Shown piece after piece: positions 1 through 64,000 of a stretch of 64,000 bases of DNA. The notes under the pieces were generated by a model. It made no database searches, had not been told where the DNA came from, and was given only the letters and a program-made list of their open reading frames with translations. The position numbers and the translations under genes were made by a program. Source of the stretch: an uncultured archaeon. Lineage in GTDB: Archaea > Iainarchaeota > Iainarchaeia > Iainarchaeales > CSSED10-239. Each line of letters starts with the position of its first letter. Positions within the stretch are counted from its first letter, which is position 1. The stretch is from the NCBI GenBank assembly GCA_964591795.1, contig CAZQEL010000001.1, positions 12,189 to 76,188 on the forward strand, given 5' to 3'.

Positions 1-1449
1 TTCTTTGAATACATCCTCTATTGTTTCATTATAATCTTGAATGTCTTTTCTTGCTTTAAGGGCTATATCTTTAATATTTTGTGGTAAAAAGTCCATTCTT
101 GGAACAGCAAAAACCATCCCATGAAGTAAATAATATTCTGTATATTTTTCATAAACTTTTTTTAATTCATTCTTTTTCAAAATATGCTTTTTTTCTTTAA
201 AATAAGGAAGAAGATAATTAAAATCATTATATAATTTTTTTATTAATTTTTCAAAAAATGTTTTGTCTGTTACTTTTTTTGCTATACTTTTAAATAAACC
301 ATCCCATGAACTTTTTGTATAATAAACATTTACCAAATTTCCTCGATAAATTTTGCAAGCATCTTTTACTTTATATCCAAAAATCTTTTCACTTAGCTTC
401 TCATAATTTTCATATAAAGAATAAACTCTAAATAAAGAATATTCTCTTGAGTGTTGTTTTATGAAAATTTCTGATATGTTATCTTTTTTATAAATAAATT
501 TGCTTTCTGTTAAAGTTGTAATTGGTCTACTCTGAGTTATATATATTTTGTTCTTTTCAATAGCCCATTCAATATCTACAGGAAAACCATAATGATTTTC
601 AATTTTCTTAATTAAATTAGAAAGAGATAAAATCTGAGATTTAGAAAGAACTTGTGAACCACCTAATTTTTTAGTTAGTTCCTTCCATTTAGTACCTTTT
701 TTTAAACATCTATACATTGCTTTAGATTGTTCACTTATATTTTGCTCCAAGATTTTAAGTGGTTTTTTAGAAACAATATAACTATCAGGTGTTATTGCTC
801 CAGAAACAATTGCTTCTCCTAACCCATAACCAGCTTCAATAATTAATTGATTATAATCTTCAGTTACTGGATGTACAGAAAAGGCAATTCCAGATTTTTC
901 TGAATTCACCATTTTTTGAATAACTACAGCTACTGAAATATATTTATTTTGTAAATTTTTTTCAAATCTATAAAAAATAGCTCTTGAAGTAAATAAAGAT
1001 CCCCAACATCTCTTTACATTAAATAATATATTTTTTTCAGTTGTATTAAGATAGGTATCCAACTGTCCAGCCCAAGCAACACTAGCAGAATCTTCTGAAG
1101 TGGCTGATGATCTTACTGCTACAAATTTTGTTTTTAATTTTTTAAAATAAGACAATATATCTTTTGAAAGCTTTTTTGAAATTTCTTTAGAAAGAATTAA
1201 ATTTTGAATTTCTTTAGAAGCATTATCAATAGTTTGTACTTTTTTAATATTTACTTTATTTAAAATTAAATTAATTTTTACGTTTAAATTATTTTCTTTA
1301 ATAAAAATATCAAAAGCAGAAGATAATATCACAAAACCATTTGGAACAGAAATATCTGAAGAATACATTTCTCCTAAAGAAGCTCCTTTACCACCTGCTT
1401 CTTTAACTGAGTCTTTATTTAAATCTTTAAAAAATTTAATTATAACCAT
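1..1449 (-). CDS. PPDK_N (PEP synthase / pyruvate phosphate dikinase N-terminal ATP-grasp) domain protein. It is partial: the C-terminus lies beyond the window start. The ORF track missed it because it is truncated.
   Basis: Hand translation of the minus strand from the ATG (reverse complement of cat at 1447-1449) gives MVIIKFFKDLNKDSVKEAGGKGASLGEM...VPNGFVILSSAF... and later ...GFPVDIEWAIEKNKIYITQSRPITT. These are the hallmark motifs of the PEP-synthase/PPDK nucleotide-binding domain. Downstream sequence does not show the phosphohistidine GGRTSHAAII-type domain. Confidence 0.7.
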   Translation of the reverse strand, partial: MVIIKFFKDLNKDSVKEAGGKGASLGEMYSSDISVPNGFVILSSAFDIFIKENNLNVKINLILNKVNIKKVQTIDNASKEIQNLILSKEISKKLSKDILSYFKKLKTKFVAVRSSATSEDSASVAWAGQLDTYLNTTEKNILFNVKRCWGSLFTSRAIFYRFEKNLQNKYISVAVVIQKMVNSEKSGIAFSVHPVTEDYNQLIIEAGYGLGEAIVSGAITPDSYIVSKKPLKILEQNISEQSKAMYRCLKKGTKWKELTKKLGGSQVLSKSQILSLSNLIKKIENHYGFPVDIEWAIEKNKIYITQSRPITTLTESKFIYKKDNISEIFIKQHSREYSLFRVYSLYENYEKLSEKIFGYKVKDACKIYRGNLVNVYYTKSSWDGLFKSIAKKVTDKTFFEKLIKKLYNDFNYLLPYFKEKKHILKKNELKKVYEKYTEYYLLHGMVFAVPRMDFLPQNIKDIALKARKDIQDYNETIEDVFKE

Positions 1450-1680
1450 ATATTACTTAAACTAAAATAAGTTTAAAAACTATTTGTTTTTCAGCAAAAT
1501 AATATTTAAAGGATTATCCTATTTAGCTGTATTATCTTTAATTTTTGCTTTTTTAAAATCCCAAATAACTTTTGTTTTTTCTTTATTTGTAAATTTCCCC
1601 GTAAACTTAACATTAGAAACTGGTTTTTTTAAAATAGATTTTTTTGGTAATGGCATATTTATAACATCTCCTTTTTATGA

Positions 1681-2442
1681 CTATCTTAAAATATAATTTT
1701 TAATTTTATTAATTGAAAACTTTTCCTTTCTAACTTCTTTTACAGTCACATACTTTTTTTTTCGATTACTAGTAGTATGTGAAACATAATCTAGAAAGTT
1801 ATTTGAAATATAACTAACATAATCAAAAACTGGATTTAAATTACTTACTTTTCCATTATTAATTTTTATACTTAAATTTTCATTTTTATTAATTTCATTT
1901 AATTTATTAAAAACACTAATGAAAAAATTATTTCCTTCAATTACTAATTGATTTTTGTCTTTAGCTATTAATAGTTCATAAAAAATTTCTGAAAATTTTT
2001 GAAAATATTTAGATTGCATTGTAACTCTTCTACTTTCAATAAACTTAGTTATTGAATCTAAAACTTCAATAGCAAGTACTGGAAATTTAATTTTATAAAA
2101 TTTATTTTTAATTAAATTTATTTCTTTTTTAGATTTATTAGGATATCTTTTAATTAATAAATTATCTGAAATTTTAAAAGAACTAAATAAACTATAAACA
2201 CCTCTAATTATAACCTCTCTTGAATCCTTACCAACTAGTTTTTTATGATTAGATTTTCTAATAATAAATTCTTTATATTTAGGTGATTCAAAAGTACGAT
2301 AAATATTTCTAATTGATTTTGCATATCTTATATCATATTCTTTAATATTATATGATTTTGATATTTTAGATAGTTTTTTTTCTAAAACATATCCTTTACC
2401 ATATCTAATTCTATCTGGAATTAAAGTTTTTAGTCTTTTCAT
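1681..2442 (-). CDS. Hypothetical Lys-rich basic protein, 253 aa.
   Basis: Long ORF in a genome where stop codons are frequent. No recognisable motif. Very K-rich. Confidence 0.5.
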   Translation of the reverse strand: MKRLKTLIPDRIRYGKGYVLEKKLSKISKSYNIKEYDIRYAKSIRNIYRTFESPKYKEFIIRKSNHKKLVGKDSREVIIRGVYSLFSSFKISDNLLIKRYPNKSKKEINLIKNKFYKIKFPVLAIEVLDSITKFIESRRVTMQSKYFQKFSEIFYELLIAKDKNQLVIEGNNFFISVFNKLNEINKNENLSIKINNGKVSNLNPVFDYVSYISNNFLDYVSHTTSNRKKKYVTVKEVRKEKFSINKIKNYILR

Positions 2443-2582
2443 ATATATCTAAATTAATAATCTATATAAAAATATAAAGAACAATAAGTTTATAAAAGAA
2501 ATTGATATTTAAAAATTTAAAAATAGAAAAATAAGATTTGCAAAAAATGAAATTATTGCAAATTAAATAAAAATTAAAAAAA

Positions 2583-2601
2583 TAAACTGAAAAAATCAGT
2601 T
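2583..2601 (-). terminator. Hairpin aaactga-aaaaa-tcagttt directly after the rps7 stop, followed on the transcript by a U-rich tract. Putative operon terminator.
   Basis: Perfect 7-bp inverted repeat with a 5-nt spacer, seen in sequence at the 3' end of the rpo-rps12-rps7 transcription unit. The minus-strand sequence downstream is T-rich. Confidence 0.35.
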
Positions 2602-3212
2602 TATCTTGAACCATGTGCGATTCTTTCAATATCATCTCTTCTTTTTACAGCATAACTTTTTGGATCATTTTTAGATGCTGCAATTAATTCTTCAGCAAGA
2701 GTTGATGCCATATCTTTTTTTGTCTTAAAAGTTGCCTTGAAAGGAGCAAGAGCTAAATTTTTTAAAGCTTCATCAAGTCTTAAAATTGGAGCAACATCAA
2801 CAGCTTGGTTATAAGTTATTCCACCTCTTTTAAGTCTGATAATATCTTCTCTTGGAGTTGAATGTTCAATAGCTTCAATAAGAACTTGAATAGGATTTCT
2901 TTTTGTTGTAGCATATATAGAATCAAATGCTTCATCAATAGTTTTAATCATATGTTCTTTTTTTCCACAAGAATTTTTCCCTCTTAAAAATTTACCAGAA
3001 AGTTTTTTCTTACCCTGTCCTGATCTCATCATTTTATTTATAAGTCTTTCTACTACATGTACTTTTGCTTTATCAGTAGGAGTACTTTTTGCAACACCAA
3101 ATGTATGAGGTATTTCTTTTTCCTTAAAACTTATATATTTTGCAACACCTAAATCTTTACAAACAACCTCATTGGTTGTCCATTTACCTAAAATCATCAT
3201 ATTTAACACCAA
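2601..3212 (-). CDS. rps7: 30S ribosomal protein S7 (uS7).
   Basis: The translation contains ...IPHTFGVAKS..., ...VERLINKMMRSGQGKKK... and ...IIRLKRGGITYNQAVDVAP...ERIAHGSR, typical of archaeal uS7. It sits in the expected position after S12. Confidence 0.9.
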   Translation of the reverse strand: MVLNMMILGKWTTNEVVCKDLGVAKYISFKEKEIPHTFGVAKSTPTDKAKVHVVERLINKMMRSGQGKKKLSGKFLRGKNSCGKKEHMIKTIDEAFDSIYATTKRNPIQVLIEAIEHSTPREDIIRLKRGGITYNQAVDVAPILRLDEALKNLALAPFKATFKTKKDMASTLAEELIAASKNDPKSYAVKRRDDIERIAHGSR

Positions 3213-3221
3213 TCTTTATAT

Positions 3222-3647
3222 CTATCTAGTAGATTTCTCTTTTTTACCTGTTCTTAACATTTCAAGGGATTGTCCATTTACTTTTATAACCTTGTATTTA
3301 ACACCCCAAAGATCTCCAACAGGTCCACCCTTACGTCCACCAATACCTTCTACAGTAACTTGATCGTGGATTTCAATAAATTTAATAGCTTTATCCTTAG
3401 GAGCTAAAGCTGTAAGTTCTTTACCATTTTTAATAAGCTTTACTCTTACACATTTTCTAATACCTGAATTTGGCTGTCTTGCTGTAATTCCTTTCTTTTC
3501 AAGTACTATACCTTTTGCTTGAGGAGCTCCTCTTAAAAGACCTTTTTTAGCTTTTACTTTTATACTTCTTTTTTGTCTAGGATCTTTTTTTGCCCATTTA
3601 ATTCTATCTTTAATATTTTTTTTTGCTGCGAATTCACCATTTGCCAT
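3222..3647 (-). CDS. rps12: 30S ribosomal protein S12 (uS12).
   Basis: ...[30 protein letters not shown]... and ...[11 protein letters not shown]... are classic uS12 signatures. 141 aa. Confidence 0.95.
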
Positions 3648-3673
3648 ATAATTTCACCTTATTTTCTAAAATT

Positions 3674-3940
3674 TTATTTTTTATTTTTTATTTTTTGTCT
3701 ATATTTTTTTGCAACAATAGATATTAACTCACCATTAAATTTTGCATCATTATATATCTTTTCTAATACTTTTATTGCAAGTTCTTTATTATTAATATTA
3801 ATTCCAAAGGTTTTCAGAGTTGAAATTTCAGGTGTTTCTTTTCCAACTTTTAATTTAACTTCTTTAGAATGTTTTGAAATTTTAATTTTTCTATTTGTAG
3901 TTTTAAAAACTTCTGTTTTTTTTCTTGCCATGTTGTCCAA
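3674..3940 (-). CDS. Small basic hypothetical protein (88 aa) in the position where archaeal NusA normally sits. It has no KH GxxG motif.
   Basis: ORF between rpl30e and rps12. No NusA KH signature is detectable by eye. Confidence 0.4.
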   Translation of the reverse strand: MDNMARKKTEVFKTTNRKIKISKHSKEVKLKVGKETPEISTLKTFGININNKELAIKVLEKIYNDAKFNGELISIVAKKYRQKIKNKK

Positions 3941-3941
3941 A

Positions 3942-4433
3942 TTATTTTTTTTTAATTTTTAAAATACCTTTTAAAGCAGCATCTTCTTTAATTGAAGTTT
4001 CTTCTTCTTCTTTTTTAATTTCTTTTAATTTTTTAGCTTTTGTTTTTTCACTTTTCTTTTCTTCTTTAACAGCTCTTTTTTCTGCTTTTAAAGTAGCTTT
4101 AGTAACTTTAGTTTTAATAACTTCTTTTAAATTAATAACATCAAAAATTGATGATTGACCTAAATCTTTAATTACAATTGAAGAAACATTGAAAGATTTA
4201 CCACAAACAGAGCTTAATTCAAAACCATTTTCTGGATATTCAATAAATATTACTTTTAAAAGTTTAGCATAATGTTCAATTTGTTTTTTAGTTATACTTT
4301 TTATTGTTTTTGAAACAACAATTAATTTTGGTTCACCAACAAGACATTCTCGTAATGTTTCTTTAGTTCCATAAATTACTTTTCCTGTATCAACAGAGCT
4401 TCTAAGTTGTGTATTAAATCTATTCCAATCCAT
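3942..4433 (-). CDS. rpl30e: 50S ribosomal protein L30e (eL30) with a ~60-aa Lys/Glu-rich C-terminal extension.
   Basis: The N-terminal ~100 aa match archaeal L30e (...DTGKVIYGTKETL...PKLIVVSKT...IEHYAKLLKV...SSVCGKSFNVSSIVIKDLG...). The C-terminus is a KE-rich tail. Confidence 0.8.
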   Translation of the reverse strand: MDWNRFNTQLRSSVDTGKVIYGTKETLRECLVGEPKLIVVSKTIKSITKKQIEHYAKLLKVIFIEYPENGFELSSVCGKSFNVSSIVIKDLGQSSIFDVINLKEVIKTKVTKATLKAEKRAVKEEKKSEKTKAKKLKEIKKEEEETSIKEDAALKGILKIKKK

Positions 4434-4528
4434 ATTAAATCACTCATTAATTTTTAAAATAAAAAAATCCTTTCTATAATATATATTTATGCTTCACAAC
4501 ATTTAAAAAAGGAGTATCTTTTTTATAT

Positions 4529-5692
4529 TTAATTTTCGTCCATTTTCTCTTGTTTTTTAATCATTTTTTTTAAATTTTTAGGATCAAGTGTAAGTCTTAC
4601 TTGACCAGTTCCTGCAAGTATTGGTTGACCAACAATTAAATTTTCTATAATTCCTTTAAAGTTTTCTCTTTCTCCAGAAAAAGATGCTGCTAAAAGATGT
4701 TTTACAGTTTCTTCAAATGCAGCTCTTGCAAATGGACTTGCTTTTTCACCAGTAATTCCAGTTCTTACAACACCTTTAACTCTTCCGCCAAGGCACATAA
4801 GATCTGCTAATACTGCAATGTGTCTTTTATTAATATCAATACCATTACTTTCAAAAGTAAATGAAAGTTCTCTTACAATTGATTCTTTTGCAGCTTCAAT
4901 TCCAAAAACTTTATTTATTTCTAAAATATCATTAGTATGAGTTCTATTAGTATCAATTTCAGGTATTTTTAAAACTTCAGATAAATTAGAACCTTTTGTT
5001 GTAATATATTTTTCACCATTTTCTTCAGCAACAACTACAAGTTCAATACGTTTTACACCAAATAATGGAATTTTATTCCATTTAATTATTGCTTTTCTAA
5101 TATTAAAAAGAGGTGTATCTTTATCAAATGTGAAATTAACACCATTTTTATTAGGTGTAAATCTTTTAGAAATATAAACATCAGCAATTTTATCATAAAT
5201 TAATGTCATAGTTTCTTCTTTATCTAAATTAAGTTCGTTTAATTTATCATGATCTAAAACAAAAGAAACTATTTTTTTTTCAAAATCTTCTTGAAAATCA
5301 CCAATTGTTGCAACTTTAATATCAATTAAGCTTTTTGCAAATTTATTTAATTTTTTATCATTTGCAAAAATATCTTTTTTAAGATAAATTTTCATAGAAG
5401 GAAATTTAGATGAAAGTCTACCATCTACAATCTCAATAACTCTTTGAATTCCTTGACCAACAGAAACTTCTAAAGAACCAGCATAGTGCTTTGTTCTTAA
5501 AGTTAACTGAGTTCCAGGTTCACCAATTGATTGTGCAGCAATAAGTCCAATAGCGTCTCCAGGTGTAACTAATGATTCATTATATCTTCTTGACACAATT
5601 TCCATTAACTTTTTACCCTTAGCATCACTATAACTTTTCTTTTTTGAATAGCTTTTTATTCTTTCAACAACGTTTTTTGGTAAATCTCTCAT
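4529..5692 (-). CDS. rpoA2: DNA-directed RNA polymerase subunit A'' (Rpo1C).
   Basis: ...AAQSIGEPGTQLTLRTKHYAG... is the conserved A''/beta' C-terminal motif. 387 aa. Operon context. Confidence 0.9.
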   Translation of the reverse strand: MRDLPKNVVERIKSYSKKKSYSDAKGKKLMEIVSRRYNESLVTPGDAIGLIAAQSIGEPGTQLTLRTKHYAGSLEVSVGQGIQRVIEIVDGRLSSKFPSMKIYLKKDIFANDKKLNKFAKSLIDIKVATIGDFQEDFEKKIVSFVLDHDKLNELNLDKEETMTLIYDKIADVYISKRFTPNKNGVNFTFDKDTPLFNIRKAIIKWNKIPLFGVKRIELVVVAEENGEKYITTKGSNLSEVLKIPEIDTNRTHTNDILEINKVFGIEAAKESIVRELSFTFESNGIDINKRHIAVLADLMCLGGRVKGVVRTGITGEKASPFARAAFEETVKHLLAASFSGERENFKGIIENLIVGQPILAGTGQVRLTLDPKNLKKMIKKQEKMDEN

Positions 5693-5708
5693 AGTCTTTC
5701 ACATTTTT

Positions 5709-6329
5709 TTAAATTACTTTTTTACAAACCTTATTTAATAAATCATTATTTATTAAATTATTGAAATAATCCACTTCTGCTTTAGTTATTCTATATTTAT
5801 TATAAAACTCAATCTCTTCTTCAGTAGCTCCTTCTATATTATTTTTTGAAGGTCTATTTTTATCTTCCTTACAATCATACATCTCTAAAAAGGGACTATC
5901 ATAACTAATTATATAATTTTCTATAATTGATATTGAACTATTATCATCTTCCCACATACTTTTATATTCTTCATAAGTTAAATTTAAATATCTTGTATTT
6001 TTTCCACCAATTAAACCACCAACATCTATAATATATCCTTGATTTAATTTAAAAGAAGGTAATCTGTACTGTGCATAATTTACTTGCTGATTTAAATTAT
6101 TATCTTTAGTATCTATTGATCCAGGAATAATTACTGGTGAAGAATATGAAGTTATATTATTATCTTTAGTACCTACAGGAATATTTAAAGAATAATCTTT
6201 ATCTGTTTTAAAAATAAATGGTCCTGGTTCAGTGACATATGCTTTATTTTGAGATTCTCTTAACAAAAATAAAACAACTACAATTATTACCACTAAAATT
6301 ATTATTGTTATTAAACTATTTTTTTTCAT
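5709..6329 (-). CDS. Signal-anchored N/T-rich hypothetical protein (206 aa) inserted between rpoA1 and rpoA2.
   Basis: N-terminal TM segment LITIIILVVIIVVVLFLL, then a hydrophilic domain with N-x-S/T sequons. Long ORF in an AT-rich background. Confidence 0.55.
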   Translation of the reverse strand: MKKNSLITIIILVVIIVVVLFLLRESQNKAYVTEPGPFIFKTDKDYSLNIPVGTKDNNITSYSSPVIIPGSIDTKDNNLNQQVNYAQYRLPSFKLNQGYIIDVGGLIGGKNTRYLNLTYEEYKSMWEDDNSSISIIENYIISYDSPFLEMYDCKEDKNRPSKNNIEGATEEEIEFYNKYRITKAEVDYFNNLINNDLLNKVCKKVI

Positions 6330-6442
6330 TATTAATCCTATTTCTAATTTTAAATTATTTCTTTATTTTTTAATTAATCTAAATACCCATTGCATGTCAA
6401 TTAGACAAACAACCATTACGTGTAAATTAAATAAAATAAATT

Positions 6443-9028
6443 CTATTCGTGGAAGAAATTAATATTTTTCCCAAGATATGCTTTATCAGGAGAAAGTCCA
6501 TCATCACCATAAACAAACTGAATAACTTGGCCATCAGCACTTTTAACAGATAAATCATCTTGAACAACAAGATCTTTAAGTGCGTTAGAAAGTCTTCTAT
6601 AAAGATATCCAGATACTTTTGTGGAAACACCAGTATCAATTTCACCTTGTCTTCCACCAATTGAGTGCACAAAATATTCTTTTGGTTGCAAACCATCATA
6701 AAAATTACTTTTAACAAATCCATAATCCATTAATGAATTAGAACCTGCAATACTAGAACTTAAAAGTCTATTTTTAAAACCATTCTTAGCTCTTCCAGCT
6801 CTTACAGTTACCTGTCCCCAAAGACCAATAATATTAACAACATTTAATAATTTTCCTCTAGATCCACCAACACTTGAAAGCATAGTTGTATTATTATTTG
6901 AAACTTTACGTTTATCATACATTTCATTAAATTTTAAAACTAATATCTCATCAGAAACACTATCTTTAACTTTACCAGCTGCAGACATCATTTCAAATTC
7001 AAAAGTTTCATTAAGAGTTTTACCTGAAACTAAAGGTAAAGTTTTATTTTCAAACTTTTTAACTATTGAGTTTGTATTTGATACAAGTTCTTTTATTTTT
7101 TTATCAATATCTTTTTTTAAAAATTCAGGTGTCTTATATTCATCAAGACCAATTGTTAATCCTTTCTTTGAAAGAGTGTAAAAAACTAACTTTGATAATT
7201 TATAATAAAAATCAGATAAAAAATCCTTAGGATAATGACGAGTAAGAACATCAATTAAGTTCTTAGCTGAAGTTGCTCTTTCATCAAAAACACCAGATAA
7301 TAGTTTTCCTTTTTCAATTTTTAAATAACAATCATATTTTTCAATATCTTTTTTAGTAACTTTTCCTTTTATTTTTTTAATAATTGTATACATTTTATTT
7401 TCGTATTCAATATTTAAATCATTTGGAAGTATTTGACTAAAAATTAATTTACCAGAATATTGACCTCTTCCTCTATCAGCTGATGGAAGTTCAGTAATTC
7501 CGATTGAATAAAGCATTTCCATTGTTTCTTTTTTACTAAATTCAGTATTTTTTAATGTTAATAAAAATGCTCCAGAAATAAGATCTTCACCAGGAATTAT
7601 TATTGGTTTACCATGTCTCATACTAGAAATATGATTAGTTACCATTAAAAGATTTTTAATTTCAGCAATTGATGATTCACTTTGTGGTGCGTGTATTTGC
7701 ATTTCATCACCATCAAAATCCGCATTATAGGGAGGACATGAAATTGGATTTAATCTAAAAGTTTTACCTGGTAAAACTTTTACTTTATGTCCCATAATTG
7801 ATGCTCTATGCAAAGTCGGTTGTCTGTTGAATATTACAAGATCTCCATCAACCATTTTTCTTTTTGCAATAAGCCCATCTTCAAGTGCATCAATAATTTC
7901 TTGCTTATTTGTTTCTGTAATTATTTTCTTTCTATTTTTTTTGGTTATTAAATATTTTATTTTATCTTGCAAAATATATTCTTTGATCTTTGACATATTC
8001 CAAAGAGTTATTCTTTCTGAAACTGTTAATGTATCTGCAACTTCTTGAGGAACACCAAGTTCATCAATTGCAATATCTGTAGATGGAGATATGGTTGATC
8101 TTGCAGCAGAATTTACTCTTTTTCCAATTAAATTATATCTAAATCTTCCTTTTTTACCTTTAAGTCTTTGAGCAAGAGTATTTAATGCTCTTCCTGATCT
8201 GTGCTTTGCAGGTGGAACCCCAGCTGTATTATTATCAAAATATGTAGTTACATTATATTGTAAAAGATCCCATAGGTCTTCAATAATAATTTGTGGAGCA
8301 CCAGCATTCATATTCTCATGAAGTCTGTTATTAATTCTAATAATATTTAAAAGCATATGTGTTAAATCATTTTCAGCAGTAACAACGTTTTCTAAAGACA
8401 AAGAAGGTCTCATTGATACTGGTGGAACTGGTAAAACATTTAAAATAAACCATTGAGGTCTAAGTTTATCTGAATATCCAAACAAAAATAAATCTGTATC
8501 ATCAATTTTTAAAATCCAATCTAAAATATCAGAAGGATAAAGTCTTTCTCCATCAACAAAGAAATTAGTTGGTTTATCAAGTAAAACTTTTACAACATCT
8601 GATTTACAATGAGGACATTTTTTAAGAGTTTTAGATGCATTAATAATAAATTTACTAATCTTATTAGGATTATCAGAATACCTCATAAGTTCAGTTCTAT
8701 CTTCATCTTCTAAAAGAAGTTTACCACATTCTTTACAAGTACATTGTAAAATATGGTTAATTTTTTCAGTAAACTTAGGATGCATAACTGGTCTTGTTAA
8801 TTCAATATGACCAAAATGACCAGGACAATCTCTCATACCATGACCACAAGTTTTACATCTAAGACCAGGAGAAATAACACCTAAATGCAAATCCATTACT
8901 CCTCTTTCTATAGGATATCCATCTTTATCATAAGTATCTGCTCTAGATAGTTCTACAGCTGACATTTTTCTAATAAGTTCTGGACTTAATACATTAAACT
9001 CAATTGATTTTATTTTCTTAATACTCAT
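6443..9028 (-). CDS. rpoA1: DNA-directed RNA polymerase subunit A' (Rpo1N).
   Basis: N-terminal zinc motifs (CKTCGHGMRDCPGHFGHIEL) and the catalytic motif YNADFDGDEMQIH. 861 aa. Confidence 0.95.
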   Translation of the reverse strand: MSIKKIKSIEFNVLSPELIRKMSAVELSRADTYDKDGYPIERGVMDLHLGVISPGLRCKTCGHGMRDCPGHFGHIELTRPVMHPKFTEKINHILQCTCKECGKLLLEDEDRTELMRYSDNPNKISKFIINASKTLKKCPHCKSDVVKVLLDKPTNFFVDGERLYPSDILDWILKIDDTDLFLFGYSDKLRPQWFILNVLPVPPVSMRPSLSLENVVTAENDLTHMLLNIIRINNRLHENMNAGAPQIIIEDLWDLLQYNVTTYFDNNTAGVPPAKHRSGRALNTLAQRLKGKKGRFRYNLIGKRVNSAARSTISPSTDIAIDELGVPQEVADTLTVSERITLWNMSKIKEYILQDKIKYLITKKNRKKIITETNKQEIIDALEDGLIAKRKMVDGDLVIFNRQPTLHRASIMGHKVKVLPGKTFRLNPISCPPYNADFDGDEMQIHAPQSESSIAEIKNLLMVTNHISSMRHGKPIIIPGEDLISGAFLLTLKNTEFSKKETMEMLYSIGITELPSADRGRGQYSGKLIFSQILPNDLNIEYENKMYTIIKKIKGKVTKKDIEKYDCYLKIEKGKLLSGVFDERATSAKNLIDVLTRHYPKDFLSDFYYKLSKLVFYTLSKKGLTIGLDEYKTPEFLKKDIDKKIKELVSNTNSIVKKFENKTLPLVSGKTLNETFEFEMMSAAGKVKDSVSDEILVLKFNEMYDKRKVSNNNTTMLSSVGGSRGKLLNVVNIIGLWGQVTVRAGRAKNGFKNRLLSSSIAGSNSLMDYGFVKSNFYDGLQPKEYFVHSIGGRQGEIDTGVSTKVSGYLYRRLSNALKDLVVQDDLSVKSADGQVIQFVYGDDGLSPDKAYLGKNINFFHE

Positions 9029-9062
9029 AATTAATCATCTTATATTAGTTTTTTTTAAAAAC

Positions 9063-10880
9063 TTAATCAATTTTATCTCCAATCTCAAGTTTTGGATAAA
9101 TACCTAAGGCTTTAATCTCATCTAAAAGAAGTTTAAAACCATAACTGATTTTAATTTTTTCAATAGTTCCGTTTGTACAAATTGGACAATATTTTCTATT
9201 TCTAATTTTATCATTAATTGCAATCATTCCACAATCAGAACAAACATATACTTCTAGTTCATCAGCTGAATCAATTAATTTTTCATGTAAAAGCATAGCT
9301 GAACCGTGAGCAATTAAAGCATCTCCTTCCATCTCACCAAATCTTAGTCCACCACCTTTTTCTTTACCTTCAGTTGGTTGTCTTGTTAAAAGTTGGATTG
9401 AACCTGTATCTCTTGATTGTATTTTATTAGTTACAACGTGGTATAATCTTTTAAAAGAAACTGGTCCTACAAAAATAGGCATTTCTATTTTTTCACCAGT
9501 AATTCCATCATAAAATGTTTCCTTACCATCTTCTCTAAAACCATATGATTTTAAAGTTTCAAGTAAATTGTCTTTATTAATATTAAATGGAGTACCATCA
9601 ATAATTTCACCAGTTAAAGAACTTACCTTTCCACCAATTGTTTCAAGTAAATGACCCACAGTCATTCTTGATGGAATTGAATGGGGATTAAGTAAAAAAT
9701 CTGGTTTCATACCATTTGATGTAAAAGGCATATCTTGCTCATTAATTACAGCACCAATAACACCTTTTTGTCCATGATTAGAACAAAATTTATCTCCTAC
9801 TTGAGGAATAAGTTCTGATCTTACTTTTACTTTACAAAGTTTTATTCCGCCAACAGTTTGAGATAACATTACTTTATCAACATAACCTCTTAAATGTCTT
9901 CTAGAGGTTACTGATGCTTCACGTCTTTCTTCAGAAACAACACCATATTCTGATATTTCTTCAACAAATCTAGGAGGAGAAGATATTCCAATAACAACTC
10001 CACCTTCTTCAATAAATGATTCAATATTACAAATTCCGTCTTCACCTAAATTCATATAGGCTTCGTCGCCTCTAAATCCAACAATATCTTCTGTAGGAAC
10101 AATAAATTCATCAGCTTGTCCTGAAGGATATCTGTTTTGTTGAGCAGAATAAGTTCTATAATATGAAGATCTTGCCATTCCTCTTTCAATAGCACCTTTA
10201 TTAATAATAATTGCATCTGTCATATTAAAACCTTTAAAAGGCATAATAGCAACAACTGCATTTTGAGACATTGGTCTTTTATCAGCTTCAATAATTTGTT
10301 CAGTTCTTGTAGTTACAAGTGTTTTTTGAGGATAATATAAAACGTGCATTTCAGTATCAAATCTATTTCTATAATTAACTGCAGGAATACCAACACCTTG
10401 TTTAAAAACTTTAGCACCGTGTATTGCTTTACCAGCCATATTATGATTTATAAAAGGAATCATTGATGAAATTACACTAAAAATAGCAGTTCCTGAAATT
10501 TCTAAGTGAGTATGCTTTAAAGTTATTTCTGTTTCATCAAGAGCAACAAGAGCATTTTCTTCTTCTTCAGAATCTAAATATTCTAAAACTCCTTCTTTAA
10601 CAAGATCTGACCAAGAAAGTTTTTGATCTTTAATTTCTTGTAACATTTCTTTTGTAAGTTTTGATTTTCCATTTTCAAGAACAATTAATGGTCTTTGTAC
10701 TCTTCCACTATCTGTACTAATATAAACTTCATTTGTACCTTGATTATAAGCTATATTAATTTGATCATCAACTTCTCCCTTACGTCTTTTATTTAAAAGA
10801 TCTTCTTTAAGTTTTACAGGATTATTATGAAAACCCACTAAACTTCCATTTATATAAATTTTACTTTTAGTAATTGGCAT
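9063..10880 (-). CDS. rpoB1: DNA-directed RNA polymerase subunit B' (Rpo2C, C-terminal half of B).
   Basis: ...SRDTGSIQLLTRQPTEGKEKGGGLRFGEMEGDAL... and C-terminal zinc-ribbon cysteines (CSDCG...CPIC). 605 aa. Confidence 0.95.
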   Translation of the reverse strand: MPITKSKIYINGSLVGFHNNPVKLKEDLLNKRRKGEVDDQINIAYNQGTNEVYISTDSGRVQRPLIVLENGKSKLTKEMLQEIKDQKLSWSDLVKEGVLEYLDSEEEENALVALDETEITLKHTHLEISGTAIFSVISSMIPFINHNMAGKAIHGAKVFKQGVGIPAVNYRNRFDTEMHVLYYPQKTLVTTRTEQIIEADKRPMSQNAVVAIMPFKGFNMTDAIIINKGAIERGMARSSYYRTYSAQQNRYPSGQADEFIVPTEDIVGFRGDEAYMNLGEDGICNIESFIEEGGVVIGISSPPRFVEEISEYGVVSEERREASVTSRRHLRGYVDKVMLSQTVGGIKLCKVKVRSELIPQVGDKFCSNHGQKGVIGAVINEQDMPFTSNGMKPDFLLNPHSIPSRMTVGHLLETIGGKVSSLTGEIIDGTPFNINKDNLLETLKSYGFREDGKETFYDGITGEKIEMPIFVGPVSFKRLYHVVTNKIQSRDTGSIQLLTRQPTEGKEKGGGLRFGEMEGDALIAHGSAMLLHEKLIDSADELEVYVCSDCGMIAINDKIRNRKYCPICTNGTIEKIKISYGFKLLLDEIKALGIYPKLEIGDKID

Positions 10881-10886
10881 ATATTT

Positions 10887-12341
10887 TCACAATTTAATTT
10901 CTTCAATTTCAATTGATTTTAAAATACTTTCAGTTCTTACATCAGTTGTTATTCTTGCAAGAATAGATAAATTTTTAGAAAGTCCACAGTTAGGACCATC
11001 AGGAGTTTCAACAGGACATAATCTACCCCAGTGAGTTCCGTGAACATCTCTTGCTTCATAAAGTTCTCTTTGTGAATCAAGAGTAGATTTTACTTTTCTT
11101 AAATTAGTTAATGGTGCAATATAATTAACCCTATCTAAAAAAGTACACACACCAGTTACATTAGCAACCCATGTTCCTGTACTTACAGCAAATTTAATTC
11201 TTTCTGAAATTGCATCAGGTCTAATTACAGTTGTAATATTTAATTTTCTATGTCTTGAAATAGTTCTATCGATTTGGAATTTTAAATCATTTACAAAATG
11301 TTTAAAGGAATATCTAAAAAGATTTTCCATTAATTTACCTGAAAGTTCAAGTCTTTTGTTTGAGTAATGATCCTTATCTTCATCTTCTCTTAATTTATAA
11401 ACTTTTTCAATAATTTTTGTTGTCATTGTAACCAAATAGAAAGCCTTAGCAGCTCTATCTTTTTTACTTTGACCAATATGTGGTAAAAGAAATGAATCAA
11501 TAACCTCTTGTGCTCTTCTAAGTCGATAATTTTCAGTTTGAGAAGGAGCAACAGCTTTACCAATTTTATCAAGTGCATCTTTTTCAGTAGAACACCCTAT
11601 TTTATCAATATTTAATAAAATTTCATTTTTAACTACTTTTTCATCAGAGAAAAGATCTAAGATATCTTTTTCTTTAATAACACCTAATGCATTTAAAAGT
11701 TCAACTAAAGCTAATTTTCTAGGTGATGACGGAAATGAGATATACATTAATCCTTCTGCATTTCTTTCAATTTTAACTTTACCTTTAAAAGCACCTTTAA
11801 CTGAGATAATTTGTGCTTTTACAATTTTAGCAGTTTCACTAATTAATATTCTATCAAGAGCTAAAACTTCTTGAGTGATTAATGCTTTTTCGGAACCATT
11901 AATAATAAAGTAACCACCAAAATCTAATGGATCTTCTCCTTGTTCAATTAAATCATCTCTTGAAAGTCCATGTAAATTACAATATTTAGATTTTACTAAA
12001 ATTGGAACTTCTCCAACATATGTTCTTTTTTCATCAATTAAAACTTCTTTTCTAAAAAGTTTAATATCAAGATAAATAGATCCAGCATAATTAATGTTTC
12101 TTTGTCTTGCTTCCATAGGAGTTAATCTAACTCTTGCACTTCTATCGGCTTCAACAATTTCTGGTTTAAAAACTTCTACATTTTCTATTTTTATACGTAC
12201 ATTGTTGTTACATTCAATATCTGAATATTCTTCAACAATTTCAGGAATTTTCTCCTCAATAAATTGATCAAAAGATTTTAATATTTGATCTATAGGTCCG
12301 GCAGATTTATAATAAGACTCAATTAATGGCCAATTATCCAT
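10887..12341 (-). CDS. rpoB2: DNA-directed RNA polymerase subunit B'' (Rpo2N, N-terminal half of B).
   Basis: The B gene is split into two ORFs, as in euryarchaeal and DPANN-type organisation. Conserved blocks such as ...GGYFIINGSEKALITQE... 484 aa. Confidence 0.9.
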   Translation of the reverse strand: MDNWPLIESYYKSAGPIDQILKSFDQFIEEKIPEIVEEYSDIECNNNVRIKIENVEVFKPEIVEADRSARVRLTPMEARQRNINYAGSIYLDIKLFRKEVLIDEKRTYVGEVPILVKSKYCNLHGLSRDDLIEQGEDPLDFGGYFIINGSEKALITQEVLALDRILISETAKIVKAQIISVKGAFKGKVKIERNAEGLMYISFPSSPRKLALVELLNALGVIKEKDILDLFSDEKVVKNEILLNIDKIGCSTEKDALDKIGKAVAPSQTENYRLRRAQEVIDSFLLPHIGQSKKDRAAKAFYLVTMTTKIIEKVYKLREDEDKDHYSNKRLELSGKLMENLFRYSFKHFVNDLKFQIDRTISRHRKLNITTVIRPDAISERIKFAVSTGTWVANVTGVCTFLDRVNYIAPLTNLRKVKSTLDSQRELYEARDVHGTHWGRLCPVETPDGPNCGLSKNLSILARITTDVRTESILKSIEIEEIKL

Positions 12342-12415
12342 TTATAATCACATTTTTATATATTTTTTTTATTAATTTAAACATTTTTTTAAGAAACTCT
12401 TTTTAAAAAATGAAA

Positions 12416-12757
12416 CTACTCGTCACTAATTACTTTTCTATAATAGTAAATATCCCCAATTATTTCATTTTTTCTTTTAATTTTAATAACAGCACCTGGT
12501 TTAATTTCTAAATGTCTTATTGCAGGGTCTGAAATAGATAATAATGGTAATTTATCAATAGTTATGTTTTTTAAAGAAAGTTCAGCTAGATCCTGTTCTG
12601 TTGCAACAGTATGAATAGGAATTAAATTATGCTTAATTTCATCTTTAAGTCTTCTTTGTCTTCTATTCTTTCTAACTTTTTTTGTTTTAGAACTTGATTT
12701 TTTTTTATCTTTAATAGGTTTTTTAATTTTCACATCTATTTTAGAATTGTCATCCAT
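12416..12757 (-). CDS. rpoH: RNA polymerase subunit H (Rpo5) with a Lys-rich N-terminal extension.
   Basis: The C-terminal ~70 aa (...HNLIPIHTV...PGAVIKIKRKNEIIGDIYYYRKV) match RpoH. It is first in the rpoH-B''-B'-A'-A'' order. Confidence 0.8.
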   Translation of the reverse strand: MDDNSKIDVKIKKPIKDKKKSSSKTKKVRKNRRQRRLKDEIKHNLIPIHTVATEQDLAELSLKNITIDKLPLLSISDPAIRHLEIKPGAVIKIKRKNEIIGDIYYYRKVISDE

Positions 12758-12981
12758 GATTAAACACCTGTTTTAAAATAACTATATTGATAAATGCTTT
12801 TGATTTAAGTTAAAATTAAGTAAAAAGATTGATAAGTATAATATGTATTTCTTAGATACATTTAACGGTACAGATAAATAGAGAGATGATAATAAAAGCA
12901 TATACTAATTAGCTAACAAAAACTTTATAAAGGGATGTGTTTTTTTCCTCAAAAATAGGGTTATTTTTATTTTTAAATAAT

Positions 12982-13009
12982 TATATAGTTAAAGGTAATT
13001 AACTATATA
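12982..13009. promoter_or_regulatory. 11-bp perfect inverted repeat (tatatagttaa-N6-ttaactatata) in the divergent intergenic region between rpoH and the KaiC-like gene. Candidate operator.
   Basis: Seen in sequence. Chance occurrence is not negligible in a genome this AT-rich. Confidence 0.2.
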
Positions 13010-13093
13010 TTTATTAATATAACTAAATACTTTTAAATAACTTACTATTCATATATATTAATATTATATTTTATATAAGAAGGTGTTTAAAAA

Positions 13094-13804
13094 ATGGAAA
13101 GAGTACCAACAGGCGTTTTAGGCTTTGATGAATTAATAGATGGGGGAATCCCAAAAGGAGCAACTGTTCTTGTATCAGGTGGAGCAGGTTCAGCCAAAAC
13201 TATTTTTGCAACCACATATATTTACGAAGGTGCTAGAAAGTATGGAGAACCCGGACTTTTTGTAACTGTAGAAGATAATTTAAAGAATATCGTATGGAAC
13301 ATGGAAAGTTTTGGATGGGATATTAAATCTTTAGAACAAAGAAATCTAATGAAAATATACAGAATGCATATCGATCCAAGAAAACCAGTTGAACCACAAA
13401 TTGATAAAGAACTTGATATAATTACTTCAATGGTTAAAGATATTGGAGCTAAAAGACTTGCAGTAGATTCAACAACCGCTTTTAGTGCATGGATAAATGA
13501 TGCAGGTAAACTTAGAAATCTTTTATTTAGATTTTCAGATTATTTAAAAGATTTAGATTGTACAACCTTATTAACATCAGAAACTGCTGGTGGCCCTCAC
13601 GATTTTTCAGCATTTGGTGTTGAAGAATTCGTTGTGGATGGAATTTTCATGCTTTATTTTATACCACCACACAGATCAATTTTTATTAGAAAGTTAAGAG
13701 GTACAAAACATTCTCAAAAAGTACATCCTTGTTTTATAACTCCAAAAGGAATTGAAATTAACCCACATGATGAAATAATGTGGTCTTCTATTAAACAATA
13801 TTAA
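13094..13804 (+). CDS. KaiC/RadB-like RecA-superfamily ATPase (single domain, 236 aa).
   Basis: VPTGVLGFDELIDGGIPKGATVLVSGGAGSAKTIFATTYIYEG... then ...GLFVTVEDN... gives the KaiC-like layout (COG0467-type). The Walker A reads GGAGSAKT (A instead of G before the K). It is the only plus-strand gene in the window. Confidence 0.75.
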   Translation: MERVPTGVLGFDELIDGGIPKGATVLVSGGAGSAKTIFATTYIYEGARKYGEPGLFVTVEDNLKNIVWNMESFGWDIKSLEQRNLMKIYRMHIDPRKPVEPQIDKELDIITSMVKDIGAKRLAVDSTTAFSAWINDAGKLRNLLFRFSDYLKDLDCTTLLTSETAGGPHDFSAFGVEEFVVDGIFMLYFIPPHRSIFIRKLRGTKHSQKVHPCFITPKGIEINPHDEIMWSSIKQY

Positions 13805-14009
13805 ATATTTAATATTGTTTTTCTTTTTTTTATTTTCAAATATATTTAAACAATAAAATTCTAATAATTTATATGTATCCTGATATCTAAAATAATAATA
13901 GTTTTGTATTAAAAAGTGTAACAGAACACTTAAATAAACATGAAAAAAACTATAATGTACTTGATTTTTATAAAATTAATTAAAATTAAAAAAAGAAGTT
14001 ATTAATCAA

Positions 14010-15749
14010 TTAAACGGATTTTTGTAAATTATAAAATCTTGACATTTCTTCAAGACTAGTTGTTTCTTTTTCTTGTTTATCAACTCTATATTTTACAAAT
14101 CTAGGAAATCTTAATGCCAAGGTTTCATTTGAATTTAATAAAGGAGTAGTGTGCACTGAACTTATTGTAATATCATCAAAATTAATCTCAACTATAATCT
14201 TTGGAATAACATAAAAATCAGGTTCTGTATTTGTAACAAGATCACTTGGTTTTTCAACAATAGTTAAATTCTTTAAAGTTTCTGATAATTCTTTTAAAAC
14301 TTCGTCTTTAAGACCACTACCTAATTTAGCAAGTGTATAGTATTTATTAGTAGCATTATCATATATTCCTACTAAAAGAGCTCCAATACCAGTGATGGTT
14401 CGTTTACCTTGTCCATAAAATGCACCTAAAACAACAGCATCTATAGTATCCATAGAACCATTATAGGATTTTTTAAATTTAATCCAATTAAACCCACGTG
14501 ATCCTGCACTATATCCAGAGTGTAAGTCTTTTGCAATTATTCCTTCAAAACCATTATTTATTGATTCATTAAAGAAATTTTCTAAATCACCAAGATTATC
14601 TGTAGTAATACATTTTGTAGGAGTAACAACTGGAGGATAATTAAAATTTTCTTCAATTAGTTTTCTACGTTCACTAAATGGTTTAAAAAGAACTGTTTCT
14701 TTTTTAAAATAAATAATATCAAATACTTTTAAATGAAGTGGTAATTCTTTTGATTTCTCTAAAATATCATATTTTCTTTTTCTTTGCATTGTTATTTGAA
14801 AAGCATAATATTTATTATTTTTTGAATCAAATGCAATTGCTTCAGAGTCAATTATAAAATCATGTGGTATACTTAAGGCATTTGAAACAATATCTGGAAA
14901 CATAGAAGTCATATCTTCTTCGTTTCTTGAAAAAATTTTTACTTTCTCTTTAGATTTATGAACCTGCATTCTAAATCCATCAATTTTATAATCAACTAAA
15001 AAAGAATTTTCTTTTCCTAATCTATCATAAATGTCAACTAAACTTTTACATCTTTCACAAAGTGCAGGCTTAACTGGAATAAATAGTTCAACTGATAAAT
15101 TTTTAATACTACTAAGCCCTTTTTCTTTAAATTTATGTGCTAATAGTCCAAGATCTGAAATTAAATTATATTTTTCTAATAATAATGATCTTGCTTCTTT
15201 TTGTTCTTCTTCTTTTAAAAAAAGAGAAAGGGCATCAATTAAGGTTGCATCTGAAAAACCAAGTCTTAATGAAATAGGAAATCTAACAATATATTTTGCA
15301 GATCTTAAATCTGAATTATAAAGAATTGATTCAAAAAGTTTTATTTTAGTATCAATTGCACCCTTACCATCAATTAAAGTCATTCTTTCAAAAGTAGAAT
15401 AAATTTCTCTAAATGATTGTTTTTTTGAAAATAAAGTTTGTTGTGTTTTTTTTGATTTTAAAGTATCAATAACAAGACCTAAATCTCCGAGTTTTTTAAA
15501 GTTTTCAGAAATAGTACTTTCAGTATGTCCAAGATATCTAGAAATTACTGAAATTAAAGTAGAAAGCCCAATATTTATTTCTTTACCTTGATATTTAGGT
15601 CCAATCTTACCCTGACAAAAATAAACTAAACTTGCTATGTCTTCAGAATTACATCTTAAAAAAAGCTCAGAAAGAATTGAAGCCATTTCAAGACGACTTG
15701 ATGTTTTTTCAAGTCTTTCAAAATATCTTGTAATTAAACTAAAATCCAT
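14010..15749 (-). CDS. lig: ATP-dependent DNA ligase.
   Basis: Adenylation motif I (...FLVDYKIDGFRMQVHK...), further conserved blocks (...EGIIAKD...) and an archaeal ligase length of 579 aa. Confidence 0.9.
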   Translation of the reverse strand: MDFSLITRYFERLEKTSSRLEMASILSELFLRCNSEDIASLVYFCQGKIGPKYQGKEINIGLSTLISVISRYLGHTESTISENFKKLGDLGLVIDTLKSKKTQQTLFSKKQSFREIYSTFERMTLIDGKGAIDTKIKLFESILYNSDLRSAKYIVRFPISLRLGFSDATLIDALSLFLKEEEQKEARSLLLEKYNLISDLGLLAHKFKEKGLSSIKNLSVELFIPVKPALCERCKSLVDIYDRLGKENSFLVDYKIDGFRMQVHKSKEKVKIFSRNEEDMTSMFPDIVSNALSIPHDFIIDSEAIAFDSKNNKYYAFQITMQRKRKYDILEKSKELPLHLKVFDIIYFKKETVLFKPFSERRKLIEENFNYPPVVTPTKCITTDNLGDLENFFNESINNGFEGIIAKDLHSGYSAGSRGFNWIKFKKSYNGSMDTIDAVVLGAFYGQGKRTITGIGALLVGIYDNATNKYYTLAKLGSGLKDEVLKELSETLKNLTIVEKPSDLVTNTEPDFYVIPKIIVEINFDDITISSVHTTPLLNSNETLALRFPRFVKYRVDKQEKETTSLEEMSRFYNLQKSV

Positions 15750-15769
15750 TATTTTTACCTTTTTAAAAA

Positions 15770-17233
15770 TTAATAAGTTCTACCTACATAAACTATGCTT
15801 TTAGCTTTATTTTTACAAATAATACAAACATCAGATTCATCAGCTTCTTCTTTATAATCCATTCTAACTCCTCTAATATCTCCACCCTTTGTTTGTGCTT
15901 TAAGTTCTTCAAAGCAAGACTTACCATCCATTTTAATTGAACAAAAAGGCACTCTAGCAACTTTATTTTCATCTAAAACTTCATTAAGATCTTCCATTGT
16001 TGAAACAGATAATATTTTATTATCAAATGCACTATCTGCTTGTTCTCTTAAATTACCTAAAAACTCATTTTCAATAATTTTAATTTCATCAAAGATATCA
16101 GCAACATATACTTTTTTCTTTTCATTTAAATCTCTTCTAAAAAGTACAACAGATCCTGCAAAAATATCTTTTGGACCTACTTCAATTCTTATAGGTACAC
16201 CTTTCATTTCATAATGTGTAAATCTTTCTCTTGGTGTTTTTTCAGTTTGATCATCTATCTTAACTCTATAACCAAGTTTATCTAAATCTTTAGCAATTTC
16301 AATACAAAATGATTCTAATTTTTGATTATCAAAATCACTAAAATATAATGGAGTTATAATTATCTGTATTGGTACTAAATCAAAAGGAATTCTTAAACCT
16401 AAACTATCACCATGAACACAAATCATTCCACCATATATTCTCGAAATTGCTGGACCATAACATGTTCCAAAAGGATGTTTTAAAGAATCATCTTTATCTT
16501 TAAACTTAACATCAAAAGTTTCAGTAAATTTAGTTCCTAAAAGATGAGTTGATGGAAGTTGTAATATCTTACCATTATTTAAAATTACATCTGCTGCAAA
16601 AGTATCCATTGCTCCAGGAAATTTATCCCATTGTGGTCTTTTAAAAAATATGAATGGAACAGCAAATTCTCCATGAATAATATCTTCAGTAATTTGCATA
16701 TCTTCATACACTTGTTTAACAGCATCTTCTAAAGTTTCAAAAATATTATGAGATTCATACCAATAAAATTCTCTACCTCTTAAAAAAGGTTTTGTGGCTT
16801 TTGAATCATATCTAAAAACATTCGCTCGTTGATATGTCTTAAGTGGTAAATCTCTATAACTTTGTATCCAATATTTAAACATATAATAAAAAGCAGTTTC
16901 AGAAGTTGGTCTTAATGCATACTTTTGTTCAAAGTCTTCATCACCATGTTTTGTAACCCAAAATACTTCTGGACTAAAACCTTCAATATGTTCTGATTCT
17001 TTTAAAAAATTTTCTTCAGGTATTAATGTTGGCATAATCACTTGTTGATGACCAGTTTCATTAAATTTATCTTCATATATTCTAAACATTTTACTTATTG
17101 AAAAAACTGACCAAGGACGAAATACAGTAAACCCTTTTAAGTTATATCTTATATCAATAAGCTCAGCTTTAAAGATAATATCATTAAACCATTCGTTTAA
17201 ATCTTCTATTTTATATTTTTCTGATGAAGGCAT
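15770..17233 (-). CDS. proS: Prolyl-tRNA synthetase, archaeal/eukaryotic type.
   Basis: Class II aaRS motifs (...ALRPTSETAFYYMF...), a C-terminal zinc-binding domain with cysteines, and the terminal Tyr (...VYVGRTY) typical of archaeal ProRS. 487 aa. Confidence 0.9.
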   Translation of the reverse strand: MPSSEKYKIEDLNEWFNDIIFKAELIDIRYNLKGFTVFRPWSVFSISKMFRIYEDKFNETGHQQVIMPTLIPEENFLKESEHIEGFSPEVFWVTKHGDEDFEQKYALRPTSETAFYYMFKYWIQSYRDLPLKTYQRANVFRYDSKATKPFLRGREFYWYESHNIFETLEDAVKQVYEDMQITEDIIHGEFAVPFIFFKRPQWDKFPGAMDTFAADVILNNGKILQLPSTHLLGTKFTETFDVKFKDKDDSLKHPFGTCYGPAISRIYGGMICVHGDSLGLRIPFDLVPIQIIITPLYFSDFDNQKLESFCIEIAKDLDKLGYRVKIDDQTEKTPRERFTHYEMKGVPIRIEVGPKDIFAGSVVLFRRDLNEKKKVYVADIFDEIKIIENEFLGNLREQADSAFDNKILSVSTMEDLNEVLDENKVARVPFCSIKMDGKSCFEELKAQTKGGDIRGVRMDYKEEADESDVCIICKNKAKSIVYVGRTY

Positions 17234-17432
17234 AGTTAATCACATATATTTGCAATATATTATATAGTTCAATATATTTAAAAAAGAAACTGTTCTATAA
17301 ATAAATATTATGTTTTTTTAATAAAAATTATCTTTTTCTATGTAAGTATAAAAAATTACAACTAAAATTTTTAAGACTTTAATTATTTTTAATTTTATAT
17401 ATTTAAATTATTTTTAATAGCATTAATATTTT

Positions 17433-18077
17433 TTACTTAACATTTAATTTTTGTTTAATCAAATCAATATTATTTGCAAAAATAGTAAATTTAGTAAGAT
17501 AATCAGTATGTTGGTTTAAAATTTTATTTTTTAAATTTCTCTTTTTTTCATGATAATAATTAAGATTATCAGTTACATTTCCTGCAGCATCTTTATCACC
17601 TGCTTTAAGATAACTTCTTTTTAAATATTCTGCATTTTTACTTAATAGCTTATAATCTACATCTACATGAATATAATTATCAATTAATTTAATTATTTGC
17701 TTAGAAGAAGTATTTAATTTTTCTAAATATAAAAAATAAGCTTTATGTCCACTACTCATATGTTTAGAATTATTTTTTAATTTAAAAGATGCAAGTTCAC
17801 CTTCAATTAATTTAAGTCTATTTTTAATATAGTCTTTAGATAATTTTAATTTATTTTTATCAAAATTACCATAACTTTTTTTCAATAATTTAATTGTTTT
17901 TTCTTTAATAGTATAGAAATCTAATTCTGCATATATTTTTTTTAATTCAGAATGCAAAACAGAATTATAAGTTTTATTTTTAATAATAGATTTTTTTAAT
18001 TTAATTTTAGAATTACTAAATAAATTTAGTTCTAATTGCTTTATATTAACTTTTTTTTTAGCAACCATATAAATCAA
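17433..18077 (-). CDS. Hypothetical Lys-rich, probably coiled-coil protein (214 aa).
   Basis: ORF only. No motif recognised. Confidence 0.45.
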   Translation of the reverse strand: MIYMVAKKKVNIKQLELNLFSNSKIKLKKSIIKNKTYNSVLHSELKKIYAELDFYTIKEKTIKLLKKSYGNFDKNKLKLSKDYIKNRLKLIEGELASFKLKNNSKHMSSGHKAYFLYLEKLNTSSKQIIKLIDNYIHVDVDYKLLSKNAEYLKRSYLKAGDKDAAGNVTDNLNYYHEKKRNLKNKILNQHTDYLTKFTIFANNIDLIKQKLNVK

Positions 18078-18098
18078 ATTTTATTGAAAATGAAAAAG

Positions 18099-18172
18099 TG
18101 GGACTGCCCCGATTTGAACGGGGGTCGTAAGCTCCCAAAGCTTAAATGCTAACCAGGCTACACCACAGCCCC
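18099..18172 (-). tRNA. tRNA-Pro (anticodon GGG).
   Basis: Reverse complement GGGGCUGUGGUGUAGCCUGGUUAGCAUUUAAGCUUUGGGAGCUUACGACCCCCGUUCAAAUCGGGGCAGUCCCA. 7-bp acceptor stem, T-arm CCCCG-UUCAAAU-CGGGG, anticodon stem AAGCU/AGCUU with loop UUGGGAG. Confidence 0.85.
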
Positions 18173-18278
18173 AATATTTTCTGTAGTATAAATATATAGA
18201 AACAATAGGTTTATAAATAAATATATTTTTATTCAAAATACATTACAAAATTAAAGTTTAATAAAATTAATTTGTACT

Positions 18279-19412
18279 TTAATTTAAATACCATAAATTC
18301 CAATATTTATTAAAATAAGTTGAATATTTATTAGCAACATCTTTATCATAAACAATAACTAATGATTCATCATTGTTACTCACACCATTATTTGATAAGT
18401 TCATAGACCCAGTAATAATTATTGAATTATCAATAACACAAAACTTATTATGCATACTATTTGGATTTTTATCTAAAATAACTGGAATGTTGTTATTTAT
18501 AAAATTATTATACTGAGAATAAGTATTAATATTTCTTTTTTCTAAAATATATTTTTGATCTATTTTTTTATTTTTAATAATATCAAAAAATTCATTTAAG
18601 GTAAAACTAAAATACATGCATTCAAGTGAATAATTTGCATCATCAATAATATCTAACAAATGATATAAACAATTATCTTCAGGACAAAAATAACTTTCAA
18701 CATTTCCAAAAGTTTTAATATCAATTGAATTAATTAATTCTGGAGAAAAAATCCCATTGAAAAAAGAATCTATCTTTTTGGTATAATCTTTAGCAAGTTC
18801 TTTATCTTGGAAAACAATTACATTATTATTGTTTTTATAATTTCCATTTAAAGTAAAATTCATGGACCCAACCCAAACTATTTTTTCATCAAAAACACAA
18901 AATTTATTATGCATATATGATGATTCTGAATCGTTTGTAATTACAGATACATTTGAGTCTTTTAAAACACCAATCATTGATTCTTTTGCTTGTAGTCTTC
19001 CATAGTCAGAAACAAATCTAACCTTTAAACCTTCTTGTGATTTTAAAATTAAAGAATCAGTTACAGTTTGTAAAGAAAGATCGTAAACCGCACAATCAAT
19101 TGTTTTTTTAGAACTATCAATTAAAGTTATTAATTCATCCAGACAATTATCTTCAGGACAAAAGTAAACCTGGGAAGAAATATTTCTATCAGATGAACCA
19201 TATAAAACTCTTGATTTAATTGAATCATAGGAATTTAAAGTACCATTTACAAAGTTACCATCTGTAACACTTTCATAGGTATTGTCTAACTTATCAACAG
19301 TTTTATCAGCAAGTCCATCAAGTCCAAGTTTATCTGTTGAAAAATAGGATGTTGCAACTAAAAATATTACAACTCCAATTAAAATTAAAGTAATTATTTT
19401 TGTAAAATTCAT
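18279..19412 (-). CDS. Membrane-anchored phospholipase D-family protein with two HKD motifs (PLD, cardiolipin-synthase or Nuc-like nuclease superfamily).
   Basis: N-terminal TM segment. Two copies of HxKxxxxD...GSxN (YMHNKFCVFDEKIVWVGSMNFT and SMHNKFCVIDNSIIITGSMNLS), each preceded by a conserved YFCPEDNC motif. Confidence 0.8.
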   Translation of the reverse strand: MNFTKIITLILIGVVIFLVATSYFSTDKLGLDGLADKTVDKLDNTYESVTDGNFVNGTLNSYDSIKSRVLYGSSDRNISSQVYFCPEDNCLDELITLIDSSKKTIDCAVYDLSLQTVTDSLILKSQEGLKVRFVSDYGRLQAKESMIGVLKDSNVSVITNDSESSYMHNKFCVFDEKIVWVGSMNFTLNGNYKNNNNVIVFQDKELAKDYTKKIDSFFNGIFSPELINSIDIKTFGNVESYFCPEDNCLYHLLDIIDDANYSLECMYFSFTLNEFFDIIKNKKIDQKYILEKRNINTYSQYNNFINNNIPVILDKNPNSMHNKFCVIDNSIIITGSMNLSNNGVSNNDESLVIVYDKDVANKYSTYFNKYWNLWYLN

Positions 19413-19435
19413 ATTATTTATAGCACCTAATATTT

Positions 19436-22117
19436 TTAATTAATTTTACCTTGAAAAAGGAAATTTCCTCCACCCTTAATTGTTTTTTTAAGTTTTTGCT
19501 CAAGTTCTTTTTTTACATCATCAATTGTTTTCAGTGAATTTTCACCCTTGAAAATAAACACATTACCATTATTATTATATATTGCAATAGTTTTGTCTTT
19601 TACTTTTTCAACAGTTTGTAATTTTTTAAATATTTTTAATATTTCTTGAGAATCTAAATTAAACTTAGCAATAACAACCTTATCATGAGTATTAATAATA
19701 TGATTACTTTCATAGTCAGCAATTCTTTCTCTTAAAGAATTAATTTCTTTTCTTTGTTCTTTCCATTCTTTAAAAAAGTTATTTGCAGTTTTAAAAAGTT
19801 CAACTTTTGAAATTGAAAATATTTTAGTAGTTTCATTTAATATGTTTTCATTTTCACGTATACTTTTTAATGCTGATTTATAAGTTGTAAAGAATATTCT
19901 TTCAACACCATCTTGAACTGATGTTCTTTTTAAAATTTTAAAAATACCTGCCTGAGAAGTATTAGTTAAATGTAAACCAGCACATGCTTGTACATCAACA
20001 TTTAAAATATCTAATATTCTTAAACTATTACCTGGTATTGCACCACCTTGATAAAGACGAAAACCATGTTTTTTTTCAGCATCATCTTTTGATAGTTCAT
20101 AATTATTAATTGGTATTCTATCAAAGATCCATGCGTTAACCTGATCTTCAATAAGTTTTATTTCATCATCAGTTATTGATTTATAGTGAGTTATATCTAA
20201 ATGAGCTTCATTGACATCCTTAAATGCACCTGCTTGCCAAATATGATTACCTAATATTTTTCTACATGCAGCATTAAGAAGATGAGTAGAGGAATGTTGC
20301 GATCTTAGTTGTCTTTGTCTATCTATATCAACTAAACAAATTACAGTTTGTCCTACTTTAAATGAATATTTAGAATTATCTAAAAGATGTAATATTTTTC
20401 CTTCAAAATTATATACTTCCTTAACCTCAAAAACACCATCAATTGTTCCTTGATCATAGTTTTGTCCTCCACCTTGAGGATAAAATACAGTTTTATCTAA
20501 AACTATAAAATTTTTTGCAGAAAATATAACCTTCGAAGTACATTCTGTTTTTCCATCATAATATATTTTTTCAGTATTTTTAATTGCTTTTATAATTTCT
20601 TTATTTTCTTTTTCTAAAATTTTATTTAAAAAACCATCTTTCTTTTCTTTATCTTGTTTATTATCAATTGCAATTTTTGTGAAATAATCAGATGGTATAT
20701 CTATATTTTTATTAAGTTTTTTTGAAACTTGCTTTATTTGCTCAGCAGTAATTCCATCACTCTTATATAAAGTAACAAGCTCATCAGTATTTATTTTTTT
20801 CTCAGAAGAAATTAAACTATTTAATTTTGTATTTGCTTTTTCTTTACTAATATTATATTTTCTTTCTTCTTCTAAAAAAACTTCAATTGTTGTTTTAAGT
20901 CCATTTTTTAAAGTTGAATCAAAATCTTTTAAAGACAAAACATGTATTTCAAATATTTTTGGAAAATCTAAATTAAAATTAAATTCTTTGTTTAAATCAA
21001 GAATTCTTCTTGCTAAAATTCTTAAATTATAACCTCCTCCAGAATTAGAAGGTAAAAGACCATCTGTTGAAGTATAAAGTAAAGTTTTAGTATGATCACA
21101 AATAGCGTATAAAGCATGAACAGGAGATAACTTTTCTAAAAGTTCTTTTTTTGAAAATCCTAAACTTTTTGAAATTTCATCATATTTTTTATTAATATCA
21201 TCAATTTCATCAATATTTAATTGACCTGAAATTTTATAGAATTTTTCTAAAAGATTATTATCAAATTTAACTTTAGTATATTTTTTTAAATAATCTAAAA
21301 GATCTTTAAAAGTTACATCATAACTTGTAGGAGTACCATTAGTATACCAAGCTAATCTTTCAAAACCAGCACCCATATCAATTACTGGTTTTTTTAATTG
21401 TTCATATTGTTTGTTTCCAAGATCTTGAAATTGCATAAAAACACAATTACCTAATTCAACACCATTTGCAAAATATTCCATTGAAGGACCAAAATATCCT
21501 CCGCCTTCCCATACATCTTCAAAAAACACTAGATCTTTTTCTTTAACTCCAATAATTTTAGTTAAATATTCAAAATCTAAACTTAATGCTTCGTTTTTCC
21601 AATATGGTTTCTTTGGATCTGTATTAAATGCATGTTGTCCAAACATTACAAAAGTAGTATAATGAGTTCCAGTAATACCTACATTTGTAAGATCACCAAA
21701 TCTTATTGAAGTTTGTGGAACAATTAAAGGATCTGCAGGAGGTTTAACTTCTCCATTTACAACATATGGTTGAAAATCAATAATTGATGCGTTTGTAAAA
21801 TAAAGATCATTTCTCCATCTAGGAATAACTGGATATCTTGGAATTGAAGTATGTCCATTATCTTCAAAGAATTTCTCTGTTTTTTTCCAAGTTTCAGTAT
21901 AAGTATATCCTTTTGTTTTTTTACCTATAAAATCTCTTGATTGACAAGTAGATTCTGCACAAACATCTCGATTTGTATTTGTCCAAAATGGTTTTTTACA
22001 ATTAGTACAAATTTTTCTTTCATATCCAAGTTTAGTCAAAGCATCTACTTGATAATGCTCTTTCCAGTTTTTTTCAAACATTGACCTTACTTGTTTTTTA
22101 AGTTCTGTTTCTGCCAT
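19436..22117 (-). CDS. alaS: Alanyl-tRNA synthetase.
   Basis: Archaeal AlaRS N-terminal Cys motif (CTNCKKPFW...C...C), catalytic core, editing-domain HxxxH-like motif (...SQHSSTHLLNAAC...) and a C-terminal DHHA1-like region. 893 aa. Confidence 0.9.
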   Translation of the reverse strand: MAETELKKQVRSMFEKNWKEHYQVDALTKLGYERKICTNCKKPFWTNTNRDVCAESTCQSRDFIGKKTKGYTYTETWKKTEKFFEDNGHTSIPRYPVIPRWRNDLYFTNASIIDFQPYVVNGEVKPPADPLIVPQTSIRFGDLTNVGITGTHYTTFVMFGQHAFNTDPKKPYWKNEALSLDFEYLTKIIGVKEKDLVFFEDVWEGGGYFGPSMEYFANGVELGNCVFMQFQDLGNKQYEQLKKPVIDMGAGFERLAWYTNGTPTSYDVTFKDLLDYLKKYTKVKFDNNLLEKFYKISGQLNIDEIDDINKKYDEISKSLGFSKKELLEKLSPVHALYAICDHTKTLLYTSTDGLLPSNSGGGYNLRILARRILDLNKEFNFNLDFPKIFEIHVLSLKDFDSTLKNGLKTTIEVFLEEERKYNISKEKANTKLNSLISSEKKINTDELVTLYKSDGITAEQIKQVSKKLNKNIDIPSDYFTKIAIDNKQDKEKKDGFLNKILEKENKEIIKAIKNTEKIYYDGKTECTSKVIFSAKNFIVLDKTVFYPQGGGQNYDQGTIDGVFEVKEVYNFEGKILHLLDNSKYSFKVGQTVICLVDIDRQRQLRSQHSSTHLLNAACRKILGNHIWQAGAFKDVNEAHLDITHYKSITDDEIKLIEDQVNAWIFDRIPINNYELSKDDAEKKHGFRLYQGGAIPGNSLRILDILNVDVQACAGLHLTNTSQAGIFKILKRTSVQDGVERIFFTTYKSALKSIRENENILNETTKIFSISKVELFKTANNFFKEWKEQRKEINSLRERIADYESNHIINTHDKVVIAKFNLDSQEILKIFKKLQTVEKVKDKTIAIYNNNGNVFIFKGENSLKTIDDVKKELEQKLKKTIKGGGNFLFQGKIN

Positions 22118-22184
22118 ATTAAAACCTATAAATATTATATTATATAAGAAGCATTAGTTTTAAAGAGTTATTGCTTTTAAACTT

Positions 22185-23132
22185 TTAAACAATACACAAT
22201 GCTAAACTATAAGTATTATTTTCATCTGTTGAAATTTTTACTTTTGTAAAAAAGTTTGCTAATATCTTTTTAAATTCAGTTTTAGTATATTTATAAGAAA
22301 TCCCAACTAAAACTTGATCACCTTTTTTAAATTCAATAGTTTTATCAATATGTTTAATTAATTTATCTTTTAATACTGTGAAATACATTTCCATTCTAGA
22401 ATTTCCAAATTTCACACTATATTGAACTTCACTTTCTTTAAAACCCATAAGTAACATAGGTTGTATCCAAAAATTTATCATTGCTTTATTATAATACGCT
22501 TTAATTAAGTCTTCAGTAACAGAACTTATAATTCCATTTCCAATAAGTAAAAAATCACCTTTCTTCATACTTCTTCTAATTGCTTCTAAAATATGATTAT
22601 GATTAAAATTACCCATAGTATTTCCTAAAAATAACATTAGATGATGCTTATAATTTGGATTTCTAAAAAGAGAGGTTACATTTTCTAAATTTTCAAAATC
22701 AGAAATATTCCAATTAAATTCCAACACATCACCAATATTTAAAGCTCTAATAGTATCAGACGCAGTTTTTACCATATATGAACTTATATCAATAGGACAA
22801 TATCTAACATTAAGATGCTTTGATAGTTCACCAATAAATAAGGATGCTTTTTTACCATTTCCACAGCCAACATCAATAACATTATAGGATTTTGCTTTCA
22901 TTTTTGAAAGTACAAAATCAAGATTATTTCTAATTAAATTAACTTCTGTGTTAGTTAAATATTTTTTATATTCAGGATCTTCTTCAACATCAAGGAAATT
23001 TTGAGATTGTTTAGCAGTAAGATACCATAATTTAGAGTCAGATAAATCCCATATTCTAGTTCTTCCTTCAAGTTTATAACCCCTTTTTATAATTTCATTA
23101 AATATTATATTATTTACATTCATAATAATCAC
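22185..23132 (-). CDS. Class I SAM-dependent methyltransferase. It possibly resembles the histidine-specific (EgtD-like, Methyltransf_33) family.
   Basis: Motif I VIDVGCGNGKKASLF followed by ...YCPIDISSYMV... The family assignment is from memory of the motif spacing, not a search. Confidence 0.55.
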   Translation of the reverse strand: MIIMNVNNIIFNEIIKRGYKLEGRTRIWDLSDSKLWYLTAKQSQNFLDVEEDPEYKKYLTNTEVNLIRNNLDFVLSKMKAKSYNVIDVGCGNGKKASLFIGELSKHLNVRYCPIDISSYMVKTASDTIRALNIGDVLEFNWNISDFENLENVTSLFRNPNYKHHLMLFLGNTMGNFNHNHILEAIRRSMKKGDFLLIGNGIISSVTEDLIKAYYNKAMINFWIQPMLLMGFKESEVQYSVKFGNSRMEMYFTVLKDKLIKHIDKTIEFKKGDQVLVGISYKYTKTEFKKILANFFTKVKISTDENNTYSLALCIV

Positions 23133-23555
23133 AAAATCTATTAATTACTAATATATAATTACTTAACAATCTTATTATAAAGATATATTTTACTTAAAAA
23201 ATAAAATTTTAAGTTAATGAATTAACTATATAAAATTAGATTTAAAAATATTTGATTTTAAAATAATTAAGTCAATTGAGTTATTTACCTGTTGAGTCAA
23301 TGAATCACCAACTAATTTTTCCAATTGTTTTTTAAGCTTATAAATTTCAACTCCAAATGAAGTTGAATTATTCTTAAGTTCAAGCATAGATATTTTTTTA
23401 TTTAATTTTTCAATTTGAATTAAATTTTTAAAAAGTAAATCAATATTTTTAACCTTATTATTTAAAAAACTTATAAATATCCTTCGTTCAAATTTAATTT
23501 TAAAACTATTTTTTTCATTTTTTAGATTATTATATAACTCAGCATAAAATTCTTT

Positions 23556-23861
23556 TTATTTACTTAAACTATTTACAAATGAAAAAATTTGTTTCTGTTG
23601 AGTCAAACCACCTAACTTACTTAATATCTTCTCTTTAGTTTTAAATAAATATTCTTTTTTTGTAGTTCCTTGTTTAGAATAAAAAAAATCTATACTTTTT
23701 GTAAGTTTTTCTCTAAATGGTTTTCCAAGCTTTATATTTTTATTTATATATTCAATATTAAGTTCTTTTTTTAAATGAGGCATAAATCTATTAATAGCCC
23801 TACTTGTTTCATATGTAATACCATTAATAATTATTGGTTTAATATTTCCTTTTGGAGCCAT
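23556..23861 (-). CDS. Small basic hypothetical protein (101 aa). It is followed in frame, after a single TAA, by ~107 further open codons (see findings).
   Basis: ORF track plus manual frame check. Confidence 0.4.
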   Translation of the reverse strand: MAPKGNIKPIIINGITYETSRAINRFMPHLKKELNIEYINKNIKLGKPFREKLTKSIDFFYSKQGTTKKEYLFKTKEKILSKLGGLTQQKQIFSFVNSLSK

Positions 23862-23897
23862 AATTTCTCAATTTATATATATTTTAAAGATTTTATT

Positions 23898-25200
23898 TTA
23901 AAATGATAAAAAAGTAATGTTTTCAAAAGATATTTTATCTTCTTTACCTGTTTTTATATTTTTTATTGAAATAATTTTTTCTTTAATTTCATTTTCTCCT
24001 AAAAAACCAACATAGGTAATTCCTAATTTATCTGCATACTCAATATTCTTACCAATTGATCTTTTTAAAAGATCTATTGAAACATTCATACCATTCATTC
24101 TAAGTTTTTGAACAATTTTTATTGAATCTTTAATTGTGTCCCCTATAGGAATTACAAAAAGATCAGCAGTTGTTTTTTTATCCATTCCATCTCTTTTCTT
24201 AATAATTTCCATAATTGGCTCAAGACCGAATGCAACACCCACAGCAGGATAACTTTTTGAATCATCTTGTAAGTATTTACTAATCATTTCATCCCATCTA
24301 CCACCACCAGCAATTGAAGAAGACATAATTTTTTTATCTTTTAAAAATACTTCAAAAATAGGCCCTGTATAATACCCTAAACCTCTAGCAAGAGAAGGTA
24401 AAAACATATATGAAACATCATAATATTCTAAATATTTGAAAAGTTCTTGTAATGATTTGATTCCTTCAGTTTCCCCAATGGTTTTACCTATAGCTTCAAG
24501 CTTTTCTTGGTTAGTTCCTGATACTAATAGTAAATTTAACAACAAATCGATTGTTTTTTCATCAAGTCCTTTTGAATAAAGCTCGTTTTTAACCCCTTCA
24601 AAGCCTGTTTTCTTAAGCTTATCAATGGTTATTATTACTGATGTTTGTATTTCTTTATTAATTTTATAAAAATCAAGAATTTCCTCTAAAAGACGCCTAT
24701 CATTGATTTCAATATTTACTTCTAAATTAAGCTCTTTAAACACAAAATCAATTAATGAAATTATCTCTGAATCTGAAGAAACTTCCTTAACTCCAATAAT
24801 ATCTACATCACATTGATAAAATTCTCTATATCTTCCAGCCTTTATAGGCCCATCTCTAAAAACCGGACCTATTTGATATCTTTTAAATGGAAGTCTTATT
24901 TGTGGGTTTTCACCAATAAATCTTGCAAGAGCAAATGTAAATTCATACCTTAATCCTAGTGATCTTTCACCTTGGTCTTTAAATCTATATATTTCAGAAA
25001 TTGCATCTGAATTTTCTCCAGCTCCAAACTTTGCTTCTAAAATTTCTAATTTTTCAACAGTTGGTGTTTCCAAAGGAGAAAAACCATAATTTTCAAATAT
25101 ATTTTTAATTTTAAAAATAATCTTATCTCTAAGTATCTTTTCTTCAGGTGCAAAATCTCTAAATCCTTTTGCAGTTTCAAGTATCATTTTTTCAACCATA
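23898..25200 (-). CDS. hisS: Histidyl-tRNA synthetase. The start is moved to the internal Met (MVEKMILETAKGFRDF). The tracked ORF runs to 25343 and overlaps the tRNA-His gene.
   Basis: HisRS motifs: ...GFRDF..., ...LRYEFTFALARF..., ...GRYREFYQCDVDIIG..., ...GGGRWDEM... The anticodon-binding domain is at the C-terminus. Confidence 0.9.
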
Positions 25201-25285
25201 TTTTCTCTTTTCCTATATTTATTTAGTTTATAATAATATATAAAAACTAATGCTTTTTTTAAAAAATAATAATTTATAATTAAAG

Positions 25286-25358
25286 GGTCAAAACCGGGAT
25301 TCGAACCCGGGCCAGGAGCTCCACAGGCTCCTATGCTAACCACTACACTACAATGACC
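25286..25358 (-). tRNA. tRNA-His (anticodon GUG) with an encoded G-1.
   Basis: Reverse complement GGUCAUUGUAGUGUAGUGGUUAGCAUAGGAGCCUGUGGAGCUCCUGGCCCGGGUUCGAAUCCCGGUUUUGACCC. Perfect anticodon stem GGAGC/GCUCC with loop CUGUGGA. T-arm CCGGG-UUCGAAU-CCCGG. An extra 5' G pairs with C73. The acceptor stem as drawn has two U-U mismatches, which lowers confidence slightly. Confidence 0.7.
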
Positions 25359-25492
25359 ATTATATAAACTGTAATAATATATATTTTTTTTTAACTGTAA
25401 TATCTACAAAATCAGAAATACCAATAGATTTTCTAACACTTATAGGTATTAAAAGTCTGTTTTTCTTATCAGAAGAAACAATTATTTTAGAA

Positions 25493-25633
25493 TTAGTAAT
25501 GATGGGGAGAATTAAAAACTGGACTTAAAGTTATAGTTGACTCGTTTAAGTCATAGTTAAGTATATAGTTTTTGTTATTGAAAACTTTCTTTGAAAGAAA
25601 GAATCTTCCTCTATCATCTATTTTTGTTATCAT
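25493..25633 (-). CDS. Possible 46-aa AbrB/SpoVT-like (swapped-hairpin) small DNA-binding protein.
   Basis: Hand translation MITKIDDRGRFFLSKKVFNNKNYILNYDLNESTITLSPVFNSPHHY. The segment IDDRGRFFLSKKV resembles the xVDxxGRIxIPKxIR core of AbrB, MazE and VapB-type antitoxins. It is below the ORF-track size cut-off. Confidence 0.25.
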   Translation of the reverse strand: MITKIDDRGRFFLSKKVFNNKNYILNYDLNESTITLSPVFNSPHHY

Positions 25634-25736
25634 ATTAAATCACATTTTATTAATAAAGAACAGTTTTCTTGTTCTTCTATATATAATTTATATATACAAA
25701 ACATTTTAAAAGAACATGTGGGGAGAAAAAAAAAAA

Positions 25737-27002
25737 TTAAGAAGAAGGATTAACTATTCTTCCTAAAAATAAGATTTCTCCTGTTTGTTTATCTTGAATT
25801 ATAAAGATAAAAGGATGATCTGCAATAAACTCAAAAACTTCTTGTTGAGATCCTGGACCTACTGATGTCGCTATCATAGTAACTACTGTTGCAGCAGCTG
25901 CTTCAGTTCCAGATTCATCTACAGAAATAAATGATTGATGAATTACTTTAGATATCATTAATGATTCATCAAACATTTTTGAAAAATTAGCAGAATCACT
26001 AAAAGCCAAAGACATCCCTAAAGTACTTAAATTATTTGATAATGTCATTTTATCGTCAAATTCAAATTTAGGTAATGTGATTTTAGTTAAATATATATCT
26101 TTCATTTCAGATTTCCATTCATTCAATTTATCAATAGTTAATATTTCATCTAAAGTATCTAAATTTTCTTTTGGTAAAAGAATAAGCATTGAAAGATCAT
26201 TACCCAAATAGTTAAGTTCTAACATTTTAAGATAATCATTATTTAAATAATTAAATTTAGTTTTTTTAGGTAACATTACCATTGTTTCTATTTGAACTAC
26301 ATTTTCAGGAGTAATTTTAAAATCTAAATCAGTAGTATCTTTTTTATTAAATTCATAAATCCATTTACCTTTAAAATAAATTGCATTAGTTAAAATTAAT
26401 TTTGTATCTGAAGATAAATCCTCAAGTATATTTTTTATTCTATTGTTTGTTTGTTTAGCAATAAAATCATTAATTGTTAATCTTGATTTTTCAGTTTCAT
26501 TAACAAAATCTAAATTAACTGCTTTACCACCATAATATTTTTCAACATTTTGTGAATAGTTATCTAAAAGTTTTAAATCTTTTGAAACCCACAAAGCATT
26601 TCCTGTTCTAATTTCATAATTTTTATTTTTAGTATTTAATTTATTATATATAACAGCAGAATTAGGTCTTAAAATATTATTTTCTGGAAAATAAAATACA
26701 TTTTTCATTTCCTCTGCAGTAGCTCCATTTGCACCTTCATAAGTCATTGCAAGCGCACTATAAATACTATATGGTGAAAAAAATAAATTTTCAGTATTTG
26801 TTTTACTTAAATCAAAATATAAATCCATTGCAAATTGATTATTAGCATTAACAACTTCTTGTATTCCTTCTAAACTAAATCCAGTATCATCTGCACTAGG
26901 TGGACTTAAAGGATCATATGGAAATACAAATAATGCAACACCTGCAGATACAATACCAACAAATAAAATAACTAATATAATTGATAACCATTTTTTACTC
27001 AT
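25737..27002 (-). CDS. Membrane-anchored serpin (serine protease inhibitor), copy 1.
   Basis: N-terminal TM anchor. Serpin hinge and RCL ...VDESGTEAAAATVVTMIATSVGPGSQQEV... and C-terminal signature FIADHPFIFIIQDKQTGEILFLGRIVNP. Confidence 0.85.
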   Translation of the reverse strand: MSKKWLSIILVILFVGIVSAGVALFVFPYDPLSPPSADDTGFSLEGIQEVVNANNQFAMDLYFDLSKTNTENLFFSPYSIYSALAMTYEGANGATAEEMKNVFYFPENNILRPNSAVIYNKLNTKNKNYEIRTGNALWVSKDLKLLDNYSQNVEKYYGGKAVNLDFVNETEKSRLTINDFIAKQTNNRIKNILEDLSSDTKLILTNAIYFKGKWIYEFNKKDTTDLDFKITPENVVQIETMVMLPKKTKFNYLNNDYLKMLELNYLGNDLSMLILLPKENLDTLDEILTIDKLNEWKSEMKDIYLTKITLPKFEFDDKMTLSNNLSTLGMSLAFSDSANFSKMFDESLMISKVIHQSFISVDESGTEAAAATVVTMIATSVGPGSQQEVFEFIADHPFIFIIQDKQTGEILFLGRIVNPSS

Positions 27003-27032
27003 ATTTAAAAACCTCTCATATTTTAAAAAAAA

Positions 27033-28304
27033 TTAAGAAGAAGGATTAACCATTCTTCCTAAAAATAAAATTTCATTAGTTTCATTTTCTTGAATTATGA
27101 AAATAAAAGGATGATCTGCATTGAAAATAATATTAGCTACTGGATTAGGCATAGATTTAGCTATCATTATAACAGCAGTAGCTGCTGCAGCTTCTGTTCC
27201 TTTTTCATCAACTGAAACAAATGCTTGGTGAATAACTTTAGATATCATTAACCTTGTATCTCCATTCATTTTTGAAAAATCAGCAGCAGAACGTGAAAAT
27301 GCAGTAGGCATACCCATATCACTCAAATTATTCTGCAAGTAATATCTAGTATCAAATTTAAATTTAGGTAAATTTATTTTAGAAACTTCTTTTTGAGTCA
27401 TACTTTTTTTCCATTCATTTAGTTTTGCATAACTTAAAACTTTTTCTAATGAACTAACATTGTCTTTAGGTAAAAGAACTAACATTGAAAGTTCATTATC
27501 TTTATATGGTAATTCTATTATTTGAAGTAAATCATTTTCAAAATAATTAAATTTTTTATCCTCTGGAGACATAATCATAGTTGGAATTTTAATAATATTG
27601 TTAGAATTAACTTTAAAATTTAAATCCATTGTATCTTTTTTATCAAATTGATATTTCCAATCTCCTTTAAAATAAATGGCATTTGTTAAAACTAATTTTG
27701 TATCATCTGTAAGATCATTTTGTTCTAAAAGATCGTTTATTTTATTATCTGTTTGCTGAAAAATAAAATCATTAATTGTAAGTCTTGATTTTTCAAGTTC
27801 ATTAATAAAATCTAAATTAACTGCTTTACCACCATAATATTTTTCAATTAAATTAAAATATTCTGGTAAAAAAGAAAATTCTTTTTGAGCCCATAAAGCA
27901 TTTCCTGTTCTTAATTCATAAGATTTTTCTTTTTTATTTATTATATTATATATAGCAGCAGAATTAGGTCTTAAAATATTGTTTTCTGGAAAATAAAATA
28001 CATTTTTCATTTCCTCTGCAGTAGCTCCATTTGCACCTTCATAAGTCATTGCAAGCGCACTATAAATACTATATGGTGAAAAAAATAAATTTTCAGTATT
28101 TGTTTTACTTAAATCAAAATACATATCCATTGCAAATTGATTATTTGCATTTGAAACTTCTTGGATACCTTCTAAAGTATACCCACTATCATTTACTTCT
28201 GGTGGACTTACAGGATCATATGGAAAAACAAATAATGCAATACCTGCACTTACAATTCCAATAAATACAAAAACAAATAAAATTGACAACCATTTTTTAT
28301 TCAT
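27033..28304 (-). CDS. Membrane-anchored serpin, copy 2. A tandem paralogue of copy 1.
   Basis: Near-identical N-terminal half to copy 1. Hinge ...VDEKGTEAAAATAVIMIAKSMPNPVANII... and signature FNADHPFIFIIQENETNEILFLGRMVNP. The 3' ends and flanks are near-identical at the DNA level (attaagaagaaggattaac...). Confidence 0.85.
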   Translation of the reverse strand: MNKKWLSILFVFVFIGIVSAGIALFVFPYDPVSPPEVNDSGYTLEGIQEVSNANNQFAMDMYFDLSKTNTENLFFSPYSIYSALAMTYEGANGATAEEMKNVFYFPENNILRPNSAAIYNIINKKEKSYELRTGNALWAQKEFSFLPEYFNLIEKYYGGKAVNLDFINELEKSRLTINDFIFQQTDNKINDLLEQNDLTDDTKLVLTNAIYFKGDWKYQFDKKDTMDLNFKVNSNNIIKIPTMIMSPEDKKFNYFENDLLQIIELPYKDNELSMLVLLPKDNVSSLEKVLSYAKLNEWKKSMTQKEVSKINLPKFKFDTRYYLQNNLSDMGMPTAFSRSAADFSKMNGDTRLMISKVIHQAFVSVDEKGTEAAAATAVIMIAKSMPNPVANIIFNADHPFIFIIQENETNEILFLGRMVNPSS

Positions 28305-28457
28305 ATATTAAAAACCTCTTTTAATTATAATTTAAACTATATATATGAATTACAATAAAGTTTATAAACAGAAATAAATAGTTAGGTTTTTAACTAACTT
28401 AAGAAAAAGAGATTATAATTTAAAAAAAATAAAAAAATAAAAAAAGAAAAGAAAGAT

Positions 28458-28727
28458 TTATAATCTTCCTTTAAATTCTTTACCAACTTTGAATGAAACT
28501 GTTTTACTTGCAGAAATTTTCATAGCTTTTCCAGTTTGAGGATTTCTACCCATTCTAGCAGCTCTCTTCTTAACTTTGAAAGTACCAAAACCAACTAATT
28601 GTAATTTACCTTCTTTTTTAACAATTACTTTCATAGCTTCTAAAGTTGTATTAATAAACTCTTCTGCTTTTGCTTTTGAGAAATCTGTTTTTTTAACAAC
28701 AGCTTCAACTAATGTTTTTTTATTCAT
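28458..28727 (-). CDS. hup: Bacterial-type DNA-binding protein HU (HU/IHF family).
   Basis: MNKKTLVEAVVKK...GKLQLVGFGTFKVKKRAARMGRNPQTGKAMKISASKTVSFKVGKEFK aligns almost position-for-position with Bacillus HU (MNKTELINAVAE...[45 protein letters not shown]). Confidence 0.9.
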   Translation of the reverse strand: MNKKTLVEAVVKKTDFSKAKAEEFINTTLEAMKVIVKKEGKLQLVGFGTFKVKKRAARMGRNPQTGKAMKISASKTVSFKVGKEFKGRL

Positions 28728-28854
28728 TTATTCACTCCCCTTTTTTCTATAAAAAATATAGATTATTAAATTATTATATATAGTAAAGCTTTTTAAATAG
28801 ATGTGTTTTAATCCCTATTTATAGGGCATCTAAGGAGTATTTATGGAAAAATAG

Positions 28855-28928
28855 CAGATCTATTGGGATTTGAACCCAAGTTTTAGGCTCCGCAAGCCTA
28901 CGTACTATCCAGGCTATACTATAGATCT
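28855..28928 (-). tRNA. tRNA-Arg (anticodon GCG).
   Basis: Reverse complement AGAUCUAUAGUAUAGCCUGGAUAGUACGUAGGCUUGCGGAGCCUAAAACUUGGGUUCAAAUCCCAAUAGAUCUG. Perfect 7-bp acceptor stem, anticodon stem UAGGC/GCCUA with loop UUGCGGA, T-arm UUGGG-UUCAAAU-CCCAA. Confidence 0.85.
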
Positions 28929-28938
28929 TTTAAAATAA

Positions 28939-29292
28939 TTATTTTTTTCCGCCTTTACGAGAAATTGTAGAGGTTCCCCAAAAGAAAACAGATACAAGAC
29001 CAAAGCCTAAAAATAAATATCCCATCATAATAGCACTAGTTAAAAATAAATATTTATAAACTAAAAAATAAGCTAAAATACCAGTTACAATAAAAGTAAG
29101 AATATTTTTTTCTCCAAAAGCTTGAGAGGCATTTTCATAAATAAAGAAAACAATTAAAGCCATAATAATATATTTTACCCAAGGAAAAATCACCATAAAT
29201 CCAGGTACAATTAATATAGCTACAACTGAAACAATTAATATTTTTACAAGTAATGGAACTGCTCCAAAAACGCCACCTTTATTATTAAGCAT
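28939..29292 (-). CDS. Small polytopic membrane protein (117 aa, ~4 TM).
   Basis: Hydrophobic profile. Last gene of the co-directional surface-protein cluster. Confidence 0.5.
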   Translation of the reverse strand: MLNNKGGVFGAVPLLVKILIVSVVAILIVPGFMVIFPWVKYIIMALIVFFIYENASQAFGEKNILTFIVTGILAYFLVYKYLFLTSAIMMGYLFLGFGLVSVFFWGTSTISRKGGKK

Positions 29293-29295
29293 AAA

Positions 29296-29667
29296 TTATC
29301 TACCTGGAGGTTTCCCACCCATTCTTTTAACTAAATGATTTCTAGCTGCATGTTCTGTTGCTCCTGGAGTACCATGAGTATCCATTTTTTTACCCATCAT
29401 TTCTTCAGCTGAACCACCAGCACTAATAAAGAAGAAATCAACAAATATTCCAGCTACACCCACTGACAATAAAATATATAATATATATCCAGTTTTAAAA
29501 ATAGGCCAAAATAAAAAGATCATAACAATAACACCAATACTAATCATTACTAATGCAAGTGTATTATGAGTAACTCTTCTTTTGATAAAAGCTATGATTG
29601 TAAGTATTAAAAATAATTGTAAGATAAAATCAAAATCTTGAAAAAAATTTAAATATATATTTAACAT
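29296..29667 (-). CDS. Small membrane protein (123 aa, ~3 TM) with a charged C-terminal tail.
   Basis: Hydrophobic profile. 3-nt gap to the next gene. Confidence 0.5.
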   Translation of the reverse strand: MLNIYLNFFQDFDFILQLFLILTIIAFIKRRVTHNTLALVMISIGVIVMIFLFWPIFKTGYILYILLSVGVAGIFVDFFFISAGGSAEEMMGKKMDTHGTPGATEHAARNHLVKRMGGKPPGR

Positions 29668-29691
29668 TTTTATTTTTCCTTTATTATTAAT

Positions 29692-32600
29692 TTAAGTATT
29701 ATTTATAACTGGACAAATATAATCACTAGGAATATTAGAAATTATAATGTCAAGTTCATTTTGTGTAAAATTAACTTCACTATCAACCCATTTAATATAT
29801 GTTCTTTGAGGTGATTTATGAATACATGCTTTTTCATTTTTTACAAATTCAAAAATTCCTTTAATTGTTTTTAAATTATTCAAATTATTTCCTAAATTAT
29901 GATCCGAATTTTTAAACGTAATATCTTCAACATTACCAATTAAATTTGATTTAGAAAATATTTTTGTAAAATCACTATTAGATAACTGAGAAGTTTTAAA
30001 TTTAAATTGACTTAAGTCTAAATCAGTAGGTATATATAACATAGTAGTTAAACTTATATTATTATCTGTAACTGTACTTGTGTCTAATATATATCTACCA
30101 ATATCATCACTAGAATATAAATTATCAATAAATACAATATCATTACTAGTCCATTTTAAAAAGTTAGAACCAATTAATGGATCTAAAGAATTGTCACCAC
30201 TATGTAATAAATTATAAGATAACTTACTATTAAGTAAACATGCAGCATATGAATATAATGGAATTGGATATGATAAACTATATGTCATTTGAAGTTGTCC
30301 ATCATTAAATTTTTTTAAATCTAATATATATCCTTCTGAATCAATAATATTATTTAAATTACCTAGACTATTATAATTATTTATTGCTAAAGTATTAATT
30401 GGGTTATTAACTAAAGAATAATTTAAATCTACAATTGAATCAGATCTTATTTGAATTATAGGGTCATAATTATTTGTTTGTATACCATATCCATCTCTAG
30501 TTCCATTTTGATTTAATCTTCCGTCAAATGGCATATAATGAAAAGCACTAAGTTCTGATGAACTTAAGTTTTTTACAAATAATAATTGAATATCAATCTT
30601 AGTATCATCCATAGAATTTTGATAATAATCATTATCATTACCATAAACATCAACCTTATATATTCCAGGCATAAATGTTTTTTGAGTACTATTATTATCA
30701 AAAGTAATTTTTAAGTCACCATCATTAACTGAACTTTCTGTAAATAAATTTGAATTATTAGGTTTAGAAAATTTTGAAAATTGACTAAAAGCATCATTAT
30801 CTCTATAATCTATAAAATCTTTTAAAAGATTGTCAGAAATTCCATCATTCATTAATTTAATATAAAATGGACCTTCAACACAATTTTGAATTTTATAAAA
30901 TATAGATATTAGCATCTGTAAAGAATCACAAGCATATTTTTCATACATTTCAGAAACATTATTACCAATACATTTATTAGTCCAACCTCCTTCTTCATAT
31001 TCTTCACCCCAATTAAAAAACACTTTAGGCAAATACTCTAACCCAGTTTTACAAGAATCGGTTTGATCTTGACAATAACCTAAAATAAACATATCAGTGC
31101 CATCATTTTGACCACCAACACCTATACAATAATCAAAATCAATGGTGCTCTGAGTTATTTCTGGGTCTAATTTAAAAATGGTATAATCAGCAAGAACATT
31201 CTTATTAAAGTCAGAATTAAGAATATCTAAAACTTTAAAGTTAAATAAAGTATTTTCAATTCCTGTTGTTTCATCTAAGGATAAATCACTAAAATTAGAA
31301 TTATATGTTACAGAACGTGTTATATCTGTAGTTATTAAAGATAACTCTGAAGATAAATTATTAACTGATAAATTTTCATCAATAGGATTTAAGGATACTG
31401 GAGTTAAAAGTTTAACTTTATATAAATTTAAATTATTATTAAAACTATATATTTTAGATTGACTACATTCATCTTGAGAAATACAAAATATTTCTACTGA
31501 ATTCCAAGTAATATGTGATATATTAACTATTGATTCACTATTATAAGCCTTAACATTAAATGTTTGTGTAAAATTTACATCATTACCATTAAGTAAAATA
31601 TTAAATGTTAAAACAATTGCTGAGTTGTTTGTAGGATAGTCACCAGTATATGCATCATTAAACTTAAAATTAATTGGAATTAACACTGATGACAAAATAT
31701 TTTGATTATTTAAATTAATAGAATCATTAAATACACTATTATCAATAAACAAAGGTAAACTATCTACTATAATATTTTTTAAAACAGCATTAACATCTGA
31801 AGATAAATTATAATCTATAACAATACTAGGGTTGATATCTTTTATAATTTCAATATCATAAACTTCATTTTCATCAGAATATCTAACACCTTTATTTGGA
31901 TTAGGATAACTAGCACTATAATTTATAGAACCTAAATTTTGAACAACAATATTTGAGTTTACATCAAGTAACAAAGTAGTATCATCATTAAACTTTAAAT
32001 GATTTGTATAACTTTCATTAATATCAACACCAGTACTAATATCATCATTTAAAACTAAACTAGTCAAAACAAGAGTTTGAACTTGATTTATATCCTTAGG
32101 TAAATCATTAACAGTAAAAAGATTAGATTTAATTTGATTTACATCAAATACACTAGATGCTCCTGTGAATGTAAGATCATTTAAATTTGCAACAACAGTT
32201 GATTGCTTTAAAATATTATAATTTTCAAGATTAACATCTCCAAAAATAATTGAATCATTTAATCTATAAAAATATGTAGAAAGATTAATATTATTTTCTA
32301 AAATTGAATATCCAGATTCAATAGTTTTTGATCTTACAACAGTATTGTTTATAAAACCAGCTTCTGGAGTAAAAATAAAATAAAAATTAATTTTTTTAGA
32401 CATATCTTCAACAGGAAGATAAATATTTTGATCAGTTAACAATCCTTGTGCATCCGTATCACCTAAAGAGATTGCTTCTCCACCAGTTACTTGATATTTA
32501 ATTAAAATATTTTCAATTGGTGCATTATAATTATCAACAACTTTAAATGAAACATTATTTTGTCCAATAAATATATCATTATTTAAATTACTAGTAATTT

Positions 32601-35600
32601 CAAACACAAAATTAACATCTGAATAATATGAATATAATGAAGTATTAATTATAGGGAAATTGTTTAAAATATCTGTTGATAGGACAGGTTCTGAATATGC
32701 TGTATTTTCAAAAAAACCAGTTGGCTTAAATATTGTATAAGTATTAATGTTATAACCTCTGTTTGCATCTATTAAATTTATTGAATAATTATAATCATTA
32801 ATAACTGTTTGATAATAAACAATAGGATCCATATTACCATCAGGATCTCCTGAATCTAATAAATAACCATAGCTTGCATATTCTAAATTATTATTTGTAT
32901 AACTTGAAGTTTGATCAATACTACCTTGTCTTAATAAATTTTTCAAATATAAATAATAAATATCATATTTATAATTTGTTTCAATAGATACTGAATAACC
33001 ATCTACATATGGAGTTAGTACAGTACCATTAAAATCTTTAATTTTCTTTGAATATATATAATCTAAATTATTAAATGGAATTTGATATTTATTTGTTTTT
33101 GAATAGAAATAACCATCAGGATAAATTGGAACTTCATTCCAAGAGATAGATTGAATTGGATCAAAATTATATATTTCACCATATTTTGTAGCCAAAGATC
33201 TATAACTTAGTTTGTAAAAATCAGTGGGTGCAACAGGAGCCTCTTTAAATTTAATATTTGCAGAAAATTCTAAAACATTTGGAGAAAGATCCATTACATT
33301 AACTTCAAACCATTTATATTTATTTCCATTATAATCATAACCTTGATCAGTAGTATAATTTTGATTAAATAAAGTTATATTAAAATCAGGAATATGCTCT
33401 CCAGAAAATTTATATCCTCTATCAATTTGAATTTCATCTGATAATATATCATCAGAAACAAAATAAATATAATCGTCATCTATAAATATTTCATTTCCTG
33501 CTCTTAAGTGTAAATATTTAATTTCAGAATCACTAAAGCATGAAGTGTATTTAAATTTAAGTCTATATTCATCATCAAGCCCATTATTATTATAATCAAT
33601 ATTGGTTACAATTCTAGTTCCTGTTTTATTATATAAGCCAGTTAATTCAAGTTTAGAATCTGAACATGCAACTAAACTAGTTAAAGAAACTTCTTTAAAA
33701 ATTTCTTGATCAGGTACAAGTGTTAAAACTTCTGTTTGATAAGTTGTATATCCTTGTGTACTAATAACAGCATAAACTCTATTTACTCCACCAATAAAAT
33801 AATATTGAATATTTGAATCAACATCAACAGACACATAATCAATTACTGAATTATGCTCAACATCATAGAAATTAATATCAAAATTTATATTTGGAGTTAC
33901 TTTTAAATTTAATATTTTTGGAATATCTTGTAAATTCACAAATAATGGTAAAAAAGCATTAACATCAAGCTCTTCAGTACTTGAAGTTCCTTCTCTATCA
34001 ACAATACCATGTACAGCATAAGCATAATAGTTCTTATGAGCCCTCTGTAGTTCAAAATTAACATCACCAAATTGATTAGTAAATTTAGAAACTGGGTTTG
34101 TAAGTACAAAATTATTATCAACTTCCCTATAAAGATAAACTCTTGCGTTTGAAATATTTTGAATATTATCTTTTACATTAACACCAATTTTTCCAGAATT
34201 CAGTTCTGATGAAAATTCTAAAGGTATAATTATATTTCTATCTAAAGAAGTTACTAAAACTGGATCTGGTTGATTATAACCATTAATTTCAGTATTTATT
34301 ATTCTAACTCTATAATCATAAAAATTAATTACATTAAAAGAATAATAATTTGTATCTTCTGCTATGTATTCAGTAAATACATAACTTTCGTTTGTATCTT
34401 TTAATTTTGATTCAAGAGTAATGTCTCCAAAAACTGGTTCACTAGTATTTGCATCTTTTAAAGTCACAGAAATATAACCAGTAGTACCTAAAATACAAAT
34501 TCCATCGCTATTTATATTTAAGAAAGGTTTTAAATGTTCATTATTACAATCAATAACCCCAGCTACACAAAAGTTAGAATACTTAGGTAAAGTACAATCA
34601 AAGTTAATTAAATCATCTCTTGTAAATAAAACAAAAGAAGTATTAATAGTTTCTTCTTTAAAAACTGTTAAAGGTCCTTTTTTAGGATATGTTAAATATC
34701 CTTCTTTTGTAACAGTTAAAAGATATTGTTTAGGATCAAGAGAAAATTCACCAAGTCCATAAATGTCAGTTTGTTTATTATCAAGAGGTAAAATAAAATT
34801 TGATTGTGAATAATTATAAACAGTTACATCAGAACCTAAAAGAGCATCCCCAGAGATATTTTTCACACTAAAACCTAATTTACCAATATCTGAAGTGATT
34901 CTAGTTAAAACAACTTTATTGTTAGAACCAATTACTTTATTTGTAATTGATGAAAATTTATTTGAAGTTACTGACACTCTTAAACGTCCACATGCAGCAG
35001 GAGTTTTAACTGTAATTCTACCATTAGCTATAAGTGTATTTTTTGGAGTAGGTATTTTTTCATTATTTGTACATGAAAATACAATATTTAATGTTGTATT
35101 TAAAATTAAAATATCATTATTTTCAACAAACATAATTTCTCTTTCTTCTTCTTCACCAACTGGTAAAAGAGGGGAATCAAGATCAATTAAAAGAGTTACA
35201 GTTTGTCTCAAACTATTTTTACTAAGTTTAAATGAATGATTTAAAGTAGTATAATGTTCTTTAGATACAATTAAATTAACATTTTGTTTTTTAGATTTTA
35301 AATCTTTAAATATTGCTTCTCCAAACACATTTGTAGTTAAAAATGAAATGTTTTCATCATTAATTTGGAAAGTTACTAATGCTCCATTTAAAGGAACACC
35401 AGCAGGATCATAAACATCAACACCTATAGTCCAAGATTTTGAAAAAGATAAAGTACCTGATAAAATTAAATATAATAATAATGCTAAAATTAATAAAAAT
35501 AAAATAAAACTAGGAAATACTTTATCAATACGATCTGTTAGTTTATTAACTGGTATAACTTTACTAATTCCATCAATCATTTTATAATAATTATCCTCAA

Positions 35601-36027
35601 AAAAGAAATAACCTTTTTTAAAAAAATTACCTGTCTTTTTAAAAAAACCAACTTTATTAACATTACTTAAATTCTTTTTAATTTCAGTTTTTGGTTTTTC
35701 TTCTTTAACATTTAGTTTATTTGAAGAACTAGTTTTATTAACAAGTTCTTTTTTTAAATTATTTTTAGCAGAATTTGTACTATTAATTGATTTTGACAAT
35801 TCACTTAAAACATACTCTTTTGTATTAGCTAAAGATGCAACTTTTTTTAATGGAAGTTTATTATTTTTAATAATTTTTAAAACAAGATAACCTACGTTAT
35901 CATTATACCCTTGTAACTTTATTGTTTCTTTAATTTCTTTTTCAGTAAAATTCATTGTTTTGTCTGATAGTAGACTATAAAGCTTTTCTGCTTCGATTTT
36001 ATCTTGAGATTTTTTAAACAATGACAT
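29692..36027 (-). CDS. Giant type-II membrane-anchored surface protein (2111 aa). It has a ~170-aa Lys-rich cytoplasmic N-terminus, one TM segment, a long N/S/T-rich beta-sandwich repeat region and the family C-terminal module.
   Basis: TM FPSFILFLLILALLLYLILSG preceded by DRIDKVFPSF. Repeated xxKEGYxxY-type motifs (TVTKEGYLTYPKKGPLTV, ISTQGYTTYQTEVLTL) suggest carboxypeptidase-regulatory or transthyretin-like folds. The C-terminal module shares LPKVFFNWGEE...EKYACDSLQ..., FHYMPFDGRLN...DGYGIQ and ...KACIHKS... with three paralogues. Confidence 0.8.
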   Translation of the reverse strand: MSLFKKSQDKIEAEKLYSLLSDKTMNFTEKEIKETIKLQGYNDNVGYLVLKIIKNNKLPLKKVASLANTKEYVLSELSKSINSTNSAKNNLKKELVNKTSSSNKLNVKEEKPKTEIKKNLSNVNKVGFFKKTGNFFKKGYFFFEDNYYKMIDGISKVIPVNKLTDRIDKVFPSFILFLLILALLLYLILSGTLSFSKSWTIGVDVYDPAGVPLNGALVTFQINDENISFLTTNVFGEAIFKDLKSKKQNVNLIVSKEHYTTLNHSFKLSKNSLRQTVTLLIDLDSPLLPVGEEEEREIMFVENNDILILNTTLNIVFSCTNNEKIPTPKNTLIANGRITVKTPAACGRLRVSVTSNKFSSITNKVIGSNNKVVLTRITSDIGKLGFSVKNISGDALLGSDVTVYNYSQSNFILPLDNKQTDIYGLGEFSLDPKQYLLTVTKEGYLTYPKKGPLTVFKEETINTSFVLFTRDDLINFDCTLPKYSNFCVAGVIDCNNEHLKPFLNINSDGICILGTTGYISVTLKDANTSEPVFGDITLESKLKDTNESYVFTEYIAEDTNYYSFNVINFYDYRVRIINTEINGYNQPDPVLVTSLDRNIIIPLEFSSELNSGKIGVNVKDNIQNISNARVYLYREVDNNFVLTNPVSKFTNQFGDVNFELQRAHKNYYAYAVHGIVDREGTSSTEELDVNAFLPLFVNLQDIPKILNLKVTPNINFDINFYDVEHNSVIDYVSVDVDSNIQYYFIGGVNRVYAVISTQGYTTYQTEVLTLVPDQEIFKEVSLTSLVACSDSKLELTGLYNKTGTRIVTNIDYNNNGLDDEYRLKFKYTSCFSDSEIKYLHLRAGNEIFIDDDYIYFVSDDILSDEIQIDRGYKFSGEHIPDFNITLFNQNYTTDQGYDYNGNKYKWFEVNVMDLSPNVLEFSANIKFKEAPVAPTDFYKLSYRSLATKYGEIYNFDPIQSISWNEVPIYPDGYFYSKTNKYQIPFNNLDYIYSKKIKDFNGTVLTPYVDGYSVSIETNYKYDIYYLYLKNLLRQGSIDQTSSYTNNNLEYASYGYLLDSGDPDGNMDPIVYYQTVINDYNYSINLIDANRGYNINTYTIFKPTGFFENTAYSEPVLSTDILNNFPIINTSLYSYYSDVNFVFEITSNLNNDIFIGQNNVSFKVVDNYNAPIENILIKYQVTGGEAISLGDTDAQGLLTDQNIYLPVEDMSKKINFYFIFTPEAGFINNTVVRSKTIESGYSILENNINLSTYFYRLNDSIIFGDVNLENYNILKQSTVVANLNDLTFTGASSVFDVNQIKSNLFTVNDLPKDINQVQTLVLTSLVLNDDISTGVDINESYTNHLKFNDDTTLLLDVNSNIVVQNLGSINYSASYPNPNKGVRYSDENEVYDIEIIKDINPSIVIDYNLSSDVNAVLKNIIVDSLPLFIDNSVFNDSINLNNQNILSSVLIPINFKFNDAYTGDYPTNNSAIVLTFNILLNGNDVNFTQTFNVKAYNSESIVNISHITWNSVEIFCISQDECSQSKIYSFNNNLNLYKVKLLTPVSLNPIDENLSVNNLSSELSLITTDITRSVTYNSNFSDLSLDETTGIENTLFNFKVLDILNSDFNKNVLADYTIFKLDPEITQSTIDFDYCIGVGGQNDGTDMFILGYCQDQTDSCKTGLEYLPKVFFNWGEEYEEGGWTNKCIGNNVSEMYEKYACDSLQMLISIFYKIQNCVEGPFYIKLMNDGISDNLLKDFIDYRDNDAFSQFSKFSKPNNSNLFTESSVNDGDLKITFDNNSTQKTFMPGIYKVDVYGNDNDYYQNSMDDTKIDIQLLFVKNLSSSELSAFHYMPFDGRLNQNGTRDGYGIQTNNYDPIIQIRSDSIVDLNYSLVNNPINTLAINNYNSLGNLNNIIDSEGYILDLKKFNDGQLQMTYSLSYPIPLYSYAACLLNSKLSYNLLHSGDNSLDPLIGSNFLKWTSNDIVFIDNLYSSDDIGRYILDTSTVTDNNISLTTMLYIPTDLDLSQFKFKTSQLSNSDFTKIFSKSNLIGNVEDITFKNSDHNLGNNLNNLKTIKGIFEFVKNEKACIHKSPQRTYIKWVDSEVNFTQNELDIIISNIPSDYICPVINNT

Positions 36028-36050
36028 AATTTATCTTTTTTTTAATAATT

Positions 36051-38339
36051 TTATTTAAATATTGGAGTAAATGGAAAATCAAAACTTTTATTTCCAGTAT
36101 CAGAAGTAATTGTTCCAACTAATCTATAATTTTGATAATAACAATAAATATCTTTTTCACTAAGATTCATTAAAGGATCATAATACCATTTTAAATTTGC
36201 AGGTTCTATTTTATATTCATAAATTCCAAGTTTAGGATTTAACTCACCTATAATTATAAATTTATTAGTATACACCGGAAGTTCTTTTTTTAAAAAAGGA
36301 TTATAATTTATAAATTTATTAAAATTAATATTATTTTTAGCATAATAAATATTTAAATCATTTGCATTAATTATACCTTCATTATTTGAATAAAGAGAAT
36401 ATGTTTTAGAAAACTTAAGCTCAGTTGAAACTGGCATTATTTCATCAGTTAAATCATAATAATCACACAAAGAACATTCTTCATTCAAAGAAAATACACT
36501 AGGTATACTTTGAGAAATAAATGAACTAAAATCTTCTTTATTTGCAGAATTAATATTTATTTTTCCAGTATTATAATCGAAATTAGAATTTGGATTTTTT
36601 ATATAACATCCAGAATTAATATTTATAGCTCTATTAGTTGTTGATATAATGGAATTATTATCTTCAGTTAAAGTTGAAATGGTTGAAACTTTTGATGGAA
36701 GATAACTACCATTTTCTAAAACATTAATTTTTAAGTCAGAAGTATTTGCAGACACATTTTTTTTACTATTTAATATTAATTGTAACTTTTTAGATTTATT
36801 AATTAAGTAATCAATAAAAATATTTTGTGTATAACCAGGAATGCCGTCTACTCCATTATTTCCAACAACACCTTTTAAACCAGCTTTATTAGCTTCTAAA
36901 TTTAAATTAAAAATATTTGTGTTTTTTAAAATATCTACTTTGAAATTAGAATTATAACTTCCACCATTACCACCATTACCAACTTCACCAACCTCGTAAT
37001 GATTATTTTTAGAACCACCATTATTTCCTTTACCAGTGAACGCATTAAAATTAAAAATACCATTATTATTTATTTGACTAAATTCATATTGTGGATTAAT
37101 ACAATCAAAACCATCAGAACTCCATCCTACTTGACAAAAAAATATAGAACCACCAGCACCACCATCTCCACCTTTTGCATAATCACTAGCTCTACCACCA
37201 TCAAAACCAGTGTTAGCACCCTTACCACCATTTCCTGCTAAAAGATTTACATTAAAATTATTATTATTTAATATTTTATTTATATAAAAAATAATATTTC
37301 CACCAGCACCACCAAAACCACCAGGTCCAGGATGATGAGACCAGTACACAGTACAAGAAGTTCTTCCAGCATAAGATCCATCACCACCAAAACCACCATT
37401 TCCTGCAATTAAATTTAAATCGAAATTCCCATTATTATCTAAATTATCTAAAATAAAAAATATATTTCCTGCAGGATTTGCATCAGATCCTTTTTGTCCA
37501 TTACACATATATGGAACTTGACCATTTTGACTATTTTGAGATTTTAAAGTTAAATCTAGCACACCATTATTTATAAGTGTATTTCCATTAAAATAAATAC
37601 TTCCACTATATGGTGTATAAGGTAAATTTAATTCAGCACAAAAAGTTTGAGGTATATTCATATTAAAATTAAGTTTTGAATTTTTAAAAACATTTAATTG
37701 TTTAAATTTAAAAGTAATGTGATCATGAATATAATCATCAAAACCACTAGAACAAACAAATCTTGTTTTTGAAACCATATTAATTAAAGAAGTACCAGAT
37801 ATATTTACAATAGGAACATCCAAATCAAAAGTTGCAGAACCTAACTTATTATTATTATTCACAAAAATATCAATATCATGATTATTTGTATTTAAAGTAT
37901 CAACTCCTGAAAGAGTAATATCTTTTGTATTATTTTTCATTTCAAAATTTAAATCAACATTTAAAACTAAATTTATTTTTTGATTAGTACAAGAAGATTG
38001 TTTAGTGAAAACCAAATCAGAATAATAAAATATTTTTGATGGAGAAGGTATGTAAGATGTAATTGCTTGTTCAATACAGTCTCTATATTGCTCATAGGTT
38101 TCATAATAATTACCAATTATATAATTAGTTTTACAAACAGATTCTGCATCTATAAATGCTGAAGTCTTATCAGTAGAATTAAAAAATGTAAAATAACACT
38201 CATCAGCAGTAGTACAACCTAAATCTACTTTAGTTAATTCAAATGGAGTATTTATAGAACATACTTCAGAAAAAACATATGATTGTATAAATAATAAAAA
38301 AACTATTAAAGTAATTGTTATTATTATTTTTTTAATCAT
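36051..38339 (-). CDS. Secreted Cys-rich and Gly-rich repeat protein (762 aa), probably a beta-helix.
   Basis: Signal peptide. A Cys-rich N-domain. Tandem degenerate repeats such as AGNIFFILDNLDNNGNFDLNLIAGNGGFGGDG, GGAGGNIIFYINKILNNNNFNVNLLAGNGGKGANTGFDGG and GGDGGAGGSIFF. Confidence 0.7.
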   Translation of the reverse strand: MIKKIIITITLIVFLLFIQSYVFSEVCSINTPFELTKVDLGCTTADECYFTFFNSTDKTSAFIDAESVCKTNYIIGNYYETYEQYRDCIEQAITSYIPSPSKIFYYSDLVFTKQSSCTNQKINLVLNVDLNFEMKNNTKDITLSGVDTLNTNNHDIDIFVNNNNKLGSATFDLDVPIVNISGTSLINMVSKTRFVCSSGFDDYIHDHITFKFKQLNVFKNSKLNFNMNIPQTFCAELNLPYTPYSGSIYFNGNTLINNGVLDLTLKSQNSQNGQVPYMCNGQKGSDANPAGNIFFILDNLDNNGNFDLNLIAGNGGFGGDGSYAGRTSCTVYWSHHPGPGGFGGAGGNIIFYINKILNNNNFNVNLLAGNGGKGANTGFDGGRASDYAKGGDGGAGGSIFFCQVGWSSDGFDCINPQYEFSQINNNGIFNFNAFTGKGNNGGSKNNHYEVGEVGNGGNGGSYNSNFKVDILKNTNIFNLNLEANKAGLKGVVGNNGVDGIPGYTQNIFIDYLINKSKKLQLILNSKKNVSANTSDLKINVLENGSYLPSKVSTISTLTEDNNSIISTTNRAININSGCYIKNPNSNFDYNTGKININSANKEDFSSFISQSIPSVFSLNEECSLCDYYDLTDEIMPVSTELKFSKTYSLYSNNEGIINANDLNIYYAKNNINFNKFINYNPFLKKELPVYTNKFIIIGELNPKLGIYEYKIEPANLKWYYDPLMNLSEKDIYCYYQNYRLVGTITSDTGNKSFDFPFTPIFK

Positions 38340-38368
38340 ATTTGACTTTCCTTTTTTTTTAAATAATT

Positions 38369-38743
38369 TTAAGATAATTTAAATAAAACATTAATGTTTT
38401 CATCAGAATATTCTATAGTTTGAAATTTAATAAAAAATTTGTGTAAATTATTATTTTGTTTAATTTTACTTGGAACTAGTATTTTAAAAATAACTAAGTT
38501 ATTATTAAGCACACTAACATTTAAATCATAAATATCAGTAAAAACTGAATTATTAAATGTTTGAAATTTACCATTTGAAAAATTAGAAGAGTCTATTAAA
38601 TTTAAAGGTATACCATCATCTCCTTTTATAACCCCAAACACAAAAGGATTTACATATATTTCATCATCAAAACTATAACTAGCAGCAACTACAAATGAAT
38701 AAAAAATTATTATTGCAAAAAATAAATATAGAAATCTCTTCAT
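38369..38743 (-). CDS. Small secreted protein (124 aa).
   Basis: N-terminal signal peptide MKRFLYLFFAIIIFYSFVVAAS. ORF in the cluster. Confidence 0.5.
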   Translation of the reverse strand: MKRFLYLFFAIIIFYSFVVAASYSFDDEIYVNPFVFGVIKGDDGIPLNLIDSSNFSNGKFQTFNNSVFTDIYDLNVSVLNNNLVIFKILVPSKIKQNNNLHKFFIKFQTIEYSDENINVLFKLS

Positions 38744-38814
38744 AAATAATTACACTTGAATATTATCCTTGAACTATAAAATATAGTTAAGCAATATATT
38801 TATATATATTACTT

Positions 38815-41800
38815 TTAACTACATTTTAAAGCATCACGTTCAGCTATAAATTCTTCAGGATAAATTTCAGCAGGGTTATAGAAAAACTCAGAAGAAGAAC
38901 CATCTGTTGAATTTAGAACACAAATCTGATTTTCTGCAATTAAATCAAACACACTCTTTATAGAATTAATACTAGAAACTGCAGTTTGATATCCTAATGA
39001 AACATTTGGACTAAAGTCAGTTCCATTTAATGAAAATTTAACACCAACATCTTGATCTGACTTATTCTCAAGAGTATATGTTTCTTTTTCAGGAGCATAG
39101 AAAATAGTTCTTAAATAAATTTCACCTGTTTTAATAACTTGTGGCCAATCTAAAATATAGGATGATTGAGGACCATTAAGTGATGCATATCTATCATAGT
39201 AAGCCATGTTAAATATACTATTTCCTGAAAAGTCACAGCCAGAACCAACACCAGTCCATCTTAAAAGAGAAGATGAGTCTGTAAGTGTATTATCTGACTT
39301 ATCTTTCAACCTATAAAACACATTTAATGGATTAGTATTATTTTTTGTAACTTCCATTAAAATTGGCACAGCTTCACTTTTGCTTAAAATTAAATCAATA
39401 TTATTTGCATTATATTTAACACTTAAAATATTACCTCTAGTTTCAAGAGAAGAATTAATTCTATAAAAATCACTTGAATTAGTAATATTTATATTTCTTA
39501 ATGCATTTGAACCATTATCTAAATCTGATTTTACATTATCTCCATCAATATTAATTATATCTCCAGTATAACTTACACCATATCCTTGTCTATTATAACC
39601 TGAATTTGTTTGACCAACAAATCCATTGAATGGTATTCTATAAAATACACTATCTGTTTCTGGTGATTGTAAAAATCTAAATGTTACATAAGTATTTAAA
39701 TCTACTTGATCAGCAACATCTGTAAATCTCCAACTACTATCATTAAATAAAAAATCAATTTTAATTTTATATTTACCAGGACTTGTTAGATTCACATTAT
39801 TTTTTTCGCTTGAATATTGTTTTATAAAATATAAATTATTCTTAAAAAGTTCAGATAAATAACCATTACTAAATACTTCTGGTGAAGACATAAAAGTATA
39901 AATTCCTGTTCCAGAACCATCTTCTTTAGATGCTAAACCACCATATGCAACATCAAAATCATTTATAAAATTTTGATTATAGTTATCTGTTATTAAATAC
40001 GCGTCAAACTCTAAAAGTTTTTTAAAATCTATAATATCCTGTTGACTCCAACCATTTCCATTAACATTATCAGGATACATATTTTTATTAAACCATAAAT
40101 CAAGATAACTAATTCCATTATAATTAGCTGTAGTTGAAGGAACCTTACAATCTGTTACTGGTGCTTCATCATATATATCTAAAGACACTATTGATTCAAA
40201 TTTATTATTTTGCATATCAACAGATTCACCAGTAAGATTAATATTTAAAGATAAATCATCACCAATTATTGGTGAATTTGAACTTTCAGTAAATTCTAAA
40301 ACTATTTCTGAAAAAGTATCATCTTCAGAAATATTTAAAGTTACAGGTATTAAATTTAAAGCTTCAGTAAAACCAACTAAATCTCCATCAGCATTTCTAT
40401 AATAAGCAGCTGTAGGATATTCATTATTTAATTTAGCAACTATATTTCCAATTTTTATACTTCCAGATCTATTGTCTAAATAAATTTTAGAAATAAATTT
40501 ATTTTCTGCAGTACTTAATTCAACAGAATCAATACCAACTTTAGATACTGAAACATTATTATCAGCATTAATAGGTTCTGCATTTTTAATGTAATAAAAA
40601 CCATTTAAACTTTGAATTACTTGTTCTTGAGGACTTAAAGGATATAATACTGTTCTTTGTGATATGAATTCTTCAGCTTTATTTATTCTGTTTAAAACAA
40701 CTTGAGTTAATTGAGTTGAATCACAATATTTTTCAGAACATCTATTAATATCTTGAACTGACCAATCCCAATCTAATAATACATTTGGAACTGCACCAGA
40801 ACCAGTTTTACCAGTTTTACCAGTATCTGTAACACAATCTTGAACTACCAAATTATAATTTTGTGTTTCTTCTGGTTTAGTAATAAAAAATCCAAATCTA
40901 TAGTTTCCAATCTTTTCAGAATTTGCAAATGCAGGATCTTGTATTTCAACTGAATCTTCAAGTGTTGGATTAAATTCATAGTTTTTAAAATAATATTTCT
41001 TTGAATCATTATTAATGTGACTATATATGTTATCAGTAAAACTAAATTGTAATGGTTTTATTCCAGATTGCTCTGGCCATAATGTTTCATTAACTTTACA
41101 AGTATAAAACATTTCAGTTTCAAGTTGTATTCTATTTCTAGTTGGTTTTGCACCATAACATTTAATTGATTGAGATAAAACTCCATCTTCAATTGTTGGA
41201 TTAAATGAATTATCACAATTTCTATTTTTTATTATTTGAGAATAATAATCTTCAATACTTGAATTAGGATTATTACATAAAACATAATCTGTTAAAGATA
41301 AATCAGCGTCTTTTGTAAGTCTATCTTTAATTTTATTATAAATTTTATCTGAATCTTGTGTTCTTGTAATTAAATCATTATAAGTATAATATCTAGCACC
41401 AGTAATATCAAAAATATTTAAATAAGAAGATTCATCGGATACATCATCTACAGTGATTATTTTTAAAAATTCACCATTAGAAAGTGTATACTTTTGAGGA
41501 ACATCTAAATATTTATTATTTAAAACTGGATATGCAAATTCATTTTTCCAAGAAGTTGCTGCCCAAGAAACTAAAACAATCACAGCTAAAGTAATCCAAC
41601 CATAAACAGGAATAGCAGCTAAAACTGCAGCAAATCCAACAGATCCAGCTGCAGTAGCACTAGCAACTGCAATTTCAAGCGCTGCAGCAGTAGCAATACT
41701 TAAACCAACCGCAGTAACAGTTGCTGCAGCTAAAACAGTTATACCAATTGCAGCAGCAACAGGCATAGCACCTTCATCAGTAGTACCCATAAATTCTAAA

Positions 41801-44800
41801 TTTTCTAAGGATTTATAATTCATTTTTTGGAAAGCATCATCTTGTTTATTAAAAGTTGATGACAAATAATCAGAAAAGGTAGATGTAACAGTAACTCCAT
41901 TTTGAGCAATTTGAGCTTTATATTGTTCAACATCCTGAACTGTAGGAATAGAATTAACATAATCCCAAGGAGTCTGTTCTAAATTATTATTATATAATCT
42001 TACACTTTCAGAAACTTTAGTAGTATCTGAAATTTCAATAAAAGGATCCTCCATCCATAAACCACTAGAATCTTTTGCATTTATTTTTAATAAAGCATAA
42101 GCTGAAGTAACTTCACGTCCAATATTATTAACAACAGATATTTTATTGTTTAAAACATAAGCACCAGGAGCAATAGTTGAATCTTTTCTTTTAATTGAAA
42201 CAGTTTTTTCTGAGTCTAAAAGACTAAAATTTAAAATACCATTTTCTTCATCAGTATTATCAATAGATAAATCTCTACAGGAATAATCATTTCCTTCACA
42301 AAGATCCATTTTTAATGTTGCTTTACCAAAACATTCGTTTTTAATAGTTAGATCTTTAGCTACAGTATCCTCAAGAACAAAAAGACCACCAGAATTAATT
42401 TTTTCTCCACCATCATAATAGGATAAACATTGTGTTAAATCCATAATTGATATATTTGCTTTTAATAAAATATCATTAGAACCTTTATTTACAAAAGTTA
42501 AACCCTCTTCTGTTTCTACTTGAGCATTTAAATAAATATCAGTTTTTACTTCTGCAAATTTAGCACCATTTGTGTTAAATGCAATTTCAACAGTATATTC
42601 TTCTTCAGGTCTCATTTCATTAATTAAAATTCTATAATAATTTTCTGATAATTGTATTTGATTAGAAGCACCTGAACCAATTAATTTTAAGAAATAAATA
42701 CCATATCTATCTCCATTAGATTTAATTTTTGCTTGAACATTCTTAATTGTTATAGGTAAATTTCCTTCTTTAGAGATACAAGTGTTTTTTATTTTTAAAG
42801 TTGTAGATTGGGTTGTTGTTGAAACAACTGTATTCCATTCACCAGCACTTTGAGTAACAACTAAACAATCATCTTCTAAAACACCGTTTCCAACAGATAA
42901 TTTTACATTAACAGGAATATTAAATAAATATTTTTGATTATTTAATAAATAAGTGGCAGTTAAAGCACCTAAAATATTTTCACTTACAGAATGTGATTGA
43001 GCACTTTCAGAAGGTGCAAATTTAATTAAAATTTCTTTAGATTCGTTTGCAGGTATTACAAAACCATCAGGTGTACTAATTATTTGATTATTAAGATAAT
43101 TAACAGTTTGTAAAAGATTTAATAAATAGGATTTATTAAAAGAAACATCCTGTTCATTAAATTGATTTAAAATTAATGGATATGCAGTTTTATTTTTAAG
43201 TTCTAAAGTATATATCTCCCCATCCATATTTGTCTTATGAATAAATACTTCTAATGGTGAATTTGAATTAATTATTTCAGAATTATTAAAAATATCAATA
43301 ATATCTCTAGTAATTGAAAATTCAACTGGATCTGCAAAATATTTAGATTTAATAGATTCAATTATAAAAGTTTCTCCTGGTCTTAAAGATGGAAGACTAA
43401 TTGTAGCTTTTCCTTCTGCATCAGTTGTTCTACCAGTTGAAACTATAGTTGTTCCAGTTATTGTTTTTTGTAAAATATTAATATTTGCACTCTCAACAGC
43501 ATTTCCAGTAGTATCTTTAACAATTACGGTTAATGTAAATGGAACACCAGGTACAATATTTTTAGGTTCATAATCAACTATCATTTTATCAAGATCTGAT
43601 ACAACAAAGTTAATTGGTAAAGTATAAATTACTGATTGTTCAGAAACAATTCTAGTTTGAAGTTTTGATTGTCCTAAAATTAATGGGAATAATTTTAAAT
43701 TAAAATTTATATTTGAAAACGGATTTAAATTATCCTTTAAAAGTTCATTTTCATAAAATGGAAGTTTAAAATTAGTTTCTCCAGTTGCAGTTTCGCCCAC
43801 TGATGAAAATTCACCTGTAACATCATATGATTTAATACCAACCATAGCTGTAGGATTACCTTCAGAATTAACATTAACTGCTGAAAGTCTAGCATCAGGA
43901 TAATTATTAGGTGATGAGTTTGTTATTTGATATTCTAAAGTATAATCAGAGTTAACAAGCATTGGAATATTTTTATTTCCTCCAATATCATATCTTAATC
44001 CTTCTGAAACATCAACATATTGTCCTGAGAAACAAAATGTAGTATTACAAAGACTTGTTGCTTCTACAAAATATTGTAATTGAGTATAATTTTGAGTCAT
44101 GTAGTTTATAGATGTAATTGATGATGTATAAAAGAAAGATACTTTATCATTAGTTTGTGCATTTCTAATTCTTACAGGAATTGTAATTTCATGAACTGAT
44201 GCTGGAAAATCATTTACTTGTATATTTACAAGTTTTGATTCTAAATAATTACTTGAATTTGAAAAAGGTTCACTCTCATAATAAACAGCTACACCTAAAG
44301 AGTTATTTTCAGACATTATAAAAATAATATCATCACTAACATTTATTTCACTTCCAGCTCTAAGTGTAAAATTAAAATTTGTACTTGAAGATGGCATTAT
44401 AATTTTATATTTTAAATAAAATACTTGATTATTTTTTAAAGATTCAACTTCTTGATAGTCAGTATTATATAAACCTAAATATTCAGTAACAACATCTTCA
44501 GTTGTAAGCGCTCTTTCTAAAATAATATTTTTAATAATAGTTTTACTTTTATAAATTCTAAACATTTCAGTAAAATAAGGTAAATAACCATCAGTTTCTA
44601 TTTTTATGAAAACTTTTTTATCTGCTTTTATTTGATTTTGCAAAGTACCATTAGCTGAAGCCATTGCAGTTCCTAAAACAGCACCTGTTTCTGAATAAAA
44701 AGTTACTGTTGAATTACCAACTATTTCTTCTAATTTATTTTTTACATTTAAATTAATTGTTCCTTTTCCAATAATAACAGGAAGAGTAATATTTGTATCT

Positions 44801-46332
44801 GTTGGTGGTAAATTATGATATTCAGAAGAAATTTCTTCAATATAAAGATTCTTTGTCTTAACTGTAAAGTTTAAATCTGGAATATTTTTAAAAACTGCAT
44901 TTCCATTTTCATCAGAAATACTAAAATCAAATCTAGGATCAATATATTGCCCATCAGCATCATATAACCAAGATTTAATACCAATAATTGGTTTATCATC
45001 TTCGTCTTTTATTGAAACAATAATATTTGAAACATTACTTATAGTTATTTTTTCTAAATTAAAAGTATATATGTTTAATGAATTAGATACTGACATTAAA
45101 TTTCCAGGAATGTACCCTTCTGCTGCTACTTTAAGTGAATAATTTTTATTAGTATCTACATTAAAAATAAAACCTTCATGAAGTTGTCTATCTTCAACAT
45201 TTTGATTTCCATCTAAAAGTAAAGTAACAATAGGATTTGTAGAAGCATCTAAAACAATACCTGTATCTCTATCTTTTACAAAAACAGTTATTTCATTTAA
45301 AATAATTTCTTGATTTGTATCTGGATCAATAACAGGACTAATTCCATCTCCAGTATCAATCATATTAATAGTAATTTCAGACATTGCATTTTTTATAACA
45401 ATTACATCTTCTTGTGATGCTAAATATCTATTTTGAACATCTGTAGCTTTAACAACATAATCACCAATAGGAATAGAATCAAAAGATCCAACCCCAAAGT
45501 TTGATTGAATTGTTTTTATTGAACTAACAGGATCATCAACTGAGAATATTTTTAAAGTAATTGAGTCTTCAATATAATACTCTCCACTCATTAAAGAAAC
45601 ATAAGCAGATCCAACTTCTAAAGAAATTTCTTTTGGACTTAATCTAATGATTGAATCAGACATTTTTATTGGAATACTTGTAGCATTATATTTATCACTT
45701 ACTACATTTGCATAAAGAGTTTTACAGCTTGAAGGAACTTCTAAAGACACAGAACCATCAACTGTTTCTATTGATGAAGGTGTAATTACATCTCCATTAT
45801 CACAAATAATAGTTACACTTAAAGCATCTTTAATTTTTTGTTCAGTTAAAGCATCTTGAAAATATACAATTTTTGGAAAATTAACTGGAATATTTAAAAG
45901 ACCGATTATAAAATTAAAAGTTTGTCTATCAAAAATTAGTTCTTGTTCATAATAGTCATAACCTTCTTGTTCAACAATAAACAAATAAGAATTATTTTTA
46001 TTTAAGGTGATTTTAAAAGAACCAGCAACATTTGTAGTATAATTATTTGTAGTTCCGTCTGATATGTTTCTAAGTTTAAAATCAAAATTACTTAAAATAT
46101 TATTTTCATTATCAGCAAGCCTTAAAGTTACATCAATGTTATTTGATTTTAATGAACCTAAACTTGAACCAAAAATTAAATAAAGTACTATTAAAATAAT
46201 TAAAATGAATAAAAAAAAAGAAGTTAAAGGATACTTTTTATCTAAAGGACCTGTTATTTTCTTAATTGGAATTCTATTATCTATCCCTGTAAGAATATTT
46301 TGCCATGTCTCTTTAAAACTCATAAAAATCAC
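38815..46332 (-). CDS. Giant membrane-anchored surface protein (2505 aa). It has an N-terminal signal anchor, ~1400 aa of beta-sandwich repeats, an internal Ala-rich hydrophobic segment and the family C-terminal module.
   Basis: N-terminal TM FFLFILIILIVLYLIF. Repeats VEQEGYDYYEQELIF, VAAEGYIPGNL, IETDGYLPYFTEMF. Internal hydrophobic block AMPVAAAIGITVLAAATVTAVGLSIATAAALEIAVASATAAGSVGFAAVLAAIPVYGWITLAVIVLVSWAATSW. C-terminal motifs LLDWDWSVQDINRCSEKYCDSTQ, FYRIPFNGFVG...RQGYGVSYTGD, WTGVGSGCDFSG and ...ICVLNSTDGSSSEFFYNP. Confidence 0.8.
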   Translation of the reverse strand: MIFMSFKETWQNILTGIDNRIPIKKITGPLDKKYPLTSFFLFILIILIVLYLIFGSSLGSLKSNNIDVTLRLADNENNILSNFDFKLRNISDGTTNNYTTNVAGSFKITLNKNNSYLFIVEQEGYDYYEQELIFDRQTFNFIIGLLNIPVNFPKIVYFQDALTEQKIKDALSVTIICDNGDVITPSSIETVDGSVSLEVPSSCKTLYANVVSDKYNATSIPIKMSDSIIRLSPKEISLEVGSAYVSLMSGEYYIEDSITLKIFSVDDPVSSIKTIQSNFGVGSFDSIPIGDYVVKATDVQNRYLASQEDVIVIKNAMSEITINMIDTGDGISPVIDPDTNQEIILNEITVFVKDRDTGIVLDASTNPIVTLLLDGNQNVEDRQLHEGFIFNVDTNKNYSLKVAAEGYIPGNLMSVSNSLNIYTFNLEKITISNVSNIIVSIKDEDDKPIIGIKSWLYDADGQYIDPRFDFSISDENGNAVFKNIPDLNFTVKTKNLYIEEISSEYHNLPPTDTNITLPVIIGKGTINLNVKNKLEEIVGNSTVTFYSETGAVLGTAMASANGTLQNQIKADKKVFIKIETDGYLPYFTEMFRIYKSKTIIKNIILERALTTEDVVTEYLGLYNTDYQEVESLKNNQVFYLKYKIIMPSSSTNFNFTLRAGSEINVSDDIIFIMSENNSLGVAVYYESEPFSNSSNYLESKLVNIQVNDFPASVHEITIPVRIRNAQTNDKVSFFYTSSITSINYMTQNYTQLQYFVEATSLCNTTFCFSGQYVDVSEGLRYDIGGNKNIPMLVNSDYTLEYQITNSSPNNYPDARLSAVNVNSEGNPTAMVGIKSYDVTGEFSSVGETATGETNFKLPFYENELLKDNLNPFSNINFNLKLFPLILGQSKLQTRIVSEQSVIYTLPINFVVSDLDKMIVDYEPKNIVPGVPFTLTVIVKDTTGNAVESANINILQKTITGTTIVSTGRTTDAEGKATISLPSLRPGETFIIESIKSKYFADPVEFSITRDIIDIFNNSEIINSNSPLEVFIHKTNMDGEIYTLELKNKTAYPLILNQFNEQDVSFNKSYLLNLLQTVNYLNNQIISTPDGFVIPANESKEILIKFAPSESAQSHSVSENILGALTATYLLNNQKYLFNIPVNVKLSVGNGVLEDDCLVVTQSAGEWNTVVSTTTQSTTLKIKNTCISKEGNLPITIKNVQAKIKSNGDRYGIYFLKLIGSGASNQIQLSENYYRILINEMRPEEEYTVEIAFNTNGAKFAEVKTDIYLNAQVETEEGLTFVNKGSNDILLKANISIMDLTQCLSYYDGGEKINSGGLFVLEDTVAKDLTIKNECFGKATLKMDLCEGNDYSCRDLSIDNTDEENGILNFSLLDSEKTVSIKRKDSTIAPGAYVLNNKISVVNNIGREVTSAYALLKINAKDSSGLWMEDPFIEISDTTKVSESVRLYNNNLEQTPWDYVNSIPTVQDVEQYKAQIAQNGVTVTSTFSDYLSSTFNKQDDAFQKMNYKSLENLEFMGTTDEGAMPVAAAIGITVLAAATVTAVGLSIATAAALEIAVASATAAGSVGFAAVLAAIPVYGWITLAVIVLVSWAATSWKNEFAYPVLNNKYLDVPQKYTLSNGEFLKIITVDDVSDESSYLNIFDITGARYYTYNDLITRTQDSDKIYNKIKDRLTKDADLSLTDYVLCNNPNSSIEDYYSQIIKNRNCDNSFNPTIEDGVLSQSIKCYGAKPTRNRIQLETEMFYTCKVNETLWPEQSGIKPLQFSFTDNIYSHINNDSKKYYFKNYEFNPTLEDSVEIQDPAFANSEKIGNYRFGFFITKPEETQNYNLVVQDCVTDTGKTGKTGSGAVPNVLLDWDWSVQDINRCSEKYCDSTQLTQVVLNRINKAEEFISQRTVLYPLSPQEQVIQSLNGFYYIKNAEPINADNNVSVSKVGIDSVELSTAENKFISKIYLDNRSGSIKIGNIVAKLNNEYPTAAYYRNADGDLVGFTEALNLIPVTLNISEDDTFSEIVLEFTESSNSPIIGDDLSLNINLTGESVDMQNNKFESIVSLDIYDEAPVTDCKVPSTTANYNGISYLDLWFNKNMYPDNVNGNGWSQQDIIDFKKLLEFDAYLITDNYNQNFINDFDVAYGGLASKEDGSGTGIYTFMSSPEVFSNGYLSELFKNNLYFIKQYSSEKNNVNLTSPGKYKIKIDFLFNDSSWRFTDVADQVDLNTYVTFRFLQSPETDSVFYRIPFNGFVGQTNSGYNRQGYGVSYTGDIINIDGDNVKSDLDNGSNALRNINITNSSDFYRINSSLETRGNILSVKYNANNIDLILSKSEAVPILMEVTKNNTNPLNVFYRLKDKSDNTLTDSSSLLRWTGVGSGCDFSGNSIFNMAYYDRYASLNGPQSSYILDWPQVIKTGEIYLRTIFYAPEKETYTLENKSDQDVGVKFSLNGTDFSPNVSLGYQTAVSSINSIKSVFDLIAENQICVLNSTDGSSSEFFYNPAEIYPEEFIAERDALKCS

Positions 46333-46345
46333 CCTGTGTTAATAA

Positions 46346-49267
46346 TTAATTTATTATACATCCATCGTTGTTTTCAATCCATATAGTTTGTGATTCACTT
46401 GATAGATCTCCACCGAATAATGGTTCTGATACTGCAATAGGATTATAATATATTTTTAATGAATTACCAGTGTAATCAATACATGCTTTCTTTTCATTAA
46501 CAAGATTAAAAATCTCACTTACAAACTTAATATCATTTTCTAAAATATTATTAAGTATAACAGAGTTTGATCCACTTGTATTATCTTTTGTAAAAAACAA
46601 TGCTGAATCATCAGCTGAATCTTGATATAATACACTTTTACCATTACCTGTTTTAAAATTACTTGGAGTGTATAAAACTGTTCTTAAATAAACATTTCCA
46701 TGTCTTGTAATATTCTTTGCTTCCCATTCAACACCATAAGACACTGCTTGACTTGGAGTAATTGGTGCAAGTCTTGATGAAAGTGCATGTACATCTGGTC
46801 TTTCAAGATAAGCTTCTTGTACTGATATTCCTGAAAAGTCAAGACAATTACCAATACCTGTCCATGGAACTAAAGTTCCTGAAGTAAGTGCTGGTTCTCC
46901 ACCTTGATTTTGTGGTCCACCAATATCAAGTTTATAGAAACTATAAGCATCATTTGCTTGATTAGATACTTTTAAAGCAACTGGAGTTGCTCTTGATGGT
47001 ATAAAATAAAGTTCTGGATTTGTTTTATTTTCAGATAAATTAATACTAAGTAACATACCTCTTGTTGAACCGTTATTTAAGAAAGAAAATTCATTTGGAA
47101 GACGTCCATATTCCTTTACACTTACAGTATTAATTGTATTTGATTGTGTAAAAGGTTCTGTTCTTAAATATTGACCAGTTGCAGTTTCAACAATTGTTAC
47201 AATATCTCCAGTAAAATCAATACCATAACCTTGTCTTGCGTTATCTGAATCAACACCTACAAGTCCATCAAATGGCATATAATAAAGAGGAGAATCTCTT
47301 TCTGGTGAAATTTCTCTAGATAAAACTATATCTACATTTCCTGTAATATTGCCAGCATCATCAAACAATCTCCATTGATCGTCAAATGTTACATCTAATA
47401 AAACATTATATCTTCCAGGACCTTGTAAAATAAGTCTTCCTGATTCTGAATCCATTGTTGATTTAAAATTAAAATTATTAGATATAAAATATTTATAATA
47501 TTTTTCAATATAATCTGTTGGAGCTGCAGTTATTGTAAATCTATAATATCTATCAAAATCTGATTTAAAATCATCAGAATATCCATCTTTCATTAAATAA
47601 GATCTAAACTCAACTAATGAAGTATCAATCTTTGTGTTCTTTGAATATAAATTTAAATTCCTTGAAATCTTTGGTAAATTACAAACTTCTGAATTTGGAG
47701 TAAATATGTTTTCTAAAATATTATCCAATTCTGAATCTACAATACTATATGGGGTATCCAATATTAAAACTGCAGAAACTTTTAAACTTGTAGTATCATC
47801 TAAAATTATTCCAACATCAAATGATTCATTTCCAACATAAACTTCATTATTAAAATCATTTATATTTAAAGTAATTAATTTTGATTCAACTTGAACATTA
47901 TTTTTATAAACTGTTAAACTTAAATGACCATATGGAGAAGGAGATATATTTTTATCAGCATTATTAAAACCACCTTCTATTCTATAATCAACAGCAATAT
48001 ATCTATCATCATAACTTGAATTTAAAATAGTTAGACCTAAGTTATCTGTTGCAGAAACTAAATTTTGAGTAACACCTGGTGTTGGACAAGTGAAATCTCC
48101 TTTATTTGTTTGAACAAAATCATCTATTTCTTTTAATTTATTTAAAAGTTCAATTGAGAACTGTGTTGAATCACAAAAGATTGATTGTTTATCAGCTTCT
48201 CCTGTTAAATCAGCATCACACCAATTAAGAGTATTTACATACTTATCTGAAATTAATTGTACCTCTTGATTATATCCAAAATCCCAATTAAATGCAATCT
48301 TTGGTAATATTTCTGAACCTGTTTGTCCTAAAAGCATTCCACTTTCAGTAACACAATTAACTTGATCAAGATTAGTATTATCAAGCACATCTCTTGTATA
48401 AGAATTAAATATTAATTTAAATGGTTCAGTTACAATTTCATCTTTTCTATTATCATTTATTATTTTTAAAAAATTATCATTTCCACTTAAAACTCTACTA
48501 ATTTTTATTAATGGAGTACCTGTTGAAAAAGGTGAAGCTAAGAAAGTTAACCAATCTCCACTTAAAAATTTACCATTAAATATATCGTTTGGAGTTAAAC
48601 TATAACTAATATCATTTATATATGTTGATTTAGGATATTTAACAACAAAATTTCTATATTCGTATTCGTTTTCAATAGTTTTTGCAGGATCTTCAAATAA
48701 TATTTCTCTTTTTTGAATATCTAAAACATCATTATTTGAATCTAAAACTTGTGTTAATTTTGTTTTGTCAGCAAGTCTAAATGTTGGTGAATTGCTACCA
48801 TTATCTATTTCTATTAAATTTTTAACTTTTATAAACTGTGCATCAAGAACATTTTTATCTGTTAATAAAATATTTTCATATGGTAAATAATCGGGTATAT
48901 CCTTTGCATCCAATTTATTAACATATACAAAATCTTCAACATGTTCAATTGTATAATCTTTAATGTCATTTGAAATATTTACTTTATCTCTATCAAGCGC
49001 AAAATTAATTTCAACTTTTGATAATGAACTAAAAGTTTTAAATGCTGAAAAAGCACCTACTAAAATTCCATGAACAACAGGACTTAATCCAAATACTTTG
49101 GTTAAAAGACCACCTCCAGAACTAAATAGTGAATCTACTAATCCCTTTCCAACAGCTTCTGTAGCATCATCATTGCCGGGTGCAGCTACAGGCACGCTAA
49201 TAAAAGAAAGCATTAGAGTTATCATTAATATTATTCCTAGGAATTTAGTTTTATTTTCATATTTCAT
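46346..49267 (-). CDS. Secreted protein (973 aa) made up essentially of the family C-terminal module alone.
   Basis: Signal peptide, then a region colinear with the C-terminal ~950 aa of the 38815-46332 product (AFNWDFGYNQ...IFCDSTQFSIELL, YYMPFDGLVGVDSDNARQGYGIDFTGD, WTGIGNCLDFSG, ...ACIDYTGNSLKIYYNP). Confidence 0.75.
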   Translation of the reverse strand: MKYENKTKFLGIILMITLMLSFISVPVAAPGNDDATEAVGKGLVDSLFSSGGGLLTKVFGLSPVVHGILVGAFSAFKTFSSLSKVEINFALDRDKVNISNDIKDYTIEHVEDFVYVNKLDAKDIPDYLPYENILLTDKNVLDAQFIKVKNLIEIDNGSNSPTFRLADKTKLTQVLDSNNDVLDIQKREILFEDPAKTIENEYEYRNFVVKYPKSTYINDISYSLTPNDIFNGKFLSGDWLTFLASPFSTGTPLIKISRVLSGNDNFLKIINDNRKDEIVTEPFKLIFNSYTRDVLDNTNLDQVNCVTESGMLLGQTGSEILPKIAFNWDFGYNQEVQLISDKYVNTLNWCDADLTGEADKQSIFCDSTQFSIELLNKLKEIDDFVQTNKGDFTCPTPGVTQNLVSATDNLGLTILNSSYDDRYIAVDYRIEGGFNNADKNISPSPYGHLSLTVYKNNVQVESKLITLNINDFNNEVYVGNESFDVGIILDDTTSLKVSAVLILDTPYSIVDSELDNILENIFTPNSEVCNLPKISRNLNLYSKNTKIDTSLVEFRSYLMKDGYSDDFKSDFDRYYRFTITAAPTDYIEKYYKYFISNNFNFKSTMDSESGRLILQGPGRYNVLLDVTFDDQWRLFDDAGNITGNVDIVLSREISPERDSPLYYMPFDGLVGVDSDNARQGYGIDFTGDIVTIVETATGQYLRTEPFTQSNTINTVSVKEYGRLPNEFSFLNNGSTRGMLLSINLSENKTNPELYFIPSRATPVALKVSNQANDAYSFYKLDIGGPQNQGGEPALTSGTLVPWTGIGNCLDFSGISVQEAYLERPDVHALSSRLAPITPSQAVSYGVEWEAKNITRHGNVYLRTVLYTPSNFKTGNGKSVLYQDSADDSALFFTKDNTSGSNSVILNNILENDIKFVSEIFNLVNEKKACIDYTGNSLKIYYNPIAVSEPLFGGDLSSESQTIWIENNDGCIIN

Positions 49268-49314
49268 ATATTTTACACCTTTAATTTCATAAAAGTTTTT
49301 TTTAATAAATTTAA

Positions 49315-52300
49315 TTATTTATATGAACAACATGGTTCATAAACCCCATGACTTGTATTTGAACATGCATTAAAAGTTGCAAACACTTTTCCAGTTTCAA
49401 TTTGACAACCTCTTGCTCTATCAGTTCCATCACATCTATAGACATATTTATCTCCATTTGGTTTAATACTAAATGAAGCATCACAAGTCTCACTTGTGTT
49501 ATCCAGAACTTCTAATAAATTTAAAGCAACAGCAGCTTCATTTTTATAAACGTCTAAATTATCTTGTAATTTAGATGATGTATTAAATTTTGTTGCAGCA
49601 TTGTTATATGCCCCCATAGCACTATTCCAAGAATTTTCAGTATATTCTGACGCACTATAATTAGTGCCTGAAAAAGACATACTTTCTGCGCTTGCAAGAA
49701 CTATTTCAACAGCATCAAAAGTCTGAGCAGCAGGGGATTTACTCACAAGTTTTGCAATCAAACTATTTAATTCAGTATTCTCTGCAACAGTAATACTTTC
49801 TTTATCTTTTAAAGAATTTGCCTTAGTAGCAAATGCAATCCAATTATTATCTGCTTCATAACTAGCAGCTAAATAACTAGTTCCATTAACACTATACCCA
49901 TCAGTAACAACATCTACTGTATATGTACTTGAATTATTTGGTGTTACTGGATCAGTTGAAGGATAATCTGATTTAAATTTATCAAAAGCTGATTTTAATG
50001 AATCATAAGCAGAATCTCTTACTGCAATATCAGTACCTGCTAAAGCGTCTTTTAGTTTTTGATTTAATTCATTTAAATCTATCCAATCTTTATATTCTGA
50101 AGAAGTAGAATTTGTAAAAACTAATTCACCATTCTTTCTTATAGTAGTAGGGCTAGTATAAGTTTCAACAAATGTATCAACTTTTTTTACTAACGCCTTT
50201 TCATCAATATTTTGAGGATTTGATGTTACTGAATTAACTCCAGAAGCATCACTATTTTTAAGTGCAGTTTCAAGTGCTACACTAGCTTCTTTAATTTCCC
50301 CCTTATCTCCAGTTGCAATTGCAGTTTTTAAAAAAGCTGCAGCAGCAATAACTTTTGAATCTGTACTTTTTTCTACACTATCAAGTAAACTTTGAGCCTT
50401 ATCTTTACTTGATGAAAACAACTTACCTTGCAAAAGAGCAGATAAAGTTCCAGATAATAATCCGTCTCTTAAAAAAGAAACAAAAGCCATTTGCCACTTA
50501 GCATTATCAGCAACTTTGAATGTTCCGTTAACTTCTGTACCATAACATAAATTGATTATGTTTGTAGTATCATAGGCAGCAGCATTCATCATAAGGCCTG
50601 TATTTTCAGAATAATCTGATCTATATAAATCAAACTCATATCTTTCAAGATCAATACAATAATCTTGAGGTCTTACATAAACTTTTATTTTTTTAATTAA
50701 ATTTTCTGTTTGTCTAGAGTCAGTCATACCACTGTATACATTTAAGATATATGCACCAGGTGTAGCACCCATAGATTTCACAGTAACATTTTCACTTGTG
50801 CCTGATGCAGGAACTGTAATTTCGTTTCTAGGAGTTACAATTAAACCCTTACAATCATCACATGAAAGTCTATAGGTTATATCAGTAGGACATGCTTTAT
50901 TTTCAATAGTAAATTCATCAGCAATTTGTCCAACATTTAAAGTGTTCTTTGAAAATACAGCACAATCTCTAAGATTTGTAACATCAATTTCAAATGCAAC
51001 TTCAGTTAATAATTCTTGGTTTCCTGTTCCAGTACTGTTTAAAGATCTAAATTGAATTGTTCCTTTTACAGTTCCTTTCATTCTACCAATTGGTTCGTAT
51101 TTTAAAATAACAGGATAACTTCTATCTCTGTCAAAAGTATCTAAAAGATTTCTATAGTTACCATGTGTAAGTTCTACAAATCTATTATCTATACTAACTA
51201 CAAATTTACCTTGAGGATTAGATTCAAACAGAACTCTTGCTTCAAGACCACCTGATAAAGGCATATTCTTTCCGTTAATTGTACAAGTGTTATTAATCAT
51301 AAATGTAGTTTCAACTGGTTTATCTAAAGATACTTCTTTCCAGAAAGTATTAGATACTGCAAGACAATTTGCATTATCAAGCATTCCATCAAATCCAATA
51401 TTAATTGTTATTGGTATTTCAGTAACCCATTTATTATCTCCACTTGCAAGAACAATACTAAGTCTTGATGATAAGTTTTGAACTTCACTAATTGTTTCTG
51501 CTCTAGGATTTAAACTTATTTTTAATGGTATTTGTTTTGAAGAATCTGTGTTATCAGGAAAATCTGAAAGTGTATCAAATCCTTTCACAACAGTTCCCAC
51601 ACTATTTAATAAATCATTATTTATGCTTAAAACATCTACAACAGTTAAATTTTTACCTTTTATTTCTAAACTTTCAATTGTTAAGTCAATTGGTGAAATA
51701 TTACTTATTGTAAAGTTTTCTGTTTTTTGTTTTTCATTAAATATATTTAATGAATATGCTAATTTTTTAGGTGTTATTTTAAATAATTTATCTGTTGCTT
51801 TCATATCTGTAATACTTGTTTCGTATTCAGGAGAAGTAACATAAACATATATAACATCATTTGGGCCTTGTGCAGGGATTTGACTAACTGTAATTTCTCC
51901 TGTTACAGGTATTGGTAATGGACCTTTAATAATGTCTTTAAATTTATCTTTAATAGTTACAGTAGCATCTCTTACTGGAAGTAAAGTTGATGCATCTTTT
52001 TCTTTAATCAATAAATTAAAATTTTTACCTGATGGAATTATTTGTGGATCAACTGTAACTTTGAATGTTTTATCAGAAGACACATCAATAAATAATTGAT
52101 TTACAAATTTAATTTTTTGATCAGAAATAAACTTAATTGAAAGATTTCTAGTACCTTTAAGTTTAGGCATAAATGTTATTTCACCAGTAACTTTTTGTCT
52201 TTGTAAAAGTTGAGTTATACCAATATCAAACTCATAGGCAATTGGATTACTTTCCTCATATACTCCACCATTAGGTAGTATTATTTTTATGTTTTTAAAA

Positions 52301-54903
52301 TCAAGTCCTTCATCTATATTTTCTAATATAAATCTTGAAGATAAATATCTTGATTCTGGTGAATTATTTGTTAATGTAAAAGTATATTTATATTTTTTAT
52401 TTGGTTTTGCTCCAAAACCATCTGTTACTTCATATCTTAAATCATCTAAAGTGTCAACTATATTTGAAGAAAAACAAAAATCTGTTGAACAAATAAGTTC
52501 GTCACCAACACCATAGGTCATACTTTCATAAACATCATAGTATTCTACATTTTCATTAGGACCTAAATACTCACTGTATGTTTCATAATCATCATTATTA
52601 TTAAAACCATAACCTAATGCAAATATTTTAATTTCCTCACCAAATGCAGCAATATCTTTAACATTTATTGTTGCTGCAATTTCATATGAGTTATAGAAAC
52701 CTAATATTCCAGAATAATCTATAGGTCCTTTTTTTAAAGTTGCTTGAACCCATTTAGAATTACCTTCAGTTGAACTATCATCATCACTAAAACCTTCACT
52801 TTCATGAGGAGCATTTAAATTAAATTGTGTATATTTTAAAACACTATCAATATATGGTACATCAATATTTTTAATGAAAATATTATCATTTTCAATCATT
52901 GAACTTGTACCTGTTCTTAACATAAAACCAATTTCATCAAAACTATCGTCACCAGTTCTATTTTGTGGAACTAAAAAATTGTATCTAACTTCATAGTCAG
53001 TACCTGCTGTAAGATTATCTTTAACTTCTTGCCCTTCTTTATATATTCCTACAAAAACCATTCTTGGTTTTGTGTTAGAACTATTTTGACTAAATAAAGT
53101 TACATTTAATTCTGCATTGTTAGTTGCAGTTACTCTTATAAATCTTGATTGAGTTTTACCATAATCTCCTTCTATTCCAGGAGAAGCCACAACATAATAA
53201 TCGTTATCAGCATCAAGGAAAAATTCCATAGTTCCTTGTGAGTTTGTAAGTTCGCTTTTTATTGGTATTGCTGGCATAAAATTATAATAACTAAATCTAT
53301 CATATACATCTACTCTTGCATATGGTACTGGGTTATCATCTTTATCAACAACAGTTACCTTAAGAGAACTTTCATTTATTCCCATTGGAATATTTATAAC
53401 ACCTGTATTATTAGGGTATTTAACATTAAATTCAAATTCTGCAGATTCTCCAACAGTACTTCCTTTAACAGCTTTTGCTATATATTTACCTGATGAAATA
53501 TCAATTACAACATTACCATCATAATTAGCTAATGCTGGTTTATAGTCAGTTAAAAATCCAGTTTCTGCATCATATAAAACAACTTTTGCAAATTTAAAAC
53601 CTTTACCATCCCAAGTTATAACTCTTACATTTAAAGGTTGTAAAGTAGCTGGTGTTATTAAAGTTAATGGAATAACAATAGGATTTGATGGAATTGTACT
53701 ACTTGCAAACACAAGTTTTCTTTGGATTAAATAACCCTCAGCATCAACAACTACGTTATAATCTCTAATTTCAGGAACTGTAAAAAGCACATATCCATTA
53801 ACATCTGAATATTTAGTTTCAATAACATTATTTATTTCAGATTTTAAACTTACTTCAGCATTTGAAATTGAAACATTTGAACCAATTATTCTAACTGAAA
53901 TATATCCTTTAACATCTGAATTTAAAACTATATTTTTAGTTGAACTTTCTGATAAATAATATGTTTGAGATTGAGATGAATAAATTGGAATTATTCTAAC
54001 ATCTGAAAAGTTTGCTATATACTCACCAGAAGCTAAATTTTCAATAGTACAATTTCCTGTACTTGATGTTGTACATGTATCAATTGTACCAAAATTATTT
54101 GTTAAATTAATTTTAATATTTGATAGGGTTGCACCTAAACTATTAGCTACATTAAAAACTAATTTTAAGTCATCAGTGTCTCCAAAATTAATTTCTTGAG
54201 GATCAAGAATAATTGTTGAAGTATTATCATTTATTGCAAAGTTATATTTAGATAAATAACCATCAAAAGTTATTGAATCAATTGTAAGTGTACATTCAGG
54301 AGATGCATCCACTACAATTAAACCATTTGAAAATGATTTAGGACTAGGTGCAATTACACTATTTAAACATTTAAAAGAAACTGAACCTGATTTATTAACT
54401 ACTTGATTTGTTTGTGAATCAATAGCACTAAAAGAATAGCTAACTGTTTCTGGAGTTAATCTTATTGGTTCTAAAGCAAGAGTTACGGTTTCATCATTAT
54501 CTTCAGAAAAGAAAAATTCGTTAAATGTATCATAACCATCTTCTGCAATATCTATCTGATAAGATGAATTTTTTAGGACTCTAAACTCATCAGTTAAACC
54601 ATCAGCATTAGTGTTTATGCTTGTCATGTCATTTGTTGTAGTAACAACTAACGACAGATTTTCTAAAAAGGTACCACTTTCTGCATCAATTACCTTAAAT
54701 TGAATACTTACAGAATCACCAGCTCCTCCATTAGGGACAATTAGTAAGATTAATCCTGCAATTAAAATAACCATCAAAAGAATACACAAAACAAAAGAAG
54801 GCATAACCTTATCTATTTTATCAGTAACTTTATATATTCCGGTTTTTTCTACAAAATCATAGTATTTATCTTCTAAATAATAGTAAAATTTTTTTAGTCC
54901 CAT
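49315..54903 (-). CDS. Giant membrane-anchored surface protein (1862 aa). It has the conserved MGL...FYY leader, a TM segment and beta-sandwich repeats. It has a distinct Cys-rich C-terminus and lacks the family C-terminal module.
   Basis: N-terminus MGLKKFYYYLEDKYYDFVEKTGIYKVTDKIDKVMPSFVLCILLMVILIAGLILLIV. Repeats IAEDGYDTFNEFFF, VDAEGYLIQRKLVF. The C-terminus ...CDASFSIKPNGDKYVYRCDGTDRARGCQIETGKVFATFNACSNTSHGVYEPCCSYK is Cys-rich. Confidence 0.8.
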   Translation of the reverse strand: MGLKKFYYYLEDKYYDFVEKTGIYKVTDKIDKVMPSFVLCILLMVILIAGLILLIVPNGGAGDSVSIQFKVIDAESGTFLENLSLVVTTTNDMTSINTNADGLTDEFRVLKNSSYQIDIAEDGYDTFNEFFFSEDNDETVTLALEPIRLTPETVSYSFSAIDSQTNQVVNKSGSVSFKCLNSVIAPSPKSFSNGLIVVDASPECTLTIDSITFDGYLSKYNFAINDNTSTIILDPQEINFGDTDDLKLVFNVANSLGATLSNIKINLTNNFGTIDTCTTSSTGNCTIENLASGEYIANFSDVRIIPIYSSQSQTYYLSESSTKNIVLNSDVKGYISVRIIGSNVSISNAEVSLKSEINNVIETKYSDVNGYVLFTVPEIRDYNVVVDAEGYLIQRKLVFASSTIPSNPIVIPLTLITPATLQPLNVRVITWDGKGFKFAKVVLYDAETGFLTDYKPALANYDGNVVIDISSGKYIAKAVKGSTVGESAEFEFNVKYPNNTGVINIPMGINESSLKVTVVDKDDNPVPYARVDVYDRFSYYNFMPAIPIKSELTNSQGTMEFFLDADNDYYVVASPGIEGDYGKTQSRFIRVTATNNAELNVTLFSQNSSNTKPRMVFVGIYKEGQEVKDNLTAGTDYEVRYNFLVPQNRTGDDSFDEIGFMLRTGTSSMIENDNIFIKNIDVPYIDSVLKYTQFNLNAPHESEGFSDDDSSTEGNSKWVQATLKKGPIDYSGILGFYNSYEIAATINVKDIAAFGEEIKIFALGYGFNNNDDYETYSEYLGPNENVEYYDVYESMTYGVGDELICSTDFCFSSNIVDTLDDLRYEVTDGFGAKPNKKYKYTFTLTNNSPESRYLSSRFILENIDEGLDFKNIKIILPNGGVYEESNPIAYEFDIGITQLLQRQKVTGEITFMPKLKGTRNLSIKFISDQKIKFVNQLFIDVSSDKTFKVTVDPQIIPSGKNFNLLIKEKDASTLLPVRDATVTIKDKFKDIIKGPLPIPVTGEITVSQIPAQGPNDVIYVYVTSPEYETSITDMKATDKLFKITPKKLAYSLNIFNEKQKTENFTISNISPIDLTIESLEIKGKNLTVVDVLSINNDLLNSVGTVVKGFDTLSDFPDNTDSSKQIPLKISLNPRAETISEVQNLSSRLSIVLASGDNKWVTEIPITINIGFDGMLDNANCLAVSNTFWKEVSLDKPVETTFMINNTCTINGKNMPLSGGLEARVLFESNPQGKFVVSIDNRFVELTHGNYRNLLDTFDRDRSYPVILKYEPIGRMKGTVKGTIQFRSLNSTGTGNQELLTEVAFEIDVTNLRDCAVFSKNTLNVGQIADEFTIENKACPTDITYRLSCDDCKGLIVTPRNEITVPASGTSENVTVKSMGATPGAYILNVYSGMTDSRQTENLIKKIKVYVRPQDYCIDLERYEFDLYRSDYSENTGLMMNAAAYDTTNIINLCYGTEVNGTFKVADNAKWQMAFVSFLRDGLLSGTLSALLQGKLFSSSKDKAQSLLDSVEKSTDSKVIAAAAFLKTAIATGDKGEIKEASVALETALKNSDASGVNSVTSNPQNIDEKALVKKVDTFVETYTSPTTIRKNGELVFTNSTSSEYKDWIDLNELNQKLKDALAGTDIAVRDSAYDSLKSAFDKFKSDYPSTDPVTPNNSSTYTVDVVTDGYSVNGTSYLAASYEADNNWIAFATKANSLKDKESITVAENTELNSLIAKLVSKSPAAQTFDAVEIVLASAESMSFSGTNYSASEYTENSWNSAMGAYNNAATKFNTSSKLQDNLDVYKNEAAVALNLLEVLDNTSETCDASFSIKPNGDKYVYRCDGTDRARGCQIETGKVFATFNACSNTSHGVYEPCCSYK

Positions 54904-54943
54904 ATTTTTTAACCTCGTAAACTCTTTAAATATTATTATTCAT

Positions 54944-57900
54944 TTAATTATTTTTAAAGTTATCTGGATTATGCCATAATTTTATTTCTGAAGAATCTGA
55001 CATAAAACATACGTTATTATTTTTAATTTCATTAAATACTTGTGTCATATTATTATATGTTAATCTTGGAGACACATTATTCATATTTAAATTATATATT
55101 GTAAATTGATTATCATTATTTGTTGTTGCTGCGAAAACCTTTGTATATTGTGTAAACTTAGGATTTGCATATATTGTTACTTTTTGATTTGTGTTATCAG
55201 AAAGTAAGAATAATTTTGATGCAACATCTAAAGATGCAATCTCAGTATTATTTTCAGATACTTCTATAAGTTTTAAAGCATAGTTCTTACTAAAGTAAAA
55301 TGGTCTTGAATTTGTAAAATTATAATTTACCATATCCTTTAATGTAAATATATAACCTTCTTGTAAACTTGACCAGTTATCAGTAGTATAAGTTGTTTTA
55401 ATATACTCTGGTAAATATGGAGCTCTTAACACATTTAAAGATTTTTGATAATCTGGATTAATTGGCATATAGAATAAAATATTTTGTTTATAATCGTCAG
55501 AAATTCCATTTACTAAATCACCAATAGTTATTGATACATTATTATCATTTATATTTAAAAGCTTTACTATATAAGTACCAGGAACTAAAATATTTTTATC
55601 TTCTGTATACTCAAAATCATATTTTTTATATATATTATTATTATATTTAATTAATATTTTATTATTATATTCTTCTTTAGTTTGTGAAAACTTCTTAAGA
55701 TTAGAAGTAAACACTTGTGGTGATGCACCAAAGTAAACTTCCATATCTGAGTATAATGCAACTTTGTCTTCACTTGTTAAGCCTAAGTCATTATAATTAT
55801 CTAAGAAATATTTAACTGTAGTATAATTATAACCTCCAAGTGAAATTATATTACTACCATTTACGGTTAATTTATGTGTTTTAATTATTGTAATTTCTTT
55901 TAGTTCATCAGGAATATTATTTAATAATGATTCTGCAGAAGTAACATATGCATTTATAGAATTGTCACCTTTTGAGAATGCATCACAAACACCATCACAT
56001 AAATTAACTTTGATTGGGTTTACTTTAATTGTATTATTTGCAATTTCAAAATAAATATCTCCAAGTTTAACAAAGTTAGTTGTGTTACTTAAATCATCTA
56101 AACCATTTGCTTTAAATTTAAGATAATCATAGAATTGTTCTTGATCACAATAATACTCATTACAAGTGTTTCCAGTTATGTTTGAATATTCAAATAAGAT
56201 TTTATCAAATCCATATTTTTCATAAGCTTTAGTACCTGTAAATCCATCTTGGTTTTCTGAAAGATCAGGAGCATTACATAAAATTAAATCTTGTGTATCT
56301 AGATCATCTGAATCTGCATTTGGATCAGAAGGTTCAATAAAACTAAGTTCATTAGTTGCAACTTTAGTATCAACACCAATGAAAGTATGCCCTTGTAAAT
56401 AAGTTTTACTACTTTCTTCATTTATTGCCCATAATTCAAATTTTTCTTTGAAAAGATCATAAATTGGTAATTTTGAATTTATAACAAAATCATTTTCAAA
56501 TGCTTCAACTGGTCTTGTAAAACATAACTTGAATACATTTTTATTTCTAGTAACAAATTCAATACTTACTTTTAATGGATCATAGGTATCAGGTAAATAG
56601 AACAAACCAATATCTTTAATATGTGAAGTTTCTTTAATCCCAGTTATAGGGAAGTCCTTAACATAACCAAAGAAACATCTAGTTACTTCTGGTTCTTGAT
56701 CTATTTGTTTAAATTTATTAAAAGCTAATTCTGCTTCTGGAACTTGTATGAATACAGCATTTCTTGCAGAATCTATTTTATAAGTTAATTTTACTGAAGT
56801 ATCAACAAACTCTAATTCTTCATCAGTCATATCCTGATCGCCAGTGAATTCATTTAAAATATCCCAGTTATCTTTATTATCTAAAATTAACCACTGAAAA
56901 TTATCTGTAAGTTGCATACCAATATTATTATAAATTATTGATGATTGACCCTGTGGTGATTGAAGACCAACACTAAGTATAAACTTTAAATTAACTGTAT
57001 CTTCAACATCAATTAACATTCTTCTAAATGTTGAAACTAAACCAGCTGCAACTGAGTTTGTTTTATATTTATTTAAGTATTCTTTTGCAGAGATTGTTTT
57101 TGAAATTTCAGGATTTCTTCTTAATGCAATTTCCCAAACTTCAATTGGATCATTAGTTTTTAAATCTGTTAAATAATCAACCTTTATAGGTTGAATTCTA
57201 CCTTGCATTTCTCCTACATTTAAGAAAGAAACACCATCAAAATTTAAATCCATTAAATCAAGATAATTAACTTCAACAAGTCTGTATCCTTCAGAAAAGC
57301 ATGAGTTCATAACTTTTACAATTTGGTATTTAGGATCTACTATATTAGAAAAATCTAATTTTTGTGGAGTTACCTGTATACATTTTGAAGGCATAAAACT
57401 TATTGGCAATGTTACACTAACTGGAATTTTTCCAACTAATGAATAAGCAGTACTTGATGAAACTGATGGTTTTACTGAAACAGGAATATTAAAACTACCC
57501 ATTTCTTCTCCACCCATTAAAAGAACTTCTTCTGAATCTCCTGGATTTAAAGAAAATTCAGCGTCACTTGTGATTGTAATTCCATAGTTAGGATCTAATT
57601 TTAAATCAACTGCTTCTAAACAATTATTTTTAATATATGTAGGTCTTACAGGACAATTCATATTATTTGTATTACCTTGTGCACCATAATTTCCTTGAGG
57701 ATAACCAGATGAAAAATTATAATTATTATTATAACCAGACATATTTTGAGCTTGACCAGTAGGATAATTATAGGGATTAACACTTGATGCTTGAGTACCA
57801 GTATAACCTGTTTGACCAACTAAATTATATTGAGGATAATTATATCCTTGTTGTTGAGTATAATACCCAGAACCCTGTTGATATTGATTATTTCTATTAT

Positions 57901-60900
57901 ATTGATTATTCATATTATAACTTTGAGTAAAATTGTTTCCACCATAATATGGATTATTCATTTGGTTCATTTGTCCAAAATTGTTTTGACCATGATATTG
58001 ATTATACATTCCATATCCACCAAACCAGTTACATCCTAAAATTGGAACTGCTTGTTTTGGTATTTCTATACATGTTGAATAATCGTTAACAATTACATTT
58101 GTTTTAAGAGAAGTTTCTACAACATCAACACCATTTATATTTCCTTTAGTTGATTTAAAATTAATTATTGGTGTTTCAACAGCAGAGTTAATTTTATAAG
58201 CTTTAAATTTAAGTTGCATTGTAGTTTTTGAATTTCTAGGCAAACTAGAAATAACTAAAGTATCAACTAAATTTTCTAAAATTGCTTCTTTATTTGAAAC
58301 TGATATAGAAAATGTACCTACTTCTGATTTATTTTTCCAATCTAAAGTTGCCATTATTTGTCCAAGATCTACTGGTCTTGAGTTAACAGTACATTTATTT
58401 TCTAATGTAAAATCAAGAGTTGTTGCTTCATTTGATTTTGTTCTTAAAGTACCTTCAACTGGAAGTATCTTTAAACAATCAAGTGAATCCAGTGAATTAC
58501 CTAAAACAATTCTAACTGTAACAGGTATTGTTACTGTCCAAATTTTATTAAGTTCAGTATTTTTAAATTTAATTAAAACATCAGTTTTAAATGTTTCTTG
58601 AGTATAAAGATTAATACCTTTTTCTGTTAATGTAGCTGAAAGCTCAACATCTGCTTGAGATGCATTATCTATTAAACTATCAGTTAAATTAAATTTTAAA
58701 TCAACATATTCACTAGCAGCTGTTTGTTCAATTGACATTACTGTTAATGGAACATATGTTTCATTAATTAAACTAAAATTATAAATTTCTTTAACATCTC
58801 TTGAAGCATCAAGAGTTAATGTTATTTCTTTAGGAACTGGAGTTATTAATTTATCATCAATTACAAGTTCAATATCTTGCATTCTATATTCATTTTTAGT
58901 TACAATTATTCTTAACACATCAGATACATTTGGAGCTGGTAAAATAAATCCAAATAATCCTTGATCATTTGTAACTCCTGTTTCAATAGTTTCGTTGTTT
59001 AATAAAATTGCAACATTTGCATTCTTCACTGAAACATTAGAATCATCACTAACAGATATCATCATATTATTAGTTAAGAAAGGAACTATTTTCCTAGGAA
59101 CATATTCAATAGTCATTTTCTTTGCAGCTTTTATATCTATTAATATGCTTTTTGAAAATACTTCTTGTCCGTTTGAAACTACAGTAAAATTAATTGTGTC
59201 TGAAACATCATCAACAACCTTAAAATTAACTTCACCTGTAACTAAATCGTTTGAAGTTAAGTTACCTAAACTAATTTCAGAAAAGTCATCACTTCTAAGT
59301 ATGCTTCCTGAAGAAGAATTAATTATATATTCTTTTAAAACAACTGAAGAACCAGTAGTTACTAAAAGAACTGCATCAGGAGCTATTTTTAAGTCCATCA
59401 TATTAAGACTAAATGAAAGTCTATAATCGTTATTTATTTGAGCATTATATTTATCAACAATACTTTTTGATAAATTTGTTTGTGTATTAGTAATTATAAA
59501 ACTATAACATAAAAGAGAAGTACATTGATTGTATGAACCAGTGAACAACTGAACTTGCTTTGATTGTGCATATAATGTTTGCTTTGTACTTGTTGAAACT
59601 AAAGAGGTATCAACTGGTGTTCTTACAACACTTGCACCCTTATAAAATTCAGCTCTATAATTTACTGCTTGATTTGTAAAAGCAGTATCAAGAACAATAA
59701 TATCAGCTTCAATTAAATGACTTCCTAAAACTGGATTTTTAATAGTTAAATTAAACCATTTTGCATTTCTTAAAGTTTTGTTTGAAAAATCAGTTGTTTG
59801 ACCTAAACATGGTGTATAAGTTAATGAACCTAAAACATCAGATTTAGAATATCTAACATCTTTAATAAATAAATTATCTTCTGAAACATTATAAGATCTT
59901 GTAGAACATAAAGGATTTGGTGTTTCTCCAGTTCTAATATGTGCAGTTACTTTTGAAAATGATTTTGTAACATTTAAAATAAATCTTGCAGTTACTTGTG
60001 CACCAGGAGCAACTGAATTAATTTTTTCTCCAGTAGCATCATAGAAACCTAAAAATTCAATTCCAGATGTATTTGAACTTCTTGGTAAAGTAAACTCTAA
60101 GTTTTTAACTTCACTTGCATCAATTGAATATCTTGGAGTAATAAATTGTGATTCAAAATTATCTATAGCAAAATAAACTTGTTTATCTGCTCTAATTTTT
60201 ATTAAAGTAAAACCATCTTGGTTAGTTGTTGTTGTTTTATCATTAAGTATCATATCATTTGAAGAATCATAAACATATATGTTACCAGAATAATTTTCTC
60301 CAAATTCTGATTTTAAAATTAAATTAAATGTTCCTTCTCCAATTACCATTTTAATTGTTTGTTCGTTAATTTCTTGTTCTGAAATTTTAAATGGATTTGT
60401 ATAATCAGAAGTAAATTTTCCTTTAACTGCATCAAGTTTATATGTTCTTTCAGTATCTAAATTTGTAACAATAACTTTACCATAAATATCAGCTGTCATT
60501 GTTTGAAGAACAATACCTTCATCAGCATCCCAAAGTCTAACTGTTGCAAAATCAACTGGACTTAATAATACATCTTTAACTGTAATTATTAAACTTCTAA
60601 TATTTTCATTTGTAATTGGAACTAATGAAATTGGTTTAACATTATCATTTATTCTTAAATTATTTTCTGTTTTTAAAATATAACTTTCGTTATTGAAAAC
60701 TACTTTATAAGAAATATTTTCCTCAACACCAAAAGACACTAAACCAGTATCATCAGTAGTTTCGGTTTTAATAACTACATTTCCTTTGTACAAAGAAGTT
60801 GTAACATTTAAAACAGGTTCTTTTGTAATTGCATTAACAACTTTAAATTTAAGTTTACCAATGAATGCTTTTTCAATTAAAACTTCACTAGTCGCTAAAG

Positions 60901-61867
60901 CACCATCAACAAAGCTAATTTGAACTGAATCAAGTTCACTTATAGGTTTATACCTATCATCATCATCATAAATCACAACATAGTATGTTCCTACTGAAAC
61001 AGCATTAAAATAAACTACACCATTTGTGTTTGTAACACCTTCACGCACTGCTTGACTTTGCATATTATAAATTGAAACAGATACATTTGAAACTGGAACT
61101 TTTAAATCTTTATCTAAAACAGTAATTGTTCCATCACCTAATTTCATTGCTTCAAAACTTAAGTTAACTTCACCAGCTGCATTATCTTCATTTACTTCTA
61201 AAGATTCTAAAGCATTAACTGTAGATGATTCTATTGACACTTGTAAATAACCACAATCAGAAGGAATATCTGTTAAAGTAATTATTCCATCATTTATAGA
61301 AATATCACTTTTTATATAATCTTCATTTCCAGAACATGTTATACTTGAAACTGTTAATGGAGATGAATATAATTCGTTATTTGATTTAAAATTAATTGTT
61401 TTAGAAAGAGTTTTTATTTTTAATTTTAAAGTTACAGTAAAGTTTAATTTTTCACTAAAATTTATTTCCTGAGGAGTTTCAATTAAATATTTATCACTAT
61501 TAATACCTAGTGTGATTTTTTCTTTTTTAACATCTGAGACAATTGCAGCACCATAAGCATCAGAAACTAATTGTTTCTTAGTACTACCAAATAAAATATT
61601 AAAGGATTGATTAATTATAGGTTCGTTTTGATTATCAACAAATTTAAGAGCATAACTTTCATCTGTAGTTGGAGTTGTTCCAACAAACATAAAAACTAAA
61701 AATATTATTAAAAGCAGTATAATTAAATTAAATAATAAAAAAGTTGGAATTCCATGCTTTTCTAAAGGATCAACAATTTTATATAAATTTATTCCTTTTT
61801 TTTCTAAGTTATCAAGAAACTTAAAATATTTTTCTTCTTGTTTGTAGTAAAAAGCTCTTAAACCCAT
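54944..61867 (-). CDS. Giant membrane-anchored surface protein (2307 aa). It has the conserved MGL leader and TM, beta-sandwich repeats, a ~140-aa Q/N/Y/G-rich low-complexity domain and the family C-terminal module.
   Basis: N-terminus MGLRAFYYKQEEKYFKFL...IPTFLLFNLIILLLIIFLVFMFV. Low-complexity ...NWFGGYGMYNQYHGQNNFGQMNQMNNPYYGGNNFTQSYNMNNQYNRNNQYQQGSGYYTQQQGYNYPQYN... C-terminal motifs NEYYCDQEQFYDYL, ILFYMPINPDYQ and ...NNVCFMSDSSEIKLWHNP. Confidence 0.8.
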   Translation of the reverse strand: MGLRAFYYKQEEKYFKFLDNLEKKGINLYKIVDPLEKHGIPTFLLFNLIILLLIIFLVFMFVGTTPTTDESYALKFVDNQNEPIINQSFNILFGSTKKQLVSDAYGAAIVSDVKKEKITLGINSDKYLIETPQEINFSEKLNFTVTLKLKIKTLSKTINFKSNNELYSSPLTVSSITCSGNEDYIKSDISINDGIITLTDIPSDCGYLQVSIESSTVNALESLEVNEDNAAGEVNLSFEAMKLGDGTITVLDKDLKVPVSNVSVSIYNMQSQAVREGVTNTNGVVYFNAVSVGTYYVVIYDDDDRYKPISELDSVQISFVDGALATSEVLIEKAFIGKLKFKVVNAITKEPVLNVTTSLYKGNVVIKTETTDDTGLVSFGVEENISYKVVFNNESYILKTENNLRINDNVKPISLVPITNENIRSLIITVKDVLLSPVDFATVRLWDADEGIVLQTMTADIYGKVIVTNLDTERTYKLDAVKGKFTSDYTNPFKISEQEINEQTIKMVIGEGTFNLILKSEFGENYSGNIYVYDSSNDMILNDKTTTTNQDGFTLIKIRADKQVYFAIDNFESQFITPRYSIDASEVKNLEFTLPRSSNTSGIEFLGFYDATGEKINSVAPGAQVTARFILNVTKSFSKVTAHIRTGETPNPLCSTRSYNVSEDNLFIKDVRYSKSDVLGSLTYTPCLGQTTDFSNKTLRNAKWFNLTIKNPVLGSHLIEADIIVLDTAFTNQAVNYRAEFYKGASVVRTPVDTSLVSTSTKQTLYAQSKQVQLFTGSYNQCTSLLCYSFIITNTQTNLSKSIVDKYNAQINNDYRLSFSLNMMDLKIAPDAVLLVTTGSSVVLKEYIINSSSGSILRSDDFSEISLGNLTSNDLVTGEVNFKVVDDVSDTINFTVVSNGQEVFSKSILIDIKAAKKMTIEYVPRKIVPFLTNNMMISVSDDSNVSVKNANVAILLNNETIETGVTNDQGLFGFILPAPNVSDVLRIIVTKNEYRMQDIELVIDDKLITPVPKEITLTLDASRDVKEIYNFSLINETYVPLTVMSIEQTAASEYVDLKFNLTDSLIDNASQADVELSATLTEKGINLYTQETFKTDVLIKFKNTELNKIWTVTIPVTVRIVLGNSLDSLDCLKILPVEGTLRTKSNEATTLDFTLENKCTVNSRPVDLGQIMATLDWKNKSEVGTFSISVSNKEAILENLVDTLVISSLPRNSKTTMQLKFKAYKINSAVETPIINFKSTKGNINGVDVVETSLKTNVIVNDYSTCIEIPKQAVPILGCNWFGGYGMYNQYHGQNNFGQMNQMNNPYYGGNNFTQSYNMNNQYNRNNQYQQGSGYYTQQQGYNYPQYNLVGQTGYTGTQASSVNPYNYPTGQAQNMSGYNNNYNFSSGYPQGNYGAQGNTNNMNCPVRPTYIKNNCLEAVDLKLDPNYGITITSDAEFSLNPGDSEEVLLMGGEEMGSFNIPVSVKPSVSSSTAYSLVGKIPVSVTLPISFMPSKCIQVTPQKLDFSNIVDPKYQIVKVMNSCFSEGYRLVEVNYLDLMDLNFDGVSFLNVGEMQGRIQPIKVDYLTDLKTNDPIEVWEIALRRNPEISKTISAKEYLNKYKTNSVAAGLVSTFRRMLIDVEDTVNLKFILSVGLQSPQGQSSIIYNNIGMQLTDNFQWLILDNKDNWDILNEFTGDQDMTDEELEFVDTSVKLTYKIDSARNAVFIQVPEAELAFNKFKQIDQEPEVTRCFFGYVKDFPITGIKETSHIKDIGLFYLPDTYDPLKVSIEFVTRNKNVFKLCFTRPVEAFENDFVINSKLPIYDLFKEKFELWAINEESSKTYLQGHTFIGVDTKVATNELSFIEPSDPNADSDDLDTQDLILCNAPDLSENQDGFTGTKAYEKYGFDKILFEYSNITGNTCNEYYCDQEQFYDYLKFKANGLDDLSNTTNFVKLGDIYFEIANNTIKVNPIKVNLCDGVCDAFSKGDNSINAYVTSAESLLNNIPDELKEITIIKTHKLTVNGSNIISLGGYNYTTVKYFLDNYNDLGLTSEDKVALYSDMEVYFGASPQVFTSNLKKFSQTKEEYNNKILIKYNNNIYKKYDFEYTEDKNILVPGTYIVKLLNINDNNVSITIGDLVNGISDDYKQNILFYMPINPDYQKSLNVLRAPYLPEYIKTTYTTDNWSSLQEGYIFTLKDMVNYNFTNSRPFYFSKNYALKLIEVSENNTEIASLDVASKLFLLSDNTNQKVTIYANPKFTQYTKVFAATTNNDNQFTIYNLNMNNVSPRLTYNNMTQVFNEIKNNNVCFMSDSSEIKLWHNPDNFKNN

Positions 61868-62038
61868 AAGTTATTCTCTCTTTTATATATATATTATACT
61901 TAAACAGCATAATCCTTTAAAAACTATGTTATTTATTAAATAATAATTGTGCTTATATATTTAAATACCTTTTTATTAACCATAAAAAGTTAATAGATTA
62001 CAAAAACACTGTTTTTCAGCTAAAAACTAATTAAAAAC

Positions 62039-63718
62039 CTAATTTGAAACACATGCAGCAGTACCAGATTCTCCTGCTTCATAAGTTTTACAACTCCATC
62101 CAGGATCACTTGTTTGGTCTACAATTGTAAATAAATTAAAATAACCATTATTATTTAACGATGCAAGAGGTACAGGATCAAAAAATGAATATTGAGAATA
62201 ACTATCTTCTAATTTCACATATATTTTTGTAGTTTCATTTGAAAGAATATATCTCGGATTAGTTTCATTAAATTCAAAAAGTAAACTAGATTTTTTAGGA
62301 GTATGACATCTAAGATATTGATTATCTGGAACTTGATTAATCACAGAAGTATCATTTAGGTTAAATAAATTACCATCTGCATCAATAGACAGTCCAAGAT
62401 TTGATGCTTTATTAAAAAATAATATATCAAATGTATCTGAAGTTAAAGTAGTTAATGAACCATTAAAATTAATCAATTTTTCAGAAATATTTTTTGTAAT
62501 TTTACTATTAGAAAGCATTTTAACATCACATATTTCAAAATCATAATTAGAAGTTAAATTATTTAAACAAGATAATCCATTTTCACTAGTTAATTTTAAT
62601 CCACCCTCATAACCTATAAAACTTCTATTATCTAAATTATTTTTAACAGTAGTTTCTAAAAGATCTAAAAATATTGATTGAATATGAGATGTTTGAAGAT
62701 TATAATCAAATGAATCTGATAAATTAATAGTAGTTCCTAAAACTATAATTCCATTTCCATTATTTGCTTGAAAATTAATTACTTCTTCAGGTGCTTTACA
62801 TTCTGCTCCTATAAATCCATTTTTAGTAACTGTTTTATACAAGTCTGTTCTCGGAGCACAACTATCTATATCACAAATACCAACTTTTGCACTGTTTAAT
62901 GCATAATTAATATGAGGATTCAAAAAACCCTTTGAATTATAAAGATTATTTAAAATATATTCACTATTTTCTTCTTTTTCAAGATCAACTCCAAGAGCAA
63001 AATTTCTTACAGTTCGCATTGCTTGAAAACCTCTCCAAGGTAGATAAATTCTATATTCTCTTCTTGCAAAAACAGGTCTCTGAATAACTTGATCATCAAT
63101 ATTTCTTTTAACTACAATCATTGGTAATTTTTCATAATCCGTTGACGATAACTTTCTTGTATCTATTTTAAAATAAAGAGTACCAATACAAAAGTCAGAT
63201 GCTTGTTCACAACCAATAACTTTTATTTTTTCATCAGAAGCAATAAAAGCTTTTCCAATTATATCTGCAAGTTCAACTTGATTATAATCAGGAATTGTAA
63301 TTGTATATCCTAAAGGAGGATTAGTATACTCTAAAGACTCAGTTACAGATAATGCAAAATAAGTTTCAAAACTATTATCAAAAAAAATTTTATTAGCATA
63401 ATTCTCAATAAATCCATTCCAATCCATAGTTGCAAATTGTCTTGTAATAGTTACAACATTCTCTGGTTCACTTCTATATTCAGCCCATCTTTCTCTAAAG
63501 CTTACAACAAAAATATTAAATGCATCTGCTCTTGATAAATCTGCAATTGTCATTAGATCTGATGTTTTTGATTGATCTTGAATTAAAGATAAATAGTTTT
63601 CTTCAGTTTGAACCATATTATATACAAAAACAATAGTTATTGATACAAGCATTAAAGCAATTAAGGCAGTAAAAAGATTAAATCCTCTTTTATTTTTAAG
63701 CATCTGTATATACACCAA
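62039..63718 (-). CDS. Large (559 aa) protein with an archaeal class III (type IV pilin/archaellin-like) signal peptide. Candidate pilin-like adhesin or minor pilin. It is the first gene of the cluster.
   Basis: N-terminus MVYIQMLKNKRG|FNLFTALIALMLVSITIVFVYNMV: a short basic n-region, a KRG-F putative prepilin-peptidase cleavage site and a ~22-residue hydrophobic helix. The remainder is Cys-containing and N-glycosylation-sequon rich. Confidence 0.55.
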   Translation of the reverse strand: MVYIQMLKNKRGFNLFTALIALMLVSITIVFVYNMVQTEENYLSLIQDQSKTSDLMTIADLSRADAFNIFVVSFRERWAEYRSEPENVVTITRQFATMDWNGFIENYANKIFFDNSFETYFALSVTESLEYTNPPLGYTITIPDYNQVELADIIGKAFIASDEKIKVIGCEQASDFCIGTLYFKIDTRKLSSTDYEKLPMIVVKRNIDDQVIQRPVFARREYRIYLPWRGFQAMRTVRNFALGVDLEKEENSEYILNNLYNSKGFLNPHINYALNSAKVGICDIDSCAPRTDLYKTVTKNGFIGAECKAPEEVINFQANNGNGIIVLGTTINLSDSFDYNLQTSHIQSIFLDLLETTVKNNLDNRSFIGYEGGLKLTSENGLSCLNNLTSNYDFEICDVKMLSNSKITKNISEKLINFNGSLTTLTSDTFDILFFNKASNLGLSIDADGNLFNLNDTSVINQVPDNQYLRCHTPKKSSLLFEFNETNPRYILSNETTKIYVKLEDSYSQYSFFDPVPLASLNNNGYFNLFTIVDQTSDPGWSCKTYEAGESGTAACVSN

Positions 63719-63822
63719 TATTTATAAAATATTAATTAAAATATATAGAAGTAGTTTAGGTTTTTATATATTTCTTTTTTAAAAATAAAAAAAGAAAAAG
63801 ATTAAATTTTTAAAAATTAAAA

Positions 63823-64000
63823 TTATTTAATCTTTTTTATTGAACAAGAATCAATTCTTGTAGTTGGCATTGATGAAATAATACTTGGGTCTTGAGTATT
63901 ATATGGATTAATATCAATTACATATCTTGACTTATAATCCCCATCTGAAGGTTCAATATATTCCATGCTTGCAACATACAAAATATTTTTTGTAAAAGTT
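63823..64000 (-). CDS. Partial CDS with its C-terminal end in the window (...TFTKNILYVASMEYIEPSDGDYKSRYVIDINPYNTQDPSIISSMPTTRIDSCSIKKIK*). The N-terminus lies beyond the window end.
   Basis: Hand translation of the minus strand. Open to the window edge, so it is absent from the ORF track. Confidence 0.4.
   Translation of the reverse strand, partial: TFTKNILYVASMEYIEPSDGDYKSRYVIDINPYNTQDPSIISSMPTTRIDSCSIKKIK

Follow-up and report, generated by a model that had tools for sequence, protein, structure and literature searches.

Two adjacent genes of a DPANN archaeon encode serpins that share a conserved scaffold and an inhibitory hinge and differ in the reactive-centre loop (RCL) from P1 onward. 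Judged from their sequences, we consider it probable that both are intact, functional inhibitory paralogues, that their split is about as old as the related lineages that each retain one type at this locus, and that the two proteins, tethered to the membrane, trap two different exogenous serine proteases by suicide inhibition. A recent gene conversion of about 190 nt homogenised codons 54-117 of the two copies, far from the loop. The genes lie in a stretch of 64 kb that is called the window below; among named organisms, the closest matches to the archaeon by RpoB' are Iainarchaeum/Diapherotrites.

Serpin fold, hinge and reactive-centre loops

Serpin B, the upstream copy (27033..28304, minus strand, 423 aa), and serpin A, the downstream copy (25737..27002, minus strand, 421 aa), occupy exactly the positions and the strand assigned to them in the original prediction. 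Both open reading frames (ORFs) are intact, and both match the Pfam Serpin family PF00079 end to end (E 3.6e-113 for B, covering profile positions 2-370 of 370; E 1.5e-108 for A). NCBIfam holds no specific model for either. The sequence of serpin A is exactly that of a database protein, P0003, from an 84.8-kb NCBI contig; an exact-sequence query with serpin A against indexed contigs gave no match. Serpin B matched inhibitory serpins in the PDB at E 1e-79, with 170 PDB serpin sequences at E<=1e-30. The serpin signature PS00284, which covers strands s4B/s5B, reads FIADHPFIFII in A (residues 392-402) and FNADHPFIFII in B (residues 394-404). The motifs FSPYSI, LTNAIYFKGxW, VIHQ, LPKF and VDExG are found in both copies, and their columns are invariant or nearly so in a 26-sequence alignment; we take the conserved residues to be S53, S56, N186, W194, H334 and K290/E342 of the shutter and breach in alpha-1-antitrypsin numbering. 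Identity between the two copies is 68% at the protein and 77% at the DNA level (285 of 1257 aligned positions differ), where chance identity for random DNA at 25% GC is roughly 31%.

As predicted, both copies carry the hinge GTEAAAAT and the C-terminal DHPFIFIIQ. The hinge reads E-S-G-T-E-A-A-A-A-T in A and E-K-G-T-E-A-A-A-A-T in B, with Glu at P17, Gly at P15, Thr at P14, four Ala at P12-P9 and Thr at P8. There is no proline, and no charged residue stands at the small-residue positions, in line with the inhibitory consensus. In the AF2 model of serpin B (mean pLDDT 86, pTM 0.83), residues 369-381 of the hinge take the form of a strand, perhaps that of the loop-inserted state; the model is therefore silent on the native conformation.

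The RCL segment P17-P5' corresponds to 27141..27206 in B (EKGTEAAAATAVIMIAKSMPNP, minus strand, by motif counting and alignment) and to 25851..25916 in A (ESGTEAAAATVVTMIATSVGPG, minus strand, by an alignment to B that is gapless from the hinge to P1'). Both loops lie within the approximate ranges first proposed, and the loop strings quoted at that time, MIATSVGPGSQQEV in A and MIAKSMPNPVANII in B, were found. With P1 placed 17 residues past the P17 Glu, before strand s1C, the predicted P1-P1' bond is Lys383-Ser384 in B and Thr379-Ser380 in A. Lys383 of B aligns with the P1 Arg383 of chloropin, a cleavage site mapped by mass spectrometry (PMC10090351).

From P1 on, B reads Lys-Ser-Met-Pro-Asn-Pro and A reads Thr-Ser-Val-Gly-Pro-Gly, and the P' side of both loops is 2-4 residues longer than is typical of the family. 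The difference had been assigned to the P side of the loop, but P4-P2 (Met-Ile-Ala) is the same in both copies, and the divergence runs from P1 through the P' side. The wider idea of paralogues with divergent specificity loops held up, the RCL being the least similar segment of the pair (29% amino acid identity, against 68% overall). Among 122 relatives, too, no part of the protein varies more than P3 to P9', at 2.4-2.6 bits compared with a mean of 0.96. The Thr that canonical counting puts at P1 of A is an unusual residue there, and several scissile bonds are in use in some bacterial serpins, of which miropin is one; what A is specific for is therefore uncertain.

The N-terminal segment and the serpin family

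Residues 5-27 form a hydrophobic segment that is predicted to be a signal-anchor in both copies (28224..28292 in B, where the juxtamembrane sequence FPYDPVSPP follows, and 26922..26990 in A, both minus strand). After a Lys-Lys pair, residues 5-29 are an uncharged run in both copies (WLSIILVILFVGIVSAGVALFVFPY in A), and AF2 places a helix at residues 3-23 of serpin B. The run is followed by a conserved motif, LFxFPYxPxxPP; F25, P28, Y29, P34 and P35 do not vary in the 26-sequence alignment, and their entropy over the 122 family members examined is close to zero. In each of these 122, the N-terminus contains an uncharged stretch of 15 residues or more, which follows a Lys or Arg in 113 of them. 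A hydrophobic N-terminus or a lipobox was found in most homologues (80 prokaryotic genomes among the matches listed). The hydrophobic segment behind the original prediction of an N-terminal membrane anchor is thus real, but it is not unusual as had been suggested, given its presence in 122/122 relatives and a membrane-anchored class of prokaryotic serpins already on record (PMC8233489).

These features suggest that an uncleaved signal-anchor probably holds A and B at the membrane. If the segment were a cleavable Sec signal peptide instead, the serpins would be released in soluble form. The Val-Ser-Ala at residues 18-20, after a hydrophobic core of 14 residues, fits a signal-peptidase site (VSA followed by G, residues 18-21), and many prokaryotic serpins have transport peptides (PMC8233489). 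Even so, we hold release to be the less likely outcome, because the hydrophobic run extends beyond this site (GVALFVF) to 23-25 uncharged residues in total, and because the family varies at the putative cleavage positions (entropy 1.5-1.8 bits), while L24, F25, P28 and Y29, which come next, are nearly invariant and resemble a membrane-interface motif. Tethering is also suggested by relatives in methanogens, which have a lipobox in place of this segment.

We found thousands of close homologues, predicted to be anchored, in metagenome genomes of DPANN and CPR. The view that serpins are sporadic in archaea, repeated in the original prediction, agrees with published work that describes few prokaryotic serpins with enigmatic roles (PMC8233489), but it does not fit the present subfamily, which is abundant in these DPANN/CPR metagenome genomes. 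Our literature search returned no relevant paper linking serpins with DPANN or CPR. By sequence comparison, serpins A and B are members of a large family without earlier characterisation, in which a predicted N-terminal anchor and a hypervariable RCL are the norm.

Origin of the tandem and gene conversion

B and A are separated by a spacer of 30 nt (27003..27032, minus strand), in which the alignment shows an oligo-T after the stop codon of B and a Shine-Dalgarno-like AGAGGTTTTTAA, which recurs upstream of B. Upstream of the pair lies a gene for bacterial-type HU (28458..28727, minus strand; PF00216, E 4.6e-29), syntenic in close relatives only. Downstream lie tRNA-His (25285-25357) and, after it, the histidyl-tRNA synthetase gene HisRS (23898..25199, minus strand, true start near 25199). 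No credible family match was obtained for the 46-aa ORF at 25493-25633, which lies between serpin A and tRNA-His. Scans for sigma-70 promoters and intrinsic terminators, with models that are not archaeal, returned sites no commoner than in shuffled sequence.

Two metagenome contigs (L081 and L082), independently assembled from other samples, carry the order HU-B-A-HisRS at 99% identity, and the tandem is therefore real. In principle, an identical tract of about 190 nt could mislead an assembler into duplicating a single-copy gene; with the 285 differing positions between A and B and the recovery of the whole order on both independent contigs, the chance of such an artefact is negligible. In the sister population, which is 99% identical, copy A has a frameshift directly past the hydrophobic segment (samples 3300039186 and 3300039187), and for that reason copy A may be dispensable. 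The sister strain also has a cluster of polymorphisms in B, at 27650-27759, where 6 of 12 differences match A, and conversion from A was considered as its source. A metagenome scan with serpin A recovered a single contig, that of P0002, one of the orthologues described below.

The nucleotide alignment that the original prediction had called for was carried out, and the break in identity maps to a tract covering codons 54-117 (gene nt 160-349 in both copies; 27956..28145 in B and 26654..26843 in A, minus strand). Over these roughly 190 nt the copies are 98-100% identical, including an exact run of 140 nt (27982-28121 in B, 26680-26819 in A), a length reached in 0 of 20000 shuffles. The A-B dS is 0.04 within the tract and 0.52 elsewhere, while orthologue pairs in the same tract have a dS of 0.49-0.59; the grouping of A with B has a bootstrap of 100% within the tract and 0% outside. 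The low dS identifies the tract as a gene-conversion patch. Conversion outside the RCL, one of the mechanisms originally offered, has thus acted, but on this tract only and not on everything outside the loop. The near-identity claimed for the 5' halves and 3' flanks was overstated, since the 5' halves are 85% and the 3' halves 70% identical, and the shared 3' flank consists of the stop codon and an oligo-T only.

Two other lineages have single-copy serpins, P0002 and P0004, at the same HU-serpin-HisRS locus. In a tree built outside codons 51-120, A grouped with P0004 (100% bootstrap) and B with P0002 (90%), while A and B grouped together in 0%. Outside the converted tract, dS was 0.52 for A-B, 0.37 for A-P0004 and 0.52 for B-P0002. 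The flanking HisRS has a dS of 0.49 against the P0004 lineage and 0.76 against the P0002 lineage, so that the serpin values rank alike. P0002 and P0004 were also considered as unequal-crossover chimeras of tandem copies and were rejected as such, P0002 being uniformly B-like and P0004 uniformly A-like along its length.

These data contradict the recent duplication put forward in the original prediction, in which the copies would have arisen in situ, the loop would have diverged fast and the similarity elsewhere would be retained ancestry. The two genes are indeed neighbours in one orientation, with 30 nt between them and a common ribosome-binding-like leader, and the RCL is their least similar part. 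However, the duplication is not recent, because the copies share only 68% of their protein and 77% of their DNA sequence (70% in the 3' half), and because six of the eight hinge codons have changed synonymously with the amino acids kept; the dS of 0.52 outside the tract and the grouping of each copy with a different lineage, A+B never being recovered, leave a recent origin very improbable. It is less improbable, though still unlikely, that the A and B types are divergent alleles of one orthologous locus and that the second type was gained laterally from a relative, by recombination at HU-HisRS followed by conversion. Each related lineage has just one of the two types at the locus, where neither chimeras nor traces of a further copy were seen, and the family is clearly mobile, between domains too. 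Against such a capture stands the parallel ranking of serpin and HisRS dS, which vertical co-divergence of both copies predicts, even if three lineages make this a weak test. We thus prefer an old split of A and B, about the age of the lineages that kept one type each.

Putative targets and known systems

We propose that each serpin would leave the cell via Sec and be retained on the outside of the cytoplasmic membrane by its uncleaved signal-anchor and a short Pro-rich linker. The RCL would be displayed as bait, and a serine protease cutting P1-P1' would be caught as an acyl-enzyme once the Ala-rich hinge enters beta-sheet A. B would target Lys/Arg-specific enzymes, either trypsin-like or basic-specific, and A would target enzymes that take a small or polar P1, such as subtilisin- or elastase-like ones. 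Because the loops differ from P1 on, the pair would cover two protease specificities. The targets would be exogenous proteases of the host or community that endanger the exposed envelope, and protection against them is plausible.

The serpins might instead regulate a secreted or surface protease of the archaeon itself, for example one that processes giant surface proteins; six giant putative surface proteins are encoded upstream of the pair. We rate this self-regulation as rather unlikely. No protease domain was detected in window ORFs of at least 120 aa (the window being only part of the genome) or next to the serpin in three other genomes, where it is surrounded by unrelated housekeeping genes. 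The linkage to HU and the surface-protein cluster, to which the original prediction had attached meaning, is limited to close relatives and was seen at 0 of 80 distant loci; across these 80 loci and the three other genomes, no conserved linkage of the serpin to HU, HisRS or a protease was found. In addition, hypervariable loops across the family are more easily reconciled with shifting external targets than with one constant target of the cell's own, and we favor defence against foreign proteases.

Among characterised prokaryotic inhibitory serpins, chloropin of Chlorobium limicola (PDB 8GXV, PMC10090351) matches B with an E of 5.6e-78. The two share the GTEAAAAT hinge, and in both the P1 residue is basic, with Ser and a P' side rich in Pro after it (R-SAMPMPV in chloropin, K-SMPNPV in B). 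Unlike A and B, chloropin comes from a bacterium, was studied in recombinant, soluble form, is accelerated by DNA or heparin, and is not described as part of a tandem. Tk-serpin, Pnserpin and aeropin are archaeal, have an Ala-rich hinge as A and B do, and inhibit enzymes of the subtilisin, chymotrypsin, trypsin or elastase type (PMC5297747, PMC8233489). They come from hyperthermophiles, show thermostabilising features and are treated in discussion as housekeeping serpins that inhibit endogenous proteases, whereas A and B belong to a low-GC DPANN archaeon, have a predicted N-terminal anchor and form a tandem with different loops.

Paired or clustered serpins are found elsewhere. Siropins 1 and 2 of Eubacterium siraeum (PMC5127057) are two active paralogues in one genome, 60-63% identical overall and 48% in their RCLs; in contrast to A and B, they are bacterial, one is predicted to be intracellular and the other extracellular, and the available part of that report describes neither a tandem nor gene conversion. 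A Methanogenium metagenome-assembled genome has three adjacent archaeal serpins (locus L051) with a membrane-tethering N-terminus, the GTEAAAAT hinge and divergent loops. They differ from A and B in having a predicted lipobox Cys (FFAGC) rather than a transmembrane helix, and they are about 43% identical to B. The mammalian clade A clusters, including mouse Serpina1 and Serpina3, combine hypervariable reactive centres with gene conversion between paralogues, as reportedly described by Hill and Hastie in 1987 and by Borriello and Krauter in 1991. These clusters resemble A and B in their tandem paralogues, conserved scaffold and hinge, accelerated divergence limited to the loop around P1 and conversion outside the loop; they differ in that they encode eukaryotic secreted plasma proteins and stem from evolutionarily unrelated events.

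Taken together, the pair follows the textbook course of serpin paralogue evolution: scaffold and hinge are conserved, the bait loop has diverged and one tract has been converted. It is notable for its occurrence in a DPANN archaeon with a reduced genome, and the pair is mainly an entry point. More tentatively, it may be one case of a broader system, in which tethered serpins of about 420 aa with the LFxFPYxPxxPP motif and a hypervariable bait loop would be exchanged horizontally between DPANN and CPR and would shield the envelope against host or community proteases, with tandem copies and conversion diversifying and maintaining the loop variants. If true, this would be a prokaryotic counterpart of the mammalian serpin clusters and would revise the view that prokaryotic serpins are scarce. 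If these inhibitors do shield the envelopes of ultra-small symbionts, the Lys-Ser and Thr-Ser loops, carried on nearly the same scaffold, could help to show which proteases such cells encounter.

Gene order and integrity of the tandem serpin locus

The GC content of the window is about 25% throughout, and its archaeal markers include split RpoB, RpoA'/A'', ribosomal proteins S7 and S12, L7Ae and an ATP-dependent DNA ligase. RpoB' finds its best named relatives in Candidatus Iainarchaeum (74%) and in MAGs of Diapherotrites or Micrarchaeota (57-60%), which places the source organism among DPANN archaea of the Iainarchaeota/Diapherotrites type.

The minus strand carries, in order, six giant ORFs, two membrane-protein ORFs, tRNA-Arg, HU, serpin B, serpin A, tRNA-His and histidyl-tRNA synthetase (HisRS). 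The six consecutive giant ORFs (29692-61867; 2111, 762, 2505, 973, 1862 and 2307 aa) gave only weak matches, to Ig-like, CarboxypepD_reg, SpaA or SdrD_B and MG3-type domains; the match of the 2307-aa ORF to the bacterial alpha-2-macroglobulin MG3 domain reached 36.5 bits, barely over the 34.9-bit cut-off. Between these and tRNA-Arg (GCG, 28854-28928, minus strand) lie two short ORFs (117 and 123 aa; 28939-29667, minus strand), which by sequence resemble multi-pass membrane proteins and have no Pfam match. HU (28458-28727, minus strand) is followed by serpin B (27033-28304, minus strand, 423 aa) and, after a spacer of 30 nt, by serpin A (25737-27002, minus strand, 421 aa). Directly upstream of HisRS is tRNA-His (GTG, 25285-25357, minus strand); the mechanical HisRS ORF (23898-25343) begins at GTG 25343 and reads through this tRNA, and the true start is near 25199 (MVEKMILETAKG). 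A histidine-specific SAM-dependent methyltransferase gene (EgtD-like, 22185-23132, minus strand; PF10017, E 2e-33) lies a few kb downstream of HisRS and adjoins AlaRS.

Two independently assembled JGI metagenome contigs, L081 and L082 (samples 3300039186 and 3300039187), match the window at 99% identity along 3.6-4.1 kb and reproduce its gene order from HU through B and A into the start of HisRS. Thus, the tandem is not an assembly artefact of a single-copy gene. In both contigs, serpin A carries a 1-nt insertion and 8 substitutions right after the hydrophobic segment (window about 26900-26919); the frame is disrupted as a result, and gene calling there yields a product of 363 aa. Judging from this lesion, serpin A may be dispensable, and perhaps decaying, in this 99%-identical sister population.

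The original prediction attached weight to the location of the serpins beside HU and the surface-protein cluster. The HU-serpin-HisRS synteny is limited to the closest relatives: neither HU nor HisRS stands beside the serpin at any of 80 distant loci, and three further serpin contexts consist of unrelated housekeeping genes. These comparisons lend no support to the proposed functional tie to the surface-protein cluster, which may nevertheless exist.

Inhibitory features and divergence of the reactive-centre loops

Both copies match Pfam Serpin end to end (serpin B, E 3.6e-113; serpin A, E 1.5e-108), as well as the solved inhibitory serpins SERPINB1, MENT and chloropin (E about 1e-79) and PROSITE signature PS00284. 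They also share FSPYSI, LTNAIYFKGxW, VIHQ, LPKF and VDExG, in columns conserved among relatives; these motifs contain the residues that correspond to the shutter, breach and s5A positions of antitrypsin. We looked for a non-inhibitory hinge and found both hinges canonical (P17 Glu, P15 Gly, P14 Thr, P13 Glu, P12-P9 Ala-Ala-Ala-Ala, P8 Thr) and free of proline and charged residues at the positions required to insert. By these sequence criteria, the two genes are predicted to be inhibitory serpin paralogues, as originally proposed.

The sequence strings quoted in the original prediction are all present, its coordinates for the reactive-centre loops (RCLs) are correct to within about 20 nt, and the loops do diverge. 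The divergence had been placed on the P side; instead, P4-P2 (Met-Ile-Ala) are the same in A and B, and the differences run from P1 onward through the P' side. Counted from the hinge, the predicted P1-P1' bond is Lys383-Ser384 in B and Thr379-Ser380 in A, the assignment of Thr379 being only positional. HMMER aligns Lys383 of serpin B with chloropin Arg383, which mass spectrometry identified as the P1 at which thrombin and KLK7 are inhibited (PMC10090351). Among bacterial serpins, some have more than one scissile bond in use, as stated in the title of the miropin paper (via PMC5127057).

AF2 models the hinge and proximal loop of serpin B (residues 369-381) as a 13-residue beta-strand, and pLDDT is below 50 over P1 and the P' region (383-393). 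What the model shows may be a loop-inserted (latent-like) rather than the native state.

An old A/B split with a recent conversion tract

A and B are 68% identical as proteins and 77% as genes (285 differences over 1257 aligned nt). The reported near-identity of their 5' halves and 3' flanks was overstated: DNA identity is 85% in the 5' half and 70% in the 3' half, the common 3' flank is a stop codon plus an oligo-T run and nothing more, and 98-100% identity is confined to about 190 nt (gene nt 160-349). The hinge has the same protein sequence in both copies, yet synonymous differences affect 6 of the 8 codons. Over codons 54-117, A and B show a synonymous divergence (dS, Nei-Gojobori) of 0.04, against 0.52 in the remainder of the gene. 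When each copy is compared with its counterpart in other lineages, these same codons give 0.49-0.59, so they are not intrinsically slow-evolving. The longest exact A/B run is 140 nt; when the variable sites were shuffled 20000 times, no run was longer than 57 nt.

Two related metagenome lineages have one serpin each at this locus: L083, with HU, serpin (P0002) and HisRS present, and the shorter contig L085, where only serpin (P0004) and HisRS were identified. Outside residues 51-120, A grouped with P0004 in 100% and B with P0002 in 90% of 300 bootstraps, and A never with B; inside, A and B grouped in 100%. Together with the hinge codons and dS, these groupings argue strongly against the recent duplication first suggested. 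The sequences indicate that the A and B lineages split about as long ago as the organisms of the window, L083 and L085, and that a later, recent conversion copied about 190 nt between the two genes. Gene conversion outside the RCL, the other option raised, therefore holds for this tract; the rest of the gene outside the RCL was not homogenised.

How the two lineages came to stand side by side has two candidate explanations. An old duplication followed by reciprocal loss is slightly favoured, since the serpin dS values rank in parallel with those of HisRS (window vs L085, 0.49; window vs L083, 0.76). The less favoured alternative is that one lineage captured the other's allele laterally, as the evident mobility of the serpin family would allow.

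Of the 38 differences that separate the window from L081/L082, 12 fall within 110 nt of serpin B (27650-27759, residues about 182-219), and 6 of these 12 agree with the serpin A sequence. This segment may be another, partial tract produced by conversion or recombination.

Probable membrane anchoring and the wider serpin family

Both N-termini consist of Met-x-Lys-Lys, a 25-residue uncharged run and FPYDP(L/V)SPP. The AF2 model of serpin B has a helix at 3-23, a linker modelled with confidence from roughly residue 31 on, and helix A starting at 44. The candidate signal-peptidase site, VSA|G, falls in variable columns, whereas Leu24, Phe25, Pro28, Tyr29, Pro31, Pro34 and Pro35 downstream are almost invariant among 122 relatives, and methanogen relatives have a lipobox in place of the hydrophobic anchor. 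We therefore regard cleavage as less likely, and an uncleaved signal-anchor holding the serpin body close to the membrane as the probable arrangement.

Such anchoring had been thought unusual. A search with serpin B returned at least 8000 homologues, of which the best 120 (about 420 aa, 55-69% identity) all have a hydrophobic N-terminus and 118 match the hinge pattern. P3 to P9' is the most variable stretch of the protein (2.4-2.6 bits vs a mean of 0.96; 122 sequences), and the positional P1 is Thr in 40, Ser in 23, Lys in 22, Gly in 16 and Ala in 7 of these sequences. Relatives occur in at least 590 species-representative genomes. The best 80 of these include DPANN (Woesearchaeota, Nanoarchaeota, Nanohaloarchaeota, Iainarchaeum, Micrarchaeota, Altiarchaeota), CPR (Shapirobacteria, Saccharibacteria, Paceibacterota, Jorgensenbacteria, Portnoybacteria), methanogens, Planctomycetes and Acidobacteria, and most of their serpins have a hydrophobic N-terminus or lipobox. 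Across this survey, an N-terminal anchor and a divergent loop are the rule in the family and do not set the A/B pair apart. A published overview has already listed a membrane-anchored class of prokaryotic serpins, yet calls serpins scarce in prokaryotes as a whole (PMC8233489). In the paper library searched, we found nothing relevant on serpins in DPANN or Woesearchaeota, and none of the papers listed by a wider search that took in CPR and four further DPANN/CPR names mentions serpins.

Full-length serpins 55-58% identical to A/B occur in three CPR/Patescibacteria MAGs (L002, L003 and L004) and resemble A/B, including the N-terminal anchor and juxtamembrane LFxFPYxPxxPP. On its contig of 110 kb, the L004 serpin has truly bacterial neighbours (trigger factor, IF-3, PheRS alpha). 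These observations point to serpin transfer between domains among ultra-small organisms.

Tandem copies are uncommon, at 2 of the best 80 loci: one Bacillota pair and one Methanogenium triplet (L051 4421-8838). Like A/B, the triplet combines tandem serpins and an identical GTEAAAAT hinge with different loops, three in number; unlike A/B, it has lipoprotein-type N-termini (FFAGC). Among archaea, the triplet exemplifies this pattern independently of A/B.

Each serpin is probably exported and membrane-tethered, and would work as a suicide-substrate trap, so that two protease specificities would be covered by the pair. Searches of the window ORFs of at least 120 aa, the six giant ORFs included, detected no protease domain. 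An endogenous protease elsewhere in the genome is a possible target, but the family-wide hypervariable bait loop, the lack of linked proteases and the presence of the family in many cell types whose envelopes are exposed together point to foreign proteases. The A/B pair is a further example of a known serpin paralogue pattern; the larger lead is an uncharacterised family of anchored serpins common to DPANN and CPR organisms.

Follow-up and report, generated by a model that had tools for sequence, protein, structure and literature searches.

Junction Elements and Gene Fission in a Family of Giant N-Anchored Surface Proteins of DPANN Archaea

In the window analyzed here (64,000 nt of contig CAZQEL010000001.1), a 2505-aa protein (C2505) contains an internal Ala-rich hydrophobic block, and two neighboring genes encode proteins of 1862 aa (E1862) and 973 aa (D973). 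An initial annotation took the block as the mark of a fusion or fission junction, regarded the two neighbors as the split version of the same architecture, and suggested that the block might be a relic signal peptide or a membrane re-entrant hairpin. Which of these readings holds, and what might such a block do at the junction?

The Ala-rich block of C2505

The features of C2505 are listed below; the dG values are approximate ones on the Hessa scale, with position dependence ignored, and by them the block is only borderline for insertion.

38815-46332, minus strand: C2505, fused giant N-anchored surface protein of the C-type (2505 codons in the open reading frame list)
46144-46239, minus strand: N-terminal signal-anchor TM segment of C2505, aa 32-63 (KD 3.05; dG ~-5.9)
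41548-41769, minus strand: Ala-rich hydrophobic block of C2505, putative junction hairpin, aa 1522-1595
41701-41757, minus strand: first marginally insertable segment of the block, aa 1526-1544, AAAIGITVLAAATVTAVGL (dG ~+0.6 kcal/mol)
41626-41700, minus strand: middle Ala-rich segment of the block, aa 1545-1569 (dG ~+3.8)
41569-41625, minus strand: second marginally insertable segment of the block, aa 1570-1588, VLAAIPVYGWITLAVIVLV (dG ~-0.2)
38818-41547, minus strand: C-terminal module (C-module) of C2505, aa 1596-2505, colinear with D973

The ATG at 46323, which is preceded by a GGGTGA Shine-Dalgarno sequence, is probably the true start of C2505, giving 2502 aa, and orthologues align from residue 4. 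A conserved cytoplasmic motif, common to the giant proteins A2111, E1862, and F2307, is located ahead of the TM anchor, and Pfam matches to CarboxypepD_reg, Big_1, and SpaA fall within aa 71-990. The C-module has no sequence match in Pfam, NCBIfam, or PDB. AF2 with an MSA gave a confident model for aa ~1830-2505, in which the C-module is mostly beta and for which no fold match was detected in PDB or among viral structures; across the block, the pLDDT is below 50.

The block had been placed at 41550-41780, between the repeat region and the C-terminal module. The exact 74-aa string was located at 41548-41769, precisely at the boundary between the N-terminal module (N-module) and the C-module. 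Ala accounts for 24 of its 74 residues vs ~3.7% of the remaining protein (binomial P ~1.6e-16), and in every other protein of the gene cluster it reaches at most 14 per 75-aa window. Kyte-Doolittle 19-aa means peak at 2.07-2.44 within the block (2.07 for aa 1525-1543, a window overlapping the first insertable segment), and the block and the N-terminal anchor are the only strongly hydrophobic stretches in C2505. The block is preceded by an acidic 'TTDEG', and E1553, in the middle segment, is the sole charged residue of its interior. Because of its dG of ~+3.8, this middle segment is not predicted as a lone spanning segment; it overlaps ~19 residues that are absent from a 58% identical relative (P0002). 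The second insertable segment includes a 'P..GW' turn motif, which is kept as P-x-x-G-W or GPxG across C-type orthologues.

At the DNA level, the block has a GC content of 0.437 vs ~0.26 in the surrounding gene, a rise that could suggest foreign or chimeric DNA. However, the block has GC values of 0.60/0.62/0.095 at codon positions 1/2/3 and the rest of C2505 has 0.37/0.33/0.069, with the same synonymous codon preferences in both; a foreign origin was rejected because third-position GC and these preferences match. The GC excess is due to amino-acid composition alone. A JGI protein 99% identical to C2505 (P0001) has the same block.

Recurrence of the junction element in the family

The family comprises 352 representatives at E<=1e-3 and 111 at E<=1e-30, mostly of 2300-2600 aa, and all members are unnamed ('hypothetical protein') and come from DPANN (Iainarchaeota/Forterrea-like) archaea. 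C2505 has the N-terminal cytoplasmic motif, the single TM anchor, and the ~1400 aa of Ig-like/CarboxypepD_reg repeats by which membership was judged. C2505, D973, and A2111 all align to the C-terminal module of the family, whose invariant or near-invariant columns (alignment A1) form the motifs C..G.TG...P....W...C....YCD.TQF, SPFYYLPFDG.VG...RQGYG, FSPS.ATPV, W.G.G.C.DF.G, and YL.TIFYTP. In the layout of the family, the motif, anchor, and repeats are followed by a junction of two helices rich in small residues (H1 and H2) and then by a C-module of ~850-900 aa. In the C-type, H1 and H2 are adjacent and strongly hydrophobic, with only a Pro/Gly turn between them (CPxC in other lineages), together making up the Ala-rich block. 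In the E-D type they are only amphipathic, with a linker of variable sequence and length keeping them apart.

At the N-/C-module junction, most of ~90 full-length relatives have a hydrophobic element of 30-100 aa that is rich in Gly and Ala. Among the 80 full-length sequences that could be anchored for counting (79 representatives and C2505), 60 carry one or more hydrophobic segments at the junction. These take the form of a block of at least 36 aa in 27 sequences (contiguous in 20, interrupted by short breaks in 7), of two helices apart from each other in 7, and of a single helix in 26; the other 20 have none. Since it is absent from A2111 and F2307, the element is frequent and not universal. 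The block is present in eight of nine full-length C-type representatives, including P0004 (the orthologue in L004), and has been lost from P0006; among C-type proteins its sequence diverges strongly with hydrophobicity retained. With a junction hydrophobic element in 60 of the 80 sequences, the idea that the block marks a one-off fusion or fission event was not sustained; on sequence comparison, the block is a recurrent feature of the family.

Four paralogous giant types (A, C, E-D, and F) are recognized, each with an N-terminal membrane anchor that places the N-terminus inside the cell. Two of them provide the fused paralogues without a junction block:

29692-36027, minus strand: A2111, fused paralogue without a junction block, whose C-module aligns with D973 and C2505 (orthologue in L004)
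54944-61867, minus strand: F2307, fused paralogue without a junction block and with a divergent C-module, placed by N-module similarity (orthologues in L004 and L007)

No internal hydrophobic segment was detected in A2111 by hydrophobicity scan. In F2307, a weak C-module motif ('C..YCDQEQF'), judged by eye, is seen at aa ~1875-1912. The genes are arranged in the order F, E, D, C, small gene, B, A, and two small genes, and this order is kept in L004, L007, and L002. The conserved nine-gene cluster contains, besides the four giant paralogue types, small partners and a pilin-like protein.

The complete genome of Ca. Forterrea multitransposorum (CP045477.1, L007) has orthologues in the same order, namely an E-like protein of 1867 aa (57%), a D-like protein of 964 aa (64%), and a C-like protein of 2466 aa (57%). 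The last also resembles C2505 in its Gly/Ala-rich junction block, although this is ~55 aa vs 74 aa in the window, where the block is more Ala-rich and very divergent in sequence. In the legend of Fig. [quoted passage not shown] A keyword look-up in the text of PMC5905446 returned nothing on the architecture, the junction hairpin, the paralogue types, or fission, and the large proteins came up only in the figure legend.

The split E-D pair

The two neighbors and their parts are as follows (dG on the same approximate scale).

46346-49267, minus strand: D973, stand-alone C-terminal module of the D-type, fission product (alignments; orthologues in L001, L002, L004, and L007)
49175-49267, minus strand: signal-peptide-like N-terminus of D973, aa 1-31 (KD 2.46; dG ~-0.9)
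49028-49156, minus strand: Gly-rich amphipathic element of D973, aa 38-80, H2-like, with a conserved motif and corresponding to the second junction helix
49268-49314, minus strand: E/D intergenic gap of 47 nt with Shine-Dalgarno AGGTG
49315-54903, minus strand: E1862, E-type fission product made up of an N-terminal module and a tail of its own, aligning with the N-module of C2505
50431-50487, minus strand: H1-like amphipathic helix of E1862, aa 1473-1491, AFVSFLRDGLLSGTLSALL, at the block position, with 'LR(D/E)G' kept in E orthologues
49318-50430, minus strand: tail specific to E1862, helical and Ala-rich, aa 1492-1862 (7 Cys among the last 55 aa)

Pairwise alignment confirmed the proposed colinearity of D973 with the C-terminal module of C2505: aa 2091-2490 of C2505 match aa 537-946 of D973 (29% identity, E 2e-38), and aa 1825-1890 match aa 297-385 (E 1e-7). 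The alignment offsets place residue 1 of D973 at residue ~1528-1554 of C2505, within the block. E1862 (49315-54903), which had been described as having the leader and repeats, aligns over aa 23-1388 with aa 23-1395 of C2505 (E 1e-22), and no C-terminal module was found in it by alignment against C2505. E1862 thus corresponds to the N-module and D973 to the C-module, and jointly they represent the fused architecture, as the initial annotation had it.

The description of the D973 N-terminus as a signal peptide followed by a Gly/Ala-rich amphipathic stretch also agrees with what was found, that is, a signal-peptide-like segment at aa 6-31 and then the Gly-rich aa 38-80. The latter includes the motif 'G(L)xP(V/I)VHG(I/L)..GA.S.F.T(F/Y)', kept in D-type orthologues, aligns with aa 1745-1808 of P0150 (E 0.002), and resembles aa ~1670-1725 of P0100. 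Neither this element (approximate dG +4.5 to +9.9) nor the H1-like helix of E1862 (~+6.6) is a TM segment. The E1862 tail has no match in C2505, and the tails of E orthologues differ from each other, the one in L004 being cadherin-like.

The gap between the two genes was checked, at the level of assemblies, for a frameshift or misassembly. A Logan assembly of independent origin (L003) has the identical sequence across it, and D973 has an ATG start with AGGTG 8 nt upstream and a reading frame different from that of E1862. A separate D-like gene with its own signal peptide follows an E-like gene in L007 (the complete genome of Ca. Forterrea multitransposorum), L004, and L006, the E1862 orthologues being 57%, 47%, and 25% identical, respectively; identity in the L007 comparison is 57-64%. 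In L001 and L002, a separate D-like gene is located ahead of a C-like gene, with the upstream E-like partner unconfirmed in both. The split is genuine and occurs in the independent assembly, the complete Ca. Forterrea genome, and four other loci. The short 47-nt gap, like the GC rise of the block from ~0.26 to 0.44, would fit an artefact, namely a split produced by a frameshift or misassembly, or a GC-rich island of foreign or chimeric origin. Such an artefact is barely credible given the matching third-position GC and codon usage of the block, its presence in P0001, the identical Logan assembly, the recurrence of the split in a complete curated genome and four other loci, and the ribosome-binding site and signal peptide of D973.

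E1862 and D973 are not an unfused form of C2505. C2505 orthologues (37-58% identity) are all fused. The E-D type is fused in some genomes and split in others. A fused E-D paralogue of 2200-2660 aa exists in other genomes, such as P0100, which occupies the E-D syntenic slot in L005, and a 2446-aa protein of the Ca. Iainarchaeum genome L008. Both E1862 and D973 are aligned by P0100, P0103, P0108, P0113, P0116, P0119, P0129, P0137, P0150, P0090, and the 2446-aa protein, and the fused giants match E1862 over aa ~3-1500 and D973 over aa ~270-950. In an NJ tree without support values, D973 nests among fused E-D-type proteins, and the D clade is sister to P0100. The two neighbors are therefore a real fission pair, as had been supposed, but of the E-D-type paralogue and not of C2505. 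Because fused forms are the rule in the family and split forms nest within them, the direction of change is fission rather than fusion.

As aligned, the break falls in the variable linker that separates H1 and H2. The E-D gene of the Forterrea-like lineage broke there, with E1862 keeping H1 and gaining its tail and D973 keeping H2; D973 later gained a new signal peptide, which is regarded as acquired since fused E-D proteins have no counterpart. Like other gene fission pairs, E1862 and D973 are adjacent, co-oriented, and colinear with fused homologues, and the downstream product gained a start and an export signal. They differ from ordinary pairs in the size of the partners (1862 and 973 aa) and in a break between the helices of a hairpin-like junction.

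It might still be argued that the block is an internal signal peptide cleaved by signal peptidase, either as an evolutionary leftover of a fused secreted protein or as a release site for the C-module. By alignment offset, the first residue of D973 falls on the block, the small residues at the end of the block ('WAATSW') could fit the -3/-1 cleavage rule, and its last segment (approximate dG -0.2) has a marginal hydrophobicity similar to that of the D973 signal peptide (-0.9). However, a cleavable Sec-type signal peptide has a positive n-region, an h-region of ~7-15 aa, and small residues at -3/-1, whereas the block is 74 aa long (30-100 aa in relatives) with an acidic flank, and in most relatives it is followed by '(E/D)DPC' and not by an AxA-type site. 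The prevalence of fused forms, with split forms nested within them, also argues against this reading. Since D-type proteins carry a conserved Gly-rich H2 counterpart in addition to their signal peptide, the D973-type signal peptide is a new addition and not the ancestor of the block. The relic signal peptide was thus not borne out, and a cleaved internal signal peptide is highly unlikely.

Candidate roles of the junction

The explanation that is considered probable, if only just, combines a C-type junction hairpin in the cell's own membrane with E-D fission within the linker. During Sec-dependent export, the first block segment would serve as a stop-transfer sequence and the last as a re-initiating signal-anchor, which would yield a two-pass helical hairpin. 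This would be a second anchor, at the junction, with the C-module staying outside as for signal-peptide-bearing D973; the signal peptides of stand-alone D-type proteins suggest that the C-module is exported when alone. A marginally hydrophobic two-pass helical hairpin is the most likely form of membrane insertion and topology, so the earlier re-entrant hairpin proposal survives as the best functional reading, inferred from hydrophobicity and flank features. The marginal segments (approximate dG +0.6 and -0.2) flank a non-insertable middle (+3.8), compared with -5.9 to -7.2 for N-terminal anchors, and a mid-block Pro, PP, or CPxC turn is found across blocks. Acidic residues exceed basic ones on both flanks (21% D/E vs 4.8% K/R downstream; 12.6% vs 8.7% upstream), and 14 of 29 blocks have both flanking Cys motifs, 'CDW.EA' upstream and '(E/D)DPC' downstream (co-occurrence with Fisher P 5e-4, phylogeny ignored). 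Lys/Arg make up 0.9% of residues within blocks, and the positive-inside rule gives the hairpin no support because the putative cytoplasmic turn is almost without them. The C2505 block could also form three helices, with the C-module then inside the cell. Since A2111, F2307, about a quarter of members, and P0006 are without a junction hydrophobic segment, the family does not need the hairpin for its core function. Cys pairs in the long H1-H2 inserts of some relatives suggest an extracellular location for these inserts, which is evidence against a membrane span by both helices in those proteins.

In an exported chain, an internal hydrophobic pair would halt and then re-initiate translocation, with both flanking domains outside and the junction anchored. 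The C2505 block may be likened to such stop-transfer/re-start hairpins and to the internal signal sequences of viral polyproteins, in that its second helix would serve the C-module as the signal peptide serves D973; it differs in its marginal segments (dG ~0, approximate), a turn without positive charge, and no evident cleavage site. Glycine-zipper hairpins consist of two short small-residue-rich helices joined by a tight turn and are thought to be embedded in a membrane leaflet; they are represented by Gly-zipper_YMGG (PF13441), Gly-zipper_Omp (PF13488), and 'Glycine zipper 2TM domain' (PF05433), an example being the SlyB family of outer-membrane lipoproteins in bacteria. The blocks of P0024, P0058, and P0091 match sub-threshold (best 25.0 bits, for P0024, vs a cut-off of 28.9), whereas the C2505 block, Ala-rich instead of Gly-rich and internal to an archaeal giant rather than part of a small bacterial protein, has no match at E<=10 to PF13441, PF13488, PF13436, or PF05433. 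Its small-xxx-small (GxxxG-type) pairs are not enriched (16 vs 14.5 +/- 2.1 in shuffled sequences, P 0.32). With no match above the gathering threshold and no enriched spacing, membership in these families was rejected.

The same features bear on a second possibility, in which the block is held outside, buried or shielded, and later inserts into a host-cell membrane in the manner of fusion peptides or of the hydrophobic hairpins of pore-forming toxins, helping a dependent DPANN archaeon to attach to its host or to open a connection. An Ala/Gly-rich composition with marginal hydrophobicity (dG ~0) is typical of such hairpins rather than of constitutive TM anchors, the flanks are acidic on both sides of a turn without positive charge, and the flanking Cys and CPxC motifs of relatives suit an oxidizing extracellular setting. 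Some relatives show, besides the sub-threshold Gly-zipper matches, a very weak match to the diphtheria toxin T domain, and the large extracellular proteins were proposed for interaction with other organisms in the Forterrea figure legend (PMC5905446). Nevertheless, judging from stop-transfer behavior, the cell's own membrane is where a stretch of 50-74 aa with KD >2 should end up on passage through the Sec translocon. By inspection, neither a basic or protease-type cleavage site upstream ('EFMGTTDEGAMPV') nor heptad-repeat machinery is seen, fold searches matched the C-module to neither fusogens nor toxins, and the element as it occurs in D-type and E-D-type proteins is too polar for insertion. 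This role is considered unlikely.

About as doubtful is a reading of H1/H2 chiefly as a helix-helix interface that joins the N-module and C-module, possibly with oligomerization, although it is compatible with, and not exclusive of, the two-pass hairpin. After fission, the pair would still work like one fused protein, held together non-covalently through the H1-like helix of E1862 and the H2-like element of D973; this corollary is equally unlikely. The gene was broken precisely between H1 and H2, and the post-fission 'LR(D/E)G...' of E orthologues and 'NP(I/V)VHG(L/I)..GA.SGF' of D orthologues are more conserved than their surroundings. E and D are still adjacent and co-oriented in every genome examined, and Cys-rich segments occur in E tails and some D N-termini. 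However, the junction region is of low confidence in AF2, the amphipathic moments are modest, and the greater hydrophobicity and length of the C-type element are left unaccounted for. A more far-reaching proposal, quite unlikely at present, is that the C-type hairpin is a deployable device for the host-cell membrane (instead of or besides the cell's own), with the nine-gene cluster as a host contact or bridging apparatus and E and D re-assembling via the same helices.

Returning to the family as a whole, similarity may be seen to the SPEARE proteins of Nanohaloarchaeota, reportedly described by Hamm et al. in 2019 and said to be defined by protease, adhesion, and restriction-endonuclease domains, in that both are very large cell-surface candidates for host interaction in genome-reduced DPANN archaea. 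By domain description they differ, since only CarboxypepD_reg, Big_1, and SpaA-type repeats and the unmatched C-module occur here, and domain searches found no protease, adhesion, or restriction-endonuclease domains among them.

DPANN archaea such as Ca. Forterrea lack the majority of biosynthetic pathways and presumably live at the expense of other cells, to which they would attach and with which they would exchange material. The giant-protein cluster covers ~32 kb of the 64-kb window, while the closest complete genome of the lineage has ~0.84 Mb. Because of this large share and a gene order kept at 30-50% protein identity, the cluster is a prime candidate for cell-surface interaction machinery. 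As an account of domain-architecture evolution in an uncharacterized family, the result is sound. The E-D type was split, repeatedly or anciently, at a point precisely between H1 and H2. As an evolutionary event, such a fission is nothing unusual, and its value here is mainly as a natural experiment that marks a module boundary and a likely interaction interface. A family of 'hypothetical proteins' thereby obtains testable handles on topology, processing, and E-D association, namely its paralogue types, a putative hydrophobic junction hairpin in one of them, and a split in another.

The giant gene cluster and its setting

The window has a GC content of about 25% and carries archaeal hallmark genes: those for a split RpoB and RpoA', for several aminoacyl-tRNA synthetases, and for a DNA ligase of the ATP-dependent type. 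Very large genes are clustered on the minus strand in its upper half. The relevant genes, named where useful by a letter and their length in aa, are as follows.

6443-9028, RpoA'
10887-12341 and 9063-10880, split RpoB
22185-23132, minus strand, EgtD-like histidine-specific SAM methyltransferase
25737-27002 and 27033-28304, minus strand, a tandem pair of full-length serpin genes
28939-29292 and 29296-29667, minus strand, small ORFs of 117 and 123 aa that close the cluster downstream
29692-36027, minus strand, A2111
36051-38339, minus strand, B762
38369-38743, minus strand, b124
38815-46332, minus strand, C2505
46346-49267, minus strand, D973
49315-54903, minus strand, E1862
54944-61867, minus strand, F2307
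62039-63718, minus strand, G559, at the head of the giant cluster

Among named genomes, Candidatus Forterrea multitransposorum (Diapherotrites/Iainarchaeota-type DPANN) is nearest; on its complete chromosome, orthologues are 57-64% identical and occur in the same order; a single-protein scan for related loci returned Ca. Forterrea and one Ca. Iainarchaeum locus.

All four giants (A2111, C2505, E1862, and F2307) begin with a common cytoplasmic motif, Y..(I/V).D.(I/L)(D/E)K..P(S/T)F, directly followed by a strong transmembrane (TM) anchor (motif of C2505 at window ~46240-46300), which implies an N-in orientation with export of the remaining chain. The motif is also found in the distant relatives at loci L006 and L008, and its sharing points to a sorting signal or to a cytoplasmic partner that the giants have in common. 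ORF calling starts C2505 at a GTG (46332), and an alternative ATG at 46323 is preceded by GGGTGA; as orthologues align from residue 4, the true start is probably this ATG, giving a protein of 2502 aa.

Several neighbors deserve mention. G559 starts with KNKRGFNLFTALIALMLVSITIVF, similar to signal peptides of class III (type IV pilin-like), and the protein has no family match in Pfam or NCBIfam. The N-terminus of B762 looks like a signal peptide, and aa ~300-500 of the protein hold Gly-rich repeats of the form GNGG.GG.G. Neither B762 nor b124 has any family match; both partners are kept in locus L002, while a B-like gene occurs in L004 and a b124-like gene in L007 (31-43% identity). The two small end ORFs are the best-conserved cluster members (51-52% identity in L004, 31-34% in L006), their L006 counterparts are strongly hydrophobic, and the pair may act as small membrane proteins alongside the giants. 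Downstream of the cluster, the serpins (Pfam Serpin, E 1.5e-108 and 3.6e-113) each carry a non-serpin N-terminal extension of ~50 aa, and these protease inhibitors might be functionally linked to the putative host-contact locus beside them. The EgtD-like gene (Pfam Methyltransf_33, E 2e-33) is unexpected given the predicted minimal metabolism.

The hydrophobic block at the module junction

The Ala-rich hydrophobic string reported in the initial annotation was located at aa 1522-1595 of C2505 (2505-codon ORF; window 41548-41769), between the N-terminal repeat module and the C-terminal module (C-module), and the same block is present in a protein fragment of 99% identity that comes from JGI metagenome data. 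Ala makes up 24 of its 74 residues (binomial P ~1.6e-16 given the remainder of the protein), and the only other strongly hydrophobic stretch in C2505 is the N-terminal anchor (aa 32-63). The GC content of the block is 0.437, with the excess confined to codon positions 1 and 2 (0.60/0.62 vs 0.37/0.33 in the rest of the gene), so that the GC-rich island is explained by the Ala/Gly/Val content. Foreign DNA was rejected as its source because GC3 (0.095 vs 0.069) and synonymous codon choice are alike. The block is ~19 residues longer than that of a 58%-identical relative; DNA repetition or slippage is an unconvincing source of this extra length, its sole support being a weak direct repeat of 15 nt (87% identity, 36-nt spacing).

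Homologues were collected by an exhaustive profile-free search of cluster representatives, of which 352 were counted at E<=1e-3 and 111 reached <=1e-30. Word-indexed searches with the C-terminal part of C2505 and with the C-module alignment A1 each returned only the 99%-identical fragment, candidates probably being swamped by low-complexity words. Most representatives have 2300-2600 aa and match in their C-terminal 400-1100 residues, and those members that have a name are listed as "hypothetical protein", with "archaeon" or "Candidatus ainarchaeum sp." as the source. The junction was surveyed in the 80 full-length sequences (79 representatives and C2505) in which a YCDxTQ motif served as anchor.

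Junction states among the 80 anchored full-length sequences

Contiguous hydrophobic block of at least 36 aa: 20/80
Block with short breaks: 7/80
Two hydrophobic helices more than 40 aa apart: 7/80
One helix: 26/80
None: 20/80

The block is a family feature of the junction. Junction blocks are almost uncharged (Ala 20%, Gly 14%) and usually contain a central turn (Pro, PP, GPxG(W), or (W)CPxC), and their flanks are acidic (downstream D/E 21% vs K/R 4.8%). In many, C(D/A)W.EA stands upstream and (E/D)DPC...L.DY(V/I)INL downstream; of 29 blocks, 14 have both flanking Cys (P 5e-4 by Fisher test, without correction for phylogeny). In the C-type group, to which C2505 belongs, a block is found in the Forterrea protein and in 8 of 9 full-length representatives, and is degenerate in P0006. 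Its sequence is much more divergent than the flanking domains, while hydrophobicity and a P..GW turn are kept, a pattern that would fit a lipid-facing or otherwise physico-chemically constrained segment.

No internal hydrophobic segment was found in A2111 or F2307. Roughly at the position of the C2505 block, between its repeat region and C-terminal part, F2307 has ~120 aa (aa ~1283-1400, window ~57668-58021) of prion-like low complexity, rich in Gln, Asn, Tyr, and Gly. In L008 (Ca. Iainarchaeum, JACPJC010000007.1, 10067-16881), the giant gene downstream of a fused E-D gene lies in three ORFs (309, 929, and 1039 aa), with a junction block at aa 156-215 of the last; this is either a pseudogene or the result of frameshift errors in the MAG.

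The separate E1862 and D973 genes

D973 aligns in order with the C-module of C2505 (D973 297-385 and 537-946 with C2505 1825-1890 and 2091-2490; E 1e-7 and 2e-38), and the offsets place its residue 1 at C2505 aa ~1528-1554, within the block. E1862 corresponds to the N-terminal part (aa 23-1388 with C2505 aa 23-1395) and lacks a C-module, both as initially proposed. The C-module also occurs in A2111 (E 6e-8 to D973) and, in divergent form, in F2307. It has no sequence or profile match in Pfam, NCBIfam, or PDB. An AF2 run on C2505 aa 1501-2505 with A1 (44 sequences) gave a pLDDT of 70.8 overall and mostly >90 for aa ~1830-2505, with <50 over the block and the next 230 residues, so the model is uninformative for the block; D973 without an alignment reached 31. 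In the predicted C-module, YCDxTQ lies on a helix, followed by a sandwich of Ig-like type, a further helical segment, and a large beta domain that contains the invariant PFDG...RQGYG; the model has no global fold match in PDB or BFVD (Foldseek).

The split is neither a misassembly nor a frameshift. Over window 44910-49566, the sequence is matched without a difference by the independent Logan assembly L003. A Shine-Dalgarno sequence of its own (AGGTG) precedes the ATG of D973 by 8 nt, and the 47-nt gap places it in a different frame from E1862. Separate E-like and D-like genes recur in L004, L006, and L007, and fused E-D giants occur elsewhere.

Loci compared with the window

L007, Ca. Forterrea, complete genome: E-like 1867 aa, D-like 964 aa, C-like 2466 aa
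L004, JGI metagenome contig, 291 kb: E-like 1759 aa, D-like 1007 aa, C-like 2476 aa
L002, JGI contig: upstream unusable, D-like 991 aa, C-like 2486 aa
L001, ENA contig: E-like partial, by position alone; D-like 1024 aa; C-like partial N-part
L006, 47%-GC genome: E-like 1840 aa, D-like 983 aa, fused 2392-aa giant with block

L004 holds the entire cluster with its gene order unchanged (F, E, D, C, small gene, B, A, two small ORFs); identity to the window is lowest for a partial F-like fragment, at 24%, and reaches 52%. The upstream partial gene of L001 has no BLAST match to E1862 and an Asn/Lys-rich tail. The first ~250 nt of L002 are GC-rich and unrelated to its AT-rich remainder, probably a chimeric contig end.

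In the fused E-D giants (P0100, P0103, P0108, P0113, P0116, P0119, P0129, P0137, P0150, and P0090), aa ~3-1500 of E1862 are matched and the last ~650-700 aa match D973 aa ~270-950; a 2446-aa protein of L008 likewise matches both. P0100 occupies the E+D slot, with a C-like gene downstream of it and a partial gene on its other side. In a neighbor-joining tree of the C-module core, without support values, D-type proteins group as the sister clade of P0100 in the midst of fused E-D proteins, and C-type proteins make up a separate clade. P0096 and P0099, stand-alone C-modules with signal peptides, are placed elsewhere in the tree, so that fission may have occurred more than once.

The fused E-D junction starts with an H1-like helix just past a DW motif. 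A linker of low complexity, 100-250 aa long, separates this helix from an H2-like element rich in Gly (SLFSG...G..NPWV..IGGG), after which comes the C-module. The H1-like helix is kept in E1862 (aa 1473-1491; LR(D/E)G conserved in orthologues) and the H2-like element in D973 (aa 38-80; conserved as NP(I/V)VHG(L/I)..GA.SGF), which places the break in the linker. The D973 signal peptide has no counterpart in the fused proteins. After the break, D973 gained this peptide and E1862 a lineage-variable tail, which is helical and Ala-rich with 7 terminal Cys in E1862 and cadherin-like in L004. E1862 and D973 are the fission product of an E-D-type paralogue. The initial reading of a fusion/fission junction holds in part: the block does mark the joint between two modules and the split is genuine, but C2505 was the wrong protein to take as its fused counterpart. 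The linker break and the new signal peptide rule out both that the block is a relic signal peptide and that C2505 arose by fusion of E-like and D-like genes.

Predicted topology and family context

The block has a hairpin-like layout, and the C-module is an exported domain where it stands alone. Cleavage of the D973 signal peptide is uncertain, since the predicted site is followed by Pro.

Approximate insertion energies (simple sum over the Hessa biological hydrophobicity scale; kcal/mol)

C2505 block, aa 1526-1544: ~+0.6
C2505 block, middle segment: ~+3.8
C2505 block, aa 1570-1588: ~-0.2
N-terminal anchors: ~-5.9 to -7.2
D973 signal peptide: ~-0.9
D973 Gly-rich element: ~+4.5 to +9.9
E1862 H1-like helix: ~+6.6

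These values favor two passes, both marginal, between which the middle segment would lie at the interface, and the block is most likely a two-pass membrane hairpin. The N-in anchored chain would thread through the Sec translocon, where an uncharged stretch of 50-74 aa with KD above 2 should stop transfer and then restart it. The C-module would end up outside, in agreement with D973, and the hairpin would serve as a second anchor, turning the ~1460-aa repeat region into a loop and holding the C-module close to the membrane as an uncleaved D973 signal-anchor would do. However, the segments are borderline for insertion by these approximate energies, the turn lacks positive charges, and the junction element is absent in a quarter of the family as well as in the A and F paralogues. 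In addition, Cys pairs in the long H1-H2 inserts of some relatives suggest an extracellular location, which counts against a hairpin in those proteins.

A less likely alternative is that H1 and H2 form a helix-helix zipper, which would also account for E and D functioning apart. Another, of similarly low probability, is a membrane-active hairpin directed at the host. By composition, glycine-zipper hairpins are the nearest described elements; membership of the block was rejected, with no match for C2505 and sub-threshold matches for relatives, and small-xxx-small spacing is not enriched in the C2505 block. For the preferred two-pass hairpin, the nearest functional analogues are stop-transfer/re-start hairpins and internal signal-anchors.

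Beyond one remark in a figure legend of the Forterrea genome paper (PMC5905446), no description of this giant family was found in the literature searched; the legend speaks of "large extracellular proteins" predicted to mediate interaction with other organisms. The C2505 family consists of giant anchored surface proteins with gene fission, and the main value of the analysis lies in opening up a conserved DPANN surface-protein cluster rather than in the block itself.

What the first reader, a model, noticed from the sequence alone, without database searches (positions are those of the whole stretch)
57595..58020. Prion-like Q/N/Y/G-rich low-complexity domain inside the 2307-aa surface protein
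About 140 residues are composed almost only of N, Q, Y, G, M and S (...YGMYNQYHGQNNFGQMNQMNNPYYGGNNFTQSYNMNNQYNRNNQYQQGSGYYTQQQGYNYPQYNLVGQTGYTGTQ...GYNNNYNFSSGYPQGNYGAQGNTNNM). This occupies the same linker position that holds the Ala-rich hydrophobic block in the 2505-aa paralogue. Such composition is typical of eukaryotic prion-like or phase-separating domains and of some bacterial adhesin stalks. It is unusual in an archaeal extracellular protein.
Basis: seen in the sequence. Interest (0 to 1): 0.55.

Follow-up and report, generated by a model that had tools for sequence, protein, structure and literature searches.

The report
Tyrosine-rich disordered loop, archaeal surface giant
A 125-residue floppy, uncharged, tyrosine-rich loop sits between two rigid domains of a giant cell-surface protein of a tiny symbiotic archaeon, and it is conserved by selection, so it probably acts as a sticky contact patch and not as a spacer or a prion.

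Summary
Residues 1280-1404 of the 2307-aa ORF (window 57656-58030, minus strand) are 70% N/Q/Y/G, with 1 charged and 3 aliphatic residues. An independent assembly carries the same sequence.

- The organism is a Forterrea-like Iainarchaeote (DPANN). [quoted passage not shown]
- The segment is not a slippage-prone linker. Its DNA has no real tandem repeat, its length is invariant among strain variants, dN/dS is about 0.3, and close orthologues are 63-66% identical there, like the folded parts.
- It is predicted disordered. It sits inside a conserved cysteine bracket between two Ig-like domains, so it is probably a pinned loop.
- Across 66 family members the conserved trait is about 21% evenly spaced aromatic residues with almost no charge. 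Q/N content (4-38%) follows genomic AT bias.
- It is not positionally equivalent to the Ala-rich block of the 2505-aa paralogue, which lies about 190 residues further along.

Best reading, by inference: a cohesive or adhesive "sticker-spacer" loop. Amyloid formation is untested. It is a new member of a known kind, of moderate interest.

The parts
54944..61867 (-). Gene for the 2307-aa giant surface protein that carries the low-complexity loop
   Evidence: ORF list and translation. Full-length orthologues at 57-62% identity, and a family of about 250 representative proteins. The orthologous cluster is described in Ca. Forterrea.
61754..61867 (-). N-terminal cytoplasmic segment (residues 1-38), with a motif shared by the giant paralogues (FYYK.EEKYF.FLD...GI.LYKIVDPLEK.GIPTF)
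   Evidence: Seen directly in the sequences and in the BLASTP alignment with p1862.
61679..61753 (-). Single N-terminal transmembrane anchor (residues 39-63). Everything downstream is predicted to be extracellular.
   Evidence: Kyte-Doolittle scan; it is the only hydrophobic segment in the protein. Translation checked.
58031..58477 (-). Ig-like (ASH/PapD-like) beta-sandwich domain D1, residues 1131-1279. It ends with Cys a (58070-58072) and Cys b (58031-58033).
   Evidence: AF2 pLDDT above 90. Foldseek matches to CEP192 SPD-2/ASH and pilin folds. Cys a is present in 77 of 77 family members.
57656..58030 (-). The low-complexity loop itself, residues 1280-1404: N/Q/Y/G-rich, charge-free and predicted disordered.
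   Evidence: Composition statistics. AF2 pLDDT 25-43 with no secondary structure in two runs. Conservation and dN/dS.
57989..58018 (-). Conserved island 1 inside the loop, residues 1284-1293: G-[YF]-G-x-Y-x-x-Y-x-G
   Evidence: In a 27-sequence alignment: G1284 in 24/27, position 1288 aromatic in 27/27, G1293 in 22/27.
57749..57766 (-). Conserved island 2 inside the loop, residues 1368-1373: [YF]-P-x-x-x-[YF]. The target has Ala at the last position.
   Evidence: Position 1368 aromatic in 23/27, P1369 in 25/27, position 1373 aromatic in 24/27.
57866..58009 (-). Three degenerate 16-residue units (MYNQYHGQNNFGQMNQ / MNNPYYGGNNFTQSYN / MNNQYNRNNQYQQGSG). They look like traces of an old internal duplication, not an active repeat.
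   Evidence: the repeat finder found a 48-nt spacing at 60-89% identity. TRF found only an 18-nt unit x 2.2 copies.
57398..57655 (-). Ig-like beta-sandwich domain D2, residues 1405-1490. It begins with Cys c (57653-57655) and Cys d (57620-57622).
   Evidence: AF2 pLDDT 75-94. Cys d is conserved family-wide. Cys b and Cys c are always present together or absent together.

Best explanation
What it is (shown). The segment is a conserved, intrinsically disordered, uncharged, aromatic-rich loop of 125 residues. It is inserted at the junction of two Ig-like (ASH/PapD-like) domains, about 1,220 residues beyond the membrane anchor. The host protein is a giant extracellular protein of a Forterrea-like Iainarchaeote (DPANN).

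Geometry (inferred from cysteine covariation). The loop lies inside a family-wide cysteine bracket (Cys a ... Cys d). In this clade a second pair (Cys b - Cys c) sits directly at its two ends. The loop is therefore most likely pinned at its base by disulfides and bulges out sideways. It would not lengthen the stalk.

What selection keeps (shown). Tyr/Phe occur every 4-5 residues, prolines and two short motifs are conserved, and charge and aliphatic residues are excluded. The filler between the aromatic residues drifts with genome composition: N/Q here at 25% GC, G/S/T/P/A in GC-richer relatives.

How it most likely works (inferred, not shown). The loop acts as a 'sticker-and-spacer' module. 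Its many exposed tyrosines make weak, multivalent contacts. The partners would be the same loop on neighbouring molecules, another protein of the gene cluster, or the envelope of the host cell. This would give cohesion or adhesion at a fixed height above the membrane, in a locus already proposed to mediate cell-cell interaction. It is not a heritable prion switch and not a length-variable spacer.
For: Organism and locus:
- The window has archaeal split RNA polymerase subunits and 25.5% GC.
- Relatives are Ca. Iainarchaeum, Diapherotrites and Ca. Forterrea multitransposorum.
- Gene order is conserved in related genomes.

Disorder:
- AF2 gives the loop pLDDT 25-43 while both flanking domains are confident (D1 above 90, D2 75-94). 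This holds with 13 and with 27 aligned sequences.

Selection:
- Identity to P0002-P0005 is 63-66% in the loop, against 58-63% overall.
- Strain-level clusters show no indel in the loop.
- dN/dS is 0.30 in the loop against 0.26 for the rest of the gene.

Family-wide trait (66 proteins with an insert of 60 aa or more, median junction length 92 aa):
- Aromatic residues: median 21.6% (IQR 19-23), against 8.4% elsewhere in the proteins.
- K/R/D/E: 4.8%, against 23%.
- I/L/V: 5.5%, against 23%.
- Q+N ranges from 3.6 to 38% and correlates with AT-codon bias (rho 0.55, p = 1.6e-6). Aromatic content does not (rho 0.05).
- Aromatic and Pro positions are the best conserved: 83% and 89% in close orthologues, 42% and 58% in distant ones, against 20% and 8% expected by chance. 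Q positions fall to chance level.
- Two conserved motif islands lie inside the loop.

Pinned loop:
- Cys a is present in 77/77 and Cys d in at least 74/77 proteins.
- Cys b and Cys c are both present in 48 proteins, both absent in 29, and never alone. They change state together about 7 times on a rough tree.
- Relatives without the loop keep the a...d bracket with only 5-31 residues between.
Against: - No experiment or structure bears on function. Cohesion or adhesion is inferred from composition, by analogy with eukaryotic low-complexity domains.
- The positional conservation (63-66% identity, conserved motifs) is higher than usual for a purely disordered sticker-spacer region. It could mean that the loop folds in a complex that AF2 cannot see.
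- The disulfides are inferred from covariation only, because the tool gave no model coordinates for measuring Cys-Cys distances.
- dN/dS rests on a single strain pair, with 13 nonsynonymous and 10 synonymous changes in the loop.
- In that pair the loop accumulated amino-acid changes 2.5 times faster than the rest of the protein (9.3% against 3.7%).
- The loop sits mid-protein and not at the distal tip, which is not the obvious place for a host-binding site.
Confidence: 0.45

Rival explanations
1. The loop is disordered only in isolation and folds on binding one specific partner. That partner could be another giant protein of the cluster, the 559-aa or 973-aa neighbour, or a host envelope component. 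The tyrosine-rich loop would then act as a large, antibody-CDR-like recognition surface and not as a generic sticky patch.
For: - Sequence identity in the loop equals that of the folded domains.
- Two motif islands are near-invariant across 27 diverse sequences.
- Strains show no indels in the loop.
- Gene order with the neighbours is conserved.
- From my own knowledge: Tyr/Ser/Gly/Asn-rich loops dominate antibody paratopes.
Against: - Length varies from 79 to 135 aa across the family, and most of the sequence is not alignable between distant members.
- AF2 sees no structure even with the deeper alignment.
- No partner has been identified.
Confidence: 0.2
2. The loop is a functional amyloid or prion-like self-templating element. 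It would stack into cross-beta fibrils that link molecules or cells, as the Sup35N-like composition suggests.
For: - It passes the Q/N-rich criterion with 33 Q/N in 80 residues.
- It contains NNQY/QQG strings similar to the Sup35 zipper peptide GNNQQNY (my own knowledge).
- Several archaeal candidate prion domains form amyloid in vitro.
Against: - Q/N richness is confined to the AT-rich close clade. Distant homologues have only 16-24 Q/N per 80 residues.
- Q positions are not conserved.
- Prolines are the best-conserved residues in the loop, and Gly is 15%. From my own knowledge, both disfavour long amyloid cores.
- The likely disulfide-closed loop constrains in-register stacking.
- The only cell-wall candidate prion domain tested by Zajkowski et al. 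was negative in both assays.
- A membrane-anchored extracellular protein cannot act as a cytoplasmically inherited prion.
Confidence: 0.12
3. The loop is a passive flexible element: a hinge, an entropic bristle or a protease-tolerant spacer. In this reading its exact sequence does not matter.
For: - It is predicted disordered.
- It lies between two folded domains.
- Its length varies between distant family members.
Against: - The conserved cysteine bracket implies that the flanking domains are stapled together independently of the loop.
- Loop-less relatives join the same two domains with 5-31 residues.
- dN/dS is 0.30, identity is 63-66%, strains show no indels, and aromatic and Pro positions are conserved.
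- From my own knowledge, spacers and bristles are usually charged or Ser/Thr/Pro-rich, not 21% aromatic.
Confidence: 0.12
4. The loop is a neutral by-product of extreme AT mutational bias, like the Asn-rich inserts of Plasmodium proteins. It would be tolerated because it sits in a surface loop.
For: - The genome is 25.5% GC.
- 63 of the 125 loop codons are AAT, TAT or CAA.
- Q+N content of the insert correlates with AT-codon bias across the family.
- Zajkowski et al. note the same bias for archaeal candidates.
Against: - GC-richer relatives keep an insert of similar length and aromatic density built from G/S/T/P/A.
- The loop shows purifying selection (dN/dS 0.30) and no slippage.
- It is the only such segment in 64 kb of equally AT-rich coding sequence.
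- Charged residues encoded by AT-rich codons (Lys AAA; Glu GAA) are excluded, although Lys is 6.9% of the protein.
Confidence: 0.05

Closest known systems
Yeast-type prion-like domains (Sup35 N domain; PLAAC-type Q/N-rich domains)
   Same: Composition is nearly the same (N+Q 38%, Y 16%, G 15%; aromatic spacing 4.7). Charged and aliphatic residues are almost absent, and the region is predicted disordered.
   Different: The loop is extracellular and membrane-anchored. It is an internal loop bracketed by cysteines, not a terminal domain. Q/N content is not conserved among homologues, and self-templating is untested.
FUS-family SYGQ-rich low-complexity domains (aromatic 'sticker-spacer' regions that phase-separate)
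   Same: Tyrosines are regularly spaced in small polar spacers with few charges. GC-richer family members carry (G/S)Y(G/S) runs and are compositionally closer to FUS-LC than to Sup35N.
   Different: The setting is prokaryotic and extracellular, with no partner RGG or RNA-binding domain. The loop is much shorter (79-135 aa) and has denser aromatics. Condensate formation has not been tested.
Archaeal candidate prion domains catalogued by Zajkowski et al. (bioRxiv 10.1101/2020.07.20.212902)
   Same: They are Q/N-rich segments in archaeal proteins, more frequent in AT-rich genomes, enriched in cell-wall and adhesion proteins, and found in DPANN including Diapherotrites.
   Different: That survey was compositional and made no family-level analysis. 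Here the segment is shown to be orthologously conserved, under purifying selection, and defined by aromatic pattern and not by Q/N.
The cluster of giant membrane-anchored proteins of Ca. Forterrea multitransposorum (Probst & Banfield 2018, PMC5905446)
   Same: It is the same gene cluster in a related genome: the Forterrea chromosome CP045477.1 encodes a relative that is 70% identical over the 261 residues following the loop, and JGI contigs encoding the orthologue P0005 (57% identical overall; its cluster's longest contig is 839,632 bp, the length of that genome) have the same gene order. The authors proposed a role in cell-cell interaction.
   Different: The paper mentions only size, anchoring and clustering. 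It does not describe the low-complexity loop, its cysteine bracket or the domain architecture.
Low-complexity stalks of bacterial and fungal adhesins (Ser/Thr- or repeat-rich, length-polymorphic)
   Same: Both are compositionally biased segments inside a large surface protein built from Ig-like domains.
   Different: The loop has no DNA tandem repeats, no strain-level length polymorphism and no Ser/Thr richness. It is probably a side loop and not an in-line stalk.

Membership tests
Q/N-rich prion-like domain (Michelitsch-Weissman / PLAAC type) | At least 30 Q+N in 80 consecutive residues (or a positive PLAAC core of 60 residues or more) | tested here: met
   33 Q/N in the best 80-residue window, starting at residue 1288. 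PLAAC itself could not be run.
Q/N-rich prion-like domain (Michelitsch-Weissman / PLAAC type) | Depletion of charged and aliphatic residues, and predicted disorder | tested here: met
   1 K/R/D/E and 3 I/L/V in 125 residues. AF2 pLDDT 25-43.
Q/N-rich prion-like domain (Michelitsch-Weissman / PLAAC type) | Q/N richness is the maintained property of the domain across homologues | tested here: not met
   Only the closest clade reaches 28-33 Q/N per 80 residues; other homologues have 16-24. Q+N ranges 3.6-38% and tracks AT bias. Q positions are conserved only at chance level.
Q/N-rich prion-like domain (Michelitsch-Weissman / PLAAC type) | Forms self-templating amyloid that is heritable or transmissible | not testable with these tools
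   This needs ThT or Congo-red assays, EM, C-DAG or yeast Sup35-fusion assays.
Aromatic sticker-spacer low-complexity domain (FUS-LC-like) | Evenly spaced Tyr/Phe in small polar, uncharged spacers, with the pattern conserved | tested here: met
   Aromatic residues 20% with mean spacing 4.7. Family median 21.6% (IQR 19-23), independent of GC. Aromatic positions are 83% conserved in close orthologues.
Aromatic sticker-spacer low-complexity domain (FUS-LC-like) | Tyrosine-dependent self-association, condensate or hydrogel formation | not testable with these tools
   This needs a purified protein, turbidity or microscopy assays, and Tyr-to-Ser mutants.
Slippage-type repeat linker or adhesin stalk | Tandem DNA repeats underlie the segment | tested here: not met
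   TRF finds only an 18-nt unit x 2.2 copies (score 64) and a 6-nt unit x 3.3 copies. The repeat finder finds only three 48-nt units at 60-89% identity.
Slippage-type repeat linker or adhesin stalk | Length polymorphism between close strains | tested here: not met
   Loop length is identical within four clusters at 90% identity or more (10, 10, 2 and 2 sequences). Only substitutions are seen.
Slippage-type repeat linker or adhesin stalk | The segment is the only tether between the two flanking domains | tested here: inconclusive
   Cysteine covariation suggests that a-d and b-c disulfides staple the domains together. No coordinates or chemistry were available to prove it.
Curli-type functional amyloid (CsgA-like) | Several imperfect repeats with a conserved Ser/Gln/Asn ladder motif | tested here: not met
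   Only three degenerate 16-residue units, which are not conserved across the family. There are no Pfam, NCBIfam or PDB sequence hits.
Variable region of a diversity-generating retroelement | A nearby template repeat copy and a reverse transcriptase | tested here: not met
   blastn at word size 7 finds no second copy of the loop DNA in the window. No reverse transcriptase was found among the 24 window ORFs of 150 aa or more that were scanned against Pfam.
N-glycosylated linker of an archaeal surface protein | Enrichment and conservation of N-X-S/T sequons | tested here: not met
   There are 0-4 sequons per loop, equal to the compositional expectation, and their positions are not conserved.

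The most novel reading that the evidence does not exclude
The loop is an ancient extracellular use of the sticker-and-spacer principle in prokaryotes. Tyrosine-rich, disulfide-pinned loops on neighbouring giant proteins would cohere into a gel-like canopy or adhesive contact zone. This zone would sit around the DPANN cell or at its interface with the host. Selection would act on the aromatic pattern, while the spacer residues are free to follow genome composition. This would be condensate or hydrogel-type material physics operating outside a cell wall-less symbiotic archaeon, as part of its host-attachment apparatus.
Probability: 0.2. Interest if true: 0.7.

Novelty: new member of a known kind. 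Interest (0 to 1): 0.4.

Why it matters
DPANN archaea such as Ca. Forterrea lack most biosynthesis and must take cell components from a host. Their giant surface proteins are the prime candidates for that contact, yet they remain almost entirely uncharacterised.

This work gives one of those proteins a concrete, testable element. It is a conserved, probably disulfide-pinned, tyrosine-rich disordered loop between two Ig-like domains.

The family also offers a clean natural experiment on low-complexity domains. Relatives with different genome composition keep the aromatic pattern, the charge exclusion and the approximate length, but they swap N/Q for G/S/T/P/A. This separates what selection maintains from what mutational bias supplies. 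It also warns that prion predictors based on Q/N content will flag such segments in AT-rich genomes for the wrong reason.

Tried and rejected
1. Assembly or simple-repeat artefact. Rejected: an independent contig is identical, and the DNA has no real tandem repeat.
2. Slippage-variable linker. Rejected by the strain-level comparison.
3. DGR variable region. Considered because the loop is rich in AAT/TAT codons. Rejected: there is no template copy in the window and no reverse transcriptase among the ORFs scanned.
4. N-glycosylation tract. Rejected: sequons occur at compositional expectation and are not conserved.
5. Positional homology with the Ala-rich block of p2505. Rejected by hhalign and the cysteine landmarks.
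6. Hidden folded domain. AF2 was repeated with a deeper 27-sequence alignment and the loop stayed at pLDDT 30-43. This cannot exclude folding in a complex.
7. Searches that gave nothing useful:
   - NCBIfam on the target and three neighbours.
   - PDB sequence searches with the loop, the C-terminal 817 residues and p762.
   - The first search for related loci attempt with alignment A1, which returned an error.
   - The single-fragment scan of genome contigs, which found no relative. A second scan with a more conserved alignment did work.
8. Foldseek on the flanking domains gave only generic ASH/PapD/pilin-like Ig folds.
9. PLAAC, PAPA and fLPS could not be run. I used the Q/N-per-80 criterion and binomial tests instead.
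10. The AF2 tool returns no coordinates, so Cys-Cys distances could not be measured.

Full report
OBSERVATION

The minus-strand ORF 54944-61867 encodes a 2307-aa protein. The compositionally biased stretch is delimited by two cysteines. It spans residues 1280-1404, which is window 57656-58030.

In these 125 residues N is 23%, Y 16%, Q 15% and G 15%. There is one charged residue and there are three aliphatic residues. Against the composition of the rest of the protein the binomial probabilities are:
- N/Q/Y/G enrichment: 5e-32.
- K/R/D/E depletion: 1.6e-12.
- I/L/V depletion: 1.4e-12.

The stretch passes the classical Q/N-rich criterion with 33 Q/N in 80 residues. No other stop-free stretch of 150 aa or more in the 64-kb window exceeds 22. 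An independently assembled ENA contig matches the window over 17,112 nt with a single mismatch and none in this gene.

ORGANISM AND LOCUS

The window has 25.5% GC. It carries archaeal split RNA polymerase B'/B'' and A'/A'' subunits, L7Ae, S7, an ATP-dependent DNA ligase and several aminoacyl-tRNA synthetases.

The target gene belongs to a run of same-strand genes for giant proteins of 2111, 762, 2505, 973, 1862, 2307 and 559 aa. The 2307-aa protein has a single N-terminal transmembrane segment. So do p1862, p762, p559 and p2111 (at residues 166-199). p973 has two N-terminal hydrophobic segments, and p2505 has an extra mid-protein hydrophobic block. The 2307-, 2505-, 1862- and 2111-aa proteins also have prealbumin-like or Big_1/MG-type Ig domains in their N-terminal halves.

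Homologues carry these source names: Ca. Iainarchaeum, Ca. Diapherotrites archaeon and Ca. Forterrea multitransposorum. Gene order around the orthologues is conserved. Probst & Banfield 2018 (PMC5905446) described in Ca. [quoted passage not shown] This is the same cluster. Their paper does not mention the low-complexity segment.

IS IT A SLIPPAGE-PRONE LINKER?

No, for three reasons.
- At the DNA level TRF reports only an 18-nt unit x 2.2 copies and a 6-nt unit x 3.3 copies. The repeat finder reports only three degenerate 48-nt (16-aa) units.
- Four clusters of strain-level variants at 90% identity or more (10, 10, 2 and 2 sequences) each have exactly one loop length. They differ only by substitutions such as Y/F, N/S and S/P.
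- Between two Forterrea-type strains, dN/dS is 0.30 in the loop (13 nonsynonymous, 10 synonymous changes). It is 0.26 for the rest of the gene and 0.08 for the two flanking domains.

Against the four closest orthologues (57-62% identical overall), the loop is 63-66% identical. It is therefore as conserved as the folded parts.

STRUCTURE AND GEOMETRY

I ran AlphaFold2 on residues 1120-1500 with 13 and then with 27 aligned sequences. Both runs gave two confident beta-sandwich domains: pLDDT above 90 for D1 and 75-94 for D2. Both runs gave the loop pLDDT 25-43 with no secondary structure. Foldseek places the flanking domains among ASH/PapD-like and pilin-like Ig folds.

The loop is bracketed by four cysteines:
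- Cys a (residue 1266) and Cys b (1279) lie before it.
- Cys c (1405) and Cys d (1416) lie after it.

I examined 77 non-redundant family members in which both flanking domains were detected:
- Cys a is always present, and Cys d is present in at least 74.
- Cys b and Cys c are both present in 48 proteins, both absent in 29, and never present singly.
- On a rough neighbour-joining tree the b-c pair changes state about 7 times, always together.
- Relatives without the loop, including the window's own 1862-aa and 2505-aa paralogues, keep Cys a and Cys d only 5-31 residues apart.

The most economical reading is an ancestral a-d disulfide that staples D1 to the first strand of D2. The low-complexity segment is then an insertion into that disulfide loop, and in many lineages a second b-c disulfide closes it at its base. 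This is inference from covariation. If it is right, the segment is a side loop and not an in-line linker.

WHAT IS CONSERVED ACROSS THE FAMILY

A profile search of 1.84 billion representative proteins found 253 relatives, 95 of them at E <= 1e-30. Of the 77 proteins with both domains, 66 have an insert of 60 aa or more; the median junction length over all 77 is 92 aa.

| Property of the 66 inserts | Inserts (median) | Rest of the same proteins |
|---|---|---|
| Aromatic residues | 21.6% (IQR 19-23) | 8.4% |
| K/R/D/E | 4.8% | 23% |
| I/L/V | 5.5% | 23% |

Q+N ranges from 3.6% to 38.4%, and the target is the maximum.

- Q+N correlates with the AT-codon amino-acid bias of the rest of each protein (Spearman 0.55, p = 1.6e-6).
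- S/T/P/A and G correlate negatively (-0.45 and -0.33).
- Aromatic content does not correlate (0.05).
- GC-richer relatives carry runs such as GYGSYGSGYGSAYGGYGTGYG.

Column by column, aromatic and proline positions are the best conserved. They are 83% and 89% conserved in close orthologues and 42% and 58% in distant ones, against 20% and 8% expected from composition. Glutamine positions fall to chance level.

Two short islands are near-invariant in 27 diverse sequences:
- G-[YF]-G-x-Y-x-x-Y-x-G at residues 1284-1293.
- [YF]-P-x-x-x-[YF] at residues 1368-1373.

The selected feature is therefore an aromatic, uncharged pattern. The N/Q flavour seen in this window is what a 25%-GC genome supplies as spacer.

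The 2505-aa and 1862-aa proteins are true paralogues: 21-23% identity over the N-terminal 1,100-1,200 residues. Profile alignment puts the loop's insertion point in p2505 between Cys1302 and Cys1334. Its Ala-rich hydrophobic block is at residues 1521-1595. The two features are therefore not positional equivalents.

The composition does resemble Sup35N.

Such segments are not unusual for archaeal surface proteins as a class. Zajkowski et al. found candidate prion domains in 873 of 1,262 archaeal proteomes. These were enriched for cell-wall and adhesion terms and were more frequent in AT-rich genomes. The one cell-wall candidate they tested was negative for Congo red binding and in the yeast assay.

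MECHANISM

Shown:
- The segment is conserved and under purifying selection.
- It is predicted disordered.
- It is charge-free and aromatic-rich.
- It lies between two Ig-like domains of a membrane-anchored extracellular giant.
- The gene belongs to a locus proposed to mediate cell-cell interaction.

Inferred:
- The loop is pinned by disulfides.
- Its tyrosines act as multivalent 'stickers'. They would give cohesion between neighbouring molecules, or adhesion to a partner protein or to the host envelope.

I rate this reading at about 0.45. The main rival is folding on a specific partner (0.2). It is favoured by the unusually high positional conservation and the motif islands. Amyloid or prion-like assembly (0.12) is weakened by four points: Q/N is not conserved, prolines are conserved, the loop is probably closed, and the setting is extracellular. 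A passive spacer (0.12) is weakened by the cysteine bracket, the conservation and the aromatic richness. A neutral AT-driven insert (0.05) is largely refuted by the GC-richer relatives and by dN/dS.

REJECTED SIDE HYPOTHESES

- DGR variable region: there is no second copy of the loop DNA in the window and no reverse transcriptase among the ORFs scanned.
- N-glycosylation tract: sequons occur at compositional expectation and are not conserved.
- Known protein family: no NCBIfam, Pfam or PDB sequence match for the loop.

VERDICT

The feature is real and its composition is correctly described. It is mis-described as a variable linker, and it is not equivalent to the paralogue's hydrophobic block.

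It is a new, family-conserved member of the known class of aromatic or prion-like low-complexity regions, with an unusual probable closed-loop setting. Interest is moderate (0.4). It gives a testable handle on DPANN host-contact proteins and a clean example of selection on aromatic residues while the spacers drift with composition. Function remains inferred.

Noticed in passing
window 41548-41772 (minus strand; residues 1521-1595 of the 2505-aa ORF 38815-46332): An Ala/Gly/Val-rich hydrophobic block of about 75 residues, long enough for 2-3 membrane spans, lies in the middle of an otherwise extracellular giant protein. Distant relatives P0015-P0017 carry similar G/A-rich hydrophobic blocks. 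It could be a membrane-inserting or fusion-like element.
   Followed up: partly
L003 10001-16972 compared with L005 1001-7969, codons ~1980-2120 (corresponds roughly to window ~55500-55930): Between two Forterrea-type strains, this C-terminal patch of the orthologous gene has dN/dS of 1.0-1.8, against 0.26 gene-wide. This suggests strain-level diversifying selection on a distal part of the protein.
   Followed up: partly
window 61754-61867 and the N-termini of the ORFs ending at 54903, 46332 and 36027: The giant paralogues share a conserved cytoplasmic motif of about 40 residues just before the transmembrane anchor (FYY..EDKY..F.D......I..I.D..EK.[IV]P[ST]F). It may be a sorting signal or a docking site.
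   Followed up: no
window 36051-38339 (minus strand; residues ~284-470 of the 762-aa ORF): Gly/Asn-rich repeats (GNGG.GG) alternate with short hydrophobic strands, which resembles a beta-helix. It has the second-highest Q/N density in the window. There is no Pfam, NCBIfam or PDB match.
   Followed up: partly
window 25737-27002 and 27033-28304 (minus strand): Two tandem full-length serpin genes (Pfam Serpin, E = 1e-108 and 1e-113) lie next to the surface-protein cluster in a genome-reduced DPANN archaeon.
   Followed up: no
window 25285-25357 and 23898-25343: tRNA-His overlaps the 5' end of the mechanically called HisRS ORF (GTG start). The real start codon must lie further downstream.
   Followed up: no
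window 29692-63718 and beyond the window end: The giant-gene cluster runs off the window. Orthologous loci have a further 2671-2696-aa gene upstream of the 559-aa gene. This matches the 'five proteins >1,800 aa in 42 kb' reported for Ca. Forterrea.
   Followed up: partly

Follow-up and report, generated by a model that had tools for sequence, protein, structure and literature searches.

A pilin-like protein with a predicted class III signal, encoded between giant surface proteins of Iainarchaeota

The tiny archaea of the DPANN phylum Iainarchaeota (Diapherotrites) encode, between the genes for giant surface proteins, a pilin-like protein whose N-terminus is likely to be an archaeal class III (prepilin-type) signal, as judged from its sequence, with cleavage predicted. 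Our analysis of one such protein, encoded in a 64,000-nucleotide stretch of DNA (hereafter the window), leads us to lean toward a stalk or adaptor that would be processed by a prepilin peptidase and would have a fixed place in the giant surface-protein cluster. New here are a sizeable phylum-specific family that lacks a Pfam or NCBIfam model and is therefore invisible to routine annotation, a bacterial-looking GFTLFTAL leader without Glu at +5, and the invariant place of the family gene within the giant-protein cluster.

This cluster is an obvious candidate for the contact of Iainarchaeota with a host, and a conserved pilin-type protein between the giants provides a concrete, testable handle on how giant surface proteins are organized in DPANN archaea. 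With this family, the few non-pilus proteins known to pass through the archaeal prepilin pathway would gain a large member that is specific to one phylum.

Gene, start codon and family

The window has a G+C content of 25% and carries nearly all of its genes on the minus strand. It is archaeal in content, with ORFs fitting a split RpoB, RpoA'/A'', S12, S7 and aminoacyl-tRNA synthetases, all of which were named by eye from size, order and N-termini rather than by domain search. Serpins and a KaiC-like ATPase, both confirmed with Pfam, are also encoded.

On the minus strand, positions 62039..63718 form an ORF without interruption that would specify 559 aa if begun at the TTG at 63718, the start adopted in an earlier note on this DNA. 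The first ATG of the ORF, at 63703, yields a 554-aa product (N-terminus MLKNKRGF; text MLKNKRGFNLFTALIALMLVSITIVFVYNMVQTEE), and use of the TTG in its place adds 5 residues. This ATG is almost certainly the true start, because an identical 554-aa protein (P0001) exists at NCBI, the closest homologues begin with MLKNKKGF or MFIKNKKGF, and the TTG overlaps a GGTG tetramer (63713-63716, minus strand) located 9 nt before the ATG, which in our reading of the sequence resembles a Shine-Dalgarno element and may function as one. We accordingly place the gene for the pilin-like protein at 62039..63703 (minus strand; ATG 63703-63701, stop codon 62041-62039). The ORF and the N-terminus quoted in the earlier note are both present, and its 559-aa start gives way to the likelier 554-aa one.

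An exhaustive HMMER scan returned 188 representative clusters at E ≤ 1e-3, of which 136 were at E ≤ 1e-10. The family comprises at least 188 sequence clusters and is almost confined to Iainarchaeota: the 94 relatives found by a scan of one genome per species are nearly all labeled Iainarchaeum, Diapherotrites or 'archaeon'. They include proteins from the complete genomes of Ca. Forterrea (CP045477.1) and AR10 (CP010424.1), and from Ca. Iainarchaeum andersonii. When the family alignment or an N-terminal profile was used in word-indexed protein searches, nothing beyond known members or fragments came up.

Searches of Pfam, NCBIfam and PDB sequences with the protein, 79 diverse relatives and family profiles gave nothing above threshold. 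Below threshold, a ComGF minor-pilin model matched 53 of the 79 members weakly (best E 6e-5; 16-23 bits versus a cut-off of 80), and other members showed weak matches to models for ComGE, ComGD, GspH, GspJ, PilV and 'prepilin peptidase-dependent protein'. Every match to a pilin model starts at 1-2 in the model and 2-6 in the protein, that is, it covers the leader and first helix only, and all fall far under the curated cut-offs (16-23 bits versus 40-80). The N_methyl model (PF07963) matched five of the 79 members, with a best E of 0.024 and no score reaching its curated cut-off. One homologue (P0016) bears the NCBI name 'prepilin-type N-terminal cleavage/methylation domain-containing protein', and hhalign set the family KGF in register with the KGF of the Pseudomonas PAK pilin (P 0.006 over 15 columns). 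These weak matches indicate that the N-terminus is prepilin-like, yet the protein belongs to no named pilin family.

The N-terminal signal and the predicted structure

The protein starts with a predicted class III leader, or n-region, M1-G7 (MLKNKRG; 63683..63703, minus strand), delimited using the family logo and published criteria (PMC3387779). Three of its seven residues are basic, which makes for a short, positively charged n-region, and the predicted prepilin-peptidase cut falls between G7 and F8. A hydrophobic stretch of ~20 residues begins directly at +1: this segment, F8-Y28 (FNLFTALIALMLVSITIVFVY; 63620..63682, minus strand), is the sole membrane-spanning-type stretch of the 554-aa protein in a Kyte-Doolittle scan, with a length of about 21-23 residues. 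Among ATG-started ORFs of at least 40 aa in the window, no other has, close to its start, a [KR][GA] pair leading into an uncharged, mostly hydrophobic run of 22 residues. All ten Cys residues and all eight N-x-S/T sequons lie C-terminal to the hydrophobic segment, an arrangement that points to an N-in/C-out orientation in which a large domain is extracellular.

To assess conservation of the signal, we aligned 192 non-redundant homologue N-termini on the hydrophobic segment, using an anchoring pattern that did not include positions -2 and -1. Position -2 is basic in 186 (97%; K in 119, R in 67), position -1 is G in 140 and A in 52 with no exception, and position +1 is F in all 192, followed by T/N, L, F, T/S, A and L. 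Position +5 is occupied by T (174 N-termini) or S (18) and never by E or D, so that the family departs from the bacterial methylation motif G↓F-T-L-x-E. The leader preceding the G/A is most commonly 5 residues long (median 6.5), and 185 of the 192 retain a Glu at +27. Residues 8-30 make up the best-conserved block of the family, with a mean pairwise identity of 54% versus 17-40% elsewhere. When the motif is left out and only +7 to +22 are considered, mean identity is 0.48; in the same 44 genomes, the transmembrane (TM) anchor of the neighboring giant reaches 0.29.

In archaeal substrates of SPase III, positions -2, -1 and +1 are decisive; a basic residue at -2 is typical of archaea, and Glu at +5 is often missing (PMC3387779). 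Class III cleavage occurs N-terminal to the H-domain, leaving a hydrophobic N-terminus (PMC6098224). The class III signal proposed in the earlier note, with its short basic n-region, K/R at -2, G/A at -1 and helix from +1, is upheld as a pattern that is essentially invariant across the family.

AlphaFold2, supplied with a 26-sequence alignment, produced a confident model (mean pLDDT 81, pTM 0.79) in which a 68-residue N-terminal helix is followed by an alpha/beta region and then by a beta-rich C-terminal part; a separate model of residues 1-292 agrees with the full-length one. The predicted helix is unbroken over residues 10-77 (63473..63676, minus strand) and bears the near-invariant E34 (+27), an R-A-D-A motif (58-61) and R70. 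Behind it, the models and family conservation define an ectodomain core at residues 78-292 (62828..63472, minus strand), which combines helices with a five-strand sheet (160-221) and includes two conserved Cys pairs, C165/C172 and C277/C282; the conserved core of the family as a whole corresponds to approximately residues 4-300. The model and the alignment assign the remaining residues, 293-554 (62042..62827, minus strand), to a variable beta-rich C-terminal region that contains all eight sequons together with the other six Cys, of which five are conserved (C302, C466, C538 and C551 among them). Much of this region is missing from family members of 350-400 aa. Cys165/172, 277/282, 302, 466, 538 and 551 are kept in 73-79 of 79 relatives, which fits an extracellular, disulfide-stabilized protein.

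The modeled 'lollipop' layout, a long helix carrying a head, would be compatible with a pilin-type architecture. Foldseek returned no match at E ≤ 0.001 in PDB for either model or in BFVD for the full-length model, and its best match among minor pilins was XcpVWX at E 2.3. Structure prediction, which had been proposed in the earlier note as a check, thus supplied the 68-residue N-terminal helix but left the ectodomain without a match to a solved pilin or adhesin fold.

Genomic setting among the giant proteins

Upstream of the gene, positions 63823..64000 (minus strand) encode the C-terminal end of another giant, whose gene is cut by the window edge: the translated sequence is 47% identical (E 7e-18) to the C-terminus of a 2696-aa giant upstream of the orthologue in locus L001. 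Downstream lies the gene for a 2307-aa giant (54944..61867, minus strand) that has an N-terminal leader and one TM segment, followed by the prealbumin/Ig-like domains carried by the giants of the cluster. Three more giants (1862, 2505 and 2111 aa) are encoded in the rest of the cluster (29296..54903, minus strand), along with a small membrane protein and three proteins bearing Sec-type signals, which measure 973, 762 and 124 aa.

The same order recurs in relatives, where a giant of 2.4-3.1 thousand residues precedes the family gene and one of 2.3-2.7 thousand residues follows it, often with a ~160-aa membrane protein and further giants beyond. Directly upstream of the family gene, 39 of 46 loci have an ORF of 1500 aa or more on the same strand (median gap 62 nt); directly downstream, 35 of the 39 loci with enough flank have one (median gap 157 nt), the downstream ORF being the orthologue of the 2307-aa giant. 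The placement of the gene at the head of the cluster, as the first gene of an operon, was therefore an artefact of the window edge.

Other parts of the cluster were considered as components of a prepilin pathway. The [KR][GN]-IPSFP junction of the giants was rejected as a class III site, because about half of them have N, V or I at position -1 and their leaders run to 35-55 residues. The cluster's small 4-TM proteins were dropped as candidates for a minimal peptidase, since no paired-Asp motif appears in their alignment.

Locus L006, from Ca. Forterrea (CP045477.1), is the same cluster with the same gene order. For this organism, the accessible portions of Probst & Banfield (2018) describe a 42-kb region encoding five large membrane-anchored proteins, and regard proteins of >1,800 aa as likely cell-cell interaction factors. 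The giant-protein cluster accounts for ~5% of the Forterrea genome. According to the same portions, most cell components are inferred to be supplied by a host, and contact with other organisms is inferred to take place via the large extracellular proteins. The ~560-aa pilin-like gene between the Forterrea giants receives no mention in those portions of the study.

Motif searches (not HMM-based) of the ORFs within 10 kb on either side of the family gene in 85 loci revealed no GspE/FlaI-type secretion-ATPase Walker A motif and no A24-peptidase-like motif. These results indicate that the cluster is not a type IV filament locus, and they leave the pilus-associated surface system suggested in the earlier note without a link to a pilus, either in gene neighborhood or in fold. 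Ca. I. andersonii and AR10, each of which carries a family member (loci L046 and L050), are reported to have type IV pilus genes (PMC8561730, which applies 'FlaIJK' to the type IV pilus trait in another lineage). A textbook archaeal pilin leader, KKAHKA↓QAALEYL, occurs on one Iainarchaeote contig (L051), and type IV filament systems have been reported across DPANN (preprint 10.64898/2026.04.22.720090).

Candidate roles and known counterparts

The fixed position of the gene between giants, unlinked to assembly genes, favors an adaptor or nucleating role, and the protein is probably a fixed part of the giant surface apparatus rather than an ordinary pilus subunit. In the stalk-or-adaptor reading, Sec would insert the protein N-in/C-out, and a prepilin peptidase of the PibD/FlaK type, encoded elsewhere, would remove MLKNKRG at the cytoplasmic face to make Phe8 the new N-terminus. 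The ~68-residue helix would then serve as a membrane-embedded or (partly) extractable stalk that packs against the helices of partners and keeps the disulfide-stabilized head above the membrane; the partners would probably be the giants or more copies of the pilin-like protein itself. Assembled in this way, the protein may act as the adaptor or nucleating subunit of a cell-to-cell contact apparatus, a role distinct from that of a major subunit in a conventional pilus. We infer the interaction with the giants from gene order; any contact between helices could account for a TM segment that is conserved within a single orthologous family.

A class III signal is not the only way to read a conserved hydrophobic N-terminus. 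The protein might be held by an uncleaved type II signal anchor, conserved through packing with the TM helices of the giants and retaining [KR][GA]F for topology or packing. Its single hydrophobic segment, at about 21-23 residues, is long enough to span the membrane, the cluster giants are themselves anchored at their N-termini, and neither peptidase or pilus genes nearby (motif search, 85 loci) nor a pilin fold was detected. A signal anchor, however, needs no G/A at -1 (192 of 192), no K/R at -2 (97%) and no invariant Phe at +1, whereas SPase III sites are defined by precisely these positions. The segment is also conserved far above the anchors of the giants in the same genomes (0.48-0.58 versus 0.26-0.29), and several independent prepilin models are in register with the leader; we consider this alternative rather unlikely. 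Cleavage of a Sec signal peptide by signal peptidase I, for example after ..NMVQT (residue 33), which would release a soluble secreted protein, appears very improbable. Such a cut would remove the best-conserved stretch of the protein, and the supposed site lies inside the unbroken model helix (residues 10-77). A conserved M-[IV]-x-[TS] ahead of the invariant Glu fits the -3/-1 rule loosely, but an A-x-A site is absent and a hydrophobic region of ~22 residues is long for such a signal.

If the signal is accepted as class III, the protein could still be a true type IV minor pilin or tip adhesin, loaded onto a filament of small pilins by an ATPase and platform encoded elsewhere. The signal and the long N-terminal helix would suit this role, as would the size and disulfide-rich head in the case of an adhesin. 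Type IV pilus genes are reported in Iainarchaeota (PMC8561730), and archaeal type IV filament loci have large adhesin-like proteins (PMC4858521; preprint 10.64898/2026.04.22.720090). The family gene, however, is found beside pilus assembly genes in none of 85 loci and is instead fixed between giants, and the classical pilin leader of an Iainarchaeote, KA↓QAALEYL, is quite different. The absence of Glu at +5 would parallel the bacterial tip subunits GspK/XcpX, but a missing Glu+5 has no positional meaning in archaea (PMC3387779), and similarity to a minor-pilin fold was likewise lacking in the Foldseek comparison (best XcpVWX, E 2.3). We therefore view a minor pilin or tip adhesin as unlikely.

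A bolder form of the stalk-or-adaptor reading, and one that we regard as doubtful, envisages an unrecognized surface organelle of Iainarchaeota in which one prepilin-peptidase-cut protein nucleates or anchors a bundle of fibrous proteins of 2,000-3,000 residues, with no dedicated pilus locus. The bundle would be held together by packing of the conserved N-terminal helix with the likewise conserved leader-plus-TM modules of the giants. Such an organelle, if it exists, would be the host-contact or envelope apparatus of the phylum and would put the type IV pilin module to a new use.

Among known systems, the protein resembles archaeal class III proteins (PibD/FlaK/EppA) in its short basic leader, K/R at -2, G/A at -1 and helix from +1, in not requiring Glu+5, and in having the N-terminal helix as its most conserved part. 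It differs from archaeal pilins and archaellins in size (554 aa, versus typically 100-300 aa), in an ectodomain with no detectable similarity to pilins, and in the location of its gene within a giant-protein cluster instead of a pilus locus. Its leader is also unlike known archaeal ones, in that the family sequence from +1 to +7, FTLFTAL, is nearer the bacterial GFTLIE type. Class III proteins also lie near very large surface proteins rich in Ig folds in the type IV filament loci of archaea (Makarova et al. 2016; TFF systems 2 and 4G), but those loci contain ATPase and platform genes, whereas none was found within 10 kb here.

[quoted passage not shown] The sugar-binding bindosome proteins GlcS and AraS are large, serve outside pili and carry class III signals processed by the general prepilin peptidase (PMC3387779; 10.64898/2026.04.22.720090). 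Unlike them, the Iainarchaeote family has no Pfam or NCBIfam match to a solute-binding (substrate-binding) protein domain and no ABC transporter neighbors. The Sulfolobus bindosome also has a dedicated assembly system, Bas, and nothing like it was seen in the neighborhood of the family gene.

The N-termini of bacterial minor pilins and pseudopilins (ComGF/ComGE/ComGD, GspH/GspJ/GspK, PilV) align in register with that of the family, and GspK is likewise large and without Glu+5, although a GspK (T2SSK) domain was matched in none of the 79 members with Pfam or NCBIfam. The family stands apart from these proteins in scores that are far under the family cut-offs and in an ectodomain that shows neither homology nor a fold match. 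It differs from the bacterial systems also in belonging to an archaeon and in giants that bear N-terminal membrane anchors of their own. Within these differences, the tip complex of minor pilins and PilY1 offers an analogy to the arrangement proposed here: small pilin-like subunits that present a very large adhesin.

The N-terminal module of the giant surface proteins

The very large membrane-anchored surface proteins ("giants") encoded around the pilin-like gene share one feature throughout the window and the related loci L001-L085: an N-terminal leader of 35-55 residues followed by a single transmembrane segment. In the window, this leader is found at the N-termini of the giants at 54944-61867, 49315-54903 and 38815-46332. 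It follows the pattern MGLxxFYYxLEDKYYxFLD...[KR][GN]-IP[SAT]FP, in which, across 115 non-redundant giants, the proline is invariant and the phenylalanine occurs in 96%, and it is covered by no Pfam model. Leader and transmembrane segment together may constitute a dedicated sorting or docking module.

The middle of the 2307-aa giant also contains a low-complexity, Q/N/Y/G-rich stretch of ~135 residues (aa 1272-1406; window 57650-58054), which is absent from the window's other giants.

Small proteins in and beside the cluster

At 14 loci, the first giant is directly preceded (upstream) by a small archaeosortase/exosortase-like protein of 162-203 aa (L022 1011-1499, L046 721-1284, L025 479-1060 and 11 other loci). 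This protein scores 27.8 bits against PF09721 (cut-off, 25.7), and its YLCTG, Arg and HD(I/V)LFR motifs are conserved. At L001 and L006, the loci of the closest relatives, no such gene was seen ahead of the cluster, and the window ends short of the position where it would sit. The giants carry no visible sorting signal at their C-termini.

Small membrane proteins of about 120-170 aa with several hydrophobic segments recur within the cluster, following the second giant (window 28939-29667, L082 18618-19115 and L050 19866-20336, among others); they have neither a family match nor an obvious catalytic motif.

Window genes outside the cluster

Just downstream of the cluster lie two tandem serpin paralogues (25737-27002 and 27033-28304; Pfam Serpin, E = 1e-108 and 4e-113), both carrying an N-terminal hydrophobic segment. 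The only clear plus-strand gene of the window encodes a KaiC-family ATPase (13094-13804; Pfam E = 2e-62). KaiC-like ATPases have been proposed to regulate type IV pili in archaea, but the one in the window lies about 48 kb from the pilin-like gene. The ORF called mechanically at 23898-25343 is, on its N-terminal sequence alone, a putative histidyl-tRNA synthetase. It overruns the tRNA-His gene at 25285-25357; the true start must lie further in, around MVEKMILETAKGF.

Taxon labels and a classical leader among the related loci

The family gene also occurs on contigs labelled Thaumarchaeota, Falkowbacteria, Chloroflexota/Chloroflexi and Micrarchaeota (L029, L031, L048, L060 and L078). The order giant, family gene, giant is present at L029, L031 and L078, which suggests that these three are mis-binned Iainarchaeota contigs; L048 and L060 do not show this synteny.

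Lastly, a leader of the classical archaeal pilin type, KKAHKA|QAALEYLITYGWALVAIATIVG, is found at locus L051 on a 297-aa protein (16520-17413) that has no Pfam match; the family of the pilin-like gene has a different type of leader.
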